Source of the DNA: Strigamia acuminata
Taxonomy: Eukaryota
Length of the DNA: 64,000 nt
Assembly (NCBI GenBank): GCA_949358305.1
Contig: OX442314.1
Coordinates: 15,934,001 to 15,998,000, forward strand
Reading direction: 5' to 3'
Below, piece after piece: positions 1 to 64,000 of the stretch. The notes under the pieces are model-generated. The model worked only from the letters and a program-made list of their open reading frames with translations. It had not been told where the DNA came from and made no database searches. Numbering within the stretch: the stretch's first letter is position 1; every line of letters begins with the position of its first letter. Position numbers and translations under genes: made by a program.

Positions 1-397
1 ATAAATAGTTTCAAATTACCACGAGATTGTTGAGTCCAAAAACGAGCGCATCATATCCCACAAATCTCCAGGACATACGCTAATTGAGATTAAAGTAGGC
101 AAAACCATATAAGCTTATATCATCCACCTCTATTTTTGGAAGGAAAAGTTTTGTGATAACCAACCTGTCAATGTATCAACATTCGAGGAACCATGCACCT
201 CATTTGGCCGAGATGATCACTTGATCATTTCCTTTCTATCTAAACACTAGTAAAGCTGCCAGCCAATGGGAAAAAAGGAATTTTCCGGGCGAATAGTTTA
301 AATAGCTGTTTTTATCCATGTTTTAAAAGTGTTTACTGCTGATTACAAAATTACGTATTCGTATAAAAATATTATTAGTCACAAAATAAGGTATGTA

Positions 398-3846
<3,449 letters not shown>

Positions 3847-3850
3847 TATG

Positions 3851-3998
3851 ATTTCAAATTAGAGTAATGAAAATACACCGAATAAAGACACTCGACGCTT
3901 CATACAACAAGAAATAAAGAAATCCCGCCACTATATATTCTGTGGCCAATCAGAAAGATTGGATTCACCAGACATCGACTTGCGTCATAAAAATGGCG
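3851..3998. promoter_or_regulatory. Bidirectional MCM3/TSEN34 promoter with E2F-like site, CCAAT boxes and YY1-like motif
   Basis: Under 200 bp separates the divergent start codons. AATCCCGCCA (E2F-like) at 3921-3930, CCAAT at 3946-3950, ATTGG at 3958-3962, AAAATGGCG near 3990-3998. Confidence 0.55.
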
Positions 3999-4033
3999 AC
4001 ATCCTCATCCTGCCGCCAGGTAGTACATGTGCG

Positions 4034-5123
4034 ATGATTCAAATATCAATAAATTGCAGAAAGGCATTTCTGTGGAACGCCGATGGTAAGCAATTAAAAA
4101 AAAATTGGAGCACATTGTCAAATTAAATAACATGTTAATTTTTTTAGATGTCATTCTCTTAAGGAAAACATACCGAATAGTTGGAAAATGTGTTGGATGT
4201 AGTGTATCGGCGCCGTATCAATACGAAGCTTTAAATTTGCCCGTGCAAATAATGGAAGAAGCAGCTAAACTTTTAGAAGAGAAAGGTATAAACGTATAAT
4301 TCAAGCGACGAAAGTAATATAAGTTATTTTTTAATTTTAATTTTTTTATTTCTATTTTTTATTTTTTTTTTATAAAGGAATCGCGTATTTGATTGATTCG
4401 GAATTAAGACAGAAAATAAAACCCACAGTTGAAGAATATTTAGAAATGCGAAAAAAATCATATCAAGAACAGGTTTGTTAAGAATATATGCAGAAATTCA
4501 ATTTGCCAAATAATATTACTAATTTATTTTTAAAAGGTTCACATAGTAAAAGAAGAAAGAAAAGCATTTCTATCTAAGAACGCAAACACTATAGTAAAAG
4601 GTAAACTAAAGAAACTTAATCAATCAATCGATGAGGTAACGATGGCAGCATTTACGCAAGAACTCTACAATGACATCCAAGAACTTCCAGAGTCTGCTTG
4701 TTTAATTCAGATTTTTACTGGTATTTTTAACCAAAAAAAAAAAACTTTTAACTTAATCTAAAACATAAATTCATTGCAGAATGTCCTTGGCCGAGTGATA
4801 ATGTCCGGAAATCAGAGTGGAATTACCCCAATACGGACGAAGAAAAGACTCGTTTCGAAATATACAAACATTTTTGGCAAAAGGGCTATTTTGTAACACC
4901 CGGTGAAAAATTTGGTGGCGATTTTTTGGTCTACACTGACGACCCGGCAATTAAACACTCTGAATTTATCGTCGTTTGTAAACCGCATCACGAAAAAATT
5001 AGCATGCTTGAAATGGTAACCAAAGGCAGACTAGCAACTAGTGTAAAAAAGACCGTTTTGTTTTGTTCAGTTTCTTGTGGAAAAATATATTGCGTTTCAT
5101 TAAATTGGACGCATTGGATATAA
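4034..5123 (+). CDS. TSEN34: tRNA-splicing endonuclease catalytic subunit Sen34 (multi-exon)
   Basis: Spliced MIQISINCRKAFLWNADDVILLRKTYRIVG...LNLPVQIMEEAAKLLEEKG...YKHFWQKGYFVTPGEKFGGDFLVYTDDPAIKHS...GRLATSVKKT, with the catalytic Y/H/K motifs of Sen34. Confidence 0.92.
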
Positions 5124-5305
5124 ATTAAAATTCTATTTTGTTTTAATAACTCTTTACATTATTTACAATACAATAATCAACTTAACTCACTTGTCAGTGT
5201 TTTTTTAGTGGATGCAAGTTAAAAACATGATAAGGGGATAAAATTCATGAGCTCAATCTCATAAGGTTAAAAGAAAATGAATTAAAGCACATAAAATCCA
5301 TATTG

Positions 5306-6597
5306 TTATAGTCGTAAGCGACGTAAATTTCTTCTGCATCCTATCGATCCTATTCGCAGACTCGGTGTAGAAGAGCTGTGACTTCCTCCACCACTACCAG
5401 CAGCGGAAGCCGACATAGAGACTACGCGGCAAATGTGGTTGGCTGTGAACTGGCATTGGCAACGAGAACAAAATCGAAAACAACACGTAGGTGAGATACA
5501 ACTCGCTACTGGCGACGAGGGAAGCACTTGACTCGGACTACAACAACGCATACATTTCACCAAGTATGCACCGTTAGGTAAATGTTTAGCAGCCTTCAAT
5601 CAAAAAACAATAAAATGTTAAAAACACATTTTTACGAAATAAGTCAAACAATTTACTTCTACAAATCGCTCAAAATTTGTAGGTTCCGATCTCGATTCAA
5701 CCGTCGGAACTGGAAAGGGCCGGTTGCTATTATTTAGTGGTGTACACTCTCCAGAACGTGGTGGAACCGGTGGCGGATATCTCTAAAAAATTAAAAATCA
5801 AATTCTATTCAAATTAAAATGTATATACAGTATGTCGTGCCAAGATTTACCGTTTTTGGATTCTCTTTATTTAATACTAGTATTGCCAAAAATAATCGTC
5901 TTTTTTCATTCGCATTTTTATCGTTCTTGCAAAGTTGATTCCAAGTTTTGCTCACGCAGCAAACTGCACTTAAGTTTTCGCCGTTTAAATGCGAGAAAAT
6001 CTTGGATATTATATGCGGAAACGGTATTAAATCATTCAAAATGTCTTTAGTTTCTTGTGGTTTGGACGTGTTACTGTCGTTGTTCGTTAATTCGGGGTCT
6101 GAATTTCGTCGTTTTATAACTCCCGATCCTAATTTGTCTTGAGTATCGCGGTATAGGACTCGTTTACAGAAGGATTTTCGCGTGAATGGCGTACCCGTGT
6201 CGTGAAGGCTTAAACTTCGTCTATTCAATTTTGCCTGGGAAGATTTGATGGGAGATGGTGGCAAAGACGAGTAACCGCTGTCTTGTGTCGGAAGCCGCAA
6301 TTGTAGGAAATTTTTTGGTGTAAATTTTTCATATTGTCTGCCCTCAAACATGACAAATGAGCTTTCATCGTGTTCTGCCTGCAAAGTAAATTTATATATT
6401 TAGAAATTTTTTAGATAAGAGGGGGGATTAACTATTTCCCACGCGACCAATTTCCCTCCTTCCGTTAAACCTCGTCATGTTTTCAAGTTAAAAAATATAT
6501 AACGGTTTTAAAATTTGAAACTTTGTTTTCTAATTATTTTAAATGCAGTACTAAACAGTTGAGAAAATAATGTGCGAAATCTTACATTGAGTTCCAT
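5306..6597 (-). CDS. FBXO5: Emi1/Rca1 (FBXO5/FBXO43-like) APC/C inhibitor
   Basis: Exon 1 MELN|gtaag. DSGYSS beta-TrCP degron, F-box (PFPHIISKIFSHLNGENLSAVCCVSKTWNQLC), Cys-rich zinc-binding region (CMRC..C...CCFRFCSRCQC..H.C) and RL tail RRNLRRLRL*. Confidence 0.88.
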
Positions 6598-6673
6598 GGC
6601 GGTAATAAACCTTCTGTCTTCTCAGTTTTCTGTTCTATCCACTATGCATATGGAGCTTTGAGAATGAACATTG

Positions 6674-6808
6674 TTCAAATTCGCCGCTAACTGGTTTTCT
6701 TCAAGAATTTAAGCCAATGAGAATTGCGGTTTTGTTAGTTACAGACCTATGCCAACCAATAAGATGTTTTGCGCGCTTCTTCGTCCGACTTAGGCGCGAT
6801 GTCATTGG
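6674..6808 (-). promoter_or_regulatory. CDE/CHR-like element plus three CCAAT boxes upstream of the Emi1-like gene
   Basis: Minus strand reads TAGCGG-cgaa-TTTGAA at 6689-6674. CCAAT at 6714 and 6756, ATTGG at 6804. Confidence 0.55.
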
Positions 6809-6985
6809 CCAAAATATGACCATTTCTGCACAGAACTAAACTGGAAAACGACAATCACATATATAAGCGCCTCTACTGGCAAGGATTGAACCACATTAGA
6901 CATTTCATGCTTGATTTCATGTTATAGTTAGTTCGTTCCTTATAATCGGCTTCATAATTTTCACATTTCATAGTTTGTGATTGTG

Positions 6986-7286
<301 letters not shown>

Positions 7287-7502
7287 TTGCGACGACGTTG
7301 TACAGATTTGCGAATGAAGCTTACTTCCGAAGAATATTTAAATACAAATCGCAGCAAAGAATTATCTTGATGTGTACTGATTAAACACTGAAAAATACAA
7401 TCAAATTGCCACACGAACCGAACGTTGTTATATAAAAAAAAGTTTATTTGGTCTTACAACATTATTTCCATCATTCAAATGTGATTGATTACGATCACTT
7501 AA

Positions 7503-10500
7503 CTACTGCGCAGCTTTGCTGATGCTAAACAATTTATTATTTCCGAATAAAGCTGTTGGTAATTCAATTTGTGATAAAATGCTCTTAGGAATTTGTCCAG
7601 TTGGAGGGGCTTTACTATCCGGGATGATTTCACTCACAAGCTACAAGATATAAGAGTTATACCATAATTCATAATCTAAATGCATATAATTTAGCAAAAA
7701 TACGTACATTCTTTATGTCAAACCACCCGATGTCCTCTCTGTTACTGAGCAATGCGGACAAATGTTCTTGAGTCATGTCTGGATAATTATGAATCAACCC
7801 CTACAAAAAAATTACATTGTAAACTATTATTTGCAATGTTTTAAACAACTTACAGAAAGTATCAGCGGCAAAATTTCTTTATCCTTCACTTTGAGTACCT
7901 CAGCAAAACGAACTAAAACATCGGTTAGAGAATCCGCCTAAAATTTAAAAGAACAAGTTAATTCTAAGTTTTATTTAAGTTTTAATGAATGCAAAAATAC
8001 ACCTTTGCCAAATGTGGTGCCAAGTTTTTGATGAGATTTTGTAGTTGCTCCACTTCTCTTATAACTTTTTCAGCGCAATCCTTTCTTTCTTCAAAAGATG
8101 AAAATGTGACGCGCCTTTAAAAAATAAAATAAAATAAAATAAAAATAAATTTTTGAGTGTTTATACTCGAATAAAAAATTCTCTCTTATTTCGAATACTT
8201 TTGAAGCATCGCCGAAATATAATTCTTGCATATTCTCTTCTTAATTTCAGCGATGACATCGTCGTGATTTTTCGGTCTTAAATGTTTATAGTCTTGATGA
8301 AAATCTTCCACTGTGACGCAGATTGTATCCATAGGTGTGTCGCTACTCAGCCATTTCCTAGTCATCAGATCTAGGAAATGTGGTCTGAGATCCATACACA
8401 TCTCGTCCAATAGATAGTTGCACCTATTCATACATCCAATCAAAAATCCATCGTTATTTCCATCATTTAACTCACGTTTGTTCACGAAGCTTCTTGTATG
8501 TCTTTATCAAAGAATCAAACTGACGAACAGCTTCGTCATCGTGCATTCCAGGTTTCCAAATTTGATCTTTCAATTGATGACATAATTCAATGAAATGCAA
8601 ACAATTGTTAACGGCTGCAACCTAAGCAATCAAATTCGTACTCGTTACACAAAATACAAATATAAATTCAATTCAGATTCAAATTCACCATGTAATGAGT
8701 AAAATATTTTATGCTATTTCTGTTCTGCATACAGGTATTTTTGTATTCGATAATTGCTTCTAAAATTACCAAAAATAAACAAAAACATTAAATTAACGAC
8801 AAAATAAATAAACTTGTCGTCATTACCCAAATACATGGTTCCTAAATTGGTCATTTCCGTCATAGACATGCGAAATATTTTAACTACTAAATCAAATCCT
8901 ATCGTTTTGGCAACGGTAAGCTATAATAATAGGAATCGATCAATTTCTTTAAAAATATTTCTGGGTTAATATGTGCACATTTACATTTTGTTCCACCATT
9001 TGAAACACTACAATAGGCAACGTGGTTTGATAACATCCTTCGCCATCTGACTCTGGTTCGATGTCGCGAAACCAATCTTGTTTCTCAGATTCGATAGTTG
9101 TTTTCATCCATTGTGAAAAATTTTGCTCCATTTTGCTTATATATCTGGAATTATGAATTAATTAACGACGTAAAAAGGCAATAATAAAGATTACAAAGTT
9201 ATTACTTAGCCTTTAAGCTCCCTACAGTTCTATCGTCCAACAATGGGCCGACATCTTTAATATTTACATTAATATCGGGATGTTTCAACAATTCGGGACT
9301 CCTAAATTCGGAAACAACTTAACAATTTAATTTAAAAATAAACGATAACTCACTCGTAAGTTTTCAGCCACATAAGAATGCTTATGTACTCATCATTTTC
9401 AAGCCCACACGCAATTATATCTAATAACTAATTTTAAAACTAATAAATTTAATTTTTAATTCAAATATTTTGACACCCTTACGTGTTTAGATAAACAGTT
9501 GTGATACATTTTCACATATTTATTGACAATTTCATAACGAGGTGGAAAGCACTGCACACACAAAGTCTAAACGAAATGAAATAATTATAGACAACAAATT
9601 GTAGTCACTGAACAAAAATAGCTCGTTATACTTTGACCACGCGAAGATCTTCTAAAATCACTTGCCGTGTAATTTCCAAATGTCTTACTAACCACATCGT
9701 ATTTTCATCACGTTCTCCGTACTGATTTTTTTCAAGCCTAGGAATTAAAACGACATTCATTGGTCATTAATAAACCGCACTGGTTGTTGTTTATTTACCT
9801 GTCTTGGATTGTCTGTTCCATGATTACGAAAGCCTTCTTTTTCCATTCCCTCGTTCTTCCTGGAGGAAGGAATCCGGTTTGTTTTTCTAGCTCTAATGAA
9901 AGTTGATCGCTTTTCTCTTCTCTCTCTATAATGCGCATCGCCGTTACGATAAGTTTAGGGTCGCTGCGCACAGTTTGCAACACTCGTTTCAAAATCGACC
10001 ATAAATGCTCGCTCAGCGATTGATATAATTCATCGACACCGGAAAAATACACTTTGAGTTTCTGCAATTACAAACGATCAAATATTATCTGCCCACTTTC
10101 TAAAAAATAATCATTCGACTAACAATTTGATCACTTTTGTTTTGATCTGGAAGTTTGTACATTTGAAACAATAAATCATTCCGTGAATTTTCTAATTCCG
10201 CTAAACTGCAAATAAAAAAAATAAAAAAAATAAAAAAATCAATAAATTTACTTTACTGTCGATGAAAATTATTACCAATAATGAGCTTGTAAATATTTGC
10301 CTTCGTTGATCCAAACATGAGTTTTCTTAACACTTTCTGGAACTGTAAAAATATTTTTCAAATGCTCCATGGCCACGGCATTCTGAAATCGTAAATATAA
10401 ACGAATAAACATTAAAATTGTCGCACATAATCGCGAAGAAAGATGTTCACCTGGAAGTAATTTAAGTGTTCTTCCCTTACGTCTTCCAACTGCTCACGCA

Positions 10501-10944
10501 ACTTCGATACGGTTTTCAACCCTTCATCAATCTCGGACAAACTAAAGTGACAACAAAATGTGCCTAAATTAAAATAACGAAACATCAATTTAATTCATTT
10601 TGTACTTCATTTTAATGTCCTTGACATCTATCAACGTCGTTTGTAATAAATTCAATCCGCTTTTCACACCGTCCAACTGGGATTGCACCGTTGTTTTTAG
10701 TAATGCTTCGACTGAAGCCTGAAAACCAAAAATGCATTTAAAATATTTTAAGCAAAAAGAAATAATTAATACCGGTGCAGCTTATTAGTCACCGCCCACC
10801 TCGTACCTTTTCCCTCAAAGAACTTCGCTTATATTGCTCCACTCTTTCTAACTGATGACTCCTTTGCAGTAAATTTGCTACATGCTTAGCTGATTTAGCC
10901 TTCGCTTGCAATTCTAACTCCTCCACATCCTTGTGTGAAGCCAT
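7503..10944 (-). CDS. EXOC3: Exocyst complex component 3 (Sec6), multi-exon
   Basis: N-terminus MASHKDVEELELQAKAKSAKHVANLLQRSHQLERVEQYKR, then ASVEALLKTTVQSQLDGVKSGL, VRSDPKLIVTAMRIIEREE, GFLPPGRTREWK, DTICVTVEDF. Ends ...SKAAQ* at 7503. Confidence 0.95.
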
Positions 10945-11082
10945 AACTGACGAAAAATGAAAACTTCACATCTATATCTCCTGGTTCGCTCGATAAAATG
11001 GTTGGTGCTTGCCCAATAGCTATGTTTATTTAGCAATAGATGGCGGTACTGTATGTGATAATTTTTTTTTCTTTTTTTCTTG

Positions 11083-11258
11083 CTTTTCTAACTCGAAGTA
11101 AAGTTGATCACTTTTCTGCTTTCTCTCGATAATGTGCATCGCCGCTACGGGTCACTGTGCTTCAAAATCGACCATAAATGCTCGGTGCTCGCTCAGTGAT
11201 TAATAAAATTAATAAAATTCATCGACACCAAAAAAATTCATGTTTAGTTTCAGCATTT
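11083..11258 (-). pseudogene. Degenerate duplicate of part of an internal EXOC3 exon
   Basis: Aligns by eye to 9883-10068 (shared ttcaaaatcgaccataaatgctcg, catcgcc, aattcatcgacacc) with indels. Confidence 0.8.
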
Positions 11259-12935
11259 CCAAGTGATTTTAATTTGATTCCAATTTGATTCCAATTCCAA
11301 TTCCATTCCAAGTCCCCCACTAAAAGTTTTTAAATTTTCTTTAAGGGCGGGAAAAAAAATGTATTGATAAAATACCGTACCGAAACTGATTACGCGATTA
11401 AGTACCGTAGTATAGAATAAAGTATACAAAGAAATGCAAGGCGTAACCCTTGTAAAAAATAAAAAAAGATGTTTATTTAAAATGCAAATGTGATTGCACT
11501 TAAAACATTAATTGCAGGTACTGTAATTCTGTAACACTCCTAGAAAATGATTCGACCAATACAATTTTGACTAAAAAAAGATGGGTTCACGCAAAGGTTA
11601 GAAATGTTGATTGCCTTCTTATTCTTACCCCATTCCAATTTGATCAGAATGTGATTCAATCAGAAAAGACAAACATTTACCAACCGTGACATAACGCGCC
11701 AAAACTAATTACATTTATAGATTTTGCTATGAAACAACTAATTAGTGGAATTTGAGATTAGTGTGACCGTGTGTTGCCACACTTAATTCTGTTGTAGATA
11801 TTAATGGCACACGTAAACAGGCAGTTCAAAATGATAAGTGATTTTATTACAAAAGATTCGAAGTTTAAATACAAGTTATACAATACAAGGGATTTTCCAA
11901 AATACACTGATTAGTTAAATACACTAATACGTTGACCTCGCGTTTAATCGTTTTATTGTCCACGCGATGTCCATCCCCAGTGGCGGTCAACAGCAACATT
12001 GGCGGTCAGTATAACTCCAACAAATTCCAAACACTCCTAAATGCTCACACAACCTCAACAATCTGTGTAAAAATAAAATAAACACATGGTCATTTTACCA
12101 TTTGTCAAAATTTTTACTACAGCTATCAACAATATAAGTCATATAAGTTGGCATAAAAATAAGAACGGTAGTATCTTACTTCTTAATTGCCAGCTACCAA
12201 GCCAAGCTCTAATAAAAGAGATATTCTTTTGGTTCTATTGACAAATAAATTCCGCTACTAATTAAAATTAATTGGAACTACCCTCAGGTGAAAAAGGAAA
12301 TCAGCACATACTGTATGCCAGTGAATATGTTCAGAAAAGAAAACAGTAATGGTTCAATCGCGCAAAATTTGATGTGCTTTAAAAAAAATCACCATATTTT
12401 AATTGGTCTTATTTTACTTCTCAATTATCACAAAAATCATAAGTATTTTAAAAATCTAAAACTCAAAACTTTTTGCTCGGATGCGAGCTGCGTAGATAAA
12501 CTGTATTATCGATTATAAAGAGCGTGTACAATTTCTGTATGCAAACAAAGCACTTGGTATTGAAAATCATTTTTCGCATAAATAACAAAAATATTTAAAA
12601 AAAATCCGATCCGATTTCAAGTGACTATAGAAAAAAAAAGCAACCAAGCAAACTAAAGCACTTATAATAACAAGTCCGCACTCCGTACACATAGTGTTCA
12701 CTGCTCTAATATTTACCTTGACTAAAGAAACACAAACGAAATACTTATGTAATTTTCAGGCACTTTTTTTTAACCTTGTTTATTTTAAACTGCTATTTGC
12801 TGTACTTGTATGTACATAGCGATACTCAACATGTTTGATAAACAATATGAAAAGCCTAAGTTGACTATAAACTAAGTTTAAAGCAAAAAACTGAAAACTA
12901 TCTTCTAGTTAGAACTTGACTTGTAGCAATACAAC

Positions 12936-15900
12936 ATGTCTCCACATATGGCCATCATTTTTCGGAGAAAAAAAAAACTACGCCGGACAATTCACCACTT
13001 AATGAAAAATGATGCCCATAAACCTCAATGCAATTTAACTGGCTTGGATGATTTCATAAATAGTAAAAACCGTTCGAGCAAGTATCAAGTCTTTTGGCAA
13101 ATTTTGTTCTCATTTTGCATATGCACGCTCATGTATCAGACACACGATAGAATAATGCATTACTTAAGTCGTCCTATGGCTGTTGATGTAATGGCTAAAT
13201 CAGAAGAGGTCGTTTTACCCCATTTAATGTTCTGCAGTGGCAATACAAAAGAATTGATCAAGCTTTGGAATATGAGTTTTGTTAAAATCGAACCTGTAAA
13301 AGATGATTTCGGTCTATCGAGCTTTTCCTGCGTAAACATGGTGAAAACTCTCATGGCAAACGAAACCTACGACATGGATGAACTTTGGAAGGCAACCAAT
13401 ATGACCAAAGAAATTGTTAGCGTAAAAGTGAAAGTAAATAAAATGGTCAAAAGTATTTTTAACACTATATATAAACCCTATTCTTTTTTCTTAGGGATAT
13501 TCAAAAGAAGCATTTGTACAGACAGAAATTGATAGTGGATATGGAATGTGCGCTGCATTTAAATTTCGTAAATATACAAGCATTGTGGTTATTTTTAAAA
13601 TATAAAATTAAACCTTTCTATTACAACAATTAGGTAAAAATTCAACTGAATCGTTTGTTGGAAAATCACTAACCGTAACTTTCAAAAAATATCTTGACTA
13701 CATATGTTATACAGCCATGTATCATGTACAAGTATACAGTATATCTTACACAGTTCATAAATTACATATACCATTTCTAATTTTGCTTAGATTGTACTGT
13801 CAGTAAATGATTTTGGAAAAAACTACTACAGAACAGCAGAATTCAGTGGTTCAACAGAAACTTTAAATATCAGATATAATAAAGTAATACTTAAAAAAAG
13901 TTGCTTTTTCATAGAGCAGATCAAAAGATCAACTGTGTATACTGTAAAATCGTAAACAATACCTTTTCTGCCTTGTGGCTGCACCTTGCATTTACATTAA
14001 TGAACCGATTGTGTTATTGACAATCAATAATGTTTAATGAAAAAGCAAAGTTCTGCGCTTATTGTTGTTCCTATGAAAATGCACCTAACAGAGTAATAAC
14101 TTAGAATTTTATTGTAACTTTTATCTTTTTACATAATTTCAGTATGTATTTCTTAATTCATCTAAAAATCCTTGCTCCGGCGAAAAGGAATACAGAGATT
14201 GCTATTTCAACTGCTTGTCAAAAAAATTTCAAAATCTCCTCACTTGCAGGTAAACTCCCTGATTCTATGTCGTATACTGCATGTGTCTCCAAACGGGCTA
14301 GATTATGGAGTTTTGTATTAACTTGAAGCCTACCATTTTTTTTTAACCATCCGATTTGACTAGCTGCATTCAAAAATTAAAATAACAATTTTAGTGTATT
14401 TTAAGTTTTAACAAGAGTTTAAATAGGAAATGATGTCATTTTTAGTTTAAAATTGAAGTAAAACACAAAATATTTTAGTTTTTGAATGCAGCTAGTGTTA
14501 GAAATATGTTACGAAAATGGGTCCGACATGGATTTTTGCAAAAGACATATTCTTAAAAATTTCTATGCGTAGAAATAAATTAAATTGATTGGCACGCCAA
14601 TATTCACCAAGATATCATTAGTTGAACGACGGAAATTAACATTGATGATATGTTTTTTTTGCAAAAAACCATCAAAACCATTTTCCCCACTCTAAAAAAT
14701 TTTTAAGCTGGAACCATGTTACATTTAATTTTATATTCTTTTAAAGGTATCCTTTTATTACAAATTTGGACATAAATCTACCCCTATGTGAATGTTCAAA
14801 TGCCACAGCACAACAATATGGTATTGTGATGAAACTACTTGAAACGTCAGATCCCATGGCCACTTGCTCATGTCGCCGGCCCTGTCAACAACTGACCTTT
14901 ATACCGTACATTGATTCAGGCACAGCAGATGATGAAATAACAACATCAATAACTTTAGAGATAACTAATGAGAAAGTTAACGTATTTGAAGAACGGTACA
15001 CATACGATGTTATTGCTTTGCTATCAGATCTAGGAGGCAATTTGGGCCTGTTTCTCGGTCTATCACTAATCTCATTAACAGAAACCAGCTGGTATCTATT
15101 TTGGGTTTCATCAACTATTCGCAGGAAAAAACACTTTAATAAACTGTATCATCTTTATGTGAAATGCAGGAAGAAAATAATTGAACGAGATGAGCAAATT
15201 AAAACGAATAGAATCTTGTTAATGCTTCAGCTAATACTGGTTATAATTAGTATAGGATTTACTGTGTACTACTTGAGAAACCGTTTAAACTACTACCTTG
15301 AAGAACCAGTAACAAAAATCGTTACCGTAGTTCCGAGGCAAAATACTGAATATCCTTCTATCACAATCTGTGGTGAAAATAGAAATAAAGAGATGGATGA
15401 AGCCAGATCAAATGTGCTTAATCAGACAAACCAAAAGTGCGATAAATTATCGCCGTGGCAACTTTTCAGTAGCGATTTCTCGTTAGAGGAAATATGGAGT
15501 GTGCTTAGTGTTCACGACACAATGAATGTTAACGACGACATGGCTAAGGTATTCGGCTAAAATGTGAAATTAATATTTTTGTAACCGTTTTATATTTGTA
15601 GCACTTGACTGGATATCCAACATTGCTAAACATAACAAAGACTCTTACTCCACTTCCTTTTGGTCATTGCTCACAAATGCATGCAGGTAATTCCACTAAT
15701 CTCATCTTTTAGGGTGTTTGTGTTTTTGTATTTTTAACAAAACAAAAACACATACATCTAAAACACTTGAATCACGACTTATTGAATACGGCTCTAGCTG
15801 GTGATTGTTTTACTGATGTGTTAATCTGTACTTGGTTCTTAGCTTGATAATATTTTTTTTATAGAAAAAACAAACGACTTGACAGTTCCCTTTTTACTCT

Positions 15901-17009
15901 CATTGGAATATTTGCTTCCTTCTGAAGTATGTTACCAGGACCTATGGGTATGAATAAAATAAAGCACAAATAAAAAATATAATTATTTTTAATTGAAATA
16001 ATTTTCAGTATTTTCTCAATCACCCAGAAGAGGAAATTAACATTTTGGCACCTTCATCTGTAATCTATGGGGCTACAAATGTAGTAAAGCTACGAATATT
16101 TAAGGTAAATAAAATAGTTATATACCTATACCTTATATGCTTATCTACATACTGGCTTAATTTTATGACATTATAGACTATACGAAGAAATGGAAAGCGC
16201 AATCCTTGTGAAGAAAACAAAACTGTTTATTTGAAGTGTAGAAATGCTTGCATACAAAATAATTTACTTCACATGATAAATTGCAGGTACATTTAAAAAA
16301 AAGTCTAATAGAGGCCCGCGGAATATTCAATTTTCTTCAAAAAATGAAAAATTTTTGTATAAAAGACTGAATATTTCCTTTAAAAAATTGAGTGTTTCCT
16401 TTAAAAAACTGAATGTTTCCTTCAAAAAATTGAATATTTCCTTTAAAAAATTGAATATCGCGTCAAAAAATCAAACATTTCATAAAAAATCGGGCCTGTA
16501 ACCTGTGCGTCCGTGCCGCTATTGGAGCCCCGCGTACAATTAAAAGATGTACCGTATTCAGATTATATAACCAAACTCTGGGTATTTGTAAATTCATGTT
16601 ACGGTTTATTTCTGTTCCTTTCAGATTGCCATACATGCCATCACCTAATTTGCCACTGTGCAACAAAGTAGAAGACGTCATGCGCAGCCATTTAATGTAC
16701 TTAAATAATTACAATTCGAATCAAAAAGCATGCAAATGTAAACTACCTTGTGAAAAGACATTTTACGAATCTACAATGCATGGAAGTAAAGTGCCTGTTC
16801 CCTATTTCACATTTGTACAGCTTGAATTAGCTGATACTTTCATAGAGAATTTTATAGAGAAACAAAAATACCCTTTATCGCAATTTTTAAGTGATATAGG
16901 TAGCATTGTAGGATTAGCGTTGGGAATGTCTTTACTCTCTTTATACACTTGCTTATTAAACAGTTATAATTCGTTTAGACGTGATATTGATAGTTTAAAA
17001 AAAAAATAA
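12936..17009 (+). CDS. Tandem two-subunit DEG/ENaC (ASIC/pickpocket-family) channel, 11 exons, 4 TM; paralogue 1
   Basis: Repeat 1: TM1, LPHLMFC, YGMC, Cys-rich thumb CSCRRPC, TM2 LLSDLGGNLGLFLGLSLISLTE. Same exon continues into repeat 2: TM1, YPSITIC; later exons give FGHC, CKCKLPC and TM2 FLSDIGSIVGLALGMSLLSLY. All 10 introns are GT-AG and in frame. Confidence 0.9.
14361..14494. mobile_element. MITE with TAGCTGCATTCAAAAA terminal inverted repeats (intron 5 of channel 1)
   Basis: TAGCTGCATTCAAAAATTAAAATA...TATTTTAGTTTTTGAATGCAGCTA. A second copy with the same interior lies at 34545-34680. Confidence 0.8.
16361..16458. repeat. Degenerate ~21-bp tandem repeat in the last intron of channel 1
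   Basis: 4-5 copies of aaaaaattgaatatttccttt-like units. Confidence 0.6.
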
Positions 17010-17100
17010 AACATTTCTTCTTTTGCTTGCGAATTAAAATGTTAAAAAAAAATTTCACATACCGGTATCAATTATAATATAATGTCAACCAATTTCAGCA

Positions 17101-17733
17101 CAATTTTTCACAAATAAAATGTCAATTTTTCACAAATAAAATGTCAATTTTTCACAAATAAAATGTCAATTTTTCACAAATAAAATGTCAATTTTTCACA
17201 AATAAAATGTCAATTTTTCACAAATAAAATGTCAATTTTTCACAAATAAAATGTCAATTTTTCACAAATAAAATGTCAATTTTTCACAAATAAAATGTCA
17301 ATTTTTCACAAATAAAATGTCAATTTTTCACAAATAAAATGTCAATTTTTCACAAATAAAATGTCAATTTTTCACAAATAAAATGTCAATTTTTCACAAA
17401 TAAAATGTCAATTTTTCACAAATAAAATGTCAATTTTTCACAAATAAAATGTCAATTTTTCACAAATAAAATGTCAATTTTTCACAAATAAAATGTCAAT
17501 TTTTCACAAATAAAATGTCAATTTTTCACAAATAAAATGTCAATTTTTCACAAATAAAATGTCAATTTTTCACAAATAAAATGTCAATTTTTCACAAATA
17601 AAATGTCAATTTTTCACAAATAAAATGTCAATTTTTCACAAATAAAATGTCAATTTTTCACAAATAAAATGTCAATTTTTCACAAATAAAATGTCAATTT
17701 TTCACAAATAAAATGTCAATTTTTCACAAATAA
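17101..17733. repeat. 22-bp minisatellite (CAATTTTTCACAAATAAAATGT) x ~29
   Basis: Head-to-tail, apparently identical units with no spacers. Confidence 0.97.
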
Positions 17734-18242
17734 TGTATTTACACCAATTGCAAAATAAATAAAAGCGTGCAAACAATTAACTTGATTTTTCATTCATTGA
17801 ACCTAGGACGATCAGTTGATCGACCTAGATTGAATTTACTGCAAAATCAGTTAGTAAAATCCTACAAATACATTTTAAAAACGAGTAAATTTTTTTACCC
17901 ATCGACTATTCTCCAAAAAACGATTACTGTAAGCCCTCATGTCATAAAACTGAACAAATAGTCTATAATTATGAAAGTTTTGACTTTGTTTGCTCTTAGT
18001 AAACTACTCTAATACTAATATTTATCCACTTGATAAACAAGTAACATAAACAGTTATTAAGCGCTCACTTTTTAAAAACCTTGTTTGTTTTTTTTTACTA
18101 AATTTAGCTCTTTACATAACGTCGCACTCACATAACAACACAACGCATAATAATTATTTCAGGCCAATAAACAACTCAGAATTGATTGATAAGCGAAAAA
18201 CATAATAATTGTTCTTCACTCTGGACAAGTTAGCAGTAAAGC

Positions 18243-21200
18243 ATGCCTGCAAACATTTCTATCAGCATTCAGCAAAAAAGAAAACTACGGCTGACAATTC
18301 GTAAATTCTTGAAAGATGATGCAAACAAACCGAGTTGCGATCTAACTGGTTTGGATAATTTTATAAGCACTAAAATACGTTCGAGCAAGTATCATGCGTT
18401 TTGGCTACTTTTGTTCTTATTTTGCACATGCATGCTCACTTATCAGACACATGATAGAATGATGCATTATTTAAGTCGTCCTGTAGCCGTCGACGTAACT
18501 AGCACGTCCGACAATGTCAAATTGCCAGACTTGTTGGTCTGTGGTAGCAACACAAAAGAAATGGTCAGACTTTGGAACAAGACTTTTGTAAAACTTGATA
18601 CCGCAAAAGAGGAATTCAGTCTTTCGAGCTTTAAATGCGTAAACATGATGAAAACTCTGATGGCAAACCAAACCTACAACATGGATGAACTGTGGAAGGC
18701 TACCAATATCACCAAGGAAATTGTTAGCATTAAAATGAAAGTAAAAAAAAAAAATTTAAAATTTTATTTATTATAAAAATAGAACTTTAAACATTATTTT
18801 ACGCACAGGGATATTCAAATGAAAGTGTCGTTCAGACAGTAAGAGGCGATGTGTATGGAATATGTTCAGCGTTTAAATTTGGTCTGTACATTACACCTTA
18901 TGTTTATAGTTTTTAATTATTTTAAAAAATGATCTATTTTGATTACGTGTGTGGACTTGGCCCACCAAAATGTTGGCTGTTACCTAACTTTCAGCCAAAT
19001 AGACCAACATAGGTGTTCCTAATTCATACACAAATTTTGTTTAGCCACTAACTCAAGTAAATCGTTTGTTGGGAAATCCCTAACCGTGAAGTTTGAAAAA
19101 ATAAACGATGACGTGTGTCCTTCAGCTATGTACTATGTAATTTGAATGCGCTTCTGTTGGTTAAAAATATGCAATTCATCATTTTAGTCCTTCCGTTTAC
19201 TTAGATTGGATTCGCATATAATGATTTTGGAAAAAAATTCTTTTCAACATCAAAATTTTCCGGTACAACAACAAAAATCAATCTTAGTTATGACAAAGTA
19301 AAATTCGAAACCAAAAACCAACTTAGATCAAAATATGCCAACAGTTTGACTTCTACTTACATTTTCAGTACATATTTCTAAACTCATCTGAAAACACGTG
19401 CTCCAGCGAAAATGAATACAAAGACTGCTACTTCAAATGCTTAGCAAAAAAATTAAGAGACAAACTAACCTGCAGGTAAAGACTGAATTTAATGCCTATA
19501 GTGATCATCATAAGCGTAATATAACTTTTCATATTCTTTTCAAGACTCCCTTTTATTAATAATACGATAACAAATCTACCTCTATGCGAATGTTCAAACA
19601 CCACGCATGAACTATACGCTAAAGCACTTGAAATAATTATATCAACGGACGCAATTGCTGATTGTTCATGTAGACGTCAATGTCAACAACTAAGTTTTAC
19701 ACCAAATATCGATGCAGCTTTAGCGGAAGATGAAAAAATTACATCAATATCCTTAGAAATAACTAATGAGAAAATGTACGTGTACAACGAAAGATACTCA
19801 TACGACGTTATTGCTTTACTGTCCGACTTGGGAGGCAATTTGGGCCTGTTTCTCGGTCTGTCACTAATCTCTTTTAGTGAAACCATTTGGTATTTATGTT
19901 ACAAAATGTTACAAAGTATTCGCAAAAAAAGACACGTTTATAAGATTCAGCGTTTGTATGAGATATGCAAAAAGATAGTGATTGCACAACATGAGCCAAT
20001 TAAAACAGATGGAATCTTATTGAAACTCAAGCTAATACTCGTTGCAATTAGTACGGGATTCACTTTATACTACTTGAAAAATCGTTTAAATTACTACAAC
20101 GATGAACCTGTAACAAAAACTGTCACCGTAGTACAGCGGGCCTATACTGAATTTCCTTCTGTCACCGTCTGTGGTGAAAATAAAAATGGGGAAATGGACA
20201 AAGGCCGATTGCGTTTGATGGAACAGACAAACAAAATATGCAGTAACATATCGCCCTGGAAATTGTTTAATGACGAATTGCCATTGGAAGATATATGGGA
20301 TTCACTTAATGTCCACGAAAATATTAATCTTGACGGCGATATGACTGTGGTATGTGGCAAAAACAAAATATATTCTACAAAGTTCTCATTGTTTTAGATT
20401 TACAGCATTTGAATGGATACGCAACTAAGCTAAATGTGACGAAAAAGCTTATTCCACTTCCTTTTGGCAATTGCTCACAAGTGCATGCAGGTAATTTAAC
20501 TTACAGAAGTTAATTATAGATGTTAATTACCTAATGATTCCGTTTTTTATAATATTTTTTAGATAATTCAAAGGAATTGACAGTTTACTTTTTAGTTTCA
20601 TTGGAATTTCTTGAACCACCAGAGGAATGTGAGCAGGAACTATGGGTACTGGCACGATGAAACCATTTGCACAAAAAAGACTTAATCTTTGAAATTAAAA
20701 CACTAAAAGCTAAGTAAAGAACGGCAATAATAGCAGGATTAGCTAAAAAAAAATTAGGTGTTTTTGTTTAAGTGTTTTTAATGTAAACACCATTTAAAAC
20801 TTGGGTTTTTTTGTCACAAAATAAGTTTACTTATAGAATAATTTTGAATTACAATAATTTCCAGTACTTTATGAACCCACCAGAAGAGGACGTTGATATT
20901 TTGAGACCAATGTCGGGAAACTATGGGTCGTCAAACGTAGTAACGATCCGAGTATTTAAGGTAATAAACATTTGCCTCAAACAGAAAAATAAAACAAATC
21001 CTTATACCAACTTAATTTATCAATAGACTATACGAAGAAATCTACAGCGCAAACCTTGTGAAATAAACACTGTTAATTATTTCAAATGTATTCGTGAGTG
21101 CAAGCAAAACAATTTATTTCAAATGCTTAAATGCAGGTAAAAAACGTTCACTCAAATTTTGCTTGGAGTAAACCAAACGCTTGTTTCAGATTACCATACA

Positions 21201-21586
21201 TGCTGACAACTAATTTACCTCTGTGTAACACAACAGACGATGTCACTAATGCCCATTCAATGTACTTAAGGAAATATAACTCGAATCAAAAAGAATGTAA
21301 ATGTAAACAACCTTGCACTAAAACATTTTACCAAACTAGCGTGCATGAAATTGCAATCCCTGTTAAGTTTTACACATTTCTACGGTTTGGATTATCTGAT
21401 AATTTCATAGAAACTATAACGGAGAAAGAACAATATCCAATTGCACAATTATTAAGCGATGTAGGCAGCATTTTAGGATTGACTTTGGGGATGTCATTAT
21501 TGTCTTTATACATTTGCATTCTAGAGACTTATAATTGGTTTCGATCCAATATAACTAGTGGATTTGGCCGTTCAAAAAGACAATGA
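18243..21586 (+). CDS. Tandem two-subunit DEG/ENaC channel, 11 exons, 4 TM; paralogue 2
   Basis: Same exon structure as paralogue 1. LPDLLVC, YGIC, CSCRRQC, TM2 LLSDLGGNLGLFLGLSLISFSE, then in the same exon second TM1 and FPSVTVC; later FGNC, CKCKQPC, TM2 LLSDVGSILGLTLGMSLLSLY. Frame intact throughout. Confidence 0.9.
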
Positions 21587-21609
21587 AATATTACATTTTA
21601 CGTTTACAG

Positions 21610-21753
21610 TAGTTTCATTGGAAAAGTTAGTTCAAAATTGCTATTTAAACAATGTGCGCATGCGCAATGCCGCCATTTAAGTTAGATCGAGACAACTCTC
21701 AGTCAAGCAGTTTAAAATGCTGTTTAATCGTACGGACTTTTCGAATGCAGCTA
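21610..21753. mobile_element. Short MITE-like element with degenerate TAGCTGCATTC-type ends
   Basis: TAGTTTCATTGGAAAAGT...ACTTTTCGAATGCAGCTA (15/18 inverted match). The interior is related, in reverse orientation, to the 23511-23686 element. Confidence 0.55.
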
Positions 21754-22052
21754 GTAGTTTTTTAAAATTTTAATGTACCGTGTATACCAATTACAATAGC
21801 ACCTAAGAAATTTTAGCACTACTTTATAAAATTTGTCATTAAAATAAAAGTTAAAATTATACCGTACTGAATTTATATAATGGCAAAAAAAAGAAAACTT
21901 GTAGTTGTAGAGTTAAGTTCATTTCCATTAACAAAATCCCTACTACCCCTACTACCATAAAATTTTCAACACATAATAAATGCATTATTAAATACTGATT
22001 TATGTCAATAGCAGCAAAATAAATTTTAAAAGAACCTCGAGACTAATTTCAA

Positions 22053-24321
22053 CTACAAGATACTACATCCACAGCAACACTTTTGAGGATAGTTAGGTGC
22101 GTACACTTTGTTTTCAAAACCATATACGAAAAAATAATCCGTATTTTCTTTCCACGTGTAATACACTTGAGTAACTGGTACAATTCGAACTCTGTGTCTC
22201 TGAAAGAAAGAGAGAGAGAGAGAGAGAGAGACTATTTTGATCTCTTCATTCTAAGATGAATTCTAGGCTTAATCAACAACAACTACTTGGTTGCCGTTGC
22301 TTATCGCTACGTAGAATTTACTTTCCGAAATGTTTTATAAAATTTTACACCTTACTTGGAACAGATGCAAATAAATATCCTAAGAAAAGTAAACATCTAA
22401 CCCTTCCTTATTTTCCAACTTTATAAATCAGCCGCATTGCTCACACGCCGTTGCTTTTCGTCCACGAATCCATTAAACAACGGCGCGCATTAGCAATACA
22501 AGAATTAGTCACCAGATTTCTCTGTAGTCATCGTCAGAGAAAGCATTTTTTAAAAAAAATACCGGTAGCTCGTTCGTAGGTAAGGAATTTATATTTATTT
22601 GCTTCTGTTACAGTGACAGAAAAAAAAAATACCTGACGGATAATTTTTTCCTCAGTATAATCTATATTATGCTGTTGAACTAATTTTGAAGATGCGATAT
22701 TGACAGCTTGGTCTGGGAAATGGTTTATCGGCCAAACCTAAACACCAAAGAATTTATTTTATATTTAATAATTACTCTACTGGTGATGATCACGACGATT
22801 ATGATTATTTTATTTTAATACTCTCGGTAAATCCTCTTCAAAAGCTAACTGGCCACTAACTGTGCGAACTAAATCGTCAGGCAATGACGTGCGTTCTACG
22901 ATGTAATCGCTTACATGATTTTTCCTAACAAATAAAAAATCTTTAATTTATATTTTATTAAAACTGAACAATTTACCAAGACAGACGAAGTTGATTATAA
23001 TGTTTAAGCTTTCCCTTTCCGCTACATGAGTCGCACTCTATTTGTCCATGTCCATCGCACCGTACGCACCTACATATAATCAGTATTGAAAAATGCCAGT
23101 TTCTTAGAGTTTCATCTTCCAATATTGTCCTACCTCGTTTTCGTATGACCGTGACAAGAAGAGCAAGTTTCATCATTATATCGGCGTCCAGTTCCAGAGC
23201 AAGACGAGCAATTTACCTTTCAATTAAATCAGTTATATCAGCTCTCAAAAGCTTCAACTTGTATATTTTATGATCTCACTTGTCCATCACCATAACATTG
23301 TGTACATCTTCGTCTACCGGTAGCAGCACAACGATGACATGATTTTACAGATGCCGTATGGGGCACTTCAGTCATCATTTTAGTTTCATTGTACGCAGAG
23401 GGAGGTGAAACTGCAATTTCCCATGCCCTAGGGGCTGGTCCGTTCGCGCTTGAATCGATGGTTTGGCCTACAAGAAAATTATAAAACGTAATAAACAAAT
23501 TAAAACACATTAGGCGCATTTATAAAGTCATTTAGACGAAACAGCATTTTAAACAACATATTTTAACTGCTTGTCTCGATCTAAATTCAAAATGGCGGCC
23601 GATTTAGTCTGTTTTCATGCGCACTATATTTAAAGAAGAAAACATGTTTAACTGCTAATTAAACTTGTATTTAAAAATTGCGCCTACTAAAATTATTATA
23701 CTACCATAATATGGCTCACTCGTCCAACGAGTTTGGCGCGATTCTCCAAAAGTTTCCAAAGTATACTGAAATTTGTAAGTGTCAAAAGTGTATAGAAAAA
23801 AAATGGAGTAATGTGTGAATTACATGGAAAGCTGAAGTGTTTTCAATACTTTGAAAAATCATTTTTTCAGCTGCTGATTTGCCATAACAACAATGCTCGG
23901 AAACGAAATTTAGAAGAGCTTCTCTAGCTTGATCTTCGGTCAGTGCTGGATAACTTGTAAAACTGCTTCTTGAAGGTGGTTGACCATGGTATGCGTGGTC
24001 ACTAGCCGGGGGTGAAAGTGATGCTAAATTTGATTTATTAATTATAGCACGACTTGCATTTTTTTATTTTACTTTTTGTTGTATAACTTACCAACATCGA
24101 ATGAAACGTTTTCATAACCATGAACTTTATCCATCAGCTCAACAGGAGGCGCTGATGCGAGAAGATCAACAGGTTCTTTACTCTCACCAGAGACGCCATT
24201 ACTAGCATCTAAATTTATTTATAATATAATTAATATCTTATACAATATATTTTTTCCATTGAGATTTAATTAGTTTACCTGAAGCCATTTACTCCGATGG
24301 ATGAGTTAATGTAACATTCAT
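22053..24321 (-). CDS. SSUH2-like protein, copy 1 (10 exons; TAA at codon 11 followed by in-frame ATG at 24288)
   Basis: SAPPVELMDKVHGYE, EDQAREALLNFVSEHCCYG, YTLETFGESR, EVPHTASVKSCHRC, CxxCxGxG repeats, YFFVYGFENKVYAPNYPQKCCCGCSIL*. Confidence 0.85.
22209..22232. repeat. (GA)n microsatellite in the last intron of SSUH2-like copy 1
   Basis: About 12 GA units. The same site is shorter in copy 2. Confidence 0.85.
23511..23686. mobile_element. MITE with TAGGCGCATTT terminal inverted repeats in an SSUH2-like intron
   Basis: Inverted ends are visible. Also present at 30534-30704 (13-bp perfect TIR) and absent from the short equivalent intron of copy 3. Confidence 0.75.
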
Positions 24322-26219
24322 TGGTGGTGGATTTCTTAATACAAATAGAAAGTGAAATATGCAAGCTTTTTATCTAAACATTACAATGGTAAATAAAATA
24401 GTCACGGAATATGTAAAAAATATTTTACCGAATCAAATTATGTTGGTAATTATTTTGGATATTTTGATAGATTGCACTGAAAAATTACCAATTATTAAAT
24501 ATTAGGGTTCTCTTCTTTTCCTTAACACGATGTTGAATTTAATGTTCACCCTTTGAAACTCCAATGGGAAAAATTTAAAAATGTTGAATGCCAATATTCA
24601 TGTTATTTAAATTTACTTTTTCTGGCTATTTAGTTACTCAATAGTCAATACGTTATGTTTTAGCAAATTTACCTACTTACGCTGTGTGAGCCATCGTTTA
24701 CATTCAAAATAGCTTAGGGGGAGTACGAAATATCTTATCAAAACAACGTGCTTTTGTTGTGATAAAAATGGTTATGTAATGTGCAGATGTGATTGCACTC
24801 AAAAAATTAATTGCAGGTACTGTTAACCCTTCTAGAAAATGTTTTGCCCAATACAATTTTGACTAAAAAAAGATGGGTTCACATGAAATGTTGATTACCT
24901 TCTTATTCTTACTCCATTCCAATTTTATCAATGTGATTCAATCAGAAAAGACAAACATTTACCAACCGTGACATAACGTGCCCAAAACTAATTACATTTA
25001 TAGATTTTGCTATGAAACAACTAATTAGTGGAATTAAAGATTAGTGTGACCGTGTGTTGCCACACTTAATTCTGTTGTAGATATTAATGGCACACATAAA
25101 CAGGCAGTTCAAAATGATAAGTGATTTTATTACAAAAGATTCGAAGTTTAAATACAAGTTATACAACACAAGGGATTATCCAAAATACACTTGATTAGTT
25201 AAAGTTACACTAATACGTTGACCTCGCGGTTTATCGTTTTATTGTCCACGCGACGTTCATGCCCAGTGGCGGTCAACAGCAACATTGGCGGTCAGTAAAA
25301 CTCCAACAAATTCCAAACACTCCTAAATGCTCACACAACCACAACAATCTGTGTAAAAATAAAATAAACACATGGTCATTTTACAATTTGTCAAAATTTT
25401 TACTACAGCTATCAACAATATAAGTCATAATAGTTGGCATAAAAATAAGAACGGTAGTATCTTACTTCTTAATTGCCAGCTACCAAGCCAAGCTCTAATA
25501 AAAGAGATATTCTTTTGGTTCTATTGACAAATAAATTCCGCTACTAATTAAAATTAATTGGAACTACCCTCAGGTGAAAGAGGAAATCAGCACATACTGA
25601 ATGCCAGTGAATATTGTTCAGAAAAGAAAACAGTAATGGTTCAATCGCGCAAAATTTGATGTGCTTTCAAAAAAAAATTACCATATTTTAATTAGTCTTA
25701 TTTTACTTCTCAATTATCACAAAAATCATAAGTATTTTAAAAATCTAAAACTCAAAACTTTTTGCTCGGATGCGAGCTGCGTAGATAAACTGTATTATCG
25801 ATTATAAAGAGCGTGTACAATTTCTGTATGCAAACAAAGCACTTGGTATTGAAAATCATTTTTCGCATAAATAACAAAAATATTTAAAAAAAATCCGATT
25901 TCAAGTAACTATAGAAAAAAAAAGCAACCAAGCAAACTAAAGCACTTATAATAACAAGTCCGCACTCCGTAGACATAATGTTCGCTGCTCTAATATTTAC
26001 CTTGACTAAAGAAACACAAACGAAATACTTACGTAATTTTCAGACACTTTTTTTTAACCTTGTTTATTTTAAACTGCTATTTGCTGTACTTGTATGTACA
26101 TAGCGATACTCAAAATGTTTGATAAACAATATGAAAAGCCCAAGTTGACTATAAACTAAGTTTAAACCAAAAAACTGAAAACTATCTTCTAGTTAGAACT
26201 TGACTTGTAGCAATACAAC

Positions 26220-26403
26220 ATGTCTCCACATATGGCCATCATTTTTCGGAGAAAAAAAAAACTACGCCGGACAATTCACCACTTAATGAAAAATGATGCC
26301 CATAAACCTCAATGCAATTTAACTGGCTTGGATGATTTCATAAATAGTAAAAACCGTTCGAGCAAGTATCAAGTCTTTTGGCAAATTTTGTTCTCATTTT
26401 GCA
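26220..26403 (+). pseudogene. Truncated exon-1 fragment of channel paralogue 1
   Basis: Matches 12936-13119 (MSPHMAII...ILFSFC), then breaks into duplicated upstream sequence. Confidence 0.9.
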
Positions 26404-27029
26404 ACATTTACAAACATTTACCAATCGTGACATAACGTGCCACCAAAACTAATTACATTTATAGATTTTGCTATGAAACAACTAATTAGTGGAATTTGAG
26501 ATTAGTGTGACCGTGTGTTGCCACACTTAATTCTGTTGTAAATATTAATGGCACACGTAAACAGGCAGTTCAAAATGATAAGTGATTTTATTACAAAAGA
26601 TTCGAAGTTTAAATACAACTTATACAACACAAGGGATTATCCAAAATACCCTGATTAGTTAAATATACACTAATACGTTGACCTTGCGTTTTATCGTTTT
26701 ATCGTCCACGCGATGTCCATCCCCAATGGCGGTCAACAGCAACATTGGCGGTCAGTAAATCTCCAACAAATTCCAAAACACTCCTAAATGCTCACACAAC
26801 CTCAACAATCTGTGTAAAAATAAAATAAACACATGTTCATTTTACCATTTGTCAACATTTTTACTACAGCTCTCAACAATATAAGCCATAATAGAACAGT
26901 ATCGTACTTCTTAATTGCCAGCTACCAAGCTAAGCTCTAATAAAAGAGATATTCTTTCTGTTCTGTTGACAAATAAATTCCACTACTATCATTAATTGGA
27001 TGTACCCTCAGGTGAAAGAGGAAATCAGC

Positions 27030-27384
27030 AACAAAGCAGAAGACATCATGCGCAGCCATTTAATGTACTTAAATAATTATAACTCGAATCAAACAGCATG
27101 CAAATGTAAACTACCTTGTGAAAAAACATTTTACGAATCTACAATGCGTGTAAGTAAAGTGCCTGATTCCTATTTCCCATTTGTACAGCTTGAATTAGCT
27201 GATACTTTCATAGAGAATTTTATAGAGAAACAAAAATACCCTTTATCGCAATTTTTAAGTGATATACCGTATAGGTAGCATTGTAGGATTAATGTTGGGA
27301 ATGTCAATACTCTCTTTATACAATTGCCTATTAAAAAGTTATAATTCGTTTAAACGTATTATTGATAGTTTAAACAAAAAATGA
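27030..27384 (+). pseudogene. Last-exon fragment of channel paralogue 1 with frameshift
   Basis: Matches 16662-17010. A small insertion after SDI (gatataccgtataggtagc versus gatataggtagc) shifts the frame before TM2. Confidence 0.9.
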
Positions 27385-27716
27385 AACATTTCTTCTTACG
27401 ATTACCGTAAGCCCTCATGTCATGAAACTGAACAAATAGTCTATAATTATGAAAGTTTTGACTATGTTTGCTCTTAGTAAACTACTCTAATACTAATATT
27501 TATCCACTTGATAAACAAGTAACATAAACAGTTATTAAGCGCTCACTTTTTAAAAACCTTGTTTGTTTTTTTTTACTAAATTTAGCTCTTTACATAACGC
27601 CGTACTCACATAACAGAACGCATAATAATTATTTCAGACAAATAAACAACACACAATTGATTGATAAGCGAAAACATAATAATTGTTCTTCACTCTGGAC
27701 AAGTCAGCAGTAGAGC

Positions 27717-28669
27717 ATGCCTGCAAACATTGCCATCAGTTTTCAGCAAAAGAGAAAACTACTGTCACGGGCAGGCTACCCACCCTCTTTTTATTTTCAT
27801 TTTTTAACTTAGACTAATCCATCTTAACTTATTGTCCCTTTATTCTTTTATCCTCTTTTGATTTGATGACTCATTTTTCTATAATAAATGTGCGAATAAG
27901 ACTTTGCGCATCCTATTATTCTCAATAATCGAATTCCTATATCTACCTTTCACCCCTTGATTTACCTTTACATGATCCGGTCACATGACCAGGTTAACTT
28001 AATGTCATCTAACCCAACTGAAATCACTTCTCTACCCACTCTCGACTGATACACATGTCTTAGACCAGGGGTCGGCAAGTAATTTTAAGTGGGGTCCGGA
28101 TACTATGGAAAATTTTTTATCGAGGTCCGGAAAAGAAACGCTTTTAAAAACCTTGCTAAAAACTTAAGAAAACGGAAAAAAAAACACTTAAAAACCAAAT
28201 AAACCCCCCAATCAACACACACAACCCAAAAAATACCAATGAAACCGAAAAAACACGAAAAAAAAAAACAGGAAAAACAAGAAAAAACACTGAAAAACCA
28301 AAGAAACCGAAGGAAAAACGTCGCTAAAACGTCACCGCGGTACAAGTTTCGACCTTTCGCGGTTCGGATACGGAGTTCTGATCCCGTCGAATATGAAATA
28401 ATGTTGAGTCACTGTGTGACCGGACACCTTTAATTGCCTGATGTCAAAATTTGAGATATAGTTAAATTAATTTCTAACATTCAAATTAATCGTGACACTA
28501 CGTCTGACAATTCGTAAATTTATGAATGATGATGCAAACAAACCAAGTTGCGATCTAACTGGTTTGGATAATTTTATAAGCACTAAAATACGTTTGAGCA
28601 AGTATCATGCCTTTTGGCTACTTTTGTTCTTATTTTGCACATGTATGCTAATTTATCAGACACATGATA
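27717..28669 (+). pseudogene. Exon-1 fragment of channel paralogue 2, interrupted by a solo LTR and truncated at a MITE
   Basis: MPANIAISFQQKRKL / RLTIRKFMNDDANKPSCDLTGL...YQTHD matches 18243-18456. Confidence 0.9.
27763..28497. mobile_element. Solo LTR (735 bp), probably Ty3/Gypsy-like
   Basis: Termini TGTCACG...CGTGACA with 4-bp target duplication CTAC on both sides. The empty site AAACTACGGCTG is in the intact paralogue at ~18282-18293. Confidence 0.9.
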
Positions 28670-28671
28670 TA

Positions 28672-28954
28672 CAGGGTGTTCTAAAAGTCTGGTCCCCTCC
28701 AAATATATCCTCAGCAATTGCATCTTGGCCAACTTTGATGAAGCGATCGTATAGGAAGTTTGGTGAGAGCAATCCAATGATGTCATCAAATTTGACCTTG
28801 AAGGCCATTTTCAAGGTGACTAAGATAAATTGGATAGTACTAATTTGATGGTGCTCTAAAACTTTCTAATTGAAAATTTTTCTCTAACCTGATTGGTTTA
28901 GAAGTTAGCAAGTTAATGACCATTTGGAGGGGACCAGACTTTTAGAACACCCTG
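28672..28954. mobile_element. Tc1/mariner-type MITE (283 bp)
   Basis: 33-bp perfect TIR CAGGGTGTTCTAAAAGTCTGGTCCCCTCCAAAT, flanked by TA at both ends. Confidence 0.92.
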
Positions 28955-29070
28955 TAGACTACACCTACTACCATAAAATTTTTAACACACACAATAAATG
29001 CATTATTAAATACTGATTTATTTCAATGGCAGCAAAATCATTTTTAAAAGAAACTCGAGACTTATTTCAA

Positions 29071-31342
29071 CTACAAGATACTACATCCACAACAACACTT
29101 TTGAGGGTAGTTAGGTGCGTACACTTTGTTTTCAAAACCATATACGAAAAAATAATCCGTATCTTCTTTCCACGTGTAATATACTTGAGTAACTGGTACA
29201 ATTCGAACTCTGTGTCTCTGAAAGAGAGAGAGAAAGAAACTATTTTGACATCTTTCATTCAAAGAAGAATTCTAGGCTTAATCAACATCAACTACTTGGT
29301 TGCTGTTGCTTATCGCTACATAGAATTTACTTTCCGAAATGTTTTTTAAGCTTCTATATCTTATCTGGAACAGAAGCAAATAAATATCCTAAGAAAAGTA
29401 AACATCTAACCCTTATTTTCCAACTTCATAAATTAGCCGTATTGCTCACACGCCGTTGCTTTTCGTCCACGCGTCCATTAAACCAAGGTCGACCTTGCAT
29501 TAAACAACGGCGCGCATTAGCAATACAAGAATTAGTCACCAGATTTCTCTGTAGTCATCGTCAGAGAAAGCATTTTTTTAAAAATACCGGTAGCTCGTTC
29601 ATAGGTAAGGAATTTTTATTTACTTGCTTCTGTTACACTGACAGAAAAAAAAATACCTGACGCATAATTCTTTCCATAATATAATCTGTATTGTGCTGTT
29701 GGACTAATTTTGAAGATGCGATATTGATAGCTTGGTCTGGGAAATGGTTTATCGGCCAAACCTAAACACCAAAGAGTTTTTTTATATTTAATAATTACTC
29801 TACTGATGATGATCACGGCGATTATGATTATTTTATTTTAATACTCTCGGTAAATCCTCTTCAAAAGCTAACTGGCCACTAACTGTGCGAACTAAATCTT
29901 CCGGTAATGACGTGCGCTCTACGATGTAATCGCCTACATGATTTTTCCTAACAAATAAGAAATCTTTAATTTATATTTTATTGAAACTGAACAATTTACC
30001 AAGACAGACAAAGTTGAATATAACATTTAAGCTGTCCCTTTCCGCTACATGATTTGCACTTTATTTGTCCATTTCCATGGCAGTTTAAGCACCTACATAT
30101 AATCAGTAATGAAAAATGTCAGTTTCTTAGAGTTTCGTCTTCCAATATTGTCCTACCTCGTTCTCCTTTGACCGTGACAAAAAGAGCAAGTTTCATCATT
30201 AAATCGGCGTCCAGATCCAGAGCAAGACGAGCAATTTACCTTTCAATTAAATCAGTTACATCAGCTCTCAAAGGCTTCAACTTGTATATTTTATGATCTC
30301 ACTTGTCCATCACCTATACACGTTGGACATCGTCGTCTACCGATAGCAGCACAATCATGACATGATTTTACAGATGCCGTATGGGGCACTTCAGTCGTCA
30401 TTTTAGTTTCCTTGTACGCAGCGGGAGGTGATACTGCAATTTCCCATGCCCTAGGGGCTGGTCCGTTCACGCATGAATCGATGGTTTGGCCTACAAGAAA
30501 ATTATGAAATGTAATAAACAAATTAAAACACATTAGGCGCATTTATAAAGTCATTTAGACGAAACAGCATTTTAAACATTTTAAACTGCTTGTCTCGATC
30601 TAAATTCAAAATGGCGGCCGATTTAGTCTGTTTTCATGCGCACTACATTTAAAGAAGAAAACATGTCTAACTGCTAATTAAACTTGTATTCATAAATGCG
30701 CCTACTAAAATTATTAGACTACCAATGTATGGCTCACTCGTCCAACGAGTTTGGCGCGATTCTCCAAAAGTTTCCAAAGTATACTGAAATTTGTAAGTGT
30801 CAAAAGAGTATAGCAAAAAAAATGGAGTAATACGTGAATTACATGGAAAGCTGAAGTGTTTTCAATACTTCGAAAAACCATTTCTTCAGCTGCTGATTTG
30901 CCATAACAACAATGCTCGGAAACGAAATTTAGAAGAGCTTCTCTAGCTTGATCTTCGGTCAGTGCTGGATAACTTGTAAAACTGCTTCTTGAAGGTGGTT
31001 GACCATGGTATGCGTGGTCACTAGCCGGTGGTGAAAGTGATGCTAAATTTGATTTATTAATTATAGCACGACTTGCAGTATTTTTTATTTTACTTTTTGT
31101 TGTGTAACTTACCAACATCGAATGAAACGTTTTCATAACCATGAACCTTATCCATAAGCTCAAGAGGAGGCGCTGATGCGAGAAGATCAACAGGTTCTTC
31201 ACTCTCACCAGAGACACCATTACTAGCGTCTAAATTTATTTATGATACAATTAATATCTTATACAATATATTTTTCCCATTGAGATTTAATTAGTTTACC
31301 TGAAGCCATGTACTCCGATGGATGAGTTAATGTAACATTCAT
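29071..31342 (-). CDS. SSUH2-like protein, copy 2 (apparently intact, 10 exons)
   Basis: Starts MNVTLTHPSEYMAS. Same exons as copy 1. Ends PQKCCCGCSIL*. Confidence 0.87.
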
Positions 31343-32796
31343 TGGTGGTGGATTTCTTAATAAAAATAGAAAGTGAAATATGCAAGCTTTTTATCTAAAC
31401 ATTACAATGGTAAATAAAATAGTCACGGAATATGTAAAAAATATTTTACCGAATCAAATTATGTTGGTAATTATTTTGGATATTTTGATAGATTGCACTG
31501 AAAAATTACCAATTATTAAATATTAGGGTTCTCTTCTTTTCCTTAACACGATGTTGAACTTAATGTTCACCCTTTGAAACTCAACTCCAATGTGAAAAAA
31601 TTAAAAATGTTGAATGTCAAGATTCATATTATTTAAATTTACTTTTTCTGGCTATTTAGTTACTCAATACCTTATGTTTTAGCAAATTTACGTTTACAAA
31701 AATGTGTACCTACACCTACTTACGCTGTGTGAGCCATCGTTTACATTCAAAATAGCTTAGGGGGAGTATTCTAGTCACAGTACTACGAAATTTCTTATCA
31801 AAACAACCTGCTTTTGTTGTGATAAAAATTATCAAATACAAACAACTTGATCCGTTGTCACATTAGATAAACAATGGTTTTATTTTTCTAAATTGATAAG
31901 TATATTAATTAAAAATAATATAAATTATAATTAATTTTTGAATAAAACACCTCAGAGTTATTAGTGTTTGTTTTTAATCTAAAATATTTAAATATCAGAT
32001 AAAAATGCACTTTTCTTATATATATGTGTACACATATTTAATGAATGGACGACGCAGTTAAGTTTTATCCTAAAAATCTCAATTTACAATTATCGGTATT
32101 TCAAAACAGCTGGTGTCGTTATACCGTATGGTAGTGTACGGTTTTAAATTGTCATAACCAACCTTTAAATTATACGACTTCAATTTATCTTGTATATCAT
32201 TTCATTTACCTTGTGTTCATGGTACAGTACATGCGGTTGCATCACTCCTACTAGTGAAAACCAAAACAAAGTACAGAGAAAGCGGATATTTACTTCCAGG
32301 AAGAGAGCGGTTTTCCATATAAATAATAAATGGATTATTTAAAAAAAATCCTGTTTACAACTGAAAGCAGGTCAGAATTGAAGATTGGAACCGAGTAGTA
32401 TGCCAAAGGTAATGGTCATAAATTAAATGAAATATTTCAGAATTTTATTTTATTTTTGGAAATACAAAACCAAACATTTGTAATCAAACACACATTATTT
32501 TATATTTTTTAAATTTAAAAAAGTTGTGATTTCAATCCAACAGAAACATAAAAAAGTTGTGTATATTTTTGTAGGAAGCTTGGAAATCCTTAATTGCTCA
32601 GCAATGACTCCTTGGATGTTTGTTATTATTATTATTTATTATTATTATTTTCAGTAATTCTTGACTTTAACTGTGATGCATAACAATTACATCACACGAC
32701 CTTGATTATACAGTATACACACTTCATTAGAATCTAATATAAGTGACACCGCGTTGGCCACCGCGACATGTGTGTCATCTCGTGGACTTATTTAAA

Positions 32797-34413
32797 CTAC
32801 AAGATACAACACCCACAACAAAATTTTTGAGGATATTTAAGTGCGTATACTTTGTTTTCAAACCCATACACAAAAAATAATTCCGATTTCTGTTTCCATG
32901 TGTAATCCACTTGAGTTACTGGTACAATTCGAACTCTGTGTCTCTGAAAAAGAGAGATTATTTTACAATATCTTTCATTGATGAAACCTAGATCAGTATG
33001 AATTAACGAGAACTATTTATTGCATTAGTCTCTAACGCCTATCGTTATACCTGACGGATTATTCTCTCCGTACTATAATCTGTATCGTGCTGTTGAATTA
33101 ATTTTGTTGATGCGATATTGATAGCCTCATCTGGAAAATGGTTTATTGGCTCAACCTAAAAGCAAACAATATTTTAAAAAAAAATAATATTTTTTTTACT
33201 GATGATGATTGTGGTACTCTGGGTAAATTCTCTTCAAACACCAATTGGCCACTAACTTCGCGAATCGACTCATCAGGTAATGATGATGCGCGCTTAACGA
33301 TGAAATCATCTACATGATTTTTCCTAAAAAACACAAAAATATTTACGTTCGAACCTTTAGGTGACCTCGAAACTGAACAATTTACCAAGAGATCATAAGT
33401 TGAGTACAATCTTTAACCTGTCCCTTTCCATTACATGGCAAGCACTTTACTTTTCCGCGCCCAATACACATATGGCAGCTATGTATAATCAGAAATATAT
33501 TTTTTTTAGTGTTTGTGGCTAAGAATACGAATGTATAGTTCCAATACAAGCCGCGTTGTCCACTGCCATGGTAATTAATCTAAAATTAAATAGGGTTAAA
33601 TCATTACACTTAAGTTTAAACTAAGGTATTTGATAATCTTACTTGTCCAGTACCGGAACAGGCGAAGCATGGTTGTTTACCGGTAGCCAAACAATTAAGA
33701 CATTCTTCTATAGATGCCGTATGGGGTACTTCAATCTTTAGTTCCGTGTCTTCGTACGCAGAGGGAATAGCTACTTCAATATCCCATAGATCAGGGGCTG
33801 GTCCGTTCTCGCAGGAATCTATCGGTTCTCCTACGGGTAAATTATAAAACGTAATAAACAAACTAAGAATCATCAAAGTTAGCGTACTAAGTACCATGGT
33901 ATGGCTCACTCGTCCAAAAGGATTGGCGCGATTCTCCAACAGTTTCCAAAATATACTGAAATTTGCAAGTGTCAAAAGAAAAGAGTATACGCAGCAGATA
34001 AAAAATAGTTATTCAGGAAATTACATGCAAAGCTGAAGTATGTTCAAGATTTCGAAAAACTATATCTTCATGCGCTGATTTATTACCACAACAACTAAGC
34101 TCGGCACCGAAATTACCAAAAGCTTCTCTAGCTTGATCTTCGGTCAGCTCTGGAGAACGCATAGCACTGTTTTCTAAAAGTGTTTGACCATGGTTTACTT
34201 GGTCGTTAGAAGGTGGTGAAAGTGGTGCTAAATTAGATTTACTATTTACAGAATTTTTTCACCCGTGTTGTAACTTACAAACACAGAATGATGAGACATC
34301 ATGAGCAGCAACTAGATTTTAGTTATTTTATTACATAATGTCTTTTTCGATTGTAATTTAATAAAATAACCTAAAGCCAGATCTTCTAAGGGATGAGTTA
34401 ATATAACATTCAT
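32797..34413 (-). CDS. SSUH2-like protein, diverged copy 3
   Basis: Starts MNVILTHPLEDLAL; EDQAREAF, IEVPHTASIEECLNC, RKNHVDDFIV; ends PQKFCCGCCIL*. Exon 2 is shortened, exon 6 has lost its cysteines and its donor site is uncertain. Confidence 0.75.
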
Positions 34414-34544
34414 TGGTGGTGGTTTTCTTAGTAAAAGTAGAAAATGGAATTGTTAAGTTTTTTATGCGAAATGTAAATTGTAAATAGATGTAAATGCCTG
34501 GAAATTATTTAAGTATTTGTATACAGTATATTGATAGCTTGCAG

Positions 34545-34680
34545 TAGCTGCAATCAAAAATAAAAATTACAATGTTAGTTTAGGTGTATTTTAAGTTTTA
34601 ACATGGTTTTAAACAGGAAATGATGTCATTTTTGGTTTAAAATTGAAGTATAAAAATATTTTAGTTTTTGAATGCAGCTA
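34545..34680. mobile_element. MITE, second copy of the 14361-14494 family
   Basis: Same TIRs and shared interior (gtgtattttaagttttaaca...ggaaatgatgtcattttt.gtttaaaattgaagta). Confidence 0.8.
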
Positions 34681-35550
34681 CTGAAAATATAAAGGTTCGT
34701 TAAATGGTATGAGATTAAATGTTTAACCTTATCACTCCCAAGCAGAGGCAGATTTATGAGTTCTCACAGTACTTGCCGGAAAAGGACCCCATGCGGTCCT
34801 AACGATTCAGCTCTGTAAAGTTGGATCAGAATCAGAAGTGAATGTAGAGAATAGTCTAAAGTTGAGTTCAACATTTTCTACGGTGGAACTCTTGACTTAT
34901 ACCATAATAAAGATGGCAGAGTGATACTCCCAGTAGGACACTATTCGGCAACGAACGTTCGTTTTGTGTGAACAAATCGGACCCCAAAAAGGGATGGAAG
35001 AAAGGCCCCAAAGGCCCGCATCATAAACCCACCTCAGCCCCCGTGTGAAAAATATCAATATTTATACAAGAACATTTTTCTTTAGTCTTACTTTTTAATG
35101 TTACGTTTTAACTAATTTACCCTTTCTAAAATGTGTACTTACACTGAGTGGGCCATCGTTTACACTCAGCAGGAGAGGATTATTACATCAAAAACCATGG
35201 ATATCCTTGATTCATGATTCTAGTCTAAGAATTTTCTTATCTAACAACCGGTTTTTGTTGTGACAAAAATGACCCAATAAAGATAAAACTTGAACGTTCC
35301 TGTTTAACATTAGATTACAAGTACCGGTAATAATTTAAAATATTATAAATTAAAATTAATTGAATAAAACGTAAGTTCTTCAGTGTTGGCTTTTAATCTA
35401 AAATATCAAATGAAAATGCTTATTTCTTTTTTTGTGTCTGTGTTTATTGGTAGAGATGTCAACATCATGGACCATGCTATTAAGTTTTATCCTAAAAATA
35501 AAAAATCACAATCATTCCAATTTAATTTTGAATATCTATTCATTTATTTA

Positions 35551-35950
35551 GAGACCGTTCATAAATTATGTAACGCTAATTTTTGGATTTTTAGACCCCC
35601 CCCTTCCCCCCTGTAACAAAGTCGTAACAAATCCACAAATCCCCTAGAAAATTAAGTAACAAAACTAACCACCCTTCACCCAATTTTGATATATGATATA
35701 TTAAATACAAATTTAGTACTTATCAATTGTTTTTTAAAAATAACTATTTTGAAAATTTTATACATTTTCACACTTACATTTTTGTTAATAATTGTTAAAA
35801 TGAATATTTCGACTTTAAACTTCATCTTCCCAAGGAAAAAAAATAAATAAATCATGAAGCAATTATTTAAGTTAAATTTTCAAATTTTCAACAAGTTACG
35901 TAACATTATTGCCCCCCCCCTAAGGCGTTACGTAATTTACGGACGGCCCC
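35551..35950. mobile_element. PIF/Harbinger-type (Tourist-like) MITE
   Basis: Imperfect 26-bp TIR (GAGACCGTTCATAAATTATGTAACGC versus reverse complement GGGGCCGTCCGTAAATTACGTAACGC) with TTA on both flanks. Confidence 0.8.
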
Positions 35951-36319
35951 TTATTTATTTGTCTGATGTTCACGATGTTGCCATATACGGGTGCACCACT
36001 CCGACTAATGAAAACCAAAACAAAGTACAAAGAAAGCGGATATTAACTTCCAGGAAGAGAGCGGTTTTCAATATGAATAATGAATATTCCGTATATTGCT
36101 TCAAACTATCGAAATTGAAGATTGTGTCGAGTGGTAACTACATGGCATAGAATAGATTATACATAAAATGTAGTATTTCAAAGAATATTCGAAATTTTAT
36201 TTTATTTTTGATAATACAAAACCAAGAACAATGGTAATTGAACACACATTATACGGTACATATTTTTCCAATTTAAAAAAGCTGTGATTTCACTCCAACA
36301 ACATCATCAAAAAGTTTTA

Positions 36320-36626
36320 CACACTCAATTCTGTTTTTACACTGTAGTTATGTTCGAGGAAAAACCATGTAAAAAAAGACAAACGAGAGAAATTCCCTAA
36401 GTATTTCCTAGACAACGAACAAGGGAAATTCCCTAAACATTTTGAAGAAAATTGCGGAAAAAGGAAATATTTTTCCTAAAATTTAAAACAAATTTTAAAA
36501 AGGCAATTTTTTTAACCGAGTTATATCAAAAGAAATCATGCAAAAACAGAATTAAATTTATTTTTCTAGACCGTGTTAAATCAAAATCGTGTAAAAATAA
36601 ACTGTGTAAAAACAGAATTGAGTGTG
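36320..36626. mobile_element. TA-flanked MITE (307 bp)
   Basis: 23-bp perfect TIR CACACTCAATTCTGTTTTTACAC with TA on both sides. An empty site is seen in the paralogous sequence near 32551-32590. Confidence 0.87.
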
Positions 36627-36910
36627 TATTTTTCTCAAAAGCTTAGAAATCCTTGATTGCTCAGCAACGATGCCTCTGATATTTGTTATTCTTTTTTTTT
36701 GGTTTACGAAATCTCATGTTTTGCACATGAGTTTCAGCAATCGGTAACCCTATCCTTGTAATTCATAACAATTACATCACACGACCCTTCCCTTTTATGA
36801 CCTTGGTTATGATGACTGGGCATGGGCAGCCACGAGTTCATATATAATAAACACACCCGGTACACAAGCTTTAGTGGAATCTAATATAAATGTTTCAAAG
36901 ATCTATTTGA

Positions 36911-38465
36911 TTAACTGAATTTTTGCACGAGATGAACACAAGCATTAATTAAAAATACAATAGCTAGTAAAAAGTGACTCGACTGAATTCGGATTTGACC
37001 AGCCACTGAAGAAAACAAAATACGGAGTATTAGATAATTTTAAAAATAATGCCTGAAATAAATCACTAATTAAAACTCACCTTCAATCAGAACGGTTTGA
37101 GATTCATAAATTATTCCGTGGTGTGAAGCACGACATCTGTATGGAAATGATGCGCGAGGATTTTTGTAATTAAAAGCATATTTTGTTTGCGATGAATTTT
37201 TCATTGACTGATGTCCGTATTGTCCAAAATAGAGGATCCATTCGTACTGATTCGCAGGAAAATTGGCGTCGCACACTAAGTAATAATCCACGTCCGGCTG
37301 GATAATTATATGCGAGTTATTGAGTATGGTGACATTCGATTCTATAAAATGTAAAAATTAATAAATCTCATTCAGAATGTCAGTACGATGTGGCATTTGT
37401 TTACGGTGTGAAGTAAGTGGGGCAACCATTTCTTCTTTGCTTTTATCGACTGTGATAGTGGCTTTGGTTGCAGTTGTAGTTGTTTCTGTTGGATAAACAT
37501 CCACGGGTGGTTCAGTGACGGCATAGGTTTGTGTAACTACGGTAATATAAATATTTATTTATTTATTTTTGAAATTATTTATAAAGATTAATTAAAAACT
37601 AATAATTTCTTGCAATACACACAAAATGTTAATTTTACTGCAGCAAACAAAGAAATGCCTTCCGGTTTGGCAATGGTAGAACTCAAGTTGACCGTTTGGC
37701 CAATTAAAATCCTTCGAAAATGCAAAACAAATACAAAATAAAATAAAAAATTAACTCAAGTGACTTGAGTCAAGTCATATTCGTGCACGTAAAACGTTAG
37801 TACCAACATATTTCTGAATTTCTTCCAGCTTTAAGTAAATTCTTGAACACAAAAACAATAAAAATGGAGTACGCAAGCCTCCACTACTTCGCAACGTGTT
37901 ATAAAATCATCTAATATTGGAAAATAGGTTAAAAAAACATTGAGGAAGAGAAAATCTTTTGCCAAAAATAACCTGTCTCCAGTGTGGTTGGAGGTTGCTG
38001 ATGAATTATGCCACCGTCTATTACTAAAAATAAATCAAATTTTGAATTTTTCTCATTTGCTCATTGGTTTATTACCATTAATTTCGATGGGTTTAGAGGT
38101 GTATTCCTGATCGCCATAACTAACGCTACAGACTATTTTAGCCTGTCCCCTTTCAGGGTATGTGAAATGATATCGCGGATCTGAATGTGTAGAAATGAGC
38201 GGTTGGTATTTGTCGTCTCCCAGGAAGTAAAACCATTCGTACGTAGGATTCCCAATATTTGTGTGACAGATTAAAAAATTTGGTTCATTTGTACGCACTT
38301 CAGTTACTGTGTCGTTCAAGATAACTACCGATTGTCCCGCTGTAAACACGAGTGCAAAAAGCCAATTTTGAATTTAAAAAAAAGTTTTTAATTTAAAATT
38401 GAATAAAATTCAAACTTACCTGAATTGTCGAGAAAAAATGCAAAAAATAACAAAGTCAAAAACAT
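36911..38465 (-). CDS. Signal peptide + Ig-like + Thr/Pro-rich linker + Ig-like + hydrophobic (GPI-like) tail protein
   Basis: Exon 1 MFLTLLFFAFFLDNS. Two C..W..C Ig-like exons (LICHTNIGNPTYEW...IVCSV; LVCDANFPANQYEW...YRCRA), a TETTTTAT linker and last exon VAGQIRIQSSHFLLAIVFLINACVHLVQKFS*. All introns are phase 1. Confidence 0.72.
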
Positions 38466-40061
38466 TTTAACAGTGGGACTTGTTACTAACCCAAACTCCA
38501 AACCATTAATGACACCTTTAAGTTTGTGTTACTTGAATTTCAGCCAAACCTGACGTATAGAGAAATATTTTTTCTGAGCCAGAATTGCTAACCATCAATT
38601 TCTTCTTGGGTAATCACGTTTAAACCTCTTCCAACCCTTCCAATTTATTTTGCATTGACAAATGTTTGACCTTCTTTTCTTCTTCTTCTATCGCTATATC
38701 GGTCACTTTAATTTCTTCTGGTTTACAAGACCAGATTTGTTTTGTTTGATGTATAAAATGATAGAAAACTAAATATTAGTGTGAATTTCTTTTTACATAA
38801 GAAAAAAAATCATAATCCTTGGCCTCAATTATAAGCCTATATTTAGATTACAGCTGTTCCTATTTTAACTGATTTGAGTATACAAATGAACATTCCATCG
38901 TGTAAAAACAATGCATTCCACTCTCAGTATCTTTATTTTTATACTTGTTTTCTGACTACAGCCCATCGATCGAGTTCGCATTGCTTTCAAAAAAATTACA
39001 TTTCAATTTCAAAGAAAGGAATCGACAGATATACTAAAAAAAAACAGTTATTTGGAACAATTTTACAACAACCAAGTATTTTGTCATTAAAATGTTCAGA
39101 AATTTTTCCCAATCCCATTAGCATCTGCTTTCAGATGTCTTAAATACCTGTAAAAATGTTTTAGTTTGCTGAATGACGGCAAAACCGGAGTTGCTTCACT
39201 GTGCTTCATTTTGCATCGACACGTCACAAGTCGCAACACATTACTAACATTACGAGATCAGTGTTGACGTCATAAATGCCAAATAGTACAGTGAAGCCCA
39301 CCGTAAAAAAAACTTTTCGGGCAAACATGACATATGTAGGAGTTCAGTTGCAATTTGTTTTATCAAACCAGAAGAATTTGTTTTTTTTAATCGAGAGTTT
39401 GTGTCTGTTCAGCAGGTGCAAAGTAATTTACCAAATACTGCAGAATGTGTAATCTCAAATACAAATAGAATAATTTTTCAAAGTAAATTTTGGTGTATTT
39501 TAATATCTCTGGCTAATATTAGCAAGAATGCGACGATAACTGTGTAGTGTGTTGACGGGTATAAAGTGATCAAAAACGTCTTTAAGCAAAATCAACTATT
39601 AAATTAATTACTCACACCTTTACCTCTTCGGTGTAATTTGTTATCAACTCCAATACTCAGAAAAATTTGTGGTATACACTTTCTAATCTCTCAAGAGAAT
39701 TCGTTGCCAAGATAACATAATTTAATTCACTGCAATGTCAGCTACGGCATTACTCATAAATAAATAACATCGAACACGTAGAAAAAAAAAAACATAAAAC
39801 TTTCTTATCTTATCTTGCTGACGACTAAACAAAATAATCTCAAATCTTACCACCTGATGGTATATTTTTTACAAAATTTTTGCAAATGATACAAATAAAT
39901 TTGCTGCGCCAACGCATCATATCAAATTATAATGTAAAGACTTATCATTATGTAGACACACTTCTATCGGTTAGATAAAAGGCTGTATCTATAAAGTATG
40001 ACTTTTCACACCTACTTATCACTCGTCAAGTTGGTTGCATACAAGCACATACTAACAAAAG

Positions 40062-40540
40062 ATGTTGCGTGTTGTACTTTTCTCAACTTTCGTTCTAGCT
40101 GCATTCTGTAAGAAATGTTTAATTTAAAGTTATATAATCACTAGTGTTGTTGCCTGTCTTTATTTGTAACATTTGTATTTTTAAAGGTGCCAGTGTATGG
40201 ATCACTGAAAGATCGCCTTCACACTTTCGAGTGAACACCGCAAAACCATTAACTTGTTTAACTACTGGCTTAAAAACCCCGATTACTTACAATTGGTTCA
40301 ATATTTCAAGACCTTACAATCAAACGTTTCCAAACTCTAATCATTCTACGCTGTATTTTACCTTTCGCACGCGAATTCCAAAATATGCAAGAATAGTTTG
40401 TCAAGCCAAGGGATTCCGCGATCGTTATTTCACCAACTCTTCAGCGCTCTCATATTATGGTATAATTCTTTTAAAAAAATATACATGTCAATAGTTTTAC
40501 TTTACATAATTTTACATTTTGTGTTGCAGTGACCTTTTAA
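40062..40540 (+). CDS. Small secreted single Ig-like domain protein (3 exons)
   Basis: MLRVVLFSTFVLAAF|C ASVWITERSPSHFRVNTAKPLTCLTTGLKTPITYNW...IVCQAKG...YY|VTF*. TATA-like ctataaag near 39988. Homologous to the Ig genes at 51.7-58.2 kb. Confidence 0.75.
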
Positions 40541-41685
40541 AACTTGGACCAAATATTTTGAATTAAAAATTTCAACCTGTACTTTCCGATTCGAATAAAT
40601 TACCGCATAAAATAGCAATTCCTGCCTGGAACTGGTTTATTCCAAACACAAAAATGTGTTCTATTGAAACTCTACTTCATTAGTAATCGGATATGAAAAT
40701 ATTCGCACGTCACATAAAATTTTTCTTTACTTAGAAATCGATCAAAAATTTGATGCTCACAATTTACGGAATTTAAAGTTCAACATTTAATTTAAATTTA
40801 AATTAAAAAATTAATTTATACTCAAAATTCGTCTGCAAAATGAAAAATTTAAGTTGATTGTTTGCCATTTAATTAGCAATTTCTAATCCAATTTCTACGA
40901 TACTTAGAAAAATATAGTGTTACAGAACATTGTATAATTTGATAGCCACAAGTGGGTATTTACGAACTGCGCACCCGCATAATGCTTTTATCTAATTAAT
41001 AACAAATTCCAGCATGTTTTTAAATTTTTATATTTCAATTTAACAATTTATTAATTTGTGTAAAAAAAAATCAAATGGTTTCGTGCTGAAATAATTTGCT
41101 TTGTCCAGACTCAATATTAATAAGATAATTTTCCCGATAAACGGAACAATACTAATTTATAGTCCTGTTTTTTCAACCATATTTAATCTCGGATATAGCA
41201 AGCTGTTATTAGCGATTTATGAAGAACATAAATGTTAGATACTTCTATTTCCCCTCTCATCTGATCGAGGACAAGCTCAAGGACAACATTGCTATAAAGA
41301 GTCACCAGCGCCTCGAACTTTATGAAGCATGTGTGATTTCCCCATTTCAACAAACTCCCTTCCGAAATTAAGTAATTAGAAAATTCCAATTTTCAATAAA
41401 ATCATCAGTACGTTTAAATTAACATCAAATCCAGGTGTGTGCATATTGACACCTGTTGATATCCCGCAGGACCAGCCGGCGACATAAAGTGGGAAAACAA
41501 GTTATTAAATGGCGCCTGAAGCGTCCGATGCTCTCAAACCCAATTAAAAAAACTGCTTTTGGGACCAAATGATGCGTTGTCATGGAGATATCTCTAATCT
41601 GACGTAGCGCACAAAGAAACAAAAAAAGGCGCGTGCGCAGCTCTAATAAAACCATCACTACTTCTCCTGAAATGCGGGTTAGATT

Positions 41686-44600
41686 ATGTGGTGGCAGCTT
41701 CAGCTTTCACTCGTGATTACTTTTACATTCGATATAATTACTTGTGACATATGTTTGTGCACCGAAGATAAATTAGTATGTGACGAAACGCACCAAATAT
41801 CCTCTATTCCTCGCCTGGAGTCGGGATGGGCGAGCGAAATCTCCCAAATGTAAGTCACGTAAACTTTTATTGCCAACTATTCACTCGTATTGAAACTGAC
41901 CTTTTGCTTCTAAGTTTAATAAACGGACAGCCGCGGATAATTCGCTTAACACGGGAAGATTTAATGTCTTATGTCAATTTAACCAAACTGTAAGAAGAAG
42001 AAAAAATATATAAAATTAATTAAACTTAAAAAATATAATATTTGTCGATAACATTAGGCAAATCGAGAGAAGTGGACTCAGATATATTTCCATAAATGCA
42101 TTCATGTTTAATCGAAACTTAAAACAAATGTGAGTATAATTCACCTAAAGTAAATAATCCTTTGTTTATTTTACAAAAAAATTAAAAAAAATTAAAAAAA
42201 TCAATATTTTCTCAAGTTACCTCAGACGGAATAATATCAATTGGTTGTCATGGAAAATTTTCCACAATTTCCCAATAAGTGAACTGTGAGTTAACTAGAT
42301 ATTAAAAAGATTTCTTTCTCATTCCCGTTTAATATAAGGTTACTTCAAGACAATCCGCTGACCTGTAACTGCAGTGTCCTGTGGTTACAAACACTTCCTC
42401 ACGATATTACGTGTGTAGATGGGCCTTTTACGTCCCCACGCTCAATAAGAGCCTTGAGAATTACTGGATGTGGTAGGATAAAAAATGTCGTTAATAAACG
42501 TTTGGACTCAATTTCATCCACCTTTTAAAAAATAAAATAAATTACTGTAAACCAATTTAGAACTTCCTCGGCTATCCATTGAGCCATCTAATGCTGTTAT
42601 CGAACGAGGAGTTGATGTGAACTTCACTTGTTCGTCTGAAAATCAATTTTTAACTCACCTCGAATGGAATAAAACTTATCTTGGAGTGAACGAAACTCAC
42701 ACGAGAATGAATTCTTCAATACTGCTCACGATCCACAAAACCGCATCCCCGGGACAAGCACTTGTTCAATGTTCTGCCGAGAATGAAATAGGACAATCAA
42801 AAGTTCAAGCAGTTCTGGAAGTTACAGGTAATAGCCAACAAAAGGTTTAAAAAATGCTAATTTCTTACCCGAAGGCAAAGAAAATTCCATTTGCGAAAGT
42901 TATGATAATCAGATTATTATTTTTATTTTTGGTAAAATTACTGGTTAATTTTGGACGGATTAAAATAAATAAATTTTTTTATTTTGGCATAGTCGAAGTA
43001 AATGCTATATCAGAATCTAGCACCGATATTCAATTCATTACTGGAATTGATTCGCACATGAATTTTAGATTTTTTTTTGGACACAAACGTGACGCATATA
43101 AATTTCCTCATCATAGACTATTGATCTGCACATCCAAATTCTGGAGATGTACTTGACTTTTGTATAAATAAATTTGACAATATATTTTCGTTGAGGTGTT
43201 GGTATCGCCATTGTGTGAGTAAATAAAATTATAGTGTTAATGAAAATCAGATTCCCCAATATTAATCACACACACGATAAAGTCAAGTAAAATCCTTAAT
43301 TTTGAAAATTCGAACACCAAATTAAAGACTAAACAAGTTTTTAAATTATATTAATACTTTGTACTTTCAGCACGTCCGGAAATAGTTAAAACTAGCTTTT
43401 AAATGATATTATATTAATACTTTGTACTTGCAGCACGTCCGGAAATAGTGCGCCTTTACTCGCACCTCAGTTTTTACTGGTCAATTTGTTATTCAATTAC
43501 TGGATATCCTAATCCAAATATAACTTGGAAACTGAATGACACCAACCTGGATGCTTCTGAACATAATATTATTAACGTAGTGGATGCGTCAACTGCAGGT
43601 TCTCTTAATGGGTGTCTCCAATTGCCTCGTGCGACTTTGGATCTTCATGGCGTATACACATTGACTGCTTCAAATGACATCTCTAACACGACGCGAAGTA
43701 TTCTTTTTAATCCAGGTGCCACTTCAATATATAATTAAATCTAGATCCTAGAATAAAAATAAATTGACTTTTAACATTTTTATCTAGGATTAGCACCAGT
43801 GTCAAAGTCAAAACCTGCTCGTTTTCGTCCAAATCCGGATGGAAAATTCTCCCTGTTTTCTTTGATCCTGTACGTGATCGGTGTGGCAGTTTTAATCCTA
43901 ATTTTAATTATTGGTTTATTGGCGTTTATGCGTCATCGGCGGCATCACAAACGACGACTTAATATGTTACAATTTTCTCATTTATTGGATAATCCAACCT
44001 ACACAAGACAATCAGGTTAGTTTCATGAATTCATCCTTTTTGTATTCAAGTAAATTCTATTTCCCTTTTATATCAACTTACCGAAAACTTAAATCAATTG
44101 AAAAGTAATAAAAATAAAAGCCTTTAAAAACAGATTGAGAAAACAAATGTAATGCAATCCAGTTGCATTTCCGTTGTTTAAAGGTCAGAAGTTAAACCCT
44201 CTTTAAAATCACAAAAGCCATTAAATAAATGACGAACGGATTTAAAATCACTCAGCGTATGTTGTTTCAGTCGGATAAAAGAGTCGTGTGACATTTATTA
44301 GGAAATTAATTTTTTTTGGCTATGATTTAATGGCCCCCCAGAAATATTGGTCCCCCCCCCCCCCCCGAAAAAAACTATTTTTCCCAAATAAAACTAAACC
44401 GAAAATACTCCTTCACCCCCCAAAAACACTTCTTTTGCCCCATGAAAAAACTGAATTTTCACCCGAAAAAAAAAAAAACAGAAAAAAACTCATTTACCCC
44501 CCAAAACAAACATCAGAAGTATAAATTATTGGACCATAAGTGCCTTTTTAGCCTTAGACGGCCTGAAACGTGGGACATGGGACATGTACACGTCCATTCA

Positions 44601-47600
44601 TCCCATTTGTTACTTTCTATGGTAACAAGCCATAAACAATTTTTCGATTGAACATAGGTATCGAAGTGGCGCCAGTTTTTAAGATGAACCTGTCGTATAT
44701 ACTTGTCAATGTCACTGTCTCATAGTGTCCTTTTTAGAGTAGGAACCACGAAGTAACGCTTAGTGTCTTCTTCTATCCAGATTTTAATTTCTGACATTGA
44801 TCGTTTCCAGTTATAAAGCCTCCGCAATCTGTTGCAGCGAAAGAGAAAGATTGCAGGCAAACAGTTTTGCGTTGACACATTCTGGTTTTCGTTCGATGGA
44901 CCAAGTTTGAACCATTTGTTTTAATTTAATTTAATTTACCCCCATTTTTTTTATCGAGATACGGTAATGTTATATTGTCTTGATGAATCTTATTTTGGGG
45001 TTGTAACTAAAGAGAAAACAAAAGTTGAAAGATATAAATAGAGTACCGCGATAGGATTGTATTACTTATTTTAGAAATCGATTTCAGTCGGCAATTGAAA
45101 TATTTGTTCTTGTGTCCAGTTTTTATTTACACAACTGTTTGTAGGAAAAAACATTTCTCAACACAATCAAAAATGTATTCAACATTTTTTTTTTTAAATA
45201 CACCAAATTTTTATTCTATACGTTTTTTTTTACACGGTTTCTTCTGGAACAAAAAATTCACTGTAAGCTCATCTTACCACTTTTAACGATGTCTTTAACT
45301 TCGAGTAATGCCATATTAATTATTTCCTTTCAAATTAATAACGCCATATCATGAGTTCATTTTGGTTTAGTGTTTCAAAAGTCGGAAAGTAAATTGAATG
45401 CAAGATTAAAATTGAGACGTGGGTTCAATTTCCGTCTAGAAAGCTTAAAACTTAAGAAATAATTGCGTCTTTCTATAGAAGTTTACGTTGGTTCTTTTAA
45501 GTAATTTGTATGAATTGTACTGCTGTGTATGAAATTCACATTCGTTCAACAATTACATTAGATGCGTTCAAATTGGTTAAGATAAATATCTGTTTTAAAT
45601 TGATACTTCGTGTTAACTTCAGGATGTGACGTTATTTATTTAACTTAACTTTAAGCAAGAGGTCGTGCAACATATCTTTCAGCTTGATTTGCTGTACGTT
45701 AGAAATTCGATACAAAAAATTTCATTGAAGAGCATTCAATAATGTCATTTATTTGACACATTTTAATTAATTTCATTGAAGAGAATTCAATAATGTCATT
45801 TATTTGACATTTTAATTAATTTAAGCAACTTTAAATTTTGCTCAACTAATTCGAACGCAAGTATTGTTACTTCTTTCATCTTTCTTGCTCATTTTATTAC
45901 GTTTATATTGCATTCTAGGTTAAAATAAGTCATGAAGCAAAGCTTAAAGCTGTACGCTTTTTACAATACAAATACGAAAGAAAAAATGTTTAAAGAGTAT
46001 AACATACGGAGTATTAATAAAGGAAAATATTTTCTTAATTATCTTTTAAAAAAATTGTAACCAAGTTGTTTTCAAACCGAGTTTAATTTAATAACAAATT
46101 TCAAGACCTTTGAGAAATAAATAACAGCATTTCAGGTGATTCATAAGTTTGAATACTGTAGCCATATAACTTAACAACAAATTAATGTACCCTAATGCAC
46201 TTGACCAGCATCAATTTATTGTGCTGAATTCCACGAAACTAAATTGCTTATTTTCCTGTCGTATTTATGACAAATGAGCTATTGCTCTTAAAAAAAATTT
46301 CAAACAAATTAAAACTTGAGTAAATAAATTTTAATTTATGAATAACAAGACGAGAGTTTATCATACAATAAGTTAAAAAATACCGGTCACCTCACTGGTC
46401 AAGCGCATGCCTCTAAAATCTTTTATAACGACCAAACAGGCCGTACAGAAATTTTGTTTAATTATTTTATTTTTGGACTAAATGTATGTAAACTAACGTG
46501 TGTGTATTATGTTTGTGGGGGCGCAAACCTGCCGCGTTTTAACTCCTTACGAACTCCACACAAAAAAAAACACAAATAAGAATACTGTAGCATATATCAT
46601 GCGAATCTTACAGATTGCCAGTTCGCAATTGATGCAATAAAATCACCAAATTTTTCTTACCTTTGTTACTGTAGCAACAAAACGAGGTTAATTTGTATTG
46701 TTTGTTTCTTATTATTCCTTTTGCCACATATTGATTCTTAGTCTGTTCAATCAAATCGTATTGTGAAAACCCCCAATCAAACCACATTCACTGAATTTAC
46801 AATATAACATATATTTATGTCTAGGCTTAACAATAGAAAAAATGGTGAATGCAAGAAATAATTAAAAACAATTTACCTAATTCTTCACTATTGCAAACGA
46901 GTGATCATCATCATCCAAGAGGACGCGTTTGGTGCGACATGTTGTTTTCCTGATCAGAAGTGCTAAGCCACTTTAATTGCACTTCTGCAAGATGCGTAAA
47001 TCCTCGCTCAAACCACCTAATAAGAGAATCAAGTTCATTTGATGGTTTTTGACAAAATAATCTGTAAATCCGTCCACTGACAAACTAATCCCTAAACTTT
47101 TTTAATCACTTTATCCTCTACTTATATTAAAAACGAACAAAACAAATAAAAATAAAAACCTAATAAACAAAAATACCTATCTCTATTTGCAGAAATTGTT
47201 CTACCGTCTTTCTCGCCTTCCGAAATCCGTTTCCTCCGTCCACTAGGTGAAGGTGCCTTTGGACGAGTATTCCTAGGAGTAGTTGAAGGCTTAGTATCTG
47301 GAGAATCAAGCACCCGAGTTGCCATTAAGACTCTCAAAGAAGAATTCCAAGCAAAAGAACTCATTCAAGAAGCAAAATTGTTAACGACACTCAAACATCA
47401 ACACATAGTTTGCTTCTATGGACTGGTGCAAATGGAAGAAAAGCTTTTAATGCTATTTGAGTTCATGGATCAAGGAGATCTAAACAGTTACCTTAGAAAT
47501 CACGGCCCGAATAATCCTGGAAACGATACCGAACTCTCATTAAAACAGCTCACCGATTTGGCTCGGCAAATTGCATCGGGTGGACAATATTTGGCTTCTC

Positions 47601-48112
47601 AGCATTTTATTCATCGTGATTTGGCCACGCGCAATTGCCTAGTAAACAAACGACTTACAGTTAAAATTGGAGATTTTGGCATGAGTCGAGACGTCTACAC
47701 ATCAGACTATTACAAAGTAGTTTACTCACCCTTGCATTTAATTTAACTGCTATTTTTGATGGTTTTTCTTTATTTTGTATAGGTGGGTGGACAAACTTTA
47801 CTTCCAGTTCGTTGGATGCCACCAGAGGCGCTTTTGTATCGACGTTTTTCAATCCAGTCGGATATTTGGAGTTTTGGGGTGGTATTGTGGGAGATATTTA
47901 CATACGGGCAACAACCTTGGTATTGCTACACAAATCACGAAGCAGTTCAACAAATTATAAATGGACGGTTGTTATCTTCGCCCAGAAATACATCGGACGA
48001 ACTATATAAAATAATGTTGGGTTGTTGGCATCAACAACCCAACGAGAGAATATCAATGAAAGAAATACAACGCAGGTTGAATCGTTTCATGGAAGTTCTC
48101 GAAATAACGTGA
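41686..48112 (+). CDS. Trk: Trk-family neurotrophin receptor tyrosine kinase (LRR-Ig-Ig-TM-kinase)
   Basis: Signal peptide and Cys cap; LRR exons ([22 protein letters not shown]); [13 protein letters not shown]; two Ig exons; TM; NPTY; kinase [63 protein letters not shown]. Confidence 0.93.
45718..45822. repeat. ~52-bp tandem duplication in the large Trk intron
   Basis: aatttcattgaagag.attcaataatgtcattttatttgaca(ca)ttttaatt occurs twice. Confidence 0.85.
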
Positions 48113-49243
48113 CAGATTTTGTTGGGCTATAATTTTATTTAGATTTCAATTCACAAATCTAAAAAAATAAATGTGCTTTTCAAGGATGGGTTTGTTTTCG
48201 TCGCAAGCACCAAAATTCAATCTTGAGTAATTAATGCATTCTCAAGTGCTAAAAAAAATTGTTTGGAATTTGAGAACGATTTAAAATGGATGATTTGAGA
48301 AGTTCACGTGACACCAACAAGAAAAACAGAAATTAATAACTTTGTTTTTCTTTCATCGGCTGCCAAAGAAATCTGCAACGTGTTGACAACATCGATGTAG
48401 TTTGATACTTCTTAATAAAATCTACGAGATTTCATTCTCTCAACCTGAAATTCAAAAATTCAAAATGAAAAAATATAACTTTAAATGTAAACGTATTAAA
48501 GAACAATGCCGTCAATAGCTTTATTAAAAACGTATATTTCGAATGCGTGTCACTTTGATTTGAATGACAAATGTAAACAAAAAATGAGTATTGTACTACC
48601 ACTCAAATCAATCTGAGGCAATAGCTGAGAGTTTAGCCTTCAATGTGAATGAAGCTAAATTATTGTGCAATCAGAAACTGAACACTCAATAAAGCAAAGT
48701 TTAACTGAAATGAACAAGGAATAAACAAGAAATAAGCTAAATGTTTTCTTTGTTTTGTTAAGAAATAAAGCTCGTACCGGTGCATATTTTAAATTCAACA
48801 TCGTAAGCATAGTCTATTCACTTGTGTGTTAAGCAATACAGACCAGGTTAGGAGCTTGCATGATGATTGCTAAGTTTACATGGACACAGTTTTTTTAGAT
48901 AAGTGAAAAAAATTAAATTTTATTCATCTGGAAAACCGTGCGTGTACATAATCTCGAATCGAACGGAATGTGCACATTAATTACCCATAATGCATTTCGA
49001 TTATCAGACGCAACAAAATGGTTGTCGATCTATTTCAACCGTCAAACAAACCAAATTGAGCTGAAAATTGAGCTGATAATTGAAAATTTTCGCTTTTCTG
49101 GAAAACTGTGACCATGTAAACTTGTTAAATGACATCAGTTTTTGTTTCAGTTTACCGCTCACTTTGACACTAGCATTAACAATGTCCATTGCCGAAAACC
49201 GTTTGCCCAGATGCCTATGATTAGAATGCGAAATCACTTACGA

Positions 49244-49851
49244 TTAAATGTTGGTGTTTCGGTAGATAACATCTGATCCTTGCACTTGGACAGAAGAATA
49301 CGCCCACCTTCTATTATTTCTGCACTCATGACCACATTTTGGCGACTGACATTTCATGCACGGAAAATGACAACCGACACAGTCTTTCTCAAGGCAGTCA
49401 CAGTAGTCTAATTTCACTGAAGAAACCTCTCTTTTCTCGTAAATATCATCCAAACAAAAATGTTTGCTGGCACTTTAAAAGATAATCAAATATATATTTA
49501 TAATTAAAGATAATAAAAAATACAAGAAAACCAATCTGATTTTTTTACCTTTCTTTATACGATTGCAATCTCTTCAATTTCCTTGCTTTCCGGTTGCTCA
49601 TTTCTGGGGTCCAATCGTCATTAAATCGGCAAGTATCACCAAGATCGAGTCTTTGCAGTTCTCGGGCTGTAGGCTTTTTAAAAAATAAAAGGAATTGATG
49701 AATTGCTTTATCGAAATCACAAAAACGGCAGTTATAAACAACACGTTATTTTTTTTAAAAAAAATTCTCATCATCACGACCAACTTTCATAAAAATCGCT
49801 TTATTGGCAAAATCAGTCTGAAGTTTGTGCTTCTTACTTTGTCTTTTCCAT
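49244..49851 (-). CDS. ARL14EP: ARL14 effector protein-like (ARF7EP_C Cys-rich domain); 5' end uncertain
   Basis: Last exon CDCLEKDCVGCHFPCMKCQSPKCGHECRNNRRWAY. Preceding exon PTARELQRLDLG..DDWTPEMSNRKARKL. Candidate first exon MEKTK|gtaag. Confidence 0.8.
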
Positions 49852-49890
49852 CTAGCGCACGCGTTACAATCGTACCATATTCTGACTCAT

Positions 49891-50215
49891 GAATGTCTTT
49901 ATCTGTAGTGTCACTACGCCTCTGCTCTGCCATTTCTTCAATATGCAGTAATAAAAACACAATAACCCTAAAGCTCTTTGTTTCAATTTTGAGAAAGCAC
50001 CAGGAATGAGTAATGCTTCAGGAGCTTGCACATCACCAAACAGGAGTAAACGACCTTTGAATTTTAAAATTAATGTCCGTTTAATTGTTTCGATTAGTTT
50101 CAATTTTTATATCAGTTAAGGCGCATGGTATGCAGAGAGGCTTGCCCATCCTGCGTTAGCAACTGTGTTATTAGAAGCATTAATCATTCCAGGTGTTATG
50201 GCCGTGTTCACATCA
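49891..50215. repeat. Unclassified dispersed repeat with internal inverted repeat, copy 1
   Basis: Homologous to 56249-56590; contains caccaggaatgagtaatgct and its imperfect inverse. Confidence 0.65.
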
Positions 50216-50986
50216 GGACCTCGGTTTGGACATACTTATTGCTTATTGGTTGCTGTCAAGCATTAGGTAATCACATTGAAAAACTAGGTTAATAAGAGAC
50301 AAAAGATTTGAACATCAGGCAATTGGGCTGTGATTTCAACTTGCTGGCTCGAAGGATACACGATTGTTACTGTAGCAGAGATGGATGGTCTTTTATCAAC
50401 AATAAGTTAGTATGTTTTCATTTTCATAGGCATTTCTAATTAAAATGCAAAATATTATAAATCGGGTACTAATTAAGGAAGAGGTTTTACATGCGCAACA
50501 AGATCAATTCATTGAAACAAGCAAAACAATGCGATTTCAATCGGAAAACAATTTTTCAGTCATCTGCACCTGTTATGTAATTGTTTGGGTTTCAGTTTCA
50601 TCCTGATCTACGGGTATTGGTAGGTATAGTGCCATTTTAGTGGGGTGAAACTGACACACGTCAGTTTTAATTATTTTTTTTTTTACGTCAGGCCGTCACA
50701 TCAGATATTTTTACTGGATCAGTTATCCCACAATGTGGTTATCTCGTACAAATGTAAAGCAGCGGTAGGCGCCATCTGTTGTCGCAAAGGAAAACCTTTT
50801 GCGGACAAATGGTAGCTGCAGCTACTATGAGGGGCTCTGGCGGTGAATGACGTGACCACGAAGGTAAACAGCGTAAAATTATTACAATATGATTGTAAAT
50901 CTGCATTTTAATAATTTTAAAATTATATTTCTGCGTAATTTTAAATTATTGAATAAGGAACGAATTTTTCAACATTAAACACTTAC

Positions 50987-51238
50987 CACTGTATAAGAAA
51001 TAGGATCTTGCCAAAGATTACTTGGTTCAGAAAAATGTTTCGAACATATCATTGTGTGTCGTGTAACTTTATCCAAGGTAAATTCAATACGGCCACAAGC
51101 ATTTACCCATCGTTGGCATTTTTCTTTTTGTTTTTTCTTACTTGGGAAATGGAGAAAGTATACACCTTTCATGTGTTGCTGATCCTGATATCTCGAATCA
51201 CTGTTACAATTTTTGTATGCGCAATGATAAACAACCAT
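50987..51238 (-). CDS. THAP (C2CH) DNA-binding domain exon, probably transposon-derived
   Basis: MVVYHCAYKNC...FP...W...ICSKHF...DPI, ending at a phase-0 GTAAGT donor. Flanked by the inverted 16-mer TTTTGCGGACAAATGG (~50797) / CCATTTGTCCGCAAAA (~51346). Confidence 0.8.
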
Positions 51239-51711
51239 TCTTAAATAATTAAACTCATCAGAAAGGTGAGGCCGCACAATATAATATTGGCACAACAAGT
51301 CAAGAAACCGGAAGCGGAGATGTCAGTTGTCGCGTTGAAGATCCGCCATTTGTCCGCAAAATAACGTCGTTTTCTATTATTTCGGCCATAGGTGGCGCCA
51401 CAATCACAGGACAGACTCTCCCTCGGAATCGCCTCTACTTTTCATTTACTGTTTCGGAGCTCCAAAATCCAAATGCATTATCGATCATGAAATTTGTAAA
51501 ATCTGGTTACAATTCTCGCCAATCTCGCTACAACCATAAATTACACGTAAGCAAAAGTCAAAACGACTTGTGAATTATAATACAGCATTACTTTATTTTT
51601 ATTTAATTTATTCTGAGTCTGATTCCAACAAGCAATTAAGTAGATTACACTTCTCTTACAAGTTAGATTTTTTCTTAGTATATAAAATGTAGTTAGCGTA
51701 GCAGTTTTGTT

Positions 51712-53266
51712 TTAAATTATCTTCTGGGAGCCGCTGAAGATCAATGCAAACACAATCATAACTGCTACGAAGAAAGTGTTGATTTTATGAGTCATCTGCC
51801 CATTTACTACAAGAAAAATAATTTTGAAAAATATATCAAGTAATTTAGCAACCTATATCTTTAGATGAAATTAATTACTAAGAAGCTTTGAGTTTAACTC
51901 ACCGTCGAACGACGTAAGTGGAGAAGAGGTATAGGTGGCGTCAGAATCCTGTGCTAGGCATTGAATACTTCCATTTTTAACCCGGTGTGGAAACGTAAAT
52001 GTATGCCTTGGAGTAGTAGAAATATAGGTTGCAGTTCTGTTAATAGTACCACTGGTCCAGGTATTAAGCCATTTATAAAGAATCGGGTTCTTAAATCCTA
52101 TCGTTTTGCAGGTTAAGTTTTTCGGATGATTTACTTCGAAAGTTAATAAAGGCCAAGGGGGATCGATCCACACTTCTTTGCCAAGGGGTACATCTAGAAT
52201 AAAATATCTGTATTTGTAGGATGAAGAGGATTTGATTTTTTTTTAGACGTTGTATGAGATGATTCAGAGATGAACCAGTTTTTTCTTTCATACCTTCAGT
52301 AACTAAAATAGAAAAAAAATGAAAGTTAAGTTTAATGAAGACAAAAAATTTTGAGAATATATCAATTCAGTAATATAACAACTTATATGTCTTTATCTAA
52401 AATTAATGACAAGAAGTTTTGAGTTCCACTCACCTTTGTACAAAACATATTTCGAAGAGGTGTAAAAGCTGTCACCAGAACCCCGCGCTTGACAACGAAT
52501 AGCACCGTTTGGCATCCAGTGTGGAAATGTGAATGTAACAATTGGATCAGTAAAATTACCCAATACGGCCCCATCGGTGACATTAATCCATTGATAATAA
52601 ATAGGATCAGAAAATCCATGGGCTATGCACTTTACTAATTCCGATCGATTTACTCTGAAATTTATACCGGTAGGAGATGGGTTGGTCATATATACTTGCT
52701 TCTCACTGACAGGTACATCTAAAATATAACGAGTACGAATTTAAACATCAAGACGGTGACAATTTCATTTTCTTTTGATTTTTTCCCTTCATACCTGCAT
52801 TAGCTAAAATAGAAGAAAATAGAAATCGATTTTATGGCGAACTTCGAAATTTATAAAATTTTAAAGAGTTTACCAGAAAAGGGAACCTTAGTGGAGTTAT
52901 AAAAACGATCGTCATTTAGACCTTTAGCTTGGCATATGATGTAACCAGTTAGTGGTACATTTGATGAAATTTCTACGTGTGAGCTGTTTGAATTTAGTGC
53001 GTAATAAGAACCAGATTTAATCATCGTCCATTGGAACGTAATCGGTGGTTGGGCATTTAGTACAATACACGTCACGTTTCTTGGTACATTTATTTCAAAT
53101 TGTATAGGGGGAGTATCCGCAATGAAGAGAGTTATGCCTGAATATGTTAAAAACATAAATTTCATGTAAATGAAACAGCGAACAAAAGCGTCAAATGACT
53201 CAAATACAATATTTACTCACCAAAACAAACATTAAAGAGGCTGGAAATTAATATTAGATAGAACAT
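51712..53266 (-). CDS. Ig-cassette gene A: signal, three Ig-like domains, two 9-nt micro-exons, GPI-like tail
   Basis: Signal exon MFYLILISSLFNVCF; Ig exons near 52874-53137, 52433-52718 and 51903-52194; tail VNGQMTHKINTFFVAVMIVFALIFSGSQKII*. Confidence 0.8.
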
Positions 53267-54743
53267 GTTGATGTTGTAGTTGTACATTAAAGTGAGCAAA
53301 GAGTTGTTTATCTAATAAACGAAATAAAGTGAACTGTAGATTCTTATCAGATATTGATTGCCGTAACGTGGATGGTAACTATTGTAGGAGCACGGAATGA
53401 TAACAACTGTGAAACCGAATGACTTTTCATAAAATTATCTTGTTATAAAATAAATAAAAAATTAGGCCACAGCTAGAAGTTTTTTAGGGAATAAATTGTT
53501 CGAGATCATTTATTACAAAAGTAGAATTCTTCAATGGAATCTCATTAAACAGAAATAAAGTTATAAATCGTTTATAAAAGCTAACTAACCACAACGCATG
53601 CATGCTAGCAGATGATACGAGTCGATCCAAATCCTTAACCGATGGTCCCTTTCCTAAACAGGAAGTGAGCATCAAACTGGAGAAAGTAGATTGCAGTGAC
53701 CAGACAGCAAGTCAAGTCCCATGGGGACAACTCTGACCACTCGGCCGAGAGAGCCACTATCTAGCAATTGTTTTGTTGTACCCGGAACCAGGGCTGGACT
53801 GGGAACAAATTTATTGCCGGGAAATCTTGGTGTCCCGGCCACAATTAATGAAGTCGGGACAGGCCACAGCGGCCACGGGCCACCAGGAAACTCCCAGTAG
53901 CCCGCCGGGCCAGTCCAGCACTGCCCGGAACATAGGACGAAAAGCAAGTAACGAGCATGCAGAGAAGCGAAATCAAGCAGCGGCCAAGGCGCAATTCCTG
54001 GGAAACTAAAAATTGCGACCACGCGGACCAAATTCCATCGAATTCAACAGAATCCCGATGACTAGAAAAAGCGAAAACATCAGTTTGTGTGTGTCTAAGT
54101 CAACAAGTGTGATAGTGATTTGTGGGCATATTTATAAATGCTGAACAGGCGATAAGAACCGTAAGAACCGTTACATTTAGCCATGATTTCCTAAATTGAG
54201 TTTCATGATTCTCAAAGTTGAGTCTCAATTTCATATCTACAGCATATCTGTCTCTATCTGTACCTTCAATCGTGGCCTTGAAGATGGCATTTGAAACACC
54301 TTTGCCATTACATTAGCCTAAGCTCAACTACTTACACCAATCCTTCATCAAATTCTTAATATTTGTAAAATTTTTGAAAATATCTGGAGTGATGTGCAGC
54401 CTTTTGGTGTATGCTGTATACTTTTGTTGTCAGAGTTTAAATCGATGCAAATCATGCCCAATACTCGTCAATTAACAAGAAATAGGTATTCTAAAACACG
54501 TTAAGTTTATGCCTACCTTTACTTTAAGTTTTACTGGAGTTATATTTGAGATGTTTACTTTAGCGCCTAAAAATATTGATGTAAACGGAACTCAGAAAAA
54601 TAAAAGCGTCAAATTACTTACTCCATATTTAATTTGCAAACAATTTTGCGTTTTGTTTTAAAGTTTATTTTCTCGGAGGAACTAAAGGTCAATGCAAACA
54701 CAATCATAACTGATAAGTAGAAAGTGTTGATTTTCTGAGACAT

Positions 54744-55852
54744 TTACCCATTTACTGTAAGAATAATAATTTTAAAAAAATATATCAATGGTGTAATTTA
54801 AGAACCTATATCAATATTGAGTATTACTCACCGTCATACGAAACAGGTTCAGAAGGTATGTAAAAGATGTCATCAGAACCCCGCGCTAGGCATTGAATAA
54901 CACCATTTTTAACTCGGTGTAGAAACGTGAAACGTGCACTTGGAGTAGTATAAACACCGAATACAGTACCACTGCTGACATTAACCCATTGATATGAAAT
55001 CGGATTATTAAATTCGATGGTTTTGCAGGTTAAGGTTTCTGTCCGATTAACTTTGAAAATTATAGGAGATGAGTGGTCGATCCACACTTCTTTGCTACCG
55101 GGCACATCTATAATAAAACGATTGTAAACAACGTTTCATTCAGATATATCTGCTTTTGTTTTTTAAAGACTTTGCATGAGATGGTTGAGAGATCAACCAG
55201 TTTTTTTCTTTTTTACCTGGAGTAACTGAAATGATAAAAGAAAAATAAAATTAATTTTTATGGAGAACTTAATGAGTCAAATAATTTTAAAAATATCTCA
55301 TTTAGATAAATGAAAAGAAGTTTTGAGTTTTACTCACCTCCGTACAAAACATACGCTGAAGAGGTGTAAATGTGGTCACCAAAACCCCGTGCTTGGCATC
55401 GAATAGCCCCGTTTGGAAACCAGTGTGTAAACGTGAATGTAGCGTTTGGAGTAGTAAAAACACCTAATACGGCATTATTGGTGACATTTATCCATTGATA
55501 AGAAATAGGATTAGAAAATCCTCTGGCGTTGCAGATTAATGTTTGCGGACGGTTTACTCTGAAAATTATGCGAGACACGTGGCTGATCCACACTTGCTTC
55601 CCACTGACATCTATAAAAACAACATTTTATTCAATATTTTATTCAACATTTTATTGAATAAAATGCGATTTGATACGATTTGATTGTTTTTGAGTTTGTA
55701 CGAGATTAAGCAATTTTTTTTTCTTTTATACCTGGAGCAACTGAAATATAAAATATAGAAATCATATATAAATCCGAAAAAAGAGTTATATTCAATATTT
55801 ACTCACTAAAACAACCAGCAAAGAGGCTTAAAATTAATGTTAGATAGAACAT
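54744..55852 (-). CDS. Ig-cassette gene B: signal, two Ig-like domains, tail truncated by TAA
   Basis: Signal exon MFYLTLILSLFAGCF; micro-exons 55732-55740 and 55217-55225; last exon reads VNG* where the paralogues read VNGQM. Confidence 0.78.
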
Positions 55853-56248
55853 GTTCACGTTGACAAGTGAGTGTACTGTAAAATAAACGACATGAAGCGG
55901 AAGTACTGTTGATTCCCATCAGGAACTGATAGCCATAACGTGGATGTTATCGTCGTTTATTGAAATAATAATATTACTGTTAAATCGACAGAAAATAATC
56001 TTGTTTGAAAATTTAAAAAAAAATTAAGCCACAGCTGGAAGTTTTGACGCAAACAGGTATTTGAGACCATTATGAATCATTCAAGAAAATGGCATAAAAC
56101 CACAGACCTGTGATAAAACACAACTACTGTTATAAATAATTTATAAAAATATCATTATAGTATCACATTTTACCAAAAACAGGTGTATGCACATTCGTAT
56201 AATTTTTAATTGATTTGCCTTTTTTTGTAAATATGATTCTTAATGCAT

Positions 56249-56590
56249 TAATGTCTTTATCTGTCGTTTCACATCTACTCCTCTGCTCATTTCTTCAAGA
56301 TACGTAATAAAAACAATAACCCTAGCTCTGTGTTAAAATTTTGACAAAGCACCAGGAATGAGTAATGCTACAGCAGCTTGCACATCACCACACAGACACA
56401 AACGAGCACGATTCATTTGTATTTTGTAATTGTTGTCTATATACCATATTTGCTTGTTTCATTTTGATCGTCCCAGTTTACGCGCGTGGGATGCAGGAGG
56501 GCTGACGGCTTTTCCATTGCGTTAGCAAATGTGTCAAAAGCATTACTCATTCCTGGTGTTATGGCAAAATTTCAACACAGGAAGTCGTGT
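56249..56590. repeat. Unclassified dispersed repeat with ~40-bp internal inverted repeat, copy 2
   Basis: tgttaaaattttgacaaagcaccaggaatgagtaatgct (56331) pairs with agcattactcattcctggtgttatggcaaaatttcaaca (56539). Confidence 0.65.
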
Positions 56591-57250
56591 TCCAAGGCAT
56601 CATATTTTAGTTTCAATGGGAAATTCCATCACGCGACGAGAATTTAGAAATGTTTTGGCCGCATTCAAGCAATCGAAAATGGCCAATGGTCGGCCGATTA
56701 CCATAGTTTCGATGGGAAACTAAGCCACATTCAAGAGCACAAGCCAGAGAACGTAATTATAATTAAATACCAATAGTACTATACATATAAAGAGGACACA
56801 TTAAAGAGTGTACCAAACATCCTTAGGTAAATGAGTACGCCTGGTGACCCTACTTGAAATGAGTATTTTAGAATTCCATAATTACACGTAGTGTTGACTA
56901 TAAAATACTAGATGCATTATTTTGGTGCAGCTTGATCTGCAACTTATTCCAATGGAATATTTTCATTGCATTAATTATGAACTTTAAAAGAATGTGCTTT
57001 GTAAATATTGATTTGAATGGAACTCAGAAAAAAGCATGAAATTGCTTATTTAATCCACGTTATTTCCACTGAAAATTTTGCTAGAAATTATTTTTACCTA
57101 ACGTTTATAAAGAATCAAAAAAGCTATGAATTATAGCGCAAATTTATTTTTTATATTTACGTTTACAGTAAACTGATACAATTAAACAGTGCGCCCTTCA
57201 TTTCAATTTTTTCTCAGGATAAAAAATGTAGTTAGCGTGACAGTTTTGTT

Positions 57251-58242
57251 TTAATGTATTTTCTGGAAGGCACTGAAGGTCAATGAAAACATCATCATAA
57301 ACGATAAGAAGAAAGTGTTGATTTTGTGAGACATTTGCCCATTTACTGCAAAAAAAAAAAATTTATAAAATATCGTTAAATTAATTTAATTACTCACCTT
57401 GATACCAAACAGGTGCAGAAGGCATGTAAAAGGTTTGACCAGAATCCAGTGCTAGGCATTGAATATAACCATTTTTAATCCGTTGGTTAAACGTGAACGA
57501 AACACTTGGGGTAGTATAAACACCAAATACTGTACGACTGCTGACATTAACCCATTGATAAGAAATCGGGTTAATAAATCCTACGGTTTTGCAAGTTAAG
57601 ATTTTCGTACGATTTACTCTGAAAATTATTGGAGACCAGAGGGTGTCGATCCACACCAATTTGCCACCGGATACATCTATAATAAAACGAATATAAACAA
57701 CATTTTATTCAAATCTATCTGCTTTTGTAGGACGATAAAGATTTGATTTTTTTTGGCTTTTTCCCTTCTTACCTGGATTAACTAAAATAGAAAAAATAGA
57801 AATCATTTTTATGGCGAACACCGAAATTTGTCAAATTTTAAGAAATTTACCAGAAAAAGGAACCATTGTGGAATTATGAAAGCGAACTTCACTTCGTCCT
57901 TTAGCTTGGCATATGATGTAACCAGTTTGCGGTGCAGAGAATTTAAATTCTAATTGCGAGTGGTTTGAATTTGGAAACGTGTAATTAGAACCAGCTTGAA
58001 TAAGTGCCCATTGGAACGTAACAGGTGGTATGGCATTTTCTGCAATACATATTAACGTTTTTTGTTGATTTATTTTAAATTGTACTGGGGTAGTAACTCG
58101 AATGAAGACGTTAATGCCTGAAAATGTTAAAAACATAAATTTGATATAAATGAAACTCCGAATAAAGCGTTAAATCAAATATTTACTCACCAAAACAACC
58201 AACAAAGAGGCTGAAAATTAATGTTAGGGAGAACACGTTCAT
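57251..58242 (-). CDS. Ig-cassette gene C: signal, two Ig-like domains, GPI-like tail
   Basis: Signal exon MNVFSLTLIFSLFVGCF; micro-exon 57773-57781; tail VNGQMSHKINTFFLSFMMMFSLTFSAFQKIH*. Confidence 0.8.
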
Positions 58243-58698
58243 GTTGAATACAGTAAACTGTAAAATAAAGCAAACGAAATAAAGGAAGTAGATTCTGATC
58301 AGAAGCTGATAGCCACAACTTGGATGGTATCTAGGTGTACGGAACAATAATACTGAGAAAATGAATGACTTCAGAAAATAATTTTGTTTTAAAATTAAAA
58401 ATTAAGGCCACAGCTGCAAGTTTTGTAGCAAATAGGTATTTGAGATCAGTTATAAAAAATAGTAAAAATATGAAGTTATACAAGGGAATACTAGTATGAC
58501 ATTAAACAGAATTAAAGTTATAAATAATTTATACAAAAAAAATAAATATCAGTAGCCTATTTAAAGTACGGTATCACTATTTCCCTAAAGTAAATGTTTG
58601 TATATTTATATCATTTTTACTTCATTTACCTTTTCTGAAAATATGATCCTTTTCAAGCGTAAGTACATTTACTCATCATTTTTATTTTTACTTCACTT

Positions 58699-60830
58699 TG
58701 TGACGGAATAAAATTAGGCATGGATATATAATTAGTATAATATGAAGGAATAACTAAGGGGTAAAGTTAGGCTGTACTGCAATGGCAATTACAGTAAGGC
58801 GGGAAAGGAATCTCTTGAGTGACGTGAGTCACTTGAGAGGTAAAGGGGGTCGCTGGCAAGTGACCACAAATAATCTAGAGGCTAGACAGGTACAAAACAG
58901 TGAGATAACATAAATAAATGGAGAATAAATATCTGACTTCGTGAAATATGCGACATATAAATTGATAGATGAATGTAGTTAACTATGAATAATATTGAGC
59001 CAACACAAGTGTGTAAACTATAATAAAGCTAATTTATTAGCGAGTCCAAATGATCATTAAACCATAATCCAAAATACATACATATATACAAATACACAAG
59101 CGCTATAAACAAGGCCTCCAATAATCATTGGGGTAATACAAAGACATATCAAAAGGTAAATACGCTGACAAAACTAGAGCATTGGGAGGCATGAAGAATT
59201 CATGGCCCAAGGCAAAAGGGGGACTTGAACAGGAGTGAAAGAGAAGCGCTCTTTTAATTACGCTGAAACTGTAGTTTAAGGGGATTAAAAGGGGACATTT
59301 AAAATGGCGGCTCAATCGAGGCTTTGATTGCAATTCGGTTCGGTGTGGCTTTAATAACGATGTCGTCACAAATAATGCATTGACTTTGAAGAAAGCCAAT
59401 GCTGCCTAAAACTTAATTGTTCAATTAAAGCAAGAGCTAAAACAAGAGTGTAAACTCTTGATTAAGCGGTTTGGTGGGTGAAAGACCCAAGAGTTGGCTA
59501 TGAGAATGGCAACATGTCATTGAATAGGCCTAACCAAGAGTAGAGCAGTTCTGCTAAACCAGAGGTTCACATTGACTGGATACATCATTTAATGGCTAGG
59601 TTCTTGGCTAACAAGTGCAAGGGGTTTGTGAGCGAGTGCTCGAGACAGAGAAAGACAACTACACATATTTAGGTGTAACTCAGATTGCTCTGAGTTCAAA
59701 TGTCTATGCGTAACAACTTTCAGGAGAAGGCTGACTAGCGCATTTAGGACTAAGCATAAATGCAAAGTAATGCTACGCCATTGAGAACCATAGCAAAGGT
59801 AAGGGAAGTTACTATTAAATTAATAGCAAGTTCTTATAGCAAGTAGAAGGATTGATTGACTAACAATGGACAACAAAAGGACTAAGCCGAACTAATAAAT
59901 CTCCCTCAACTTAGCAACAATTGACCACTTCAATGGGAATCCACTGAAGTAATTCTAATTACCAATTTGAGAGCAATAAATGAAATAAGGCTTACCAGTA
60001 CTTTGATTCCGCGGTCCAGGGTCATTGAATCCAGTGTCAAAAGGGTTGTGGAATTTTGGCGGGAAAATCCACCAACAAAGCCAGGGCGGCAAAGTTGGAG
60101 TAGAGGCAACAAAACCTATCTTTTCTCCTTCATCTTCACCTCCATTGCCATCCTACTTCCCCCAGCTGTCAACTGCAGGAAGTTTTACATCTCAACCCAG
60201 TAATCGAATACCAAATAGGCTCGGATGTTGCTCGTAGGGCAACCAACTAAAGCGAGATAGTGCGTCAAAACCTTGACGCACAACATAAGTCAAAACCAAA
60301 GGCAAGAACAAAATGTGTAAAGTCAAAATATATGGGCAAAATCTGTGTAGGAAGCTTTGAACAAAGCTTATATAGACAAACCAAACAATACCTCATTGGA
60401 ATGGAACCAATGGGGTAAATAGACCAATGACAAATGAGAGCTATCTCATTAGTATGAAGCGGGAAAGCTTCACAAAGCAAATACCTCATTAGAATGTAAA
60501 CAAGGAGGAGTGCATAAGGGGTCAAGAGTTCTCTTGGCCTTTGCAAGGTCACTCTCTCTAATGTTTAGAAACAACACAAGGGGAAGTAAACAACATAGTC
60601 GCTCAGTCTTGGCTTCACTGTATAGTGACTCAATCAAGATGGCGACTGGTGCAATAACACACTATAAACTGTAAGAAAATGCTTATGGCCGTGAGCCAGT
60701 GGCTCACTTATAGCGCCTAGGACTCATATAATATAAAAGTAAATTAAAGAATTCAACTTAAAACCTTGAATTAAATATAAATAGTTTTATTTATCTTTAA
60801 CCAAAACTACGGTATTTTGGTACCGTCACA
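58699..60830 (-). mobile_element. Long terminal repeat (~2.1 kb), probably the 3' LTR of the adjacent gag element
   Basis: Termini TGTGACGG...CCGTCACA (8-bp inverted, TG..CA). Minus-strand AATAAA near 59037. The flanks do not form a target duplication, so it is not a simple solo LTR. Confidence 0.7.
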
Positions 60831-61460
60831 CGTGCTCCGGAAAAGAGTGCGTGCGTCCTACGCATGCATTAATGGAACTGAAACTTAAAATTACCAAGGA
60901 ATACTAGTCAAATGTGAAGAGAGAAAATTATTCTGGAAGTGAAGACTCCCGTAAAAACTCTCCGGTGTGTTCCACACCGTTACAAAAGGGTAGTGAATAG
61001 TCACCTATTATAAAAAGAAGTACATGGATGCTAGTAACGTTATAAAAGTAGTAAGATAAAGGAAATATTTTAAAATACATAAGTTGGTCTAGCAATGGCC
61101 AAACATATAAAGAAGGTTGGAGTTTTCACTCAAAAAGCAAAGTTAAAACAAAATAAGTCGTAATAATGAATAGAATCGCCAATCAAATTAAATTTACTAA
61201 TAATTAATTCAAATTCAAGTGAGTAATAGGAATACAAATAGAATTATTTTAAAAGAACACACGTTTAAACTTAAGAAAATTCTTTCGAATTAAAAAGGTT
61301 AAACACTATATTATTATTATAAGATCGAGTGAAACAAGTAAATACACATTGATAAAACAAAAATTATAGTTACAGAAAGTATAAAAACATTTACAACCGG
61401 AGTAAAATGCGGGATAATAAAATAAGAAGTTAGAAAAATAATAAATTCGTCGCATTCTCA

Positions 61461-63104
61461 CTAATTACGCAATTTCTTCGTAATTTCTTTAACCTGCTCT
61501 ACACCTCGGGATTGGGGAAATTCGGATTCAGATGAGTCAGAATTCTCTGCCTCGTCAGAGTCTGAAGACACTCTAATCTTGTTTAGAATTTTCTTCGCTA
61601 TGAGTCTATATTTATTAAGGTGAAGATGTCTTTCATTTCTATTTTCATCTGAGTTTTCAGATTTCTTTTCTTCCTTTGTTTCTTTGGGGGTGTCAGCTGT
61701 CTTAGCAGCGGGGGGTTTGTCATCTTTATTATCTTTAGGTTTAGATTTTGTCCCTGGGGCGATGGGGTCATTGCCCACTTTGACATCATACTTCTCCTTG
61801 TCTGCTAATACTTTCTTGTATATCCGCTCTAGATCACCTTTGTCTAAATTGTTTATTTCTAGACGGCTACGAATATCAGGGGTTGCGTAGCGTTGCATCA
61901 TTTTACGCGCAACGATTCCGTTGTACGTAGATTGCTGTCGCCAGCAGTTATAATAGCGCAACACGTAGTGATACACTGTCTCTCCTTCCTCTGCGACTTG
62001 CTCAAAGCAGAGCTCGCCTCTCTGATCCTCATTTAATCCAAATCTGTTTTGGAAAACGGTCTTAAAATCTTCCCAAACAGTGAGAGTCGGCGCGAAATCG
62101 TCATACCAGGTGGCAGCCACTCCTGTGAGGTATGAGGGAACACATTGAGTGATCGCCTCGTTCAGAGGGCAACCTTTATTTCGCGCTGCAGCGATTACAG
62201 CGTCGATAAACAAATTACAGTCTGTAGGAGTGCCTTCTCCTGTGAAGCGGGGCACCTCCAAACCTTTGAAAGTGTAACGACGAGGGTCGTTCTGTGTAGA
62301 ATTTGATTGATCATTGGGGGGAGGAGTACGATCTCGCTGTCGTCGCTGATCAGCTTGGTCAGCCTGGAAGGTTGTAAAACTTGTGGCTAGCTGCCTGATA
62401 CTGTCAAACATATTAACTAACATATCATTCGAGACCGTAGAAGTACTAGAAGAATGCGAGCGGGCAGGGGACGTGTTTATTCGTCTACGAGGGTTTCCGT
62501 GCGGAGTCGAATGGTTATGTAAATTGGGGTCAATAATACGTGGTGGAGTAGTGGGTCTAGGTTGATGGGTTGGTGTGTTTCCACCAGCATTAGCTTGTTG
62601 ATTTAATGTGGCTTGTGCCTGAGCTTGGGCTAATGCTATCGCATCGGCTTGGGCTTTGGCTTGGGCATCCGTCTGAACTTTGGCTAATGCTAACGCATCG
62701 GCTTGGGCTTGGGCTTGGGCATCCGCCTGAGCTTTGGCTTGAGCATCTGCCTGAGCTTTGGCCTGAGCATCTGCCTGAGCTTTGGCCTGAGCATCTGCCT
62801 GAGCTTTGGCCTGAGCATCTGCCTGAGCTTTGGCCTGAGCATCTGCCTGAGCTTTGGCCTGAGCATCTGCCAAAATTTGTGCAGTTCTTGCAACAAAGTC
62901 ATTAATATCTACGTAACTGGCGGGGTCTATTCCCACCAACACACCAAGATTCAGGAGAGCGGGCAAATCAACTGTCTGGGCGGCGCTGAGGTCCAAAGTA
63001 ACCTGCTGCCCTTGACTACCGCCGGCCTGAGGCTCGATATTACTCGAATTTAAATCACCAGGGGAAGTCACTACAGTGGGGTTCGTTTTATTACGGCCCG
63101 TCAT
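61461..63104 (-). CDS. gag: Ty3/Gypsy-like Gag (capsid) protein, intact ORF, no pol downstream
   Basis: Intronless ORF with first ATG at 63104. Capsid-like region VPRFTGE...[10 protein letters not shown]...[12 protein letters not shown]...EGETVYHY. No CCHC knuckle. Confidence 0.85.
62615..62871 (-). repeat. 24-bp coding tandem repeat (ADAQAKAQ) inside gag
   Basis: Six perfect ADAQAKAQ peptide units followed by several degenerate ones. Confidence 0.95.
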
Positions 63105-64000
63105 TATTACCACGGATGTCAAAATTTAAGCTTTCAAATAATTATTTAAAACACTTTCCTTCCTCTTCTTGAATTATTTCTGATATTCTCAGAAAACTCA
63201 AGCGATAAATGGATCAAGTCTAAAATTGATCGGTACACAATGGAATTCCTAAATTCAAGCGAATTCAAGAAGCTTATGATTCTAGTGCAAAATATCAAAA
63301 CGTCTCAACAATACTAACAATTACTTTTCTCGTGATAGAAAATGTCAAAATGAAATTTGCCTACCGTCGGTGGAGAGTTCGAATCGGATTGCGGGAGTCG
63401 TCTAAGGTTTGCAGTGTTTCAGCTTTTCAGGTAAGTGGTCGTCTGGTACACGTGGGTATGCAGAAGAAGTACTTCGAGAAGTGAACAGAATCGAGGGAAA
63501 ACTAGGGTTTTATAACTTTGATATTTACAAAGGAAATAATTATTTGGCAGACATAGGATTATGTTAATGGCAATAATTGCCTGTCTGGCGACGTTGAGTC
63601 GGCACAGGGAAAGTTTGGCATAAAGGACAGGAACTTGAAACAATAGGGATTAGGGTTTCACAAGATGGTGCTACAAATTTTTAGTTAGAGCAATTATCCA
63701 GAAATATGTTTGAAGTTTGAAGAATGTAAGGTTTCAAGATGTTAATCCAATTTAATTATTGAACATAAGAGAAGAAATTAATTTTAATGTCGTTTTGTTA
63801 GGAAATATAATTTTATTTTTAATTCTAATACTTATTTTTATGAAAAGCAAGGAATGTGAAAGTAAATGTCAGGAGAATCCTTTATCAAAAGAATCCTTGA
63901 AAGTAGTTATGGGGAAATGAGTATTTATTCATAGTGAAATGTTTAATTTGTAGAGTATTTTTAGTTTGTATAATTGGTTAAAGCTGGGGTCTTTGACTTG

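What the first reader, a model, noticed from the sequence alone, without database searches (positions are those of the whole stretch)
12936..17009. Natural two-subunit concatemer of a DEG/ENaC channel (4-TM tandem protein)
Seen: one spliced frame encodes two complete DEG/ENaC subunits, each with TM1, a PxxxxC post-TM1 motif, a GxC motif, a Cys-rich thumb and an SDxGxxxGLxLGxS TM2. TM2 of repeat 1, a short basic linker (about 35-40 aa, RRKKHFNK...RKKII) and TM1 of repeat 2 all lie in one uninterrupted exon (~14747-15549), so this is not a gene-prediction merge. Established: DEG/ENaC/ASIC/pickpocket channels are trimers of 2-TM subunits. Inference: a covalent dimer cannot complete a trimer alone. 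It would need a third free subunit, leave one repeat outside the pore, be cleaved at the basic linker, or cross-link two trimers (3 chains = 2 pores). I do not recall a characterised example of this architecture.
Basis: partly seen in the sequence, partly recalled or inferred. Interest (0 to 1): 0.92.

Follow-up and report, generated by a model that had tools for sequence, protein, structure and literature searches.

The report
Two fused ion-channel subunits, one gene
This gene, likely from a centipede, encodes two different subunits of a normally three-part sodium-channel family in one reading frame, a layout shared by a neighbouring copy and about twenty database relatives; the chain likely fills two of the channel's three places and would need a third subunit from elsewhere.

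Summary
Confirmed, and larger than reported. Eleven GT-AG exons (12936-17009) give one 807-aa frame with two complete DEG/ENaC repeats about 21% alike; TM2, a 37-aa linker and the next TM1 lie in one exon. An intact paralog follows at 18243-21586. Both repeats carry five introns in the same phases at matching places, so two six-exon paralogs fused. The junction recurs in 22 database proteins of one clade, 13 of them named Strigamia maritima. Repeat 1 keeps the usual pore helix; repeat 2 has changed it at the gate (Gly at 3' in 24 of 24 against 1 of 10). Separate three-repeat, single-chain forms occur in Strigamia and in decapods. Closest studied channels are the centipede homotrimers BRTNaC1 and PDPNaC1. 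Best reading (0.45): the chain fills two places of one asymmetric trimer and a free subunit fills the third. No transcript of this gene was available, no partner is identified, and function is untested. Ten literature searches found no description.

The parts
12936..17009 (+). Gene A: two-repeat DEG/ENaC, 11 coding exons, 807 aa
12936..13433 (+). Exon 1: N-terminus with a degenerate HG-position motif (CNLTGL, 13029-13046), TM1 of repeat 1 (13089-13148), start of ectodomain 1
13495..14249 (+). Exons 2-5 (13495-13567, 13634-13725, 13791-13883, 14143-14249): ectodomain 1; intron phases 0,1,0,0,2
14747..15548 (+). Exon 6, the junction exon: thumb and TM2 of repeat 1, linker, TM1 and early ectodomain of repeat 2
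15003..15101 (+). TM2 of repeat 1, usual pore motif (Gly 3', Asn 4', Phe 8', Glu 18'); dN/dS to paralog 0.09
15102..15212 (+). 37-aa basic linker, inferred cytosolic; resembles the N-terminus of repeat 1; dN/dS to paralog about 1, length kept
15213..15281 (+). TM1 of repeat 2; dN/dS 0.23
15602..16286 (+). Exons 7-10 (15602-15686, 15865-15947, 16009-16104, 16177-16286): ectodomain 2; intron phases 0,1,0,0,2
16625..17009 (+). Exon 11: thumb and TM2 of repeat 2 (16869-16958; Ser 3', Ala 8', no acid at 18'; dN/dS 0.17), 16-aa tail, stop
18243..21586 (+). Gene B: intact paralog, 11 exons, 812 aa, 59% identical, same exon lengths in 9 of 11 exons; junction exon 19545-20349
26220..27385 (+). Broken A-like copy: first 61 codons, then part of the last exon with a frameshift in TM2
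27717..28680 (+). Broken B-like copy: start of exon 1, interrupted by an insertion, then truncated

Best explanation
The gene encodes two different DEG/ENaC subunits in one reading frame; the chain likely occupies two neighbouring places of one three-part cation channel, and a separately encoded subunit would fill the third. Shown by sequence: the single frame, the intact paralog, the matching intron pattern of the two repeats, the family, and the different pore helices. Inferred origin: two neighbouring six-exon paralogs fused when the last coding exon of the first lost its stop and joined the first coding exon of the second, whose N-terminus became the linker; the fused gene then multiplied. 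Inferred working: both repeats fold as subunits, the cytosolic linker fixes their order, repeat 1 gives a usual pore face, and repeat 2 gives one altered face (Ser or Asn at the 3' gate, a small residue at 8', no acid at 18'), which a pore would tolerate best once per trimer. The result would be a fixed asymmetric 2+1 channel, probably a poorly selective sensory cation channel like the related centipede antennal channels. The gating stimulus cannot be read from the sequence.
For: One frame, GT-AG introns, junction inside one exon in both A and B. All five introns of repeat 1 and repeat 2 share phase; 3 of 5 fall in the same alignment column, one is 1 column off and one 3 columns off, in three alignment modes. 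30 of the 150 listed hits show a TM2-then-TM1 junction; 22 of them fall in the two-repeat family, 13 named S. maritima, 1 unnamed, 8 not looked up. The unnamed one (P0021) is a 241-aa product called on a 1154-base contig and spans the junction. The repeats of the family form one clade (SH-aLRT 91) and most repeat-2 sequences group together (88). TM2 of repeat 2 is under purifying selection (dN/dS 0.17) and keeps Asp/Asn 0' and mostly Ser/Cys 12'. Position 3': Gly in 24 of 24 repeat 1, 50 of 56 single subunits, 1 of 10 repeat 2; aromatic 8': 20 of 24, 42 of 56, 1 of 10; acid 18': 18 of 24, 46 of 56, 1 of 9. The 3' Gly is the narrowest gate in PDPNaC1 (PMC12714832, passages). An AlphaFold2 model of the full two-repeat homolog P0010 has pLDDT 73 and pTM 0.70 and matches BRTNaC1 and PDPNaC1 best; that pTM hints at a fixed relation of the repeats. 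Three-repeat chains with linkers of similar length exist. Single subunits with a usual TM2 exist in Strigamia (P0041, P0030). Chain counts in PDB 9pzn/9pzo (2 and 4 chains in 2 entries) indicate a 1:2 pickpocket heterotrimer.
Against: No transcript or protein evidence for this gene. No third subunit is identified; the whole genome was not available and the window holds no free subunit. The linker's amino acids are not conserved beyond neutral between A and B (dN/dS 0.97 on 37 codons). An engineered two-subunit ASIC1a fusion gave currents with no partner added, though with breakdown products (PMC4529235, passages), so chains alone may assemble. The changed pore helix of repeat 2 and its lack of an HG motif also fit a place outside the pore (PDPNaC1 works without HG). 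The model's coordinates could not be inspected, it is of a 23-26% identical homolog, and AlphaFold may copy the known trimer. In one subfamily (P0009) repeat 2 groups with its own repeat 1 (support 100), so a single origin does not hold for all. Most family members are fragmentary predicted gene models whose exon structure I could not see.
Confidence: 0.45

Rival explanations
1. Chains assemble without a free partner: two chains make one pore with one repeat left outside, or three chains make two linked pores.
For: An engineered ASIC1a dimer gave typical currents in oocytes (PMC4529235, passages). No partner gene lies in the window and no single-subunit sequence with its own N-terminus falls clearly inside the family clade.
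Against: Breakdown products cloud that experiment. Two linked pores of mixed make-up need one pore with two repeat-2 helices, each with a larger residue at the gate. An unpaired repeat would expose its assembly faces (inference).
Confidence: 0.27
2. Repeat 1 forms a homotrimeric pore from three chains; repeat 2 is a tethered accessory or sensing module outside the pore.
For: All usual pore residues sit in repeat 1; repeat 2 lacks Gly 3', aromatic 8', acid 18' and an HG motif. Ectodomain 2 evolves faster (dN/dS 0.61 against 0.32).
Against: TM2 of repeat 2 is constrained (dN/dS 0.17) and keeps Asp 0'. The two-repeat model has pTM 0.70. No known DEG/ENaC uses a whole subunit this way (recalled).
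Confidence: 0.13
3. The frame is continuous but two separate subunits are made, by protein cleavage, an internal start, or splicing out of repeat 2.
For: The linker is basic and variable. A weak possible donor lies just after TM2 in both genes (15091, score 3.5; 19889, score 5.7) and AATAAA occurs at 15138.
Against: Those donor scores are within the range of other exonic GT sites and mostly below true donors; AATAAA occurs in other coding exons and not in B's linker; no in-frame ATG is conserved; furin-type motif in 3 of 23 linkers, no skip motif. Repeat 1 has no stop of its own.
Confidence: 0.1
4. A recent read-through accident or a non-functional fusion.
For: Broken copies lie nearby. The open linker of A and B alone has a 10-14% chance under neutrality.
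Against: Both genes are intact over 807 and 812 codons with overall dN/dS 0.43; all ten introns differ in length between A and B while nine of eleven exons are equal; the junction recurs in 22 further proteins, down to 22% identity.
Confidence: 0.05

Closest known systems
BRTNaC1 (Scolopendra heat-activated channel, PDB 8ymr; PMC9974506)
   Same: Compact DEG/ENaC subunit of about 430 aa; best fold match to the two-repeat model (E 1.6e-18) and best sequence match to the last exon.
   Different: One subunit per chain, two TM helices, seven exons, homotrimer; only about 20% identical, so heat gating cannot be transferred.
PDPNaC1 (Scolopendra proton-dissociation channel, PDB 9jf7; PMC12714832)
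   Same: Best sequence match to the junction exon (E 3e-9); compact ectodomain; lacks the HG motif, as repeat 2 does.
   Different: Single 421-aa subunit, homotrimer, nine exons; Gly at the 3' gate in all three subunits.
Heterotrimeric ENaC and the pickpocket heterotrimer (PDB 9pzn/9pzo)
   Same: An asymmetric pore made of unlike subunits, which is how this protein most likely works.
   Different: Subunits come from separate genes; order is set by assembly, not by a covalent link.
Engineered ASIC concatemers (PMC4529235, PMC10329638)
   Same: Head-to-tail subunits joined on the cytosolic side give working channels.
   Different: Artificial, keep full termini plus added linkers; here the link is natural, the tail and HG region between repeats are largely lost, and the repeats have diverged.
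K2P, TPC, Nav and Cav channels (recalled, not tested)
   Same: Natural fusion of channel subunits into one chain with later divergence of the repeats.
   Different: Two or four repeats divide a four-fold pore evenly; two repeats do not divide a three-fold pore.

Membership tests
DEG/ENaC (Pfam PF00858) | ASC domain above the curated cut-off | tested here: met
   Three exon frames each pass 23.6 bits; the junction exon has two stretches. The spliced protein itself was not scanned; full-length homologs score 111-145 bits with 3-4 stretches.
DEG/ENaC (Pfam PF00858) | TM1, Cys-rich ectodomain, TM2 in each subunit | tested here: met
   Both repeats: 13 and 12 Cys, aligned end to end; homolog model shows both repeats folded and matches family structures.
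DEG/ENaC (Pfam PF00858) | TM2 with Asp 0' and G-x-S tract | tested here: met
   GLS in repeat 1 and GMS in repeat 2. Repeat 2 departs at 3', 8' and 18'.
DEG/ENaC (Pfam PF00858) | Pre-TM1 His-Gly motif | tested here: not met
   TG in repeat 1, none in repeat 2. Not strictly defining: PDPNaC1 lacks it and 43.4% of insect PPKs have it.
DEG/ENaC (Pfam PF00858) | One two-TM subunit per polypeptide | tested here: not met
   Two subunits in one frame; filed as a variant of the family for this reason. The test is on DNA, not on the protein made.
DEG/ENaC (Pfam PF00858) | Trimeric assembly | not testable with these tools
   Two chains, or a chain plus a full subunit, exceed the 1000-residue limit of the complex tool; no complex job was sent.
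DEG/ENaC (Pfam PF00858) | Voltage-independent cation current, usually amiloride-sensitive | not testable with these tools
   Needs expression and recording.
BRTNaC1 / PDPNaC1 orthologs | Orthology and conserved gating residues | tested here: inconclusive
   Only weak local matches (E 3e-9 to 4e-7); their full sequences were not in my trees. Not filed as an ortholog.

The most novel reading that the evidence does not exclude
The two-repeat chains need no partner: three chains build two covalently linked pores, or longer linked arrays, so that centipedes have a family of coupled double-pore sensory channels, one branch of a wider arthropod trend to put two or three DEG/ENaC subunits in one chain.
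Probability: 0.15. Interest if true: 0.93.

Novelty: new variant of a known kind. Interest (0 to 1): 0.74.

Why it matters
The reviews and surveys I checked describe DEG/ENaC subunits as two-helix chains that trimerise, and long multi-domain entries are easily dismissed as merged gene models. Here the junction lies inside one exon, is kept in two intact paralogs and recurs across a family, so natural concatemers are real at the gene level. A two-subunit chain in a three-fold channel poses a clear assembly question that one expression experiment can answer. With the three-repeat forms in Strigamia and decapods, it offers a natural series (1, 2, 3 repeats) for studying how fixed subunit order lets each pore face specialise, as happened in Nav and Cav channels. 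It also points to an unannotated, expanded family of candidate sensory receptors in a blind soil centipede lineage.

Tried and rejected
No RNA holder listed for the locus; this is no evidence on expression. A third repeat up- or downstream: profile scans of all six frames found ASC pieces only in genes A, B and the broken copies. Common descent with the decapod three-repeat proteins: profile scores (166-183 against 371-376 to myriapod single subunits) and the tree favour separate origins; at about 20% identity this is suggestive only, and no clade test was run. Word-index protein searches found 1, 1 and 13 proteins and no spliced transcript product from this family that I could recognise. The ESM Atlas gave only ordinary ASC clusters of 378-412 aa. 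Earlier findings of the scan: none by sequence or by words. The fold of a three-repeat protein (P0027) was low in confidence (pLDDT 64, pTM 0.47) and is inconclusive. In alignment A2 the four terminal-exon rows were placed on the other repeat; they are homologous there, but the alignment behind the model is imperfect. My TM1/TM2 profiles included the halves of A and B, so their scores on A and B are circular; Gly 2' and Gly 10' are fixed by the search pattern and are not evidence. The bacterial promoter scan does not apply to an animal gene and was ignored. No complex prediction was sent: trimmed trimers would tend to pass by likeness to solved structures. P0031 (leech), P0063 (beetle) and P0022 (midge) may be merged gene models and were not counted in the family. 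The full spliced protein was not searched or folded; single exons and database homologs stood in for it.
Full report
Observation. The region 12936-17009 holds eleven exons bounded by GT-AG that join into one frame of 807 residues. It contains two full DEG/ENaC subunits that align end to end but are only about 21% identical. Pfam PF00858 passes its cut-off in exon 1, the junction exon and the last exon. TM2 of repeat 1, a 37-residue linker and TM1 of repeat 2 lie in exon 6 (14747-15548) with no stop, so the join does not depend on a predicted intron. Contigs of two public runs read through the linker with no difference; they may be the assembly's source and show only that the sequence is not a slip. 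The other exon boundaries are predictions; no RNA run was listed.

Surroundings. A second intact gene of the same build follows at 18243-21586 (812 aa, 59% identical). Nine of eleven exons have equal length in the two genes while all ten introns differ. Overall dN/dS is 0.43; TM2 of repeat 1 gives 0.09, TM1 of repeat 2 gives 0.23 and TM2 of repeat 2 gives 0.17, but the linker gives 0.97 on 37 codons. Broken copies lie at 26220-27385 and 27717-28680. Profile scans of all six frames find no third repeat and no free subunit in the window.

Origin. Each repeat is interrupted by five introns in phases 0,1,0,0,2. Three of the five fall in the same alignment column in both repeats, one is one column off and one three columns off. 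This is what the fusion of two neighbouring six-exon paralogs leaves: the last coding exon of one and the first of the next became exon 6. The linker aligns with the basic N-terminus of repeat 1, and two relatives keep a PG motif there like that before TM1 of the single subunit P0041. The order of events is inferred.

Family. A search with the junction exon gave 362 proteins at E 0.001; the best 150 were listed and examined. Thirty of the 150 show TM2 followed by TM1, and 45 show a junction or at least two TM2 matches. Twenty-two belong with A and B in a two-repeat family: 13 are named as uncharacterised Strigamia maritima proteins, one is an unnamed 241-aa product on a 1154-base contig, and eight were not looked up. 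Three look complete (P0009, P0010, P0016). The closest share 51-55% identity with the junction exon, so the window likely comes from a related soil centipede; this is inferred from these proteins alone. In a tree of 85 repeats the family is one clade (SH-aLRT 91) among myriapod-type compact subunits (97); most repeat-2 sequences group together (88), repeat 1 has no support as a clade, and in the P0009 subfamily repeat 2 joins its own repeat 1 (100). Rows under 200 residues were left out of the groups. Most of these entries are fragmentary gene models, and I could not see their exons.

Pore helices. Counting from the Asp at 0', Gly at 3' is found in 24 of 24 repeat-1 helices, 50 of 56 single subunits and 1 of 10 repeat-2 helices; an aromatic residue at 8' in 20 of 24, 42 of 56 and 1 of 10; an acid at 18' in 18 of 24, 46 of 56 and 1 of 9. 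Related sequences are not independent counts. The 3' Gly is the narrowest gate of PDPNaC1 and acid at 18' sets sodium selectivity in ASIC. Repeat 2 is thus a constrained but altered pore helix.

Three-repeat chains. Thirteen of the 150 hits have three TM2 matches. They include a separate Strigamia family (P0005, P0006), Halocaridina rubra P0035, unnamed 1268-1272-aa proteins on contigs of 4.4-4.7 kb, and a group of about 1000-1050 aa with a shrunken middle ectodomain, one cluster of which holds a Penaeus vannamei protein and five contigs of 3.4-4.0 kb. A whole frame on a contig barely longer than itself is either a transcript or an intronless gene; either way the single frame needs no splicing model. 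Profiles and tree favour origins separate from the two-repeat family. A fold of one of them was inconclusive.

Structure. The two-repeat homolog P0010 folds with pLDDT 73 and pTM 0.70, with a long helix running from TM2 into the linker, a low-confidence turn and then TM1. Its best matches are BRTNaC1 and PDPNaC1. The pTM hints that the repeats have a fixed relation, but I could not inspect the coordinates and the method may echo known trimers.

Mechanism. That the gene encodes a functional two-subunit chain I put at about 0.85-0.9. For assembly, the best reading (0.45) is two neighbouring places of one trimer plus a free subunit: repeat 2's helix is conserved enough to line a pore yet carries a larger gate residue best tolerated once; linkers of this length also occur in three-repeat chains; free subunits with a usual pore exist in Strigamia; and a 1:2 pickpocket heterotrimer is indicated in the PDB. 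Against it, no partner is known and an engineered ASIC1a dimer passed current alone. Rivals are chain-only assembly (0.27), repeat 2 outside the pore (0.13), separate products (0.10) and a non-functional accident (0.05). Cleavage by furin is unlikely because the linker is cytosolic by the family's topology (established knowledge) and the motif is rare. A sensory role is inferred from the two studied centipede relatives and from the family's expansion.

Literature. Ten searches listed no paper on natural tandem DEG/ENaCs; the library lacks most subscription journals. What I saw: PMC9974506, parts 1-2 of 5; PMC12714832, part 1 of 9 and passages; passages from term searches in PMC9822975, PMC8438182 (46 of 578 insect PPKs had three to five predicted helices, with no mention of tandem or fused forms), PMC5203786, PMC7067487, PMC10329638, PMC4529235, PMC8536179, PMC10148893 and PMC10507113; abstract and outline of PMC5449180; and no hit for ENaC terms in the main text of the Strigamia genome paper PMC4244043. 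I read no supplements, and did not see the BRTNaC1 structure paper or the Vizueta 2020 survey; any of these could mention such proteins. The comparison with K2P, TPC, Nav and Cav channels is recalled.

Verdict. A real, conserved and apparently undescribed architecture within a known family: a new variant of a known kind, interest 0.74.

Noticed in passing
P0049, P0141, P0035: Single-chain three-repeat DEG/ENaCs of 1244-1272 aa; one named from the shrimp Halocaridina rubra, others as whole frames on 4.4-4.7 kb contigs. Each repeat position forms its own clade. A whole trimer in one chain; worth a study of its own.
   Followed up: partly
P0027, P0074, P0081/P0155, P0105, P0112, P0134: Six-helix proteins of about 1000-1050 aa, one cluster with a Penaeus vannamei member, in which the middle repeat keeps its helices and a Cys-rich part but has lost most of its ectodomain.
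   Followed up: partly
P0005, P0006, P0007, P0015: A second Strigamia family with three closely related repeats, all with usual pore helices, separate from the two-repeat family.
   Followed up: partly
last repeats of both families: The last repeat of the decapod three-repeat proteins also tends to have a small residue at 8', like repeat 2 here; convergence or remote kinship is open.
   Followed up: partly
window 15091 and 19889: A weak possible splice donor just after TM2 of repeat 1 in both genes; if used it could give a one-subunit form. Scores are not above exonic background.
   Followed up: partly
window 17101-17733: Tandem array of a 21-base unit directly after gene A.
   Followed up: no
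window 11464-13119 / 24764-26403 and 21942-24725 / 28958-31768: Recent local duplications (95.6% and 92.5% identity) that copied the upstream region and start of gene A and the next gene.
   Followed up: partly
window 14359-14499: A very high-copy repeat element inside intron 5 of gene A.
   Followed up: no
window 600-2210 (-), 4752-5123 (+), 5809-6399 (-), 7500-10900 (-): Neighbours that look like MCM3, a tRNA-splicing endonuclease subunit, an F-box protein and exocyst Sec6 (names recalled from the translations, not tested).
   Followed up: no
window 38000-48100 (+) and 51800-58200 (-): A Trk-like receptor tyrosine kinase and a repeated array of Ig-like exons (recalled translations).
   Followed up: no
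window 61461-63125 (-): A 554-aa frame resembling a retrotransposon gag protein with Ala/Gln repeats (label recalled).
   Followed up: no

What the first reader, a model, noticed from the sequence alone, without database searches (positions are those of the whole stretch)
12936..21586. Intron phase pattern 0,1,0,0,2 occurs twice in each channel gene: a record of duplication and fusion
Seen: in both paralogues the five introns of repeat 1 (phase 0; phase 1 just after the GxC motif; 0; 0; phase 2 inside Cys-Arg) recur at equivalent positions and phases in repeat 2, although the two repeats are very divergent in sequence. Inference: an ancestral 6-exon single-subunit gene duplicated in tandem, and the last exon of copy A fused to the first exon of copy B (6+6-1 = 11 exons). 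The fusion predates the split of the two paralogues and has stayed open since.
Basis: partly seen in the sequence, partly recalled or inferred. Interest (0 to 1): 0.7.

Follow-up and report, generated by a model that had tools for sequence, protein, structure and literature searches.

The report
Two channel subunits in one chain
Two neighbouring genes, likely from a centipede, are each predicted to encode two subunits of a normally three-part ion channel welded into one protein, an old fusion shared with a family of Strigamia gene models that would need a third subunit from elsewhere to complete its pore.

Summary
Observation confirmed. Genes A (12936-17009) and B (18243-21586) each model as 11 exons with 20 of 20 GT-AG introns, phases 0,1,0,0,2|0,1,0,0,2, at matching positions in two DEG/ENaC units only ~22% identical. 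TM2 of unit 1, a ~38-residue linker and TM1 of unit 2 lie in one open exon, so the join is not a modelling choice; both units are under purifying selection (dN/dS 0.27, 0.45). The fusion is far older than the A/B split: 17 of 22 related database proteins (9 of the 22 named Strigamia maritima) show the same junction span, and first and second units form separate clades (SH-aLRT 95, 97). Unit 2 mostly lacks a conserved TM2 glycine. Whether one gene duplicated or two diverged neighbours fused is unresolved; no RNA was available. Most likely product: a four-TM two-subunit chain that forms an asymmetric 2+1 trimeric cation channel (inferred). Three-unit chains turned up in a shrimp and on unnamed contigs.

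The parts
12936..17009 (+). Gene A, predicted two-unit DEG/ENaC, 807 aa; exons 12936-13433, 13495-13567, 13634-13725, 13791-13883, 14143-14249, 14747-15548, 15602-15686, 15865-15947, 16009-16104, 16177-16286, 16625-17009
   Evidence: Pfam ASC on exons 1, 6 (two stretches) and 11
14747..15548 (+). Fusion exon of A: end of unit 1 (TM2 about 15009-15098), linker, TM1 and finger start of unit 2, one open frame
   Evidence: junction lies on a 1676-base contig (15032-16707) with no other letters in both DNA runs
15099..15212 (+). Basic cytoplasmic linker of A (aa 406-443), lacking the pre-TM1 L-T-G-L segment that unit 1 has
17101..17733 (.). 22-base tandem array (28.8 perfect copies) between genes A and B
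18243..21586 (+). Gene B, predicted two-unit DEG/ENaC, 812 aa; exons 18243-18740, 18809-18881, 19045-19136, 19205-19297, 19369-19475, 19545-20349, 20406-20490, 20563-20645, 20865-20960, 21027-21136, 21190-21586
19545..20349 (+). Fusion exon of B (linker about 19897-20013)
   Evidence: junction spanned by contigs 19833-21313 and 19833-21900 with no other letters
25286..28669 (+). Broken partial duplicate of the A/B locus: pieces of A exon 1, A exon 11 and B exon 1, 92-98% identical at DNA level

Best explanation
Each gene is predicted to encode one four-transmembrane chain holding two complete, divergent DEG/ENaC subunits joined by a short cytoplasmic linker, the product of an old fusion of two adjacent gene copies, and this chain likely fills two of the three places of a trimeric cation channel, with a third subunit likely recruited from a single-unit relative (2+1). 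Shown: the repeated intron set, the open junction inside one exon, purifying selection on both units, separate unit-1 and unit-2 clades. Inferred: splicing and translation as one chain; origin by loss of the stop of an upstream copy and read-through into the first exon of the downstream copy, followed in this lineage by loss of about 20 linker residues; fixed order of units and an asymmetric pore, because unit 2 has changed its TM2 (D-x-G-S/N/A in place of D-x-G-G); a sensory role like the centipede antennal channels BRTNaC1 and PDPNaC1 (weak inference from relatedness only).
For: Gene models and phases. Junction in one exon, bridged by identical DNA contigs (these may be the assembly's own data). 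dN/dS A vs B 0.27 (unit 1), 0.45 (unit 2), 0.07-0.18 in the three TM segments tested; a neutral 38-codon linker would stay stop-free in both lineages in 4.6% of simulations without indels. 17 of 22 family proteins show a 97-125-residue span from the TM2 G-x-S to the post-TM1 P-x-x-x-x-C, 102-103 in the window; 9 of these 22 were looked up and are named S. maritima. Unit-2 clade 13 rows, SH-aLRT 97; unit-1 clade 9 rows plus one 296-aa fragment, 95. Second G of D-x-G-G kept in 8 of 8 unit-1 and 9 of 9 single-unit motifs found, replaced in 8 of 9 unit-2 motifs. AlphaFold2 of a full relative (P0010): two complete folds, pLDDT 73, pTM 0.69; best solved matches BRTNaC1 and PDPNaC1 by structure and sequence, PDPNaC1 being a homotrimer (PMC12714832). 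Engineered ASIC concatemers form functional trimers (PMC10329638, passages). Single-unit relatives of the same clade exist in S. maritima (P0025, P0041).
Against: No RNA or protein evidence. The linker itself is not clearly constrained (dN/dS 0.73, CI 0.3-1.9) and holds AATAAA/ATTAAA hexamers (common in AT-rich DNA). The S. maritima rows are automated models, many truncated or mis-spliced, and I could not read their DNA. A tree forcing the window-group units together (independent fusion) is 29 log units worse but not rejected (p-AU 0.11). The structure model is of a relative, from 29 sequences; I could not inspect how the two units pack; the window's own fusion exon folded poorly (pLDDT 52). 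The 2+1 partner is untested.
Confidence: 0.6

Rival explanations
1. The two-unit chain is made but assembles without a single-unit partner: two chains make one pore with one unit left outside, or three chains make two linked pores.
For: The two-unit family looks at least as large as the single-unit set among the hits (22 vs 14 rows grouped); many close paralogue contigs lie on the TM segments (up to 17-21 contigs at one site). Parity allows 3x2 = 2x3.
Against: A 38-residue linker suits adjacent places in one trimer better than bridging two (inference); both units stay under selection, which a dangling unit would less need.
Confidence: 0.22
2. The gene is a polyprotein or dual-output locus: the basic linker is cut, or transcripts end or start within exon 6, giving separate ordinary subunits; fusion serves only co-expression.
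For: Linker is Lys/Arg-rich (R-R-K-K, R-K-K-R) and weakly constrained; lower-order by-products occur with engineered concatemers.
Against: No in-frame stop after TM2 in either gene; linker length is held within 97-125 residues across a deep family; a freed unit 2 would lack the pre-TM1 segment; the linker is cytoplasmic, away from furin-type proteases (established topology).
Confidence: 0.12
3. Assembly or annotation artefact, or decaying pseudogenes.
For: A broken partial duplicate lies 4-9 kb downstream; no RNA holder.
Against: Two paralogues at dS 0.70 keep 11 exons and open frames; junction bridged by contigs in two runs; same junction in another assembly's models.
Confidence: 0.04

Closest known systems
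BRTNaC1 (PDB 8YMR) and PDPNaC1 (PDB 9JF7), centipede antennal DEG/ENaC channels (PMC9974506: abstract and first fifth read; PMC12714832: passages and section 10 read)
   Same: Short ~400-aa unit; best PDB matches by sequence (E 2e-8, 1e-7) and structure (E 2e-18, TM 0.68-0.71 by target); no canonical HG motif; the Gly aligned with PDPNaC1 Gly378 and G-x-S are kept in both window units.
   Different: They are single two-TM subunits (PDPNaC1 a homotrimer, gene of nine exons); ~20% identity; here two units share one chain and differ in TM2.
DEG/ENaC/ASIC superfamily (Pfam PF00858), including heterotrimeric ENaC and ASIC heteromers
   Same: Fold, Cys-rich thumb, TM2 signature; heteromeric assembly is usual.
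   Different: Described members are one subunit per gene; subunit pairing here is fixed in the gene.
Engineered ASIC concatemers (PMC10329638, passages read)
   Same: Subunits joined C- to N-terminus on the cytoplasmic side.
   Different: Artificial, three units, full tails plus GSA linkers; this is natural, two units, short linker.
Two-pore-domain K2P, TPC and four-repeat Nav/Cav channels (recalled, no call)
   Same: Internal duplication or fusion of channel subunits with repeat specialisation.
   Different: Those are tetrameric pores where 2 or 4 repeats divide evenly; two units do not divide a trimer.

Membership tests
DEG/ENaC (PF00858) | Profile match above Pfam cut-off | tested here: met
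   exons 1, 6, 11 of both genes score 31-72 bits vs cut-off 23.6
DEG/ENaC (PF00858) | TM1, Cys-rich ectodomain, TM2 with G-x-S in each unit | tested here: met
   TM1 of unit 1 is only weakly hydrophobic in the scan; fold model of relative P0010
DEG/ENaC (PF00858) | Two TM helices, one subunit per polypeptide | tested here: not met
   two units, four predicted TM segments in one frame
DEG/ENaC (PF00858) | Pre-TM1 His-Gly re-entrant motif | tested here: not met
   unit 1 has L-T-G-L, unit 2 lacks the segment; PDPNaC1 also lacks HG
DEG/ENaC (PF00858) | Trimeric assembly and cation current | not testable with these tools
   needs expression, electrophysiology, cryo-EM
BRTNaC1/PDPNaC1-type centipede sensors | Orthology and heat or proton gating | not tested
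   their sequences were not in my trees; only best-hit status
Single-origin two-unit family with S. maritima models | Unit-1 and unit-2 each monophyletic; shared junction | tested here: met
   SH-aLRT 95 and 97, no bootstrap; 93 and 96 with three more rows; independent fusion not formally rejected, p-AU 0.11
Internal duplication of one six-exon gene | Unit-1 and unit-2 clades sister; single-unit relatives with the same five introns | tested here: inconclusive
   support 51, alternatives p-AU 0.53; breakpoints near intron columns 2 of 7, 8 of 47, 4 of 10 vs 1.1, 7.7, 1.6 expected

The most novel reading that the evidence does not exclude
Arthropods have repeatedly evolved natural DEG/ENaC concatemers: a large centipede family of two-unit chains that act as fixed, asymmetric two-thirds of a pore and pick a variable third subunit (a combinatorial receptor code in a blind animal), alongside independent three-unit single-chain pseudo-trimers in a shrimp and possibly in Strigamia, a trimeric parallel to the K2P/TPC/Nav path.
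Probability: 0.4. Interest if true: 0.85.

Novelty: new variant of a known kind. Interest (0 to 1): 0.68.

Why it matters
DEG/ENaC channels are trimers of separate subunits, and physiologists build artificial concatemers to fix their stoichiometry. A natural, old, expanded family of two-unit chains poses a parity problem (2 into 3) with a directly testable answer, gives a ready-made asymmetric pore, and shows the repeat-fusion route of tetrameric channels operating in a trimeric family. It also means that DEG/ENaC counts and trees from automated centipede annotations, where such models look like merge errors, may be wrong.

Tried and rejected
No whole genome is held, so this genome's single-unit genes could not be read. 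No RNA holder listed; the two runs laid behave as DNA (contigs run through introns; no GT-AG joints). Gene-model breakpoints as a proxy for introns in relatives: not above chance; single cases fit (P0041 lacks the stretch between intron columns 4 and 5; P0008 has a 47-aa insert at column 4) but are anecdotal. Word-index search with alignment A2 returned only the query. Atlas search gave only single-unit ASC clusters. Fold of the fusion exon alone: pLDDT 52, unusable. HMM test of linker against N-terminal tails crashed on an option error and was not rerun; the resemblance rests on the printed alignments. No complex prediction was sent: tandem plus a full third unit exceeds the size limit. Trees used 139 units with 250 or more HMM columns from the 150 listed of 304 hits, then 58 and 61 selected rows; shorter fragments were left out. 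Literature: searches listed no paper on natural multi-unit DEG/ENaC; term look-ups in PMC4244043, PMC5203786, PMC8438182, PMC9822975, PMC7067487 (passages only) found none; Vizueta et al. 2020, cited in PMC8438182, was not seen; the exon figure of PMC12714832 (Appendix S1B) could not be read and one supplementary file was not searched. Scan notes: two Naegleria findings, unrelated; none by sequence or place.

Full report
Observation. Setting exons by coordinate gives two stop-free genes on the + strand, A (12936-17009, 807 aa) and B (18243-21586, 812 aa), each with 11 exons and ten GT-AG introns in phases 0,1,0,0,2,0,1,0,0,2. Pfam ASC matches exons 1, 6 and 11 of both, exon 6 in two stretches. 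Splitting each protein in the linker and aligning the four units puts introns 2, 4 and 5 in identical columns, intron 3 one column off and intron 1 three columns off, both beside gaps; on a family HMM they sit at match states 130/131, 159, 189, 221 and 256. Units 1 and 2 are 21-23% identical, A and B 57-61%. The chosen splice pairs rank first in 18 of 20 leave-one-out tests. The introns remain predictions, since no RNA holder was listed.

The junction. Exon 6 (about 800 bases) carries the end of unit 1 with TM2, about 38 basic residues, then TM1 and the start of unit 2, with no intron and no stop; the join is therefore read directly from DNA, and contigs of two DNA runs bridge it without differences (possibly the assembly's own data). 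Both genes end in a stop shortly after the second TM2. Between A and B, dS is 0.70 and dN/dS 0.27 (unit 1), 0.45 (unit 2), 0.07-0.18 in TM segments, but 0.73 (0.3-1.9) in the linker; a neutral linker would stay stop-free in both lineages in 4.6% of substitution-only simulations.

A family, not a one-off. Exon 6 finds a Strigamia maritima model over 98% of its length at 55% identity, which points to a centipede. The exhaustive search gave 304 hits, 150 listed; the ten top hits looked up are all S. maritima, as are P0027 and the single-unit P0025 and P0041. Of 22 proteins assigned to the family, 17 gave a measurable span of 97-125 residues from the TM2 G-x-S to the post-TM1 P-x-x-x-x-C (window 102-103); five did not match the pattern. 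In a 58-row IQ-TREE tree second units form one clade (13 rows, SH-aLRT 97) and first units another (9 rows plus one fragment, 95), with end branches above 1 substitution per site. So the fusion likely happened once and long before A and B split, though forcing the window group's units together is not rejected (p-AU 0.11), the models are automated and several long branches meet.

How it arose. P0011 and P0037 have second units inside the unit-2 clade (96) yet keep in the linker a full N-terminal tail with P-G-L, like single subunits P0025, P0041 and P0072. This fits the last exon of one gene running into the first exon of the next, with later trimming of about 20 residues in the window's lineage (inference). 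What is not shown is that a single gene duplicated: unit-1 and unit-2 clades are sisters at support 51 and alternative pairings are equally good. Shared introns show common descent from a five-intron ancestor, not that fusion followed the duplication at once. A proxy test on model breakpoints was null, and PDPNaC1 is reported with nine exons (PMC12714832; untranslated exons not separable).

How it likely works. AlphaFold2 on the complete relative P0010 gives two full DEG/ENaC folds joined by TM2, a short helix and TM1 (pLDDT 73, pTM 0.69); its best solved matches are the centipede channels BRTNaC1 and PDPNaC1, also the best sequence matches of the window exon. The family is trimeric (established; PDPNaC1 homotrimer), and engineered ASIC concatemers form functional trimers (PMC10329638). 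Two units cannot fill three places. Unit 2 is specialised: the second Gly of D-x-G-G is kept in 8 of 8 unit-1 and 9 of 9 single-unit motifs found but replaced in 8 of 9 unit-2 motifs, while the Gly aligned to PDPNaC1 Gly378 and G-x-S remain in the window's units. I favour one chain plus one single-unit subunit (2+1, asymmetric pore); a partner-free assembly and cleavage into single units are the rivals. None of this is tested, and a sensory role rests on relatedness alone.

Beyond the window. The same search showed three-unit chains: two Halocaridina rubra models and six unnamed proteins of 1245-1307 aa, each on contigs of only 4.2-5.3 kb and each with three full units, hence uninterrupted frames; their units group by position, apart from the centipede clade. 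S. maritima P0005 and P0006 overlap as if parts of a younger three-unit gene, and single two- or three-unit models occur in a midge, a spider and a leech (may be merge errors). Concatenation thus seems recurrent.

Novelty. Nine searches and term look-ups in five genome or family papers showed no description of natural multi-unit DEG/ENaC chains; the library lacks most subscription papers, and the models have lain unnamed in UniProt. Verdict: real; a new variant of a known family; interest 0.68.

Noticed in passing
P0082, P0155-P0159, P0070, P0022 (database proteins): Three complete DEG/ENaC units in one chain (about 1250-1300 aa), in Halocaridina rubra models and on short unnamed contigs: candidate single-chain pseudo-trimeric channels with three different TM2 motifs. 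A related set of ~1030 aa (P0035, P0057, P0118, P0147) has a shortened middle unit.
   Followed up: partly
P0005, P0006, P0008, P0013 (P0005, P0006, P0008 named S. maritima): A second, younger multi-unit group whose units are close relatives of each other (clade support 100), with up to three units per model.
   Followed up: partly
window 25286-30619: Rearranged partial duplicate of the 12-23.6 kb region at 87-98% identity, with broken pieces of genes A and B.
   Followed up: partly
window 17101-17733: Perfect 22-base tandem array, 28.8 copies, between A and B.
   Followed up: no
window about 14360-14497: Very high-copy short element in intron 5 of gene A (depth in the hundreds of thousands; second copy at 34545-34683), possibly a MITE.
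   Followed up: no
window about 22900-34300, minus strand: Three related Cys-rich genes in tandem with C-x-x-C-x-G-x-G repeats (SSUH2-like from recall; two exons tested had no Pfam hit).
   Followed up: no
window about 40100-48100, plus strand: Receptor tyrosine kinase with Ig domains; Trk-like from recall.
   Followed up: no
window about 37000-58200: Many related ~100-aa Ig-like exons without Pfam hit in the two tested: a repeated unannotated domain array.
   Followed up: no
window 61464-63125, minus strand: Retrotransposon gag-like frame with an Ala/Gln repeat.
   Followed up: no
window 400-10500: Housekeeping neighbours: MCM, tRNA intron endonuclease, F-box protein, Sec6.
   Followed up: no

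What the first reader, a model, noticed from the sequence alone, without database searches (positions are those of the whole stretch)
18243..21586. A second intact tandem-channel paralogue makes this a maintained family
Seen: paralogue 2 is clearly diverged from paralogue 1 in protein sequence and its introns do not align by eye. It still keeps all 11 exons, an open linker of the same length and both TM2 motifs. Inference: purifying selection acts on the fused state, and the adjacent pair could co-assemble, giving four distinct subunit types from two genes.
Basis: partly seen in the sequence, partly recalled or inferred. Interest (0 to 1): 0.72.

Follow-up and report, generated by a model that had tools for sequence, protein, structure and literature searches.

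The report
Natural two-subunit sodium-channel fusions in centipedes
Two intact neighbouring genes each encode two ENaC-type ion-channel subunits joined in one reading frame, an arrangement shared by many gene models of the centipede Strigamia maritima, so these normally three-part channels likely come with two of their parts pre-linked in a fixed order.

Summary
Confirmed. 18243-21586 is an intact 11-exon gene (812 aa). It encodes two DEG/ENaC subunits, A and B, fused inside one 805-nt exon. Its neighbour (807 aa, 59% identical) has the same structure. Both repeats are under purifying selection (dN/dS 0.31 and 0.53). The linker is not constrained in sequence (1.03, wide interval), but a neutral linker would stay open with probability below 0.001. 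A recent duplicate of both genes next door has already decayed. The family is far larger than two. Eleven named Strigamia maritima models share the junction, B repeats form one clade, and contigs of this genome show further paralogues. The second glycine of the TM2 gate motif is kept in 24 of 24 A repeats and replaced in 10 of 11 B repeats. The nearest solved relatives are the homotrimeric centipede antennal channels BRTNaC1 and PDPNaC1. Best reading: a natural A-B concatemer filling two slots of a trimeric cation channel, completed by a third, A-type subunit. Expression, stoichiometry and co-assembly of the two neighbours are untested. Eight literature searches found no natural multi-repeat DEG/ENaC.

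The parts
18243..21586 (+). Paralogue 2 (P2): 11-exon gene, 812 aa, two DEG/ENaC repeats, four predicted TM segments. Exons 18243-18740, 18809-18881, 19045-19136, 19205-19297, 19369-19475, 19545-20349, 20406-20490, 20563-20645, 20865-20960, 21027-21136, 21190-21586
   Evidence: splice sites, open frame; Pfam ASC
18243..19905 (+). Repeat A (to residue 408): TM1a at about 18393-18455, cysteine-rich ectodomain, TM2a; intron phases 0,1,0,0,2
19545..20349 (+). Exon 6, the fusion exon: end of ectodomain A, TM2a, linker, TM1b and start of ectodomain B in one uninterrupted frame
   Evidence: two ASC stretches; contig across the junction, 0 differences
19792..19905 (+). TM2a with Asp382, Gly385 (19834-19836), Asn386, Gly388 and a G-L-S belt; these align to PDPNaC1 Asp372, Gly375, Ser376, Gly378 and G-A-S
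   Evidence: dN/dS 0.12
19906..20010 (+). Basic linker of about 35 aa, inferred cytosolic: 9 Lys/Arg, no N-glycosylation sequon, no stop, no Met shared with P1, probable amphipathic helix
20011..21586 (+). Repeat B (residues 444-812): TM1b at about 20011-20073, ectodomain, TM2b at about 21425-21538 with Ser774 (21467-21469) in place of the gate glycine; intron phases 0,1,0,0,2 at matching sites
12936..17009 (+). Paralogue 1 (P1): intact 11-exon tandem gene, 807 aa; fusion exon 14747-15548
   Evidence: contigs match with 0 differences over 13090-13405, 13376-14383, 14472-15060 and 15032-16707
26220..27397 (+). Broken younger copy of P1: the first 184 nt are identical to P1, the middle is missing, and the last exon is 92% identical with a 7-nt insertion
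27717..28669 (+). Broken younger copy of P2: only the first 71 or so codons remain, split by an insertion of about 734 nt (27763-28496) and ending at a 288-nt element with inverted ends (28670-28957)
   Evidence: very high contig depth over 27926-29251
17101..17733 (.). Perfect 22-nt tandem array (28.8 copies) in the 1.2-kb spacer between P1 and P2; no role shown

Best explanation
The gene encodes two complete DEG/ENaC subunits, A and B, joined head to tail in one reading frame that selection has kept open, and the protein likely fills two of the three positions of a trimeric cation channel, with a third, probably A-type, subunit closing the pore. Shown: gene structure, open junction, constraint on both repeats, family-wide A/B asymmetry at the TM2 gate. 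Inferred: (1) an ancestral six-exon gene duplicated and the copies fused, since five intron phases repeat in both halves; (2) the fusion happened once and the fused gene then multiplied by birth and death; (3) the linker lies in the cytosol and works as a tether of restricted length; (4) A supplies the canonical pore helix, while B, with a larger residue at the gate, is tolerated about once per pore, so the fusion would fix subunit ratio and order; (5) the third subunit comes from a single-repeat relative or from the A half of another tandem chain; (6) the channels likely serve as sensory receptors, like their antennal relatives.
For: The frame is intact, with matching intron phases in both halves and both paralogues. 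All 30 cysteines of P1 have a counterpart in P2. dN/dS is 0.43 for the whole gene (0.35-0.52), 0.31 for A and 0.53 for B. Calibrated on the neighbouring recent duplication (31 frameshifting indels per 256 substitutions), a neutral 105-nt linker stays free of frameshifts with P 0.008 or 0.0003 and free of stops with P 0.09 or 0.04, at dS 0.38 or 0.63. The younger copies of both genes are already broken at 92-95% identity. The junction recurs in 22 database proteins that I assigned to this clade, 11 of them looked up and all S. maritima. The spacing from the TM2a belt to the post-TM1b cysteine is 99-127 aa in 23 of 24. B repeats form one clade (11 of 11, 100/96), and 9 of 10 A repeats form another (95/89). 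A tree grouping A and B of the P1/P2 subfamily is rejected, p-AU 0.037. The gate glycine is present in 24 of 24 A and 1 of 11 B repeats. The nearest structures by sequence and fold are BRTNaC1 and PDPNaC1; PDPNaC1 is a homotrimer gated at Asp372 and Gly375 (PMC12714832). Engineered head-to-tail ASIC1a dimers conduct (PMC4529235). An AlphaFold model of the S. maritima tandem P0010 recovers four TM helices and two ectodomains, pLDDT 68.7, pTM 0.64.
Against: No transcript or protein of the fused form was seen. Linker dN/dS is about 1. A two-subunit chain does not fit a trimer evenly, and no third partner was identified. The S. maritima models are automated and several are plainly broken: P0001 has a duplicated N-terminus and lacks parts matching exons 5 and 11. 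Whether their junctions lie in single exons could not be checked. The A+B sister grouping is weak (86/54), and the full A clade is only 85/63. The engineered ASIC dimers also gave lower-mass bands, so cleavage may explain their currents. Identity to the characterised centipede channels is only about 20%, so their stimuli do not transfer.
Confidence: 0.55

Rival explanations
1. Tandem chains assemble only with each other, and every repeat is used: three A-B chains build two trimers (A2B and AB2) tethered by a shared chain, which clusters the channels.
For: It needs no extra partner. Both repeats keep the upper-gate Asp and mostly a G-x-S belt. The linker spacing varies from 99 to 127 aa, which may allow some reach.
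Against: An AB2 pore would hold two large residues at the gate position. The linker in the P1/P2 subfamily is only 34-35 aa, short for bridging two trimers (inference).
Confidence: 0.15
2. The fused protein is a precursor: the linker is cut, or transcripts are processed, to give separate A and B subunits, and the fusion only ensures 1:1 co-expression.
For: The linker holds basic clusters and is unconstrained in sequence. Engineered ASIC1a concatemers gave lower-mass bands. P1 has one AATAAA in the linker.
Against: The linker is inferred to be cytosolic, away from furin-type proteases (own knowledge). No basic site is invariant across the six closest junctions. There is no stop after TM2a and no shared Met before TM1b. 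P2 lacks the AATAAA, which occurs 2.9 times per kb in this window.
Confidence: 0.12
3. Two A-B chains form a four-subunit (AB)2 pore, departing from the trimer rule.
For: Even stoichiometry fits a two-repeat chain. One crosslinking study argued for ASIC1a tetramers (PMC4529235). The gate residue of B differs systematically.
Against: The nearest characterised relative, PDPNaC1, is a homotrimer, the BRTNaC1 entries list three chains each, and each repeat keeps the family fold. Three-repeat models in decapods match trimer arithmetic.
Confidence: 0.08
4. B is no longer a pore subunit but an attached accessory (a ligand-binding or trafficking module), with pores made of A repeats only.
For: B lost the gate glycine in 10 of 11 cases, has the higher dN/dS, and has no His-Gly or Thr-Gly motif before TM1 in P1 or P2 (alignment).
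Against: TM2b is still constrained (dN/dS 0.29, 0.11-0.67). dN is similar in both repeats (0.24 and 0.28), so the dN/dS gap comes mainly from dS. PDPNaC1 also lacks a canonical HG motif and still conducts.
Confidence: 0.07
5. The fusion is an annotation or assembly artefact, or a neutral read-through between two adjacent genes.
For: Fused gene models are often artefacts (PMC12964723, seen as a search listing only). There is no RNA confirmation.
Against: The junction lies inside one ORF in both paralogues and is matched base for base by short-read contigs. A neutral linker would have closed. The junction recurs across a diverged family.
Confidence: 0.03

Closest known systems
PDPNaC1 (PDB 9JF7) and BRTNaC1 (PDB 8YMR and related), Scolopendra antennal DEG/ENaC channels
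   Same: Best PDB hits by sequence and by fold (E 1e-18 to 3e-17). Similar compact subunit size. Asp, Gly, Gly and G-x-S pore positions align in repeat A.
   Different: They are single two-TM subunits of 421 and 431 aa with only about 20% identity here. This protein has two subunits in one chain, Asn at the Ser376 position in A, and Ser at the Gly375 position in B.
DEG/ENaC/ASIC superfamily (Pfam PF00858), including heteromeric ENaC and pickpocket channels
   Same: Each repeat has TM1, a cysteine-rich ectodomain and TM2 with a G-x-S tract. Unequal subunits in one pore are known from ENaC (own knowledge; that the ENaC alpha subunit has Ser at the matching gate position is recalled, not tested).
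   Different: Described members are one subunit per polypeptide. Here two diverged subunits (22-23% identical) are covalently linked by the gene itself.
Engineered ASIC1a and ENaC concatemers
   Same: Head-to-tail C-to-N linkage; two-, three- and four-subunit ASIC1a fusions gave currents in oocytes (PMC4529235).
   Different: Those are laboratory constructs of identical subunits with full termini and a Gln linker. This one is natural, heteromeric, has trimmed termini, and is conserved across a gene family.
Internally repeated channels: two-pore-domain K2P, two-pore channels, four-repeat Nav/Cav (recalled)
   Same: Gene duplication and fusion turn separate subunits into repeats that then diverge asymmetrically.
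   Different: In those, the repeat number divides the pore symmetry (2 or 4 into 4). Two does not divide three, which is the open puzzle here. No homology is implied.

Membership tests
DEG/ENaC (PF00858) | ASC domain above the curated cut-off in each repeat | tested here: met
   Exon 1 42.5 bits, exon 6 72.4 bits with two stretches, exon 11 55.3 bits; cut-off 23.6
DEG/ENaC (PF00858) | Cysteine-rich ectodomain between TM1 and TM2 | tested here: met
   Cysteine pattern shared between repeats and paralogues; fold of the tandem relative P0010 matches BRTNaC1, PDPNaC1 and ASIC1
DEG/ENaC (PF00858) | TM2 with Asp, Gly-Gly and G-x-S tract | tested here: met
   Fully met in repeat A; in repeat B the Asp and G-x-S are kept and the second Gly is Ser
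DEG/ENaC (PF00858) | Pre-TM1 His-Gly motif | tested here: not met
   Thr-Gly in A, nothing equivalent in B. PDPNaC1 also lacks a canonical HG motif, so this is not disqualifying
DEG/ENaC (PF00858) | One subunit with two TM segments per polypeptide | tested here: not met
   Two subunits and four TM segments in one frame; this is the variant feature
DEG/ENaC (PF00858) | Trimeric assembly and cation conduction | not testable with these tools
   Needs expression; no complex prediction was run
BRTNaC1/PDPNaC1 centipede sensory channels | Orthology or shared clade | tested here: inconclusive
BRTNaC1/PDPNaC1 centipede sensory channels | Antennal neuron expression; heat or proton gating | not testable with these tools
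   No RNA run was available for the locus
Strigamia two-repeat DEG/ENaC clade (defined here) | A repeat in the A clade, B repeat in the B clade, junction spacing about 100-125 aa | tested here: met
   P1, P2 and S. maritima P0001-P0004 form one well-supported subfamily whose inner order is unresolved

The most novel reading that the evidence does not exclude
These centipede genes build a DEG/ENaC channel that breaks the plain-trimer rule, either a four-subunit (AB)2 pore or two trimers tethered by shared chains. They would be one of several independent arthropod inventions of single-chain DEG/ENaC channels, alongside three-repeat decapod proteins that would encode a whole pore in one polypeptide, as four-repeat Nav and Cav channels do.
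Probability: 0.22. Interest if true: 0.92.

Novelty: new variant of a known kind. Interest (0 to 1): 0.72.

Why it matters
DEG/ENaC channels are taken to be trimers of separate two-TM subunits, and physiologists build artificial concatemers to fix stoichiometry. A natural, selected, family-wide A-B fusion shows evolution doing the same, with an awkward number: two repeats for three slots. It offers ready-made constructs for asking how subunit order is set, what an asymmetric gate does, and whether non-trimeric assemblies exist. It also points to a large, apparently undescribed receptor expansion in a blind soil centipede lineage, and warns that double ASC models in arthropod annotations should not all be dismissed as merged genes.

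Tried and rejected
No whole genome is held for this window. The run search listed no RNA holder; this says nothing about expression. The word-indexed protein searches were insensitive: 1 hit, 1 hit (the query itself) and 3 hits, all S. maritima. Fused forms in other centipedes were therefore neither found nor excluded. AlphaFold of the three-repeat protein P0035 with an 11-row alignment gave six TM helices but pLDDT 60 and pTM 0.35, so it gives no support for a closed single-chain trimer. The ESM Atlas returned only generic ASC clusters; a second query on the neighbouring gene did not complete twice. No complex prediction was run: two full chains exceed the size limit, and a pass for the halves of a stand-in would mostly reflect known trimers. 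The patchy joints on P2 fit P1 or other paralogues, not splicing. P1 and P2 as a species-specific sister pair is unresolved (56/53). Gene conversion as the cause of the lower dS in B was checked exon by exon, and no clear tract appeared. Earlier scan notes gave nothing by place or by sequence; the two hits by words concern separate neighbouring Naegleria genes, not fusions. Vizueta et al. 2020, cited in PMC8438182 as reporting S. maritima PPK candidates, is not held and may bear on novelty. In the S. maritima genome paper the main text had no ENaC terms, but only 7 of 57 supplements were searched. The 'multiple asc' hits in PMC10178586 were about ascending doses.

Full report
Observation. The window is AT-rich animal DNA with short introns. 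Reading the splice sites by hand and checking them in a script gives an 11-exon gene from ATG 18243 to a stop ending at 21586. All introns are GT-AG, and the frame is 812 aa without internal stops. The upstream gene, 12936-17009, has the same 11 exons and gives 807 aa; identity is 475 of 807. Nine of ten intron pairs score no better than shuffles, and one reaches p=0.023 uncorrected. Pfam ASC matches exon 1, two stretches of exon 6, and exon 11. The junction TM2a-linker-TM1b lies inside exon 6, one uninterrupted ORF in both genes, so it is not produced by a gene predictor. The exon is 805 nt against 802 nt, one codon different. Contigs from two runs of one study match both genes base for base across the junction; they may be the window's own source.

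Origin. The intron phases run 0,1,0,0,2 in each half at matching places, and the halves are 22-23% identical. I infer that a six-exon single-subunit gene duplicated, and that the last exon of the first copy merged with the first exon of the second.

Selection. By Nei-Gojobori counting with a codon bootstrap, dN/dS is 0.43 for the whole gene (0.35-0.52), 0.31 for repeat A, 0.53 for repeat B, 0.12 for TM2a and 0.29 for TM2b. The linker gives 1.03 (0.43-2.81, 35 codons). The frame tells a different story. A younger segmental duplication next door (about 11465-24769 copied to 24764-31829, 91-95% identical) gives 31 frameshifting indels per 256 substitutions. Under that rate and neutral substitution, the chance that 105 nt stay free of frameshifts and stops in both genes is about 7e-4 at dS 0.38 and 1e-5 at dS 0.63 (products of the values). 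In that younger copy both channel genes are already wrecked by deletions, a 7-nt insertion and two mobile-element insertions. The copied last exon of P1 differs at 15 non-synonymous and 5 synonymous codons; the copied start of P2 differs at 6 and 8. So new copies can decay quickly while P1 and P2 have lasted.

The family. A full HMMER search with exon 6 returned 304 proteins at E up to 0.001, of which 150 were listed. Counting P1, P2 and four added cluster members, 40 of 156 sequences show a TM2-then-TM1 junction. I assigned 22 database proteins to the P1/P2 clade by tree or by motif. Eleven were looked up and all are Strigamia maritima; the other 11 were not looked up. I left out of the counts four proteins of a second clade (P0005, P0006, P0008, P0013) and all multi-repeat models of other animals, and I added P0047 to the B set because of its place in the tree. 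The closest four S. maritima models are 53-58% identical over exon 6, so I infer the window comes from a related centipede. In a 41-row tree, all 11 B repeats form one clade (100/96) and 9 of 10 A repeats form another (95/89). The join of A and B is weak (86/54), and several long branches meet. Forcing A and B of the P1/P2 subfamily together is rejected (p-AU 0.037). One old fusion followed by expansion fits best. In this genome's own contigs, 8 to 28 contigs per listed site carry other letters at the best-conserved sites of repeat A of P1 at 80% likeness. Joints of equal depth link pieces matching exon 1, exon 5 and TM1b, which I read as at least one more fused paralogue. Contig depth is not a copy number, so I give no count.

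Asymmetry. PDPNaC1 is gated at Asp372 and Gly375, with Ser376 as proton site and Gly378 affecting selectivity (PMC12714832; part 1 of 9 and passages read). Aligned to it, repeat A has Asp382, Gly385, Asn386, Gly388 and G-L-S, while repeat B has Asp771, Ser774, Ile775, Gly777 and G-M-S. Across the family the gate glycine is kept in 24 of 24 A repeats and 1 of 11 B repeats, and the next residue is Asn in 23 of 24 A repeats. The spacing from the TM2a belt to the post-TM1b cysteine is 99-127 aa in 23 of 24 junctions. The linker is basic, 34-35 aa long and 37% identical among the six closest sequences. It has no sequon, while P2 has 13 sequons in the two ectodomains, which fits a cytosolic tether.

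Mechanism. The best-supported reading is a natural A-B concatemer occupying two slots of a trimer, with a third, probably A-type, subunit from a single-repeat relative or from another tandem chain (0.55). The nearest solved relatives by sequence and by fold are BRTNaC1 and PDPNaC1. BRTNaC1 is a 431-aa two-TM heat sensor of centipede antennae (PMC9974506; parts 1-2 of 5 read). Engineered ASIC1a dimers conduct, although lower-mass bands were seen (PMC4529235; passages). An AlphaFold model of the S. maritima tandem P0010 gives four TM helices and two ectodomains at pTM 0.64. That value is higher than I would expect for two unpacked domains (own judgement), but the linker is low-confidence and I could not inspect the geometry. 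Rivals are tethered pairs of trimers (0.15), a cleaved precursor (0.12), an (AB)2 tetramer (0.08), B as a non-pore accessory (0.07) and an artefact (0.03). A sensory role is inferred from the birth-and-death pattern and from the relatives, not shown. Nothing here shows expression, or co-assembly of P1 with P2.

Wider pattern. The same search returned three-repeat models in the shrimp Halocaridina (P0022, P0070) and in two Petrolisthes crabs (P0118, P0156), and in unnamed contigs of 3.4-4.5 kb that the ORFs largely fill (P0035, P0082). The Halocaridina proteins and P0082 group by repeat position in a fast tree. A second S. maritima clade has closely similar repeats, which suggests a separate, younger concatenation. 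Some other multi-repeat models, such as Polypedilum P0039 and Helobdella P0068, have repeats that are each other's closest relatives and may be merged neighbours. The fold test of a three-repeat protein was inconclusive.

Novelty. Eight searches of the held library listed no paper on natural multi-repeat DEG/ENaC proteins. I checked passages of PMC5203786, PMC7067487, PMC8438182 and PMC10178586 and the main text of PMC4244043 by term search; only 7 of its 57 supplements were searched. One relevant paper was not held, and subscription journals are largely missing from the library. Verdict: a real, selected, apparently undescribed variant of a known channel family, with an open and testable question of stoichiometry. 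Interest 0.72.

Noticed in passing
Proteins P0022, P0070 (Halocaridina rubra), P0118, P0156 (Petrolisthes), P0035, P0082 (unnamed contigs); Three-repeat single-chain DEG/ENaC models in decapods. In the Halocaridina proteins and P0082 the repeats group by position, and in some cases the ORF largely fills a 3.4-4.5 kb contig. They could encode a whole trimeric pore in one chain. In P0035 and P0118 the middle repeat is much shortened. The AlphaFold test was inconclusive.
   Followed up: partly
Proteins P0005, P0006, P0008 (S. maritima) and P0013; A second multi-repeat clade with closely similar repeats, up to three or more per model, apparently a younger concatenation independent of the A-B fusion; merged gene models are not excluded.
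   Followed up: partly
window 24764-31829 versus 11465-24769: Recent segmental duplication (91-95% identical) of P1, P2 and the downstream gene, with both channel copies broken. The stretch 12936-13119 is identical to 26220-26403 while other copied parts differ by 5-8%, which suggests recent gene conversion.
   Followed up: yes
window 27763-28496 and 28670-28957: An insertion of about 734 nt with 6-nt inverted ends and a 4-5 nt target duplication (solo-LTR-like, inferred), and a 288-nt element with long inverted ends flanked by TA (Tc1/mariner-type MITE, inferred). Both are high-copy in the contigs.
   Followed up: partly
window 21942-24769, 28958-31829 and 32785-34465, minus strand: Three copies of a cysteine-rich multi-exon gene that resembles SSUH2 (name recalled; the one exon scanned had no Pfam hit, and the Atlas query did not complete).
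   Followed up: no
window 37070-47746 (+) and 49879-58651 (-): A receptor tyrosine kinase (Pfam PK_Tyr_Ser-Thr; Trk-like by recall) preceded by many short exons that look like Ig domains, and an opposite-strand array of similar repeated exons (65-79% DNA identity).
   Followed up: no
window 61461-63125, minus strand: 554-aa ORF with a Retrotrans_gag match and 12/24-nt tandem repeats; part of a retrotransposon at the window end.
   Followed up: no
window 662-10067: Housekeeping neighbours: an MCM subunit, a tRNA intron endonuclease, an F-box protein and exocyst Sec6.
   Followed up: no
window 16368-16481 (P1 intron 10): A 21/42-nt tandem repeat inside the intron; the frame upstream of exon 11 stays open from 16455, so exon 11 looks longer than it is in ORF lists.
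   Followed up: no
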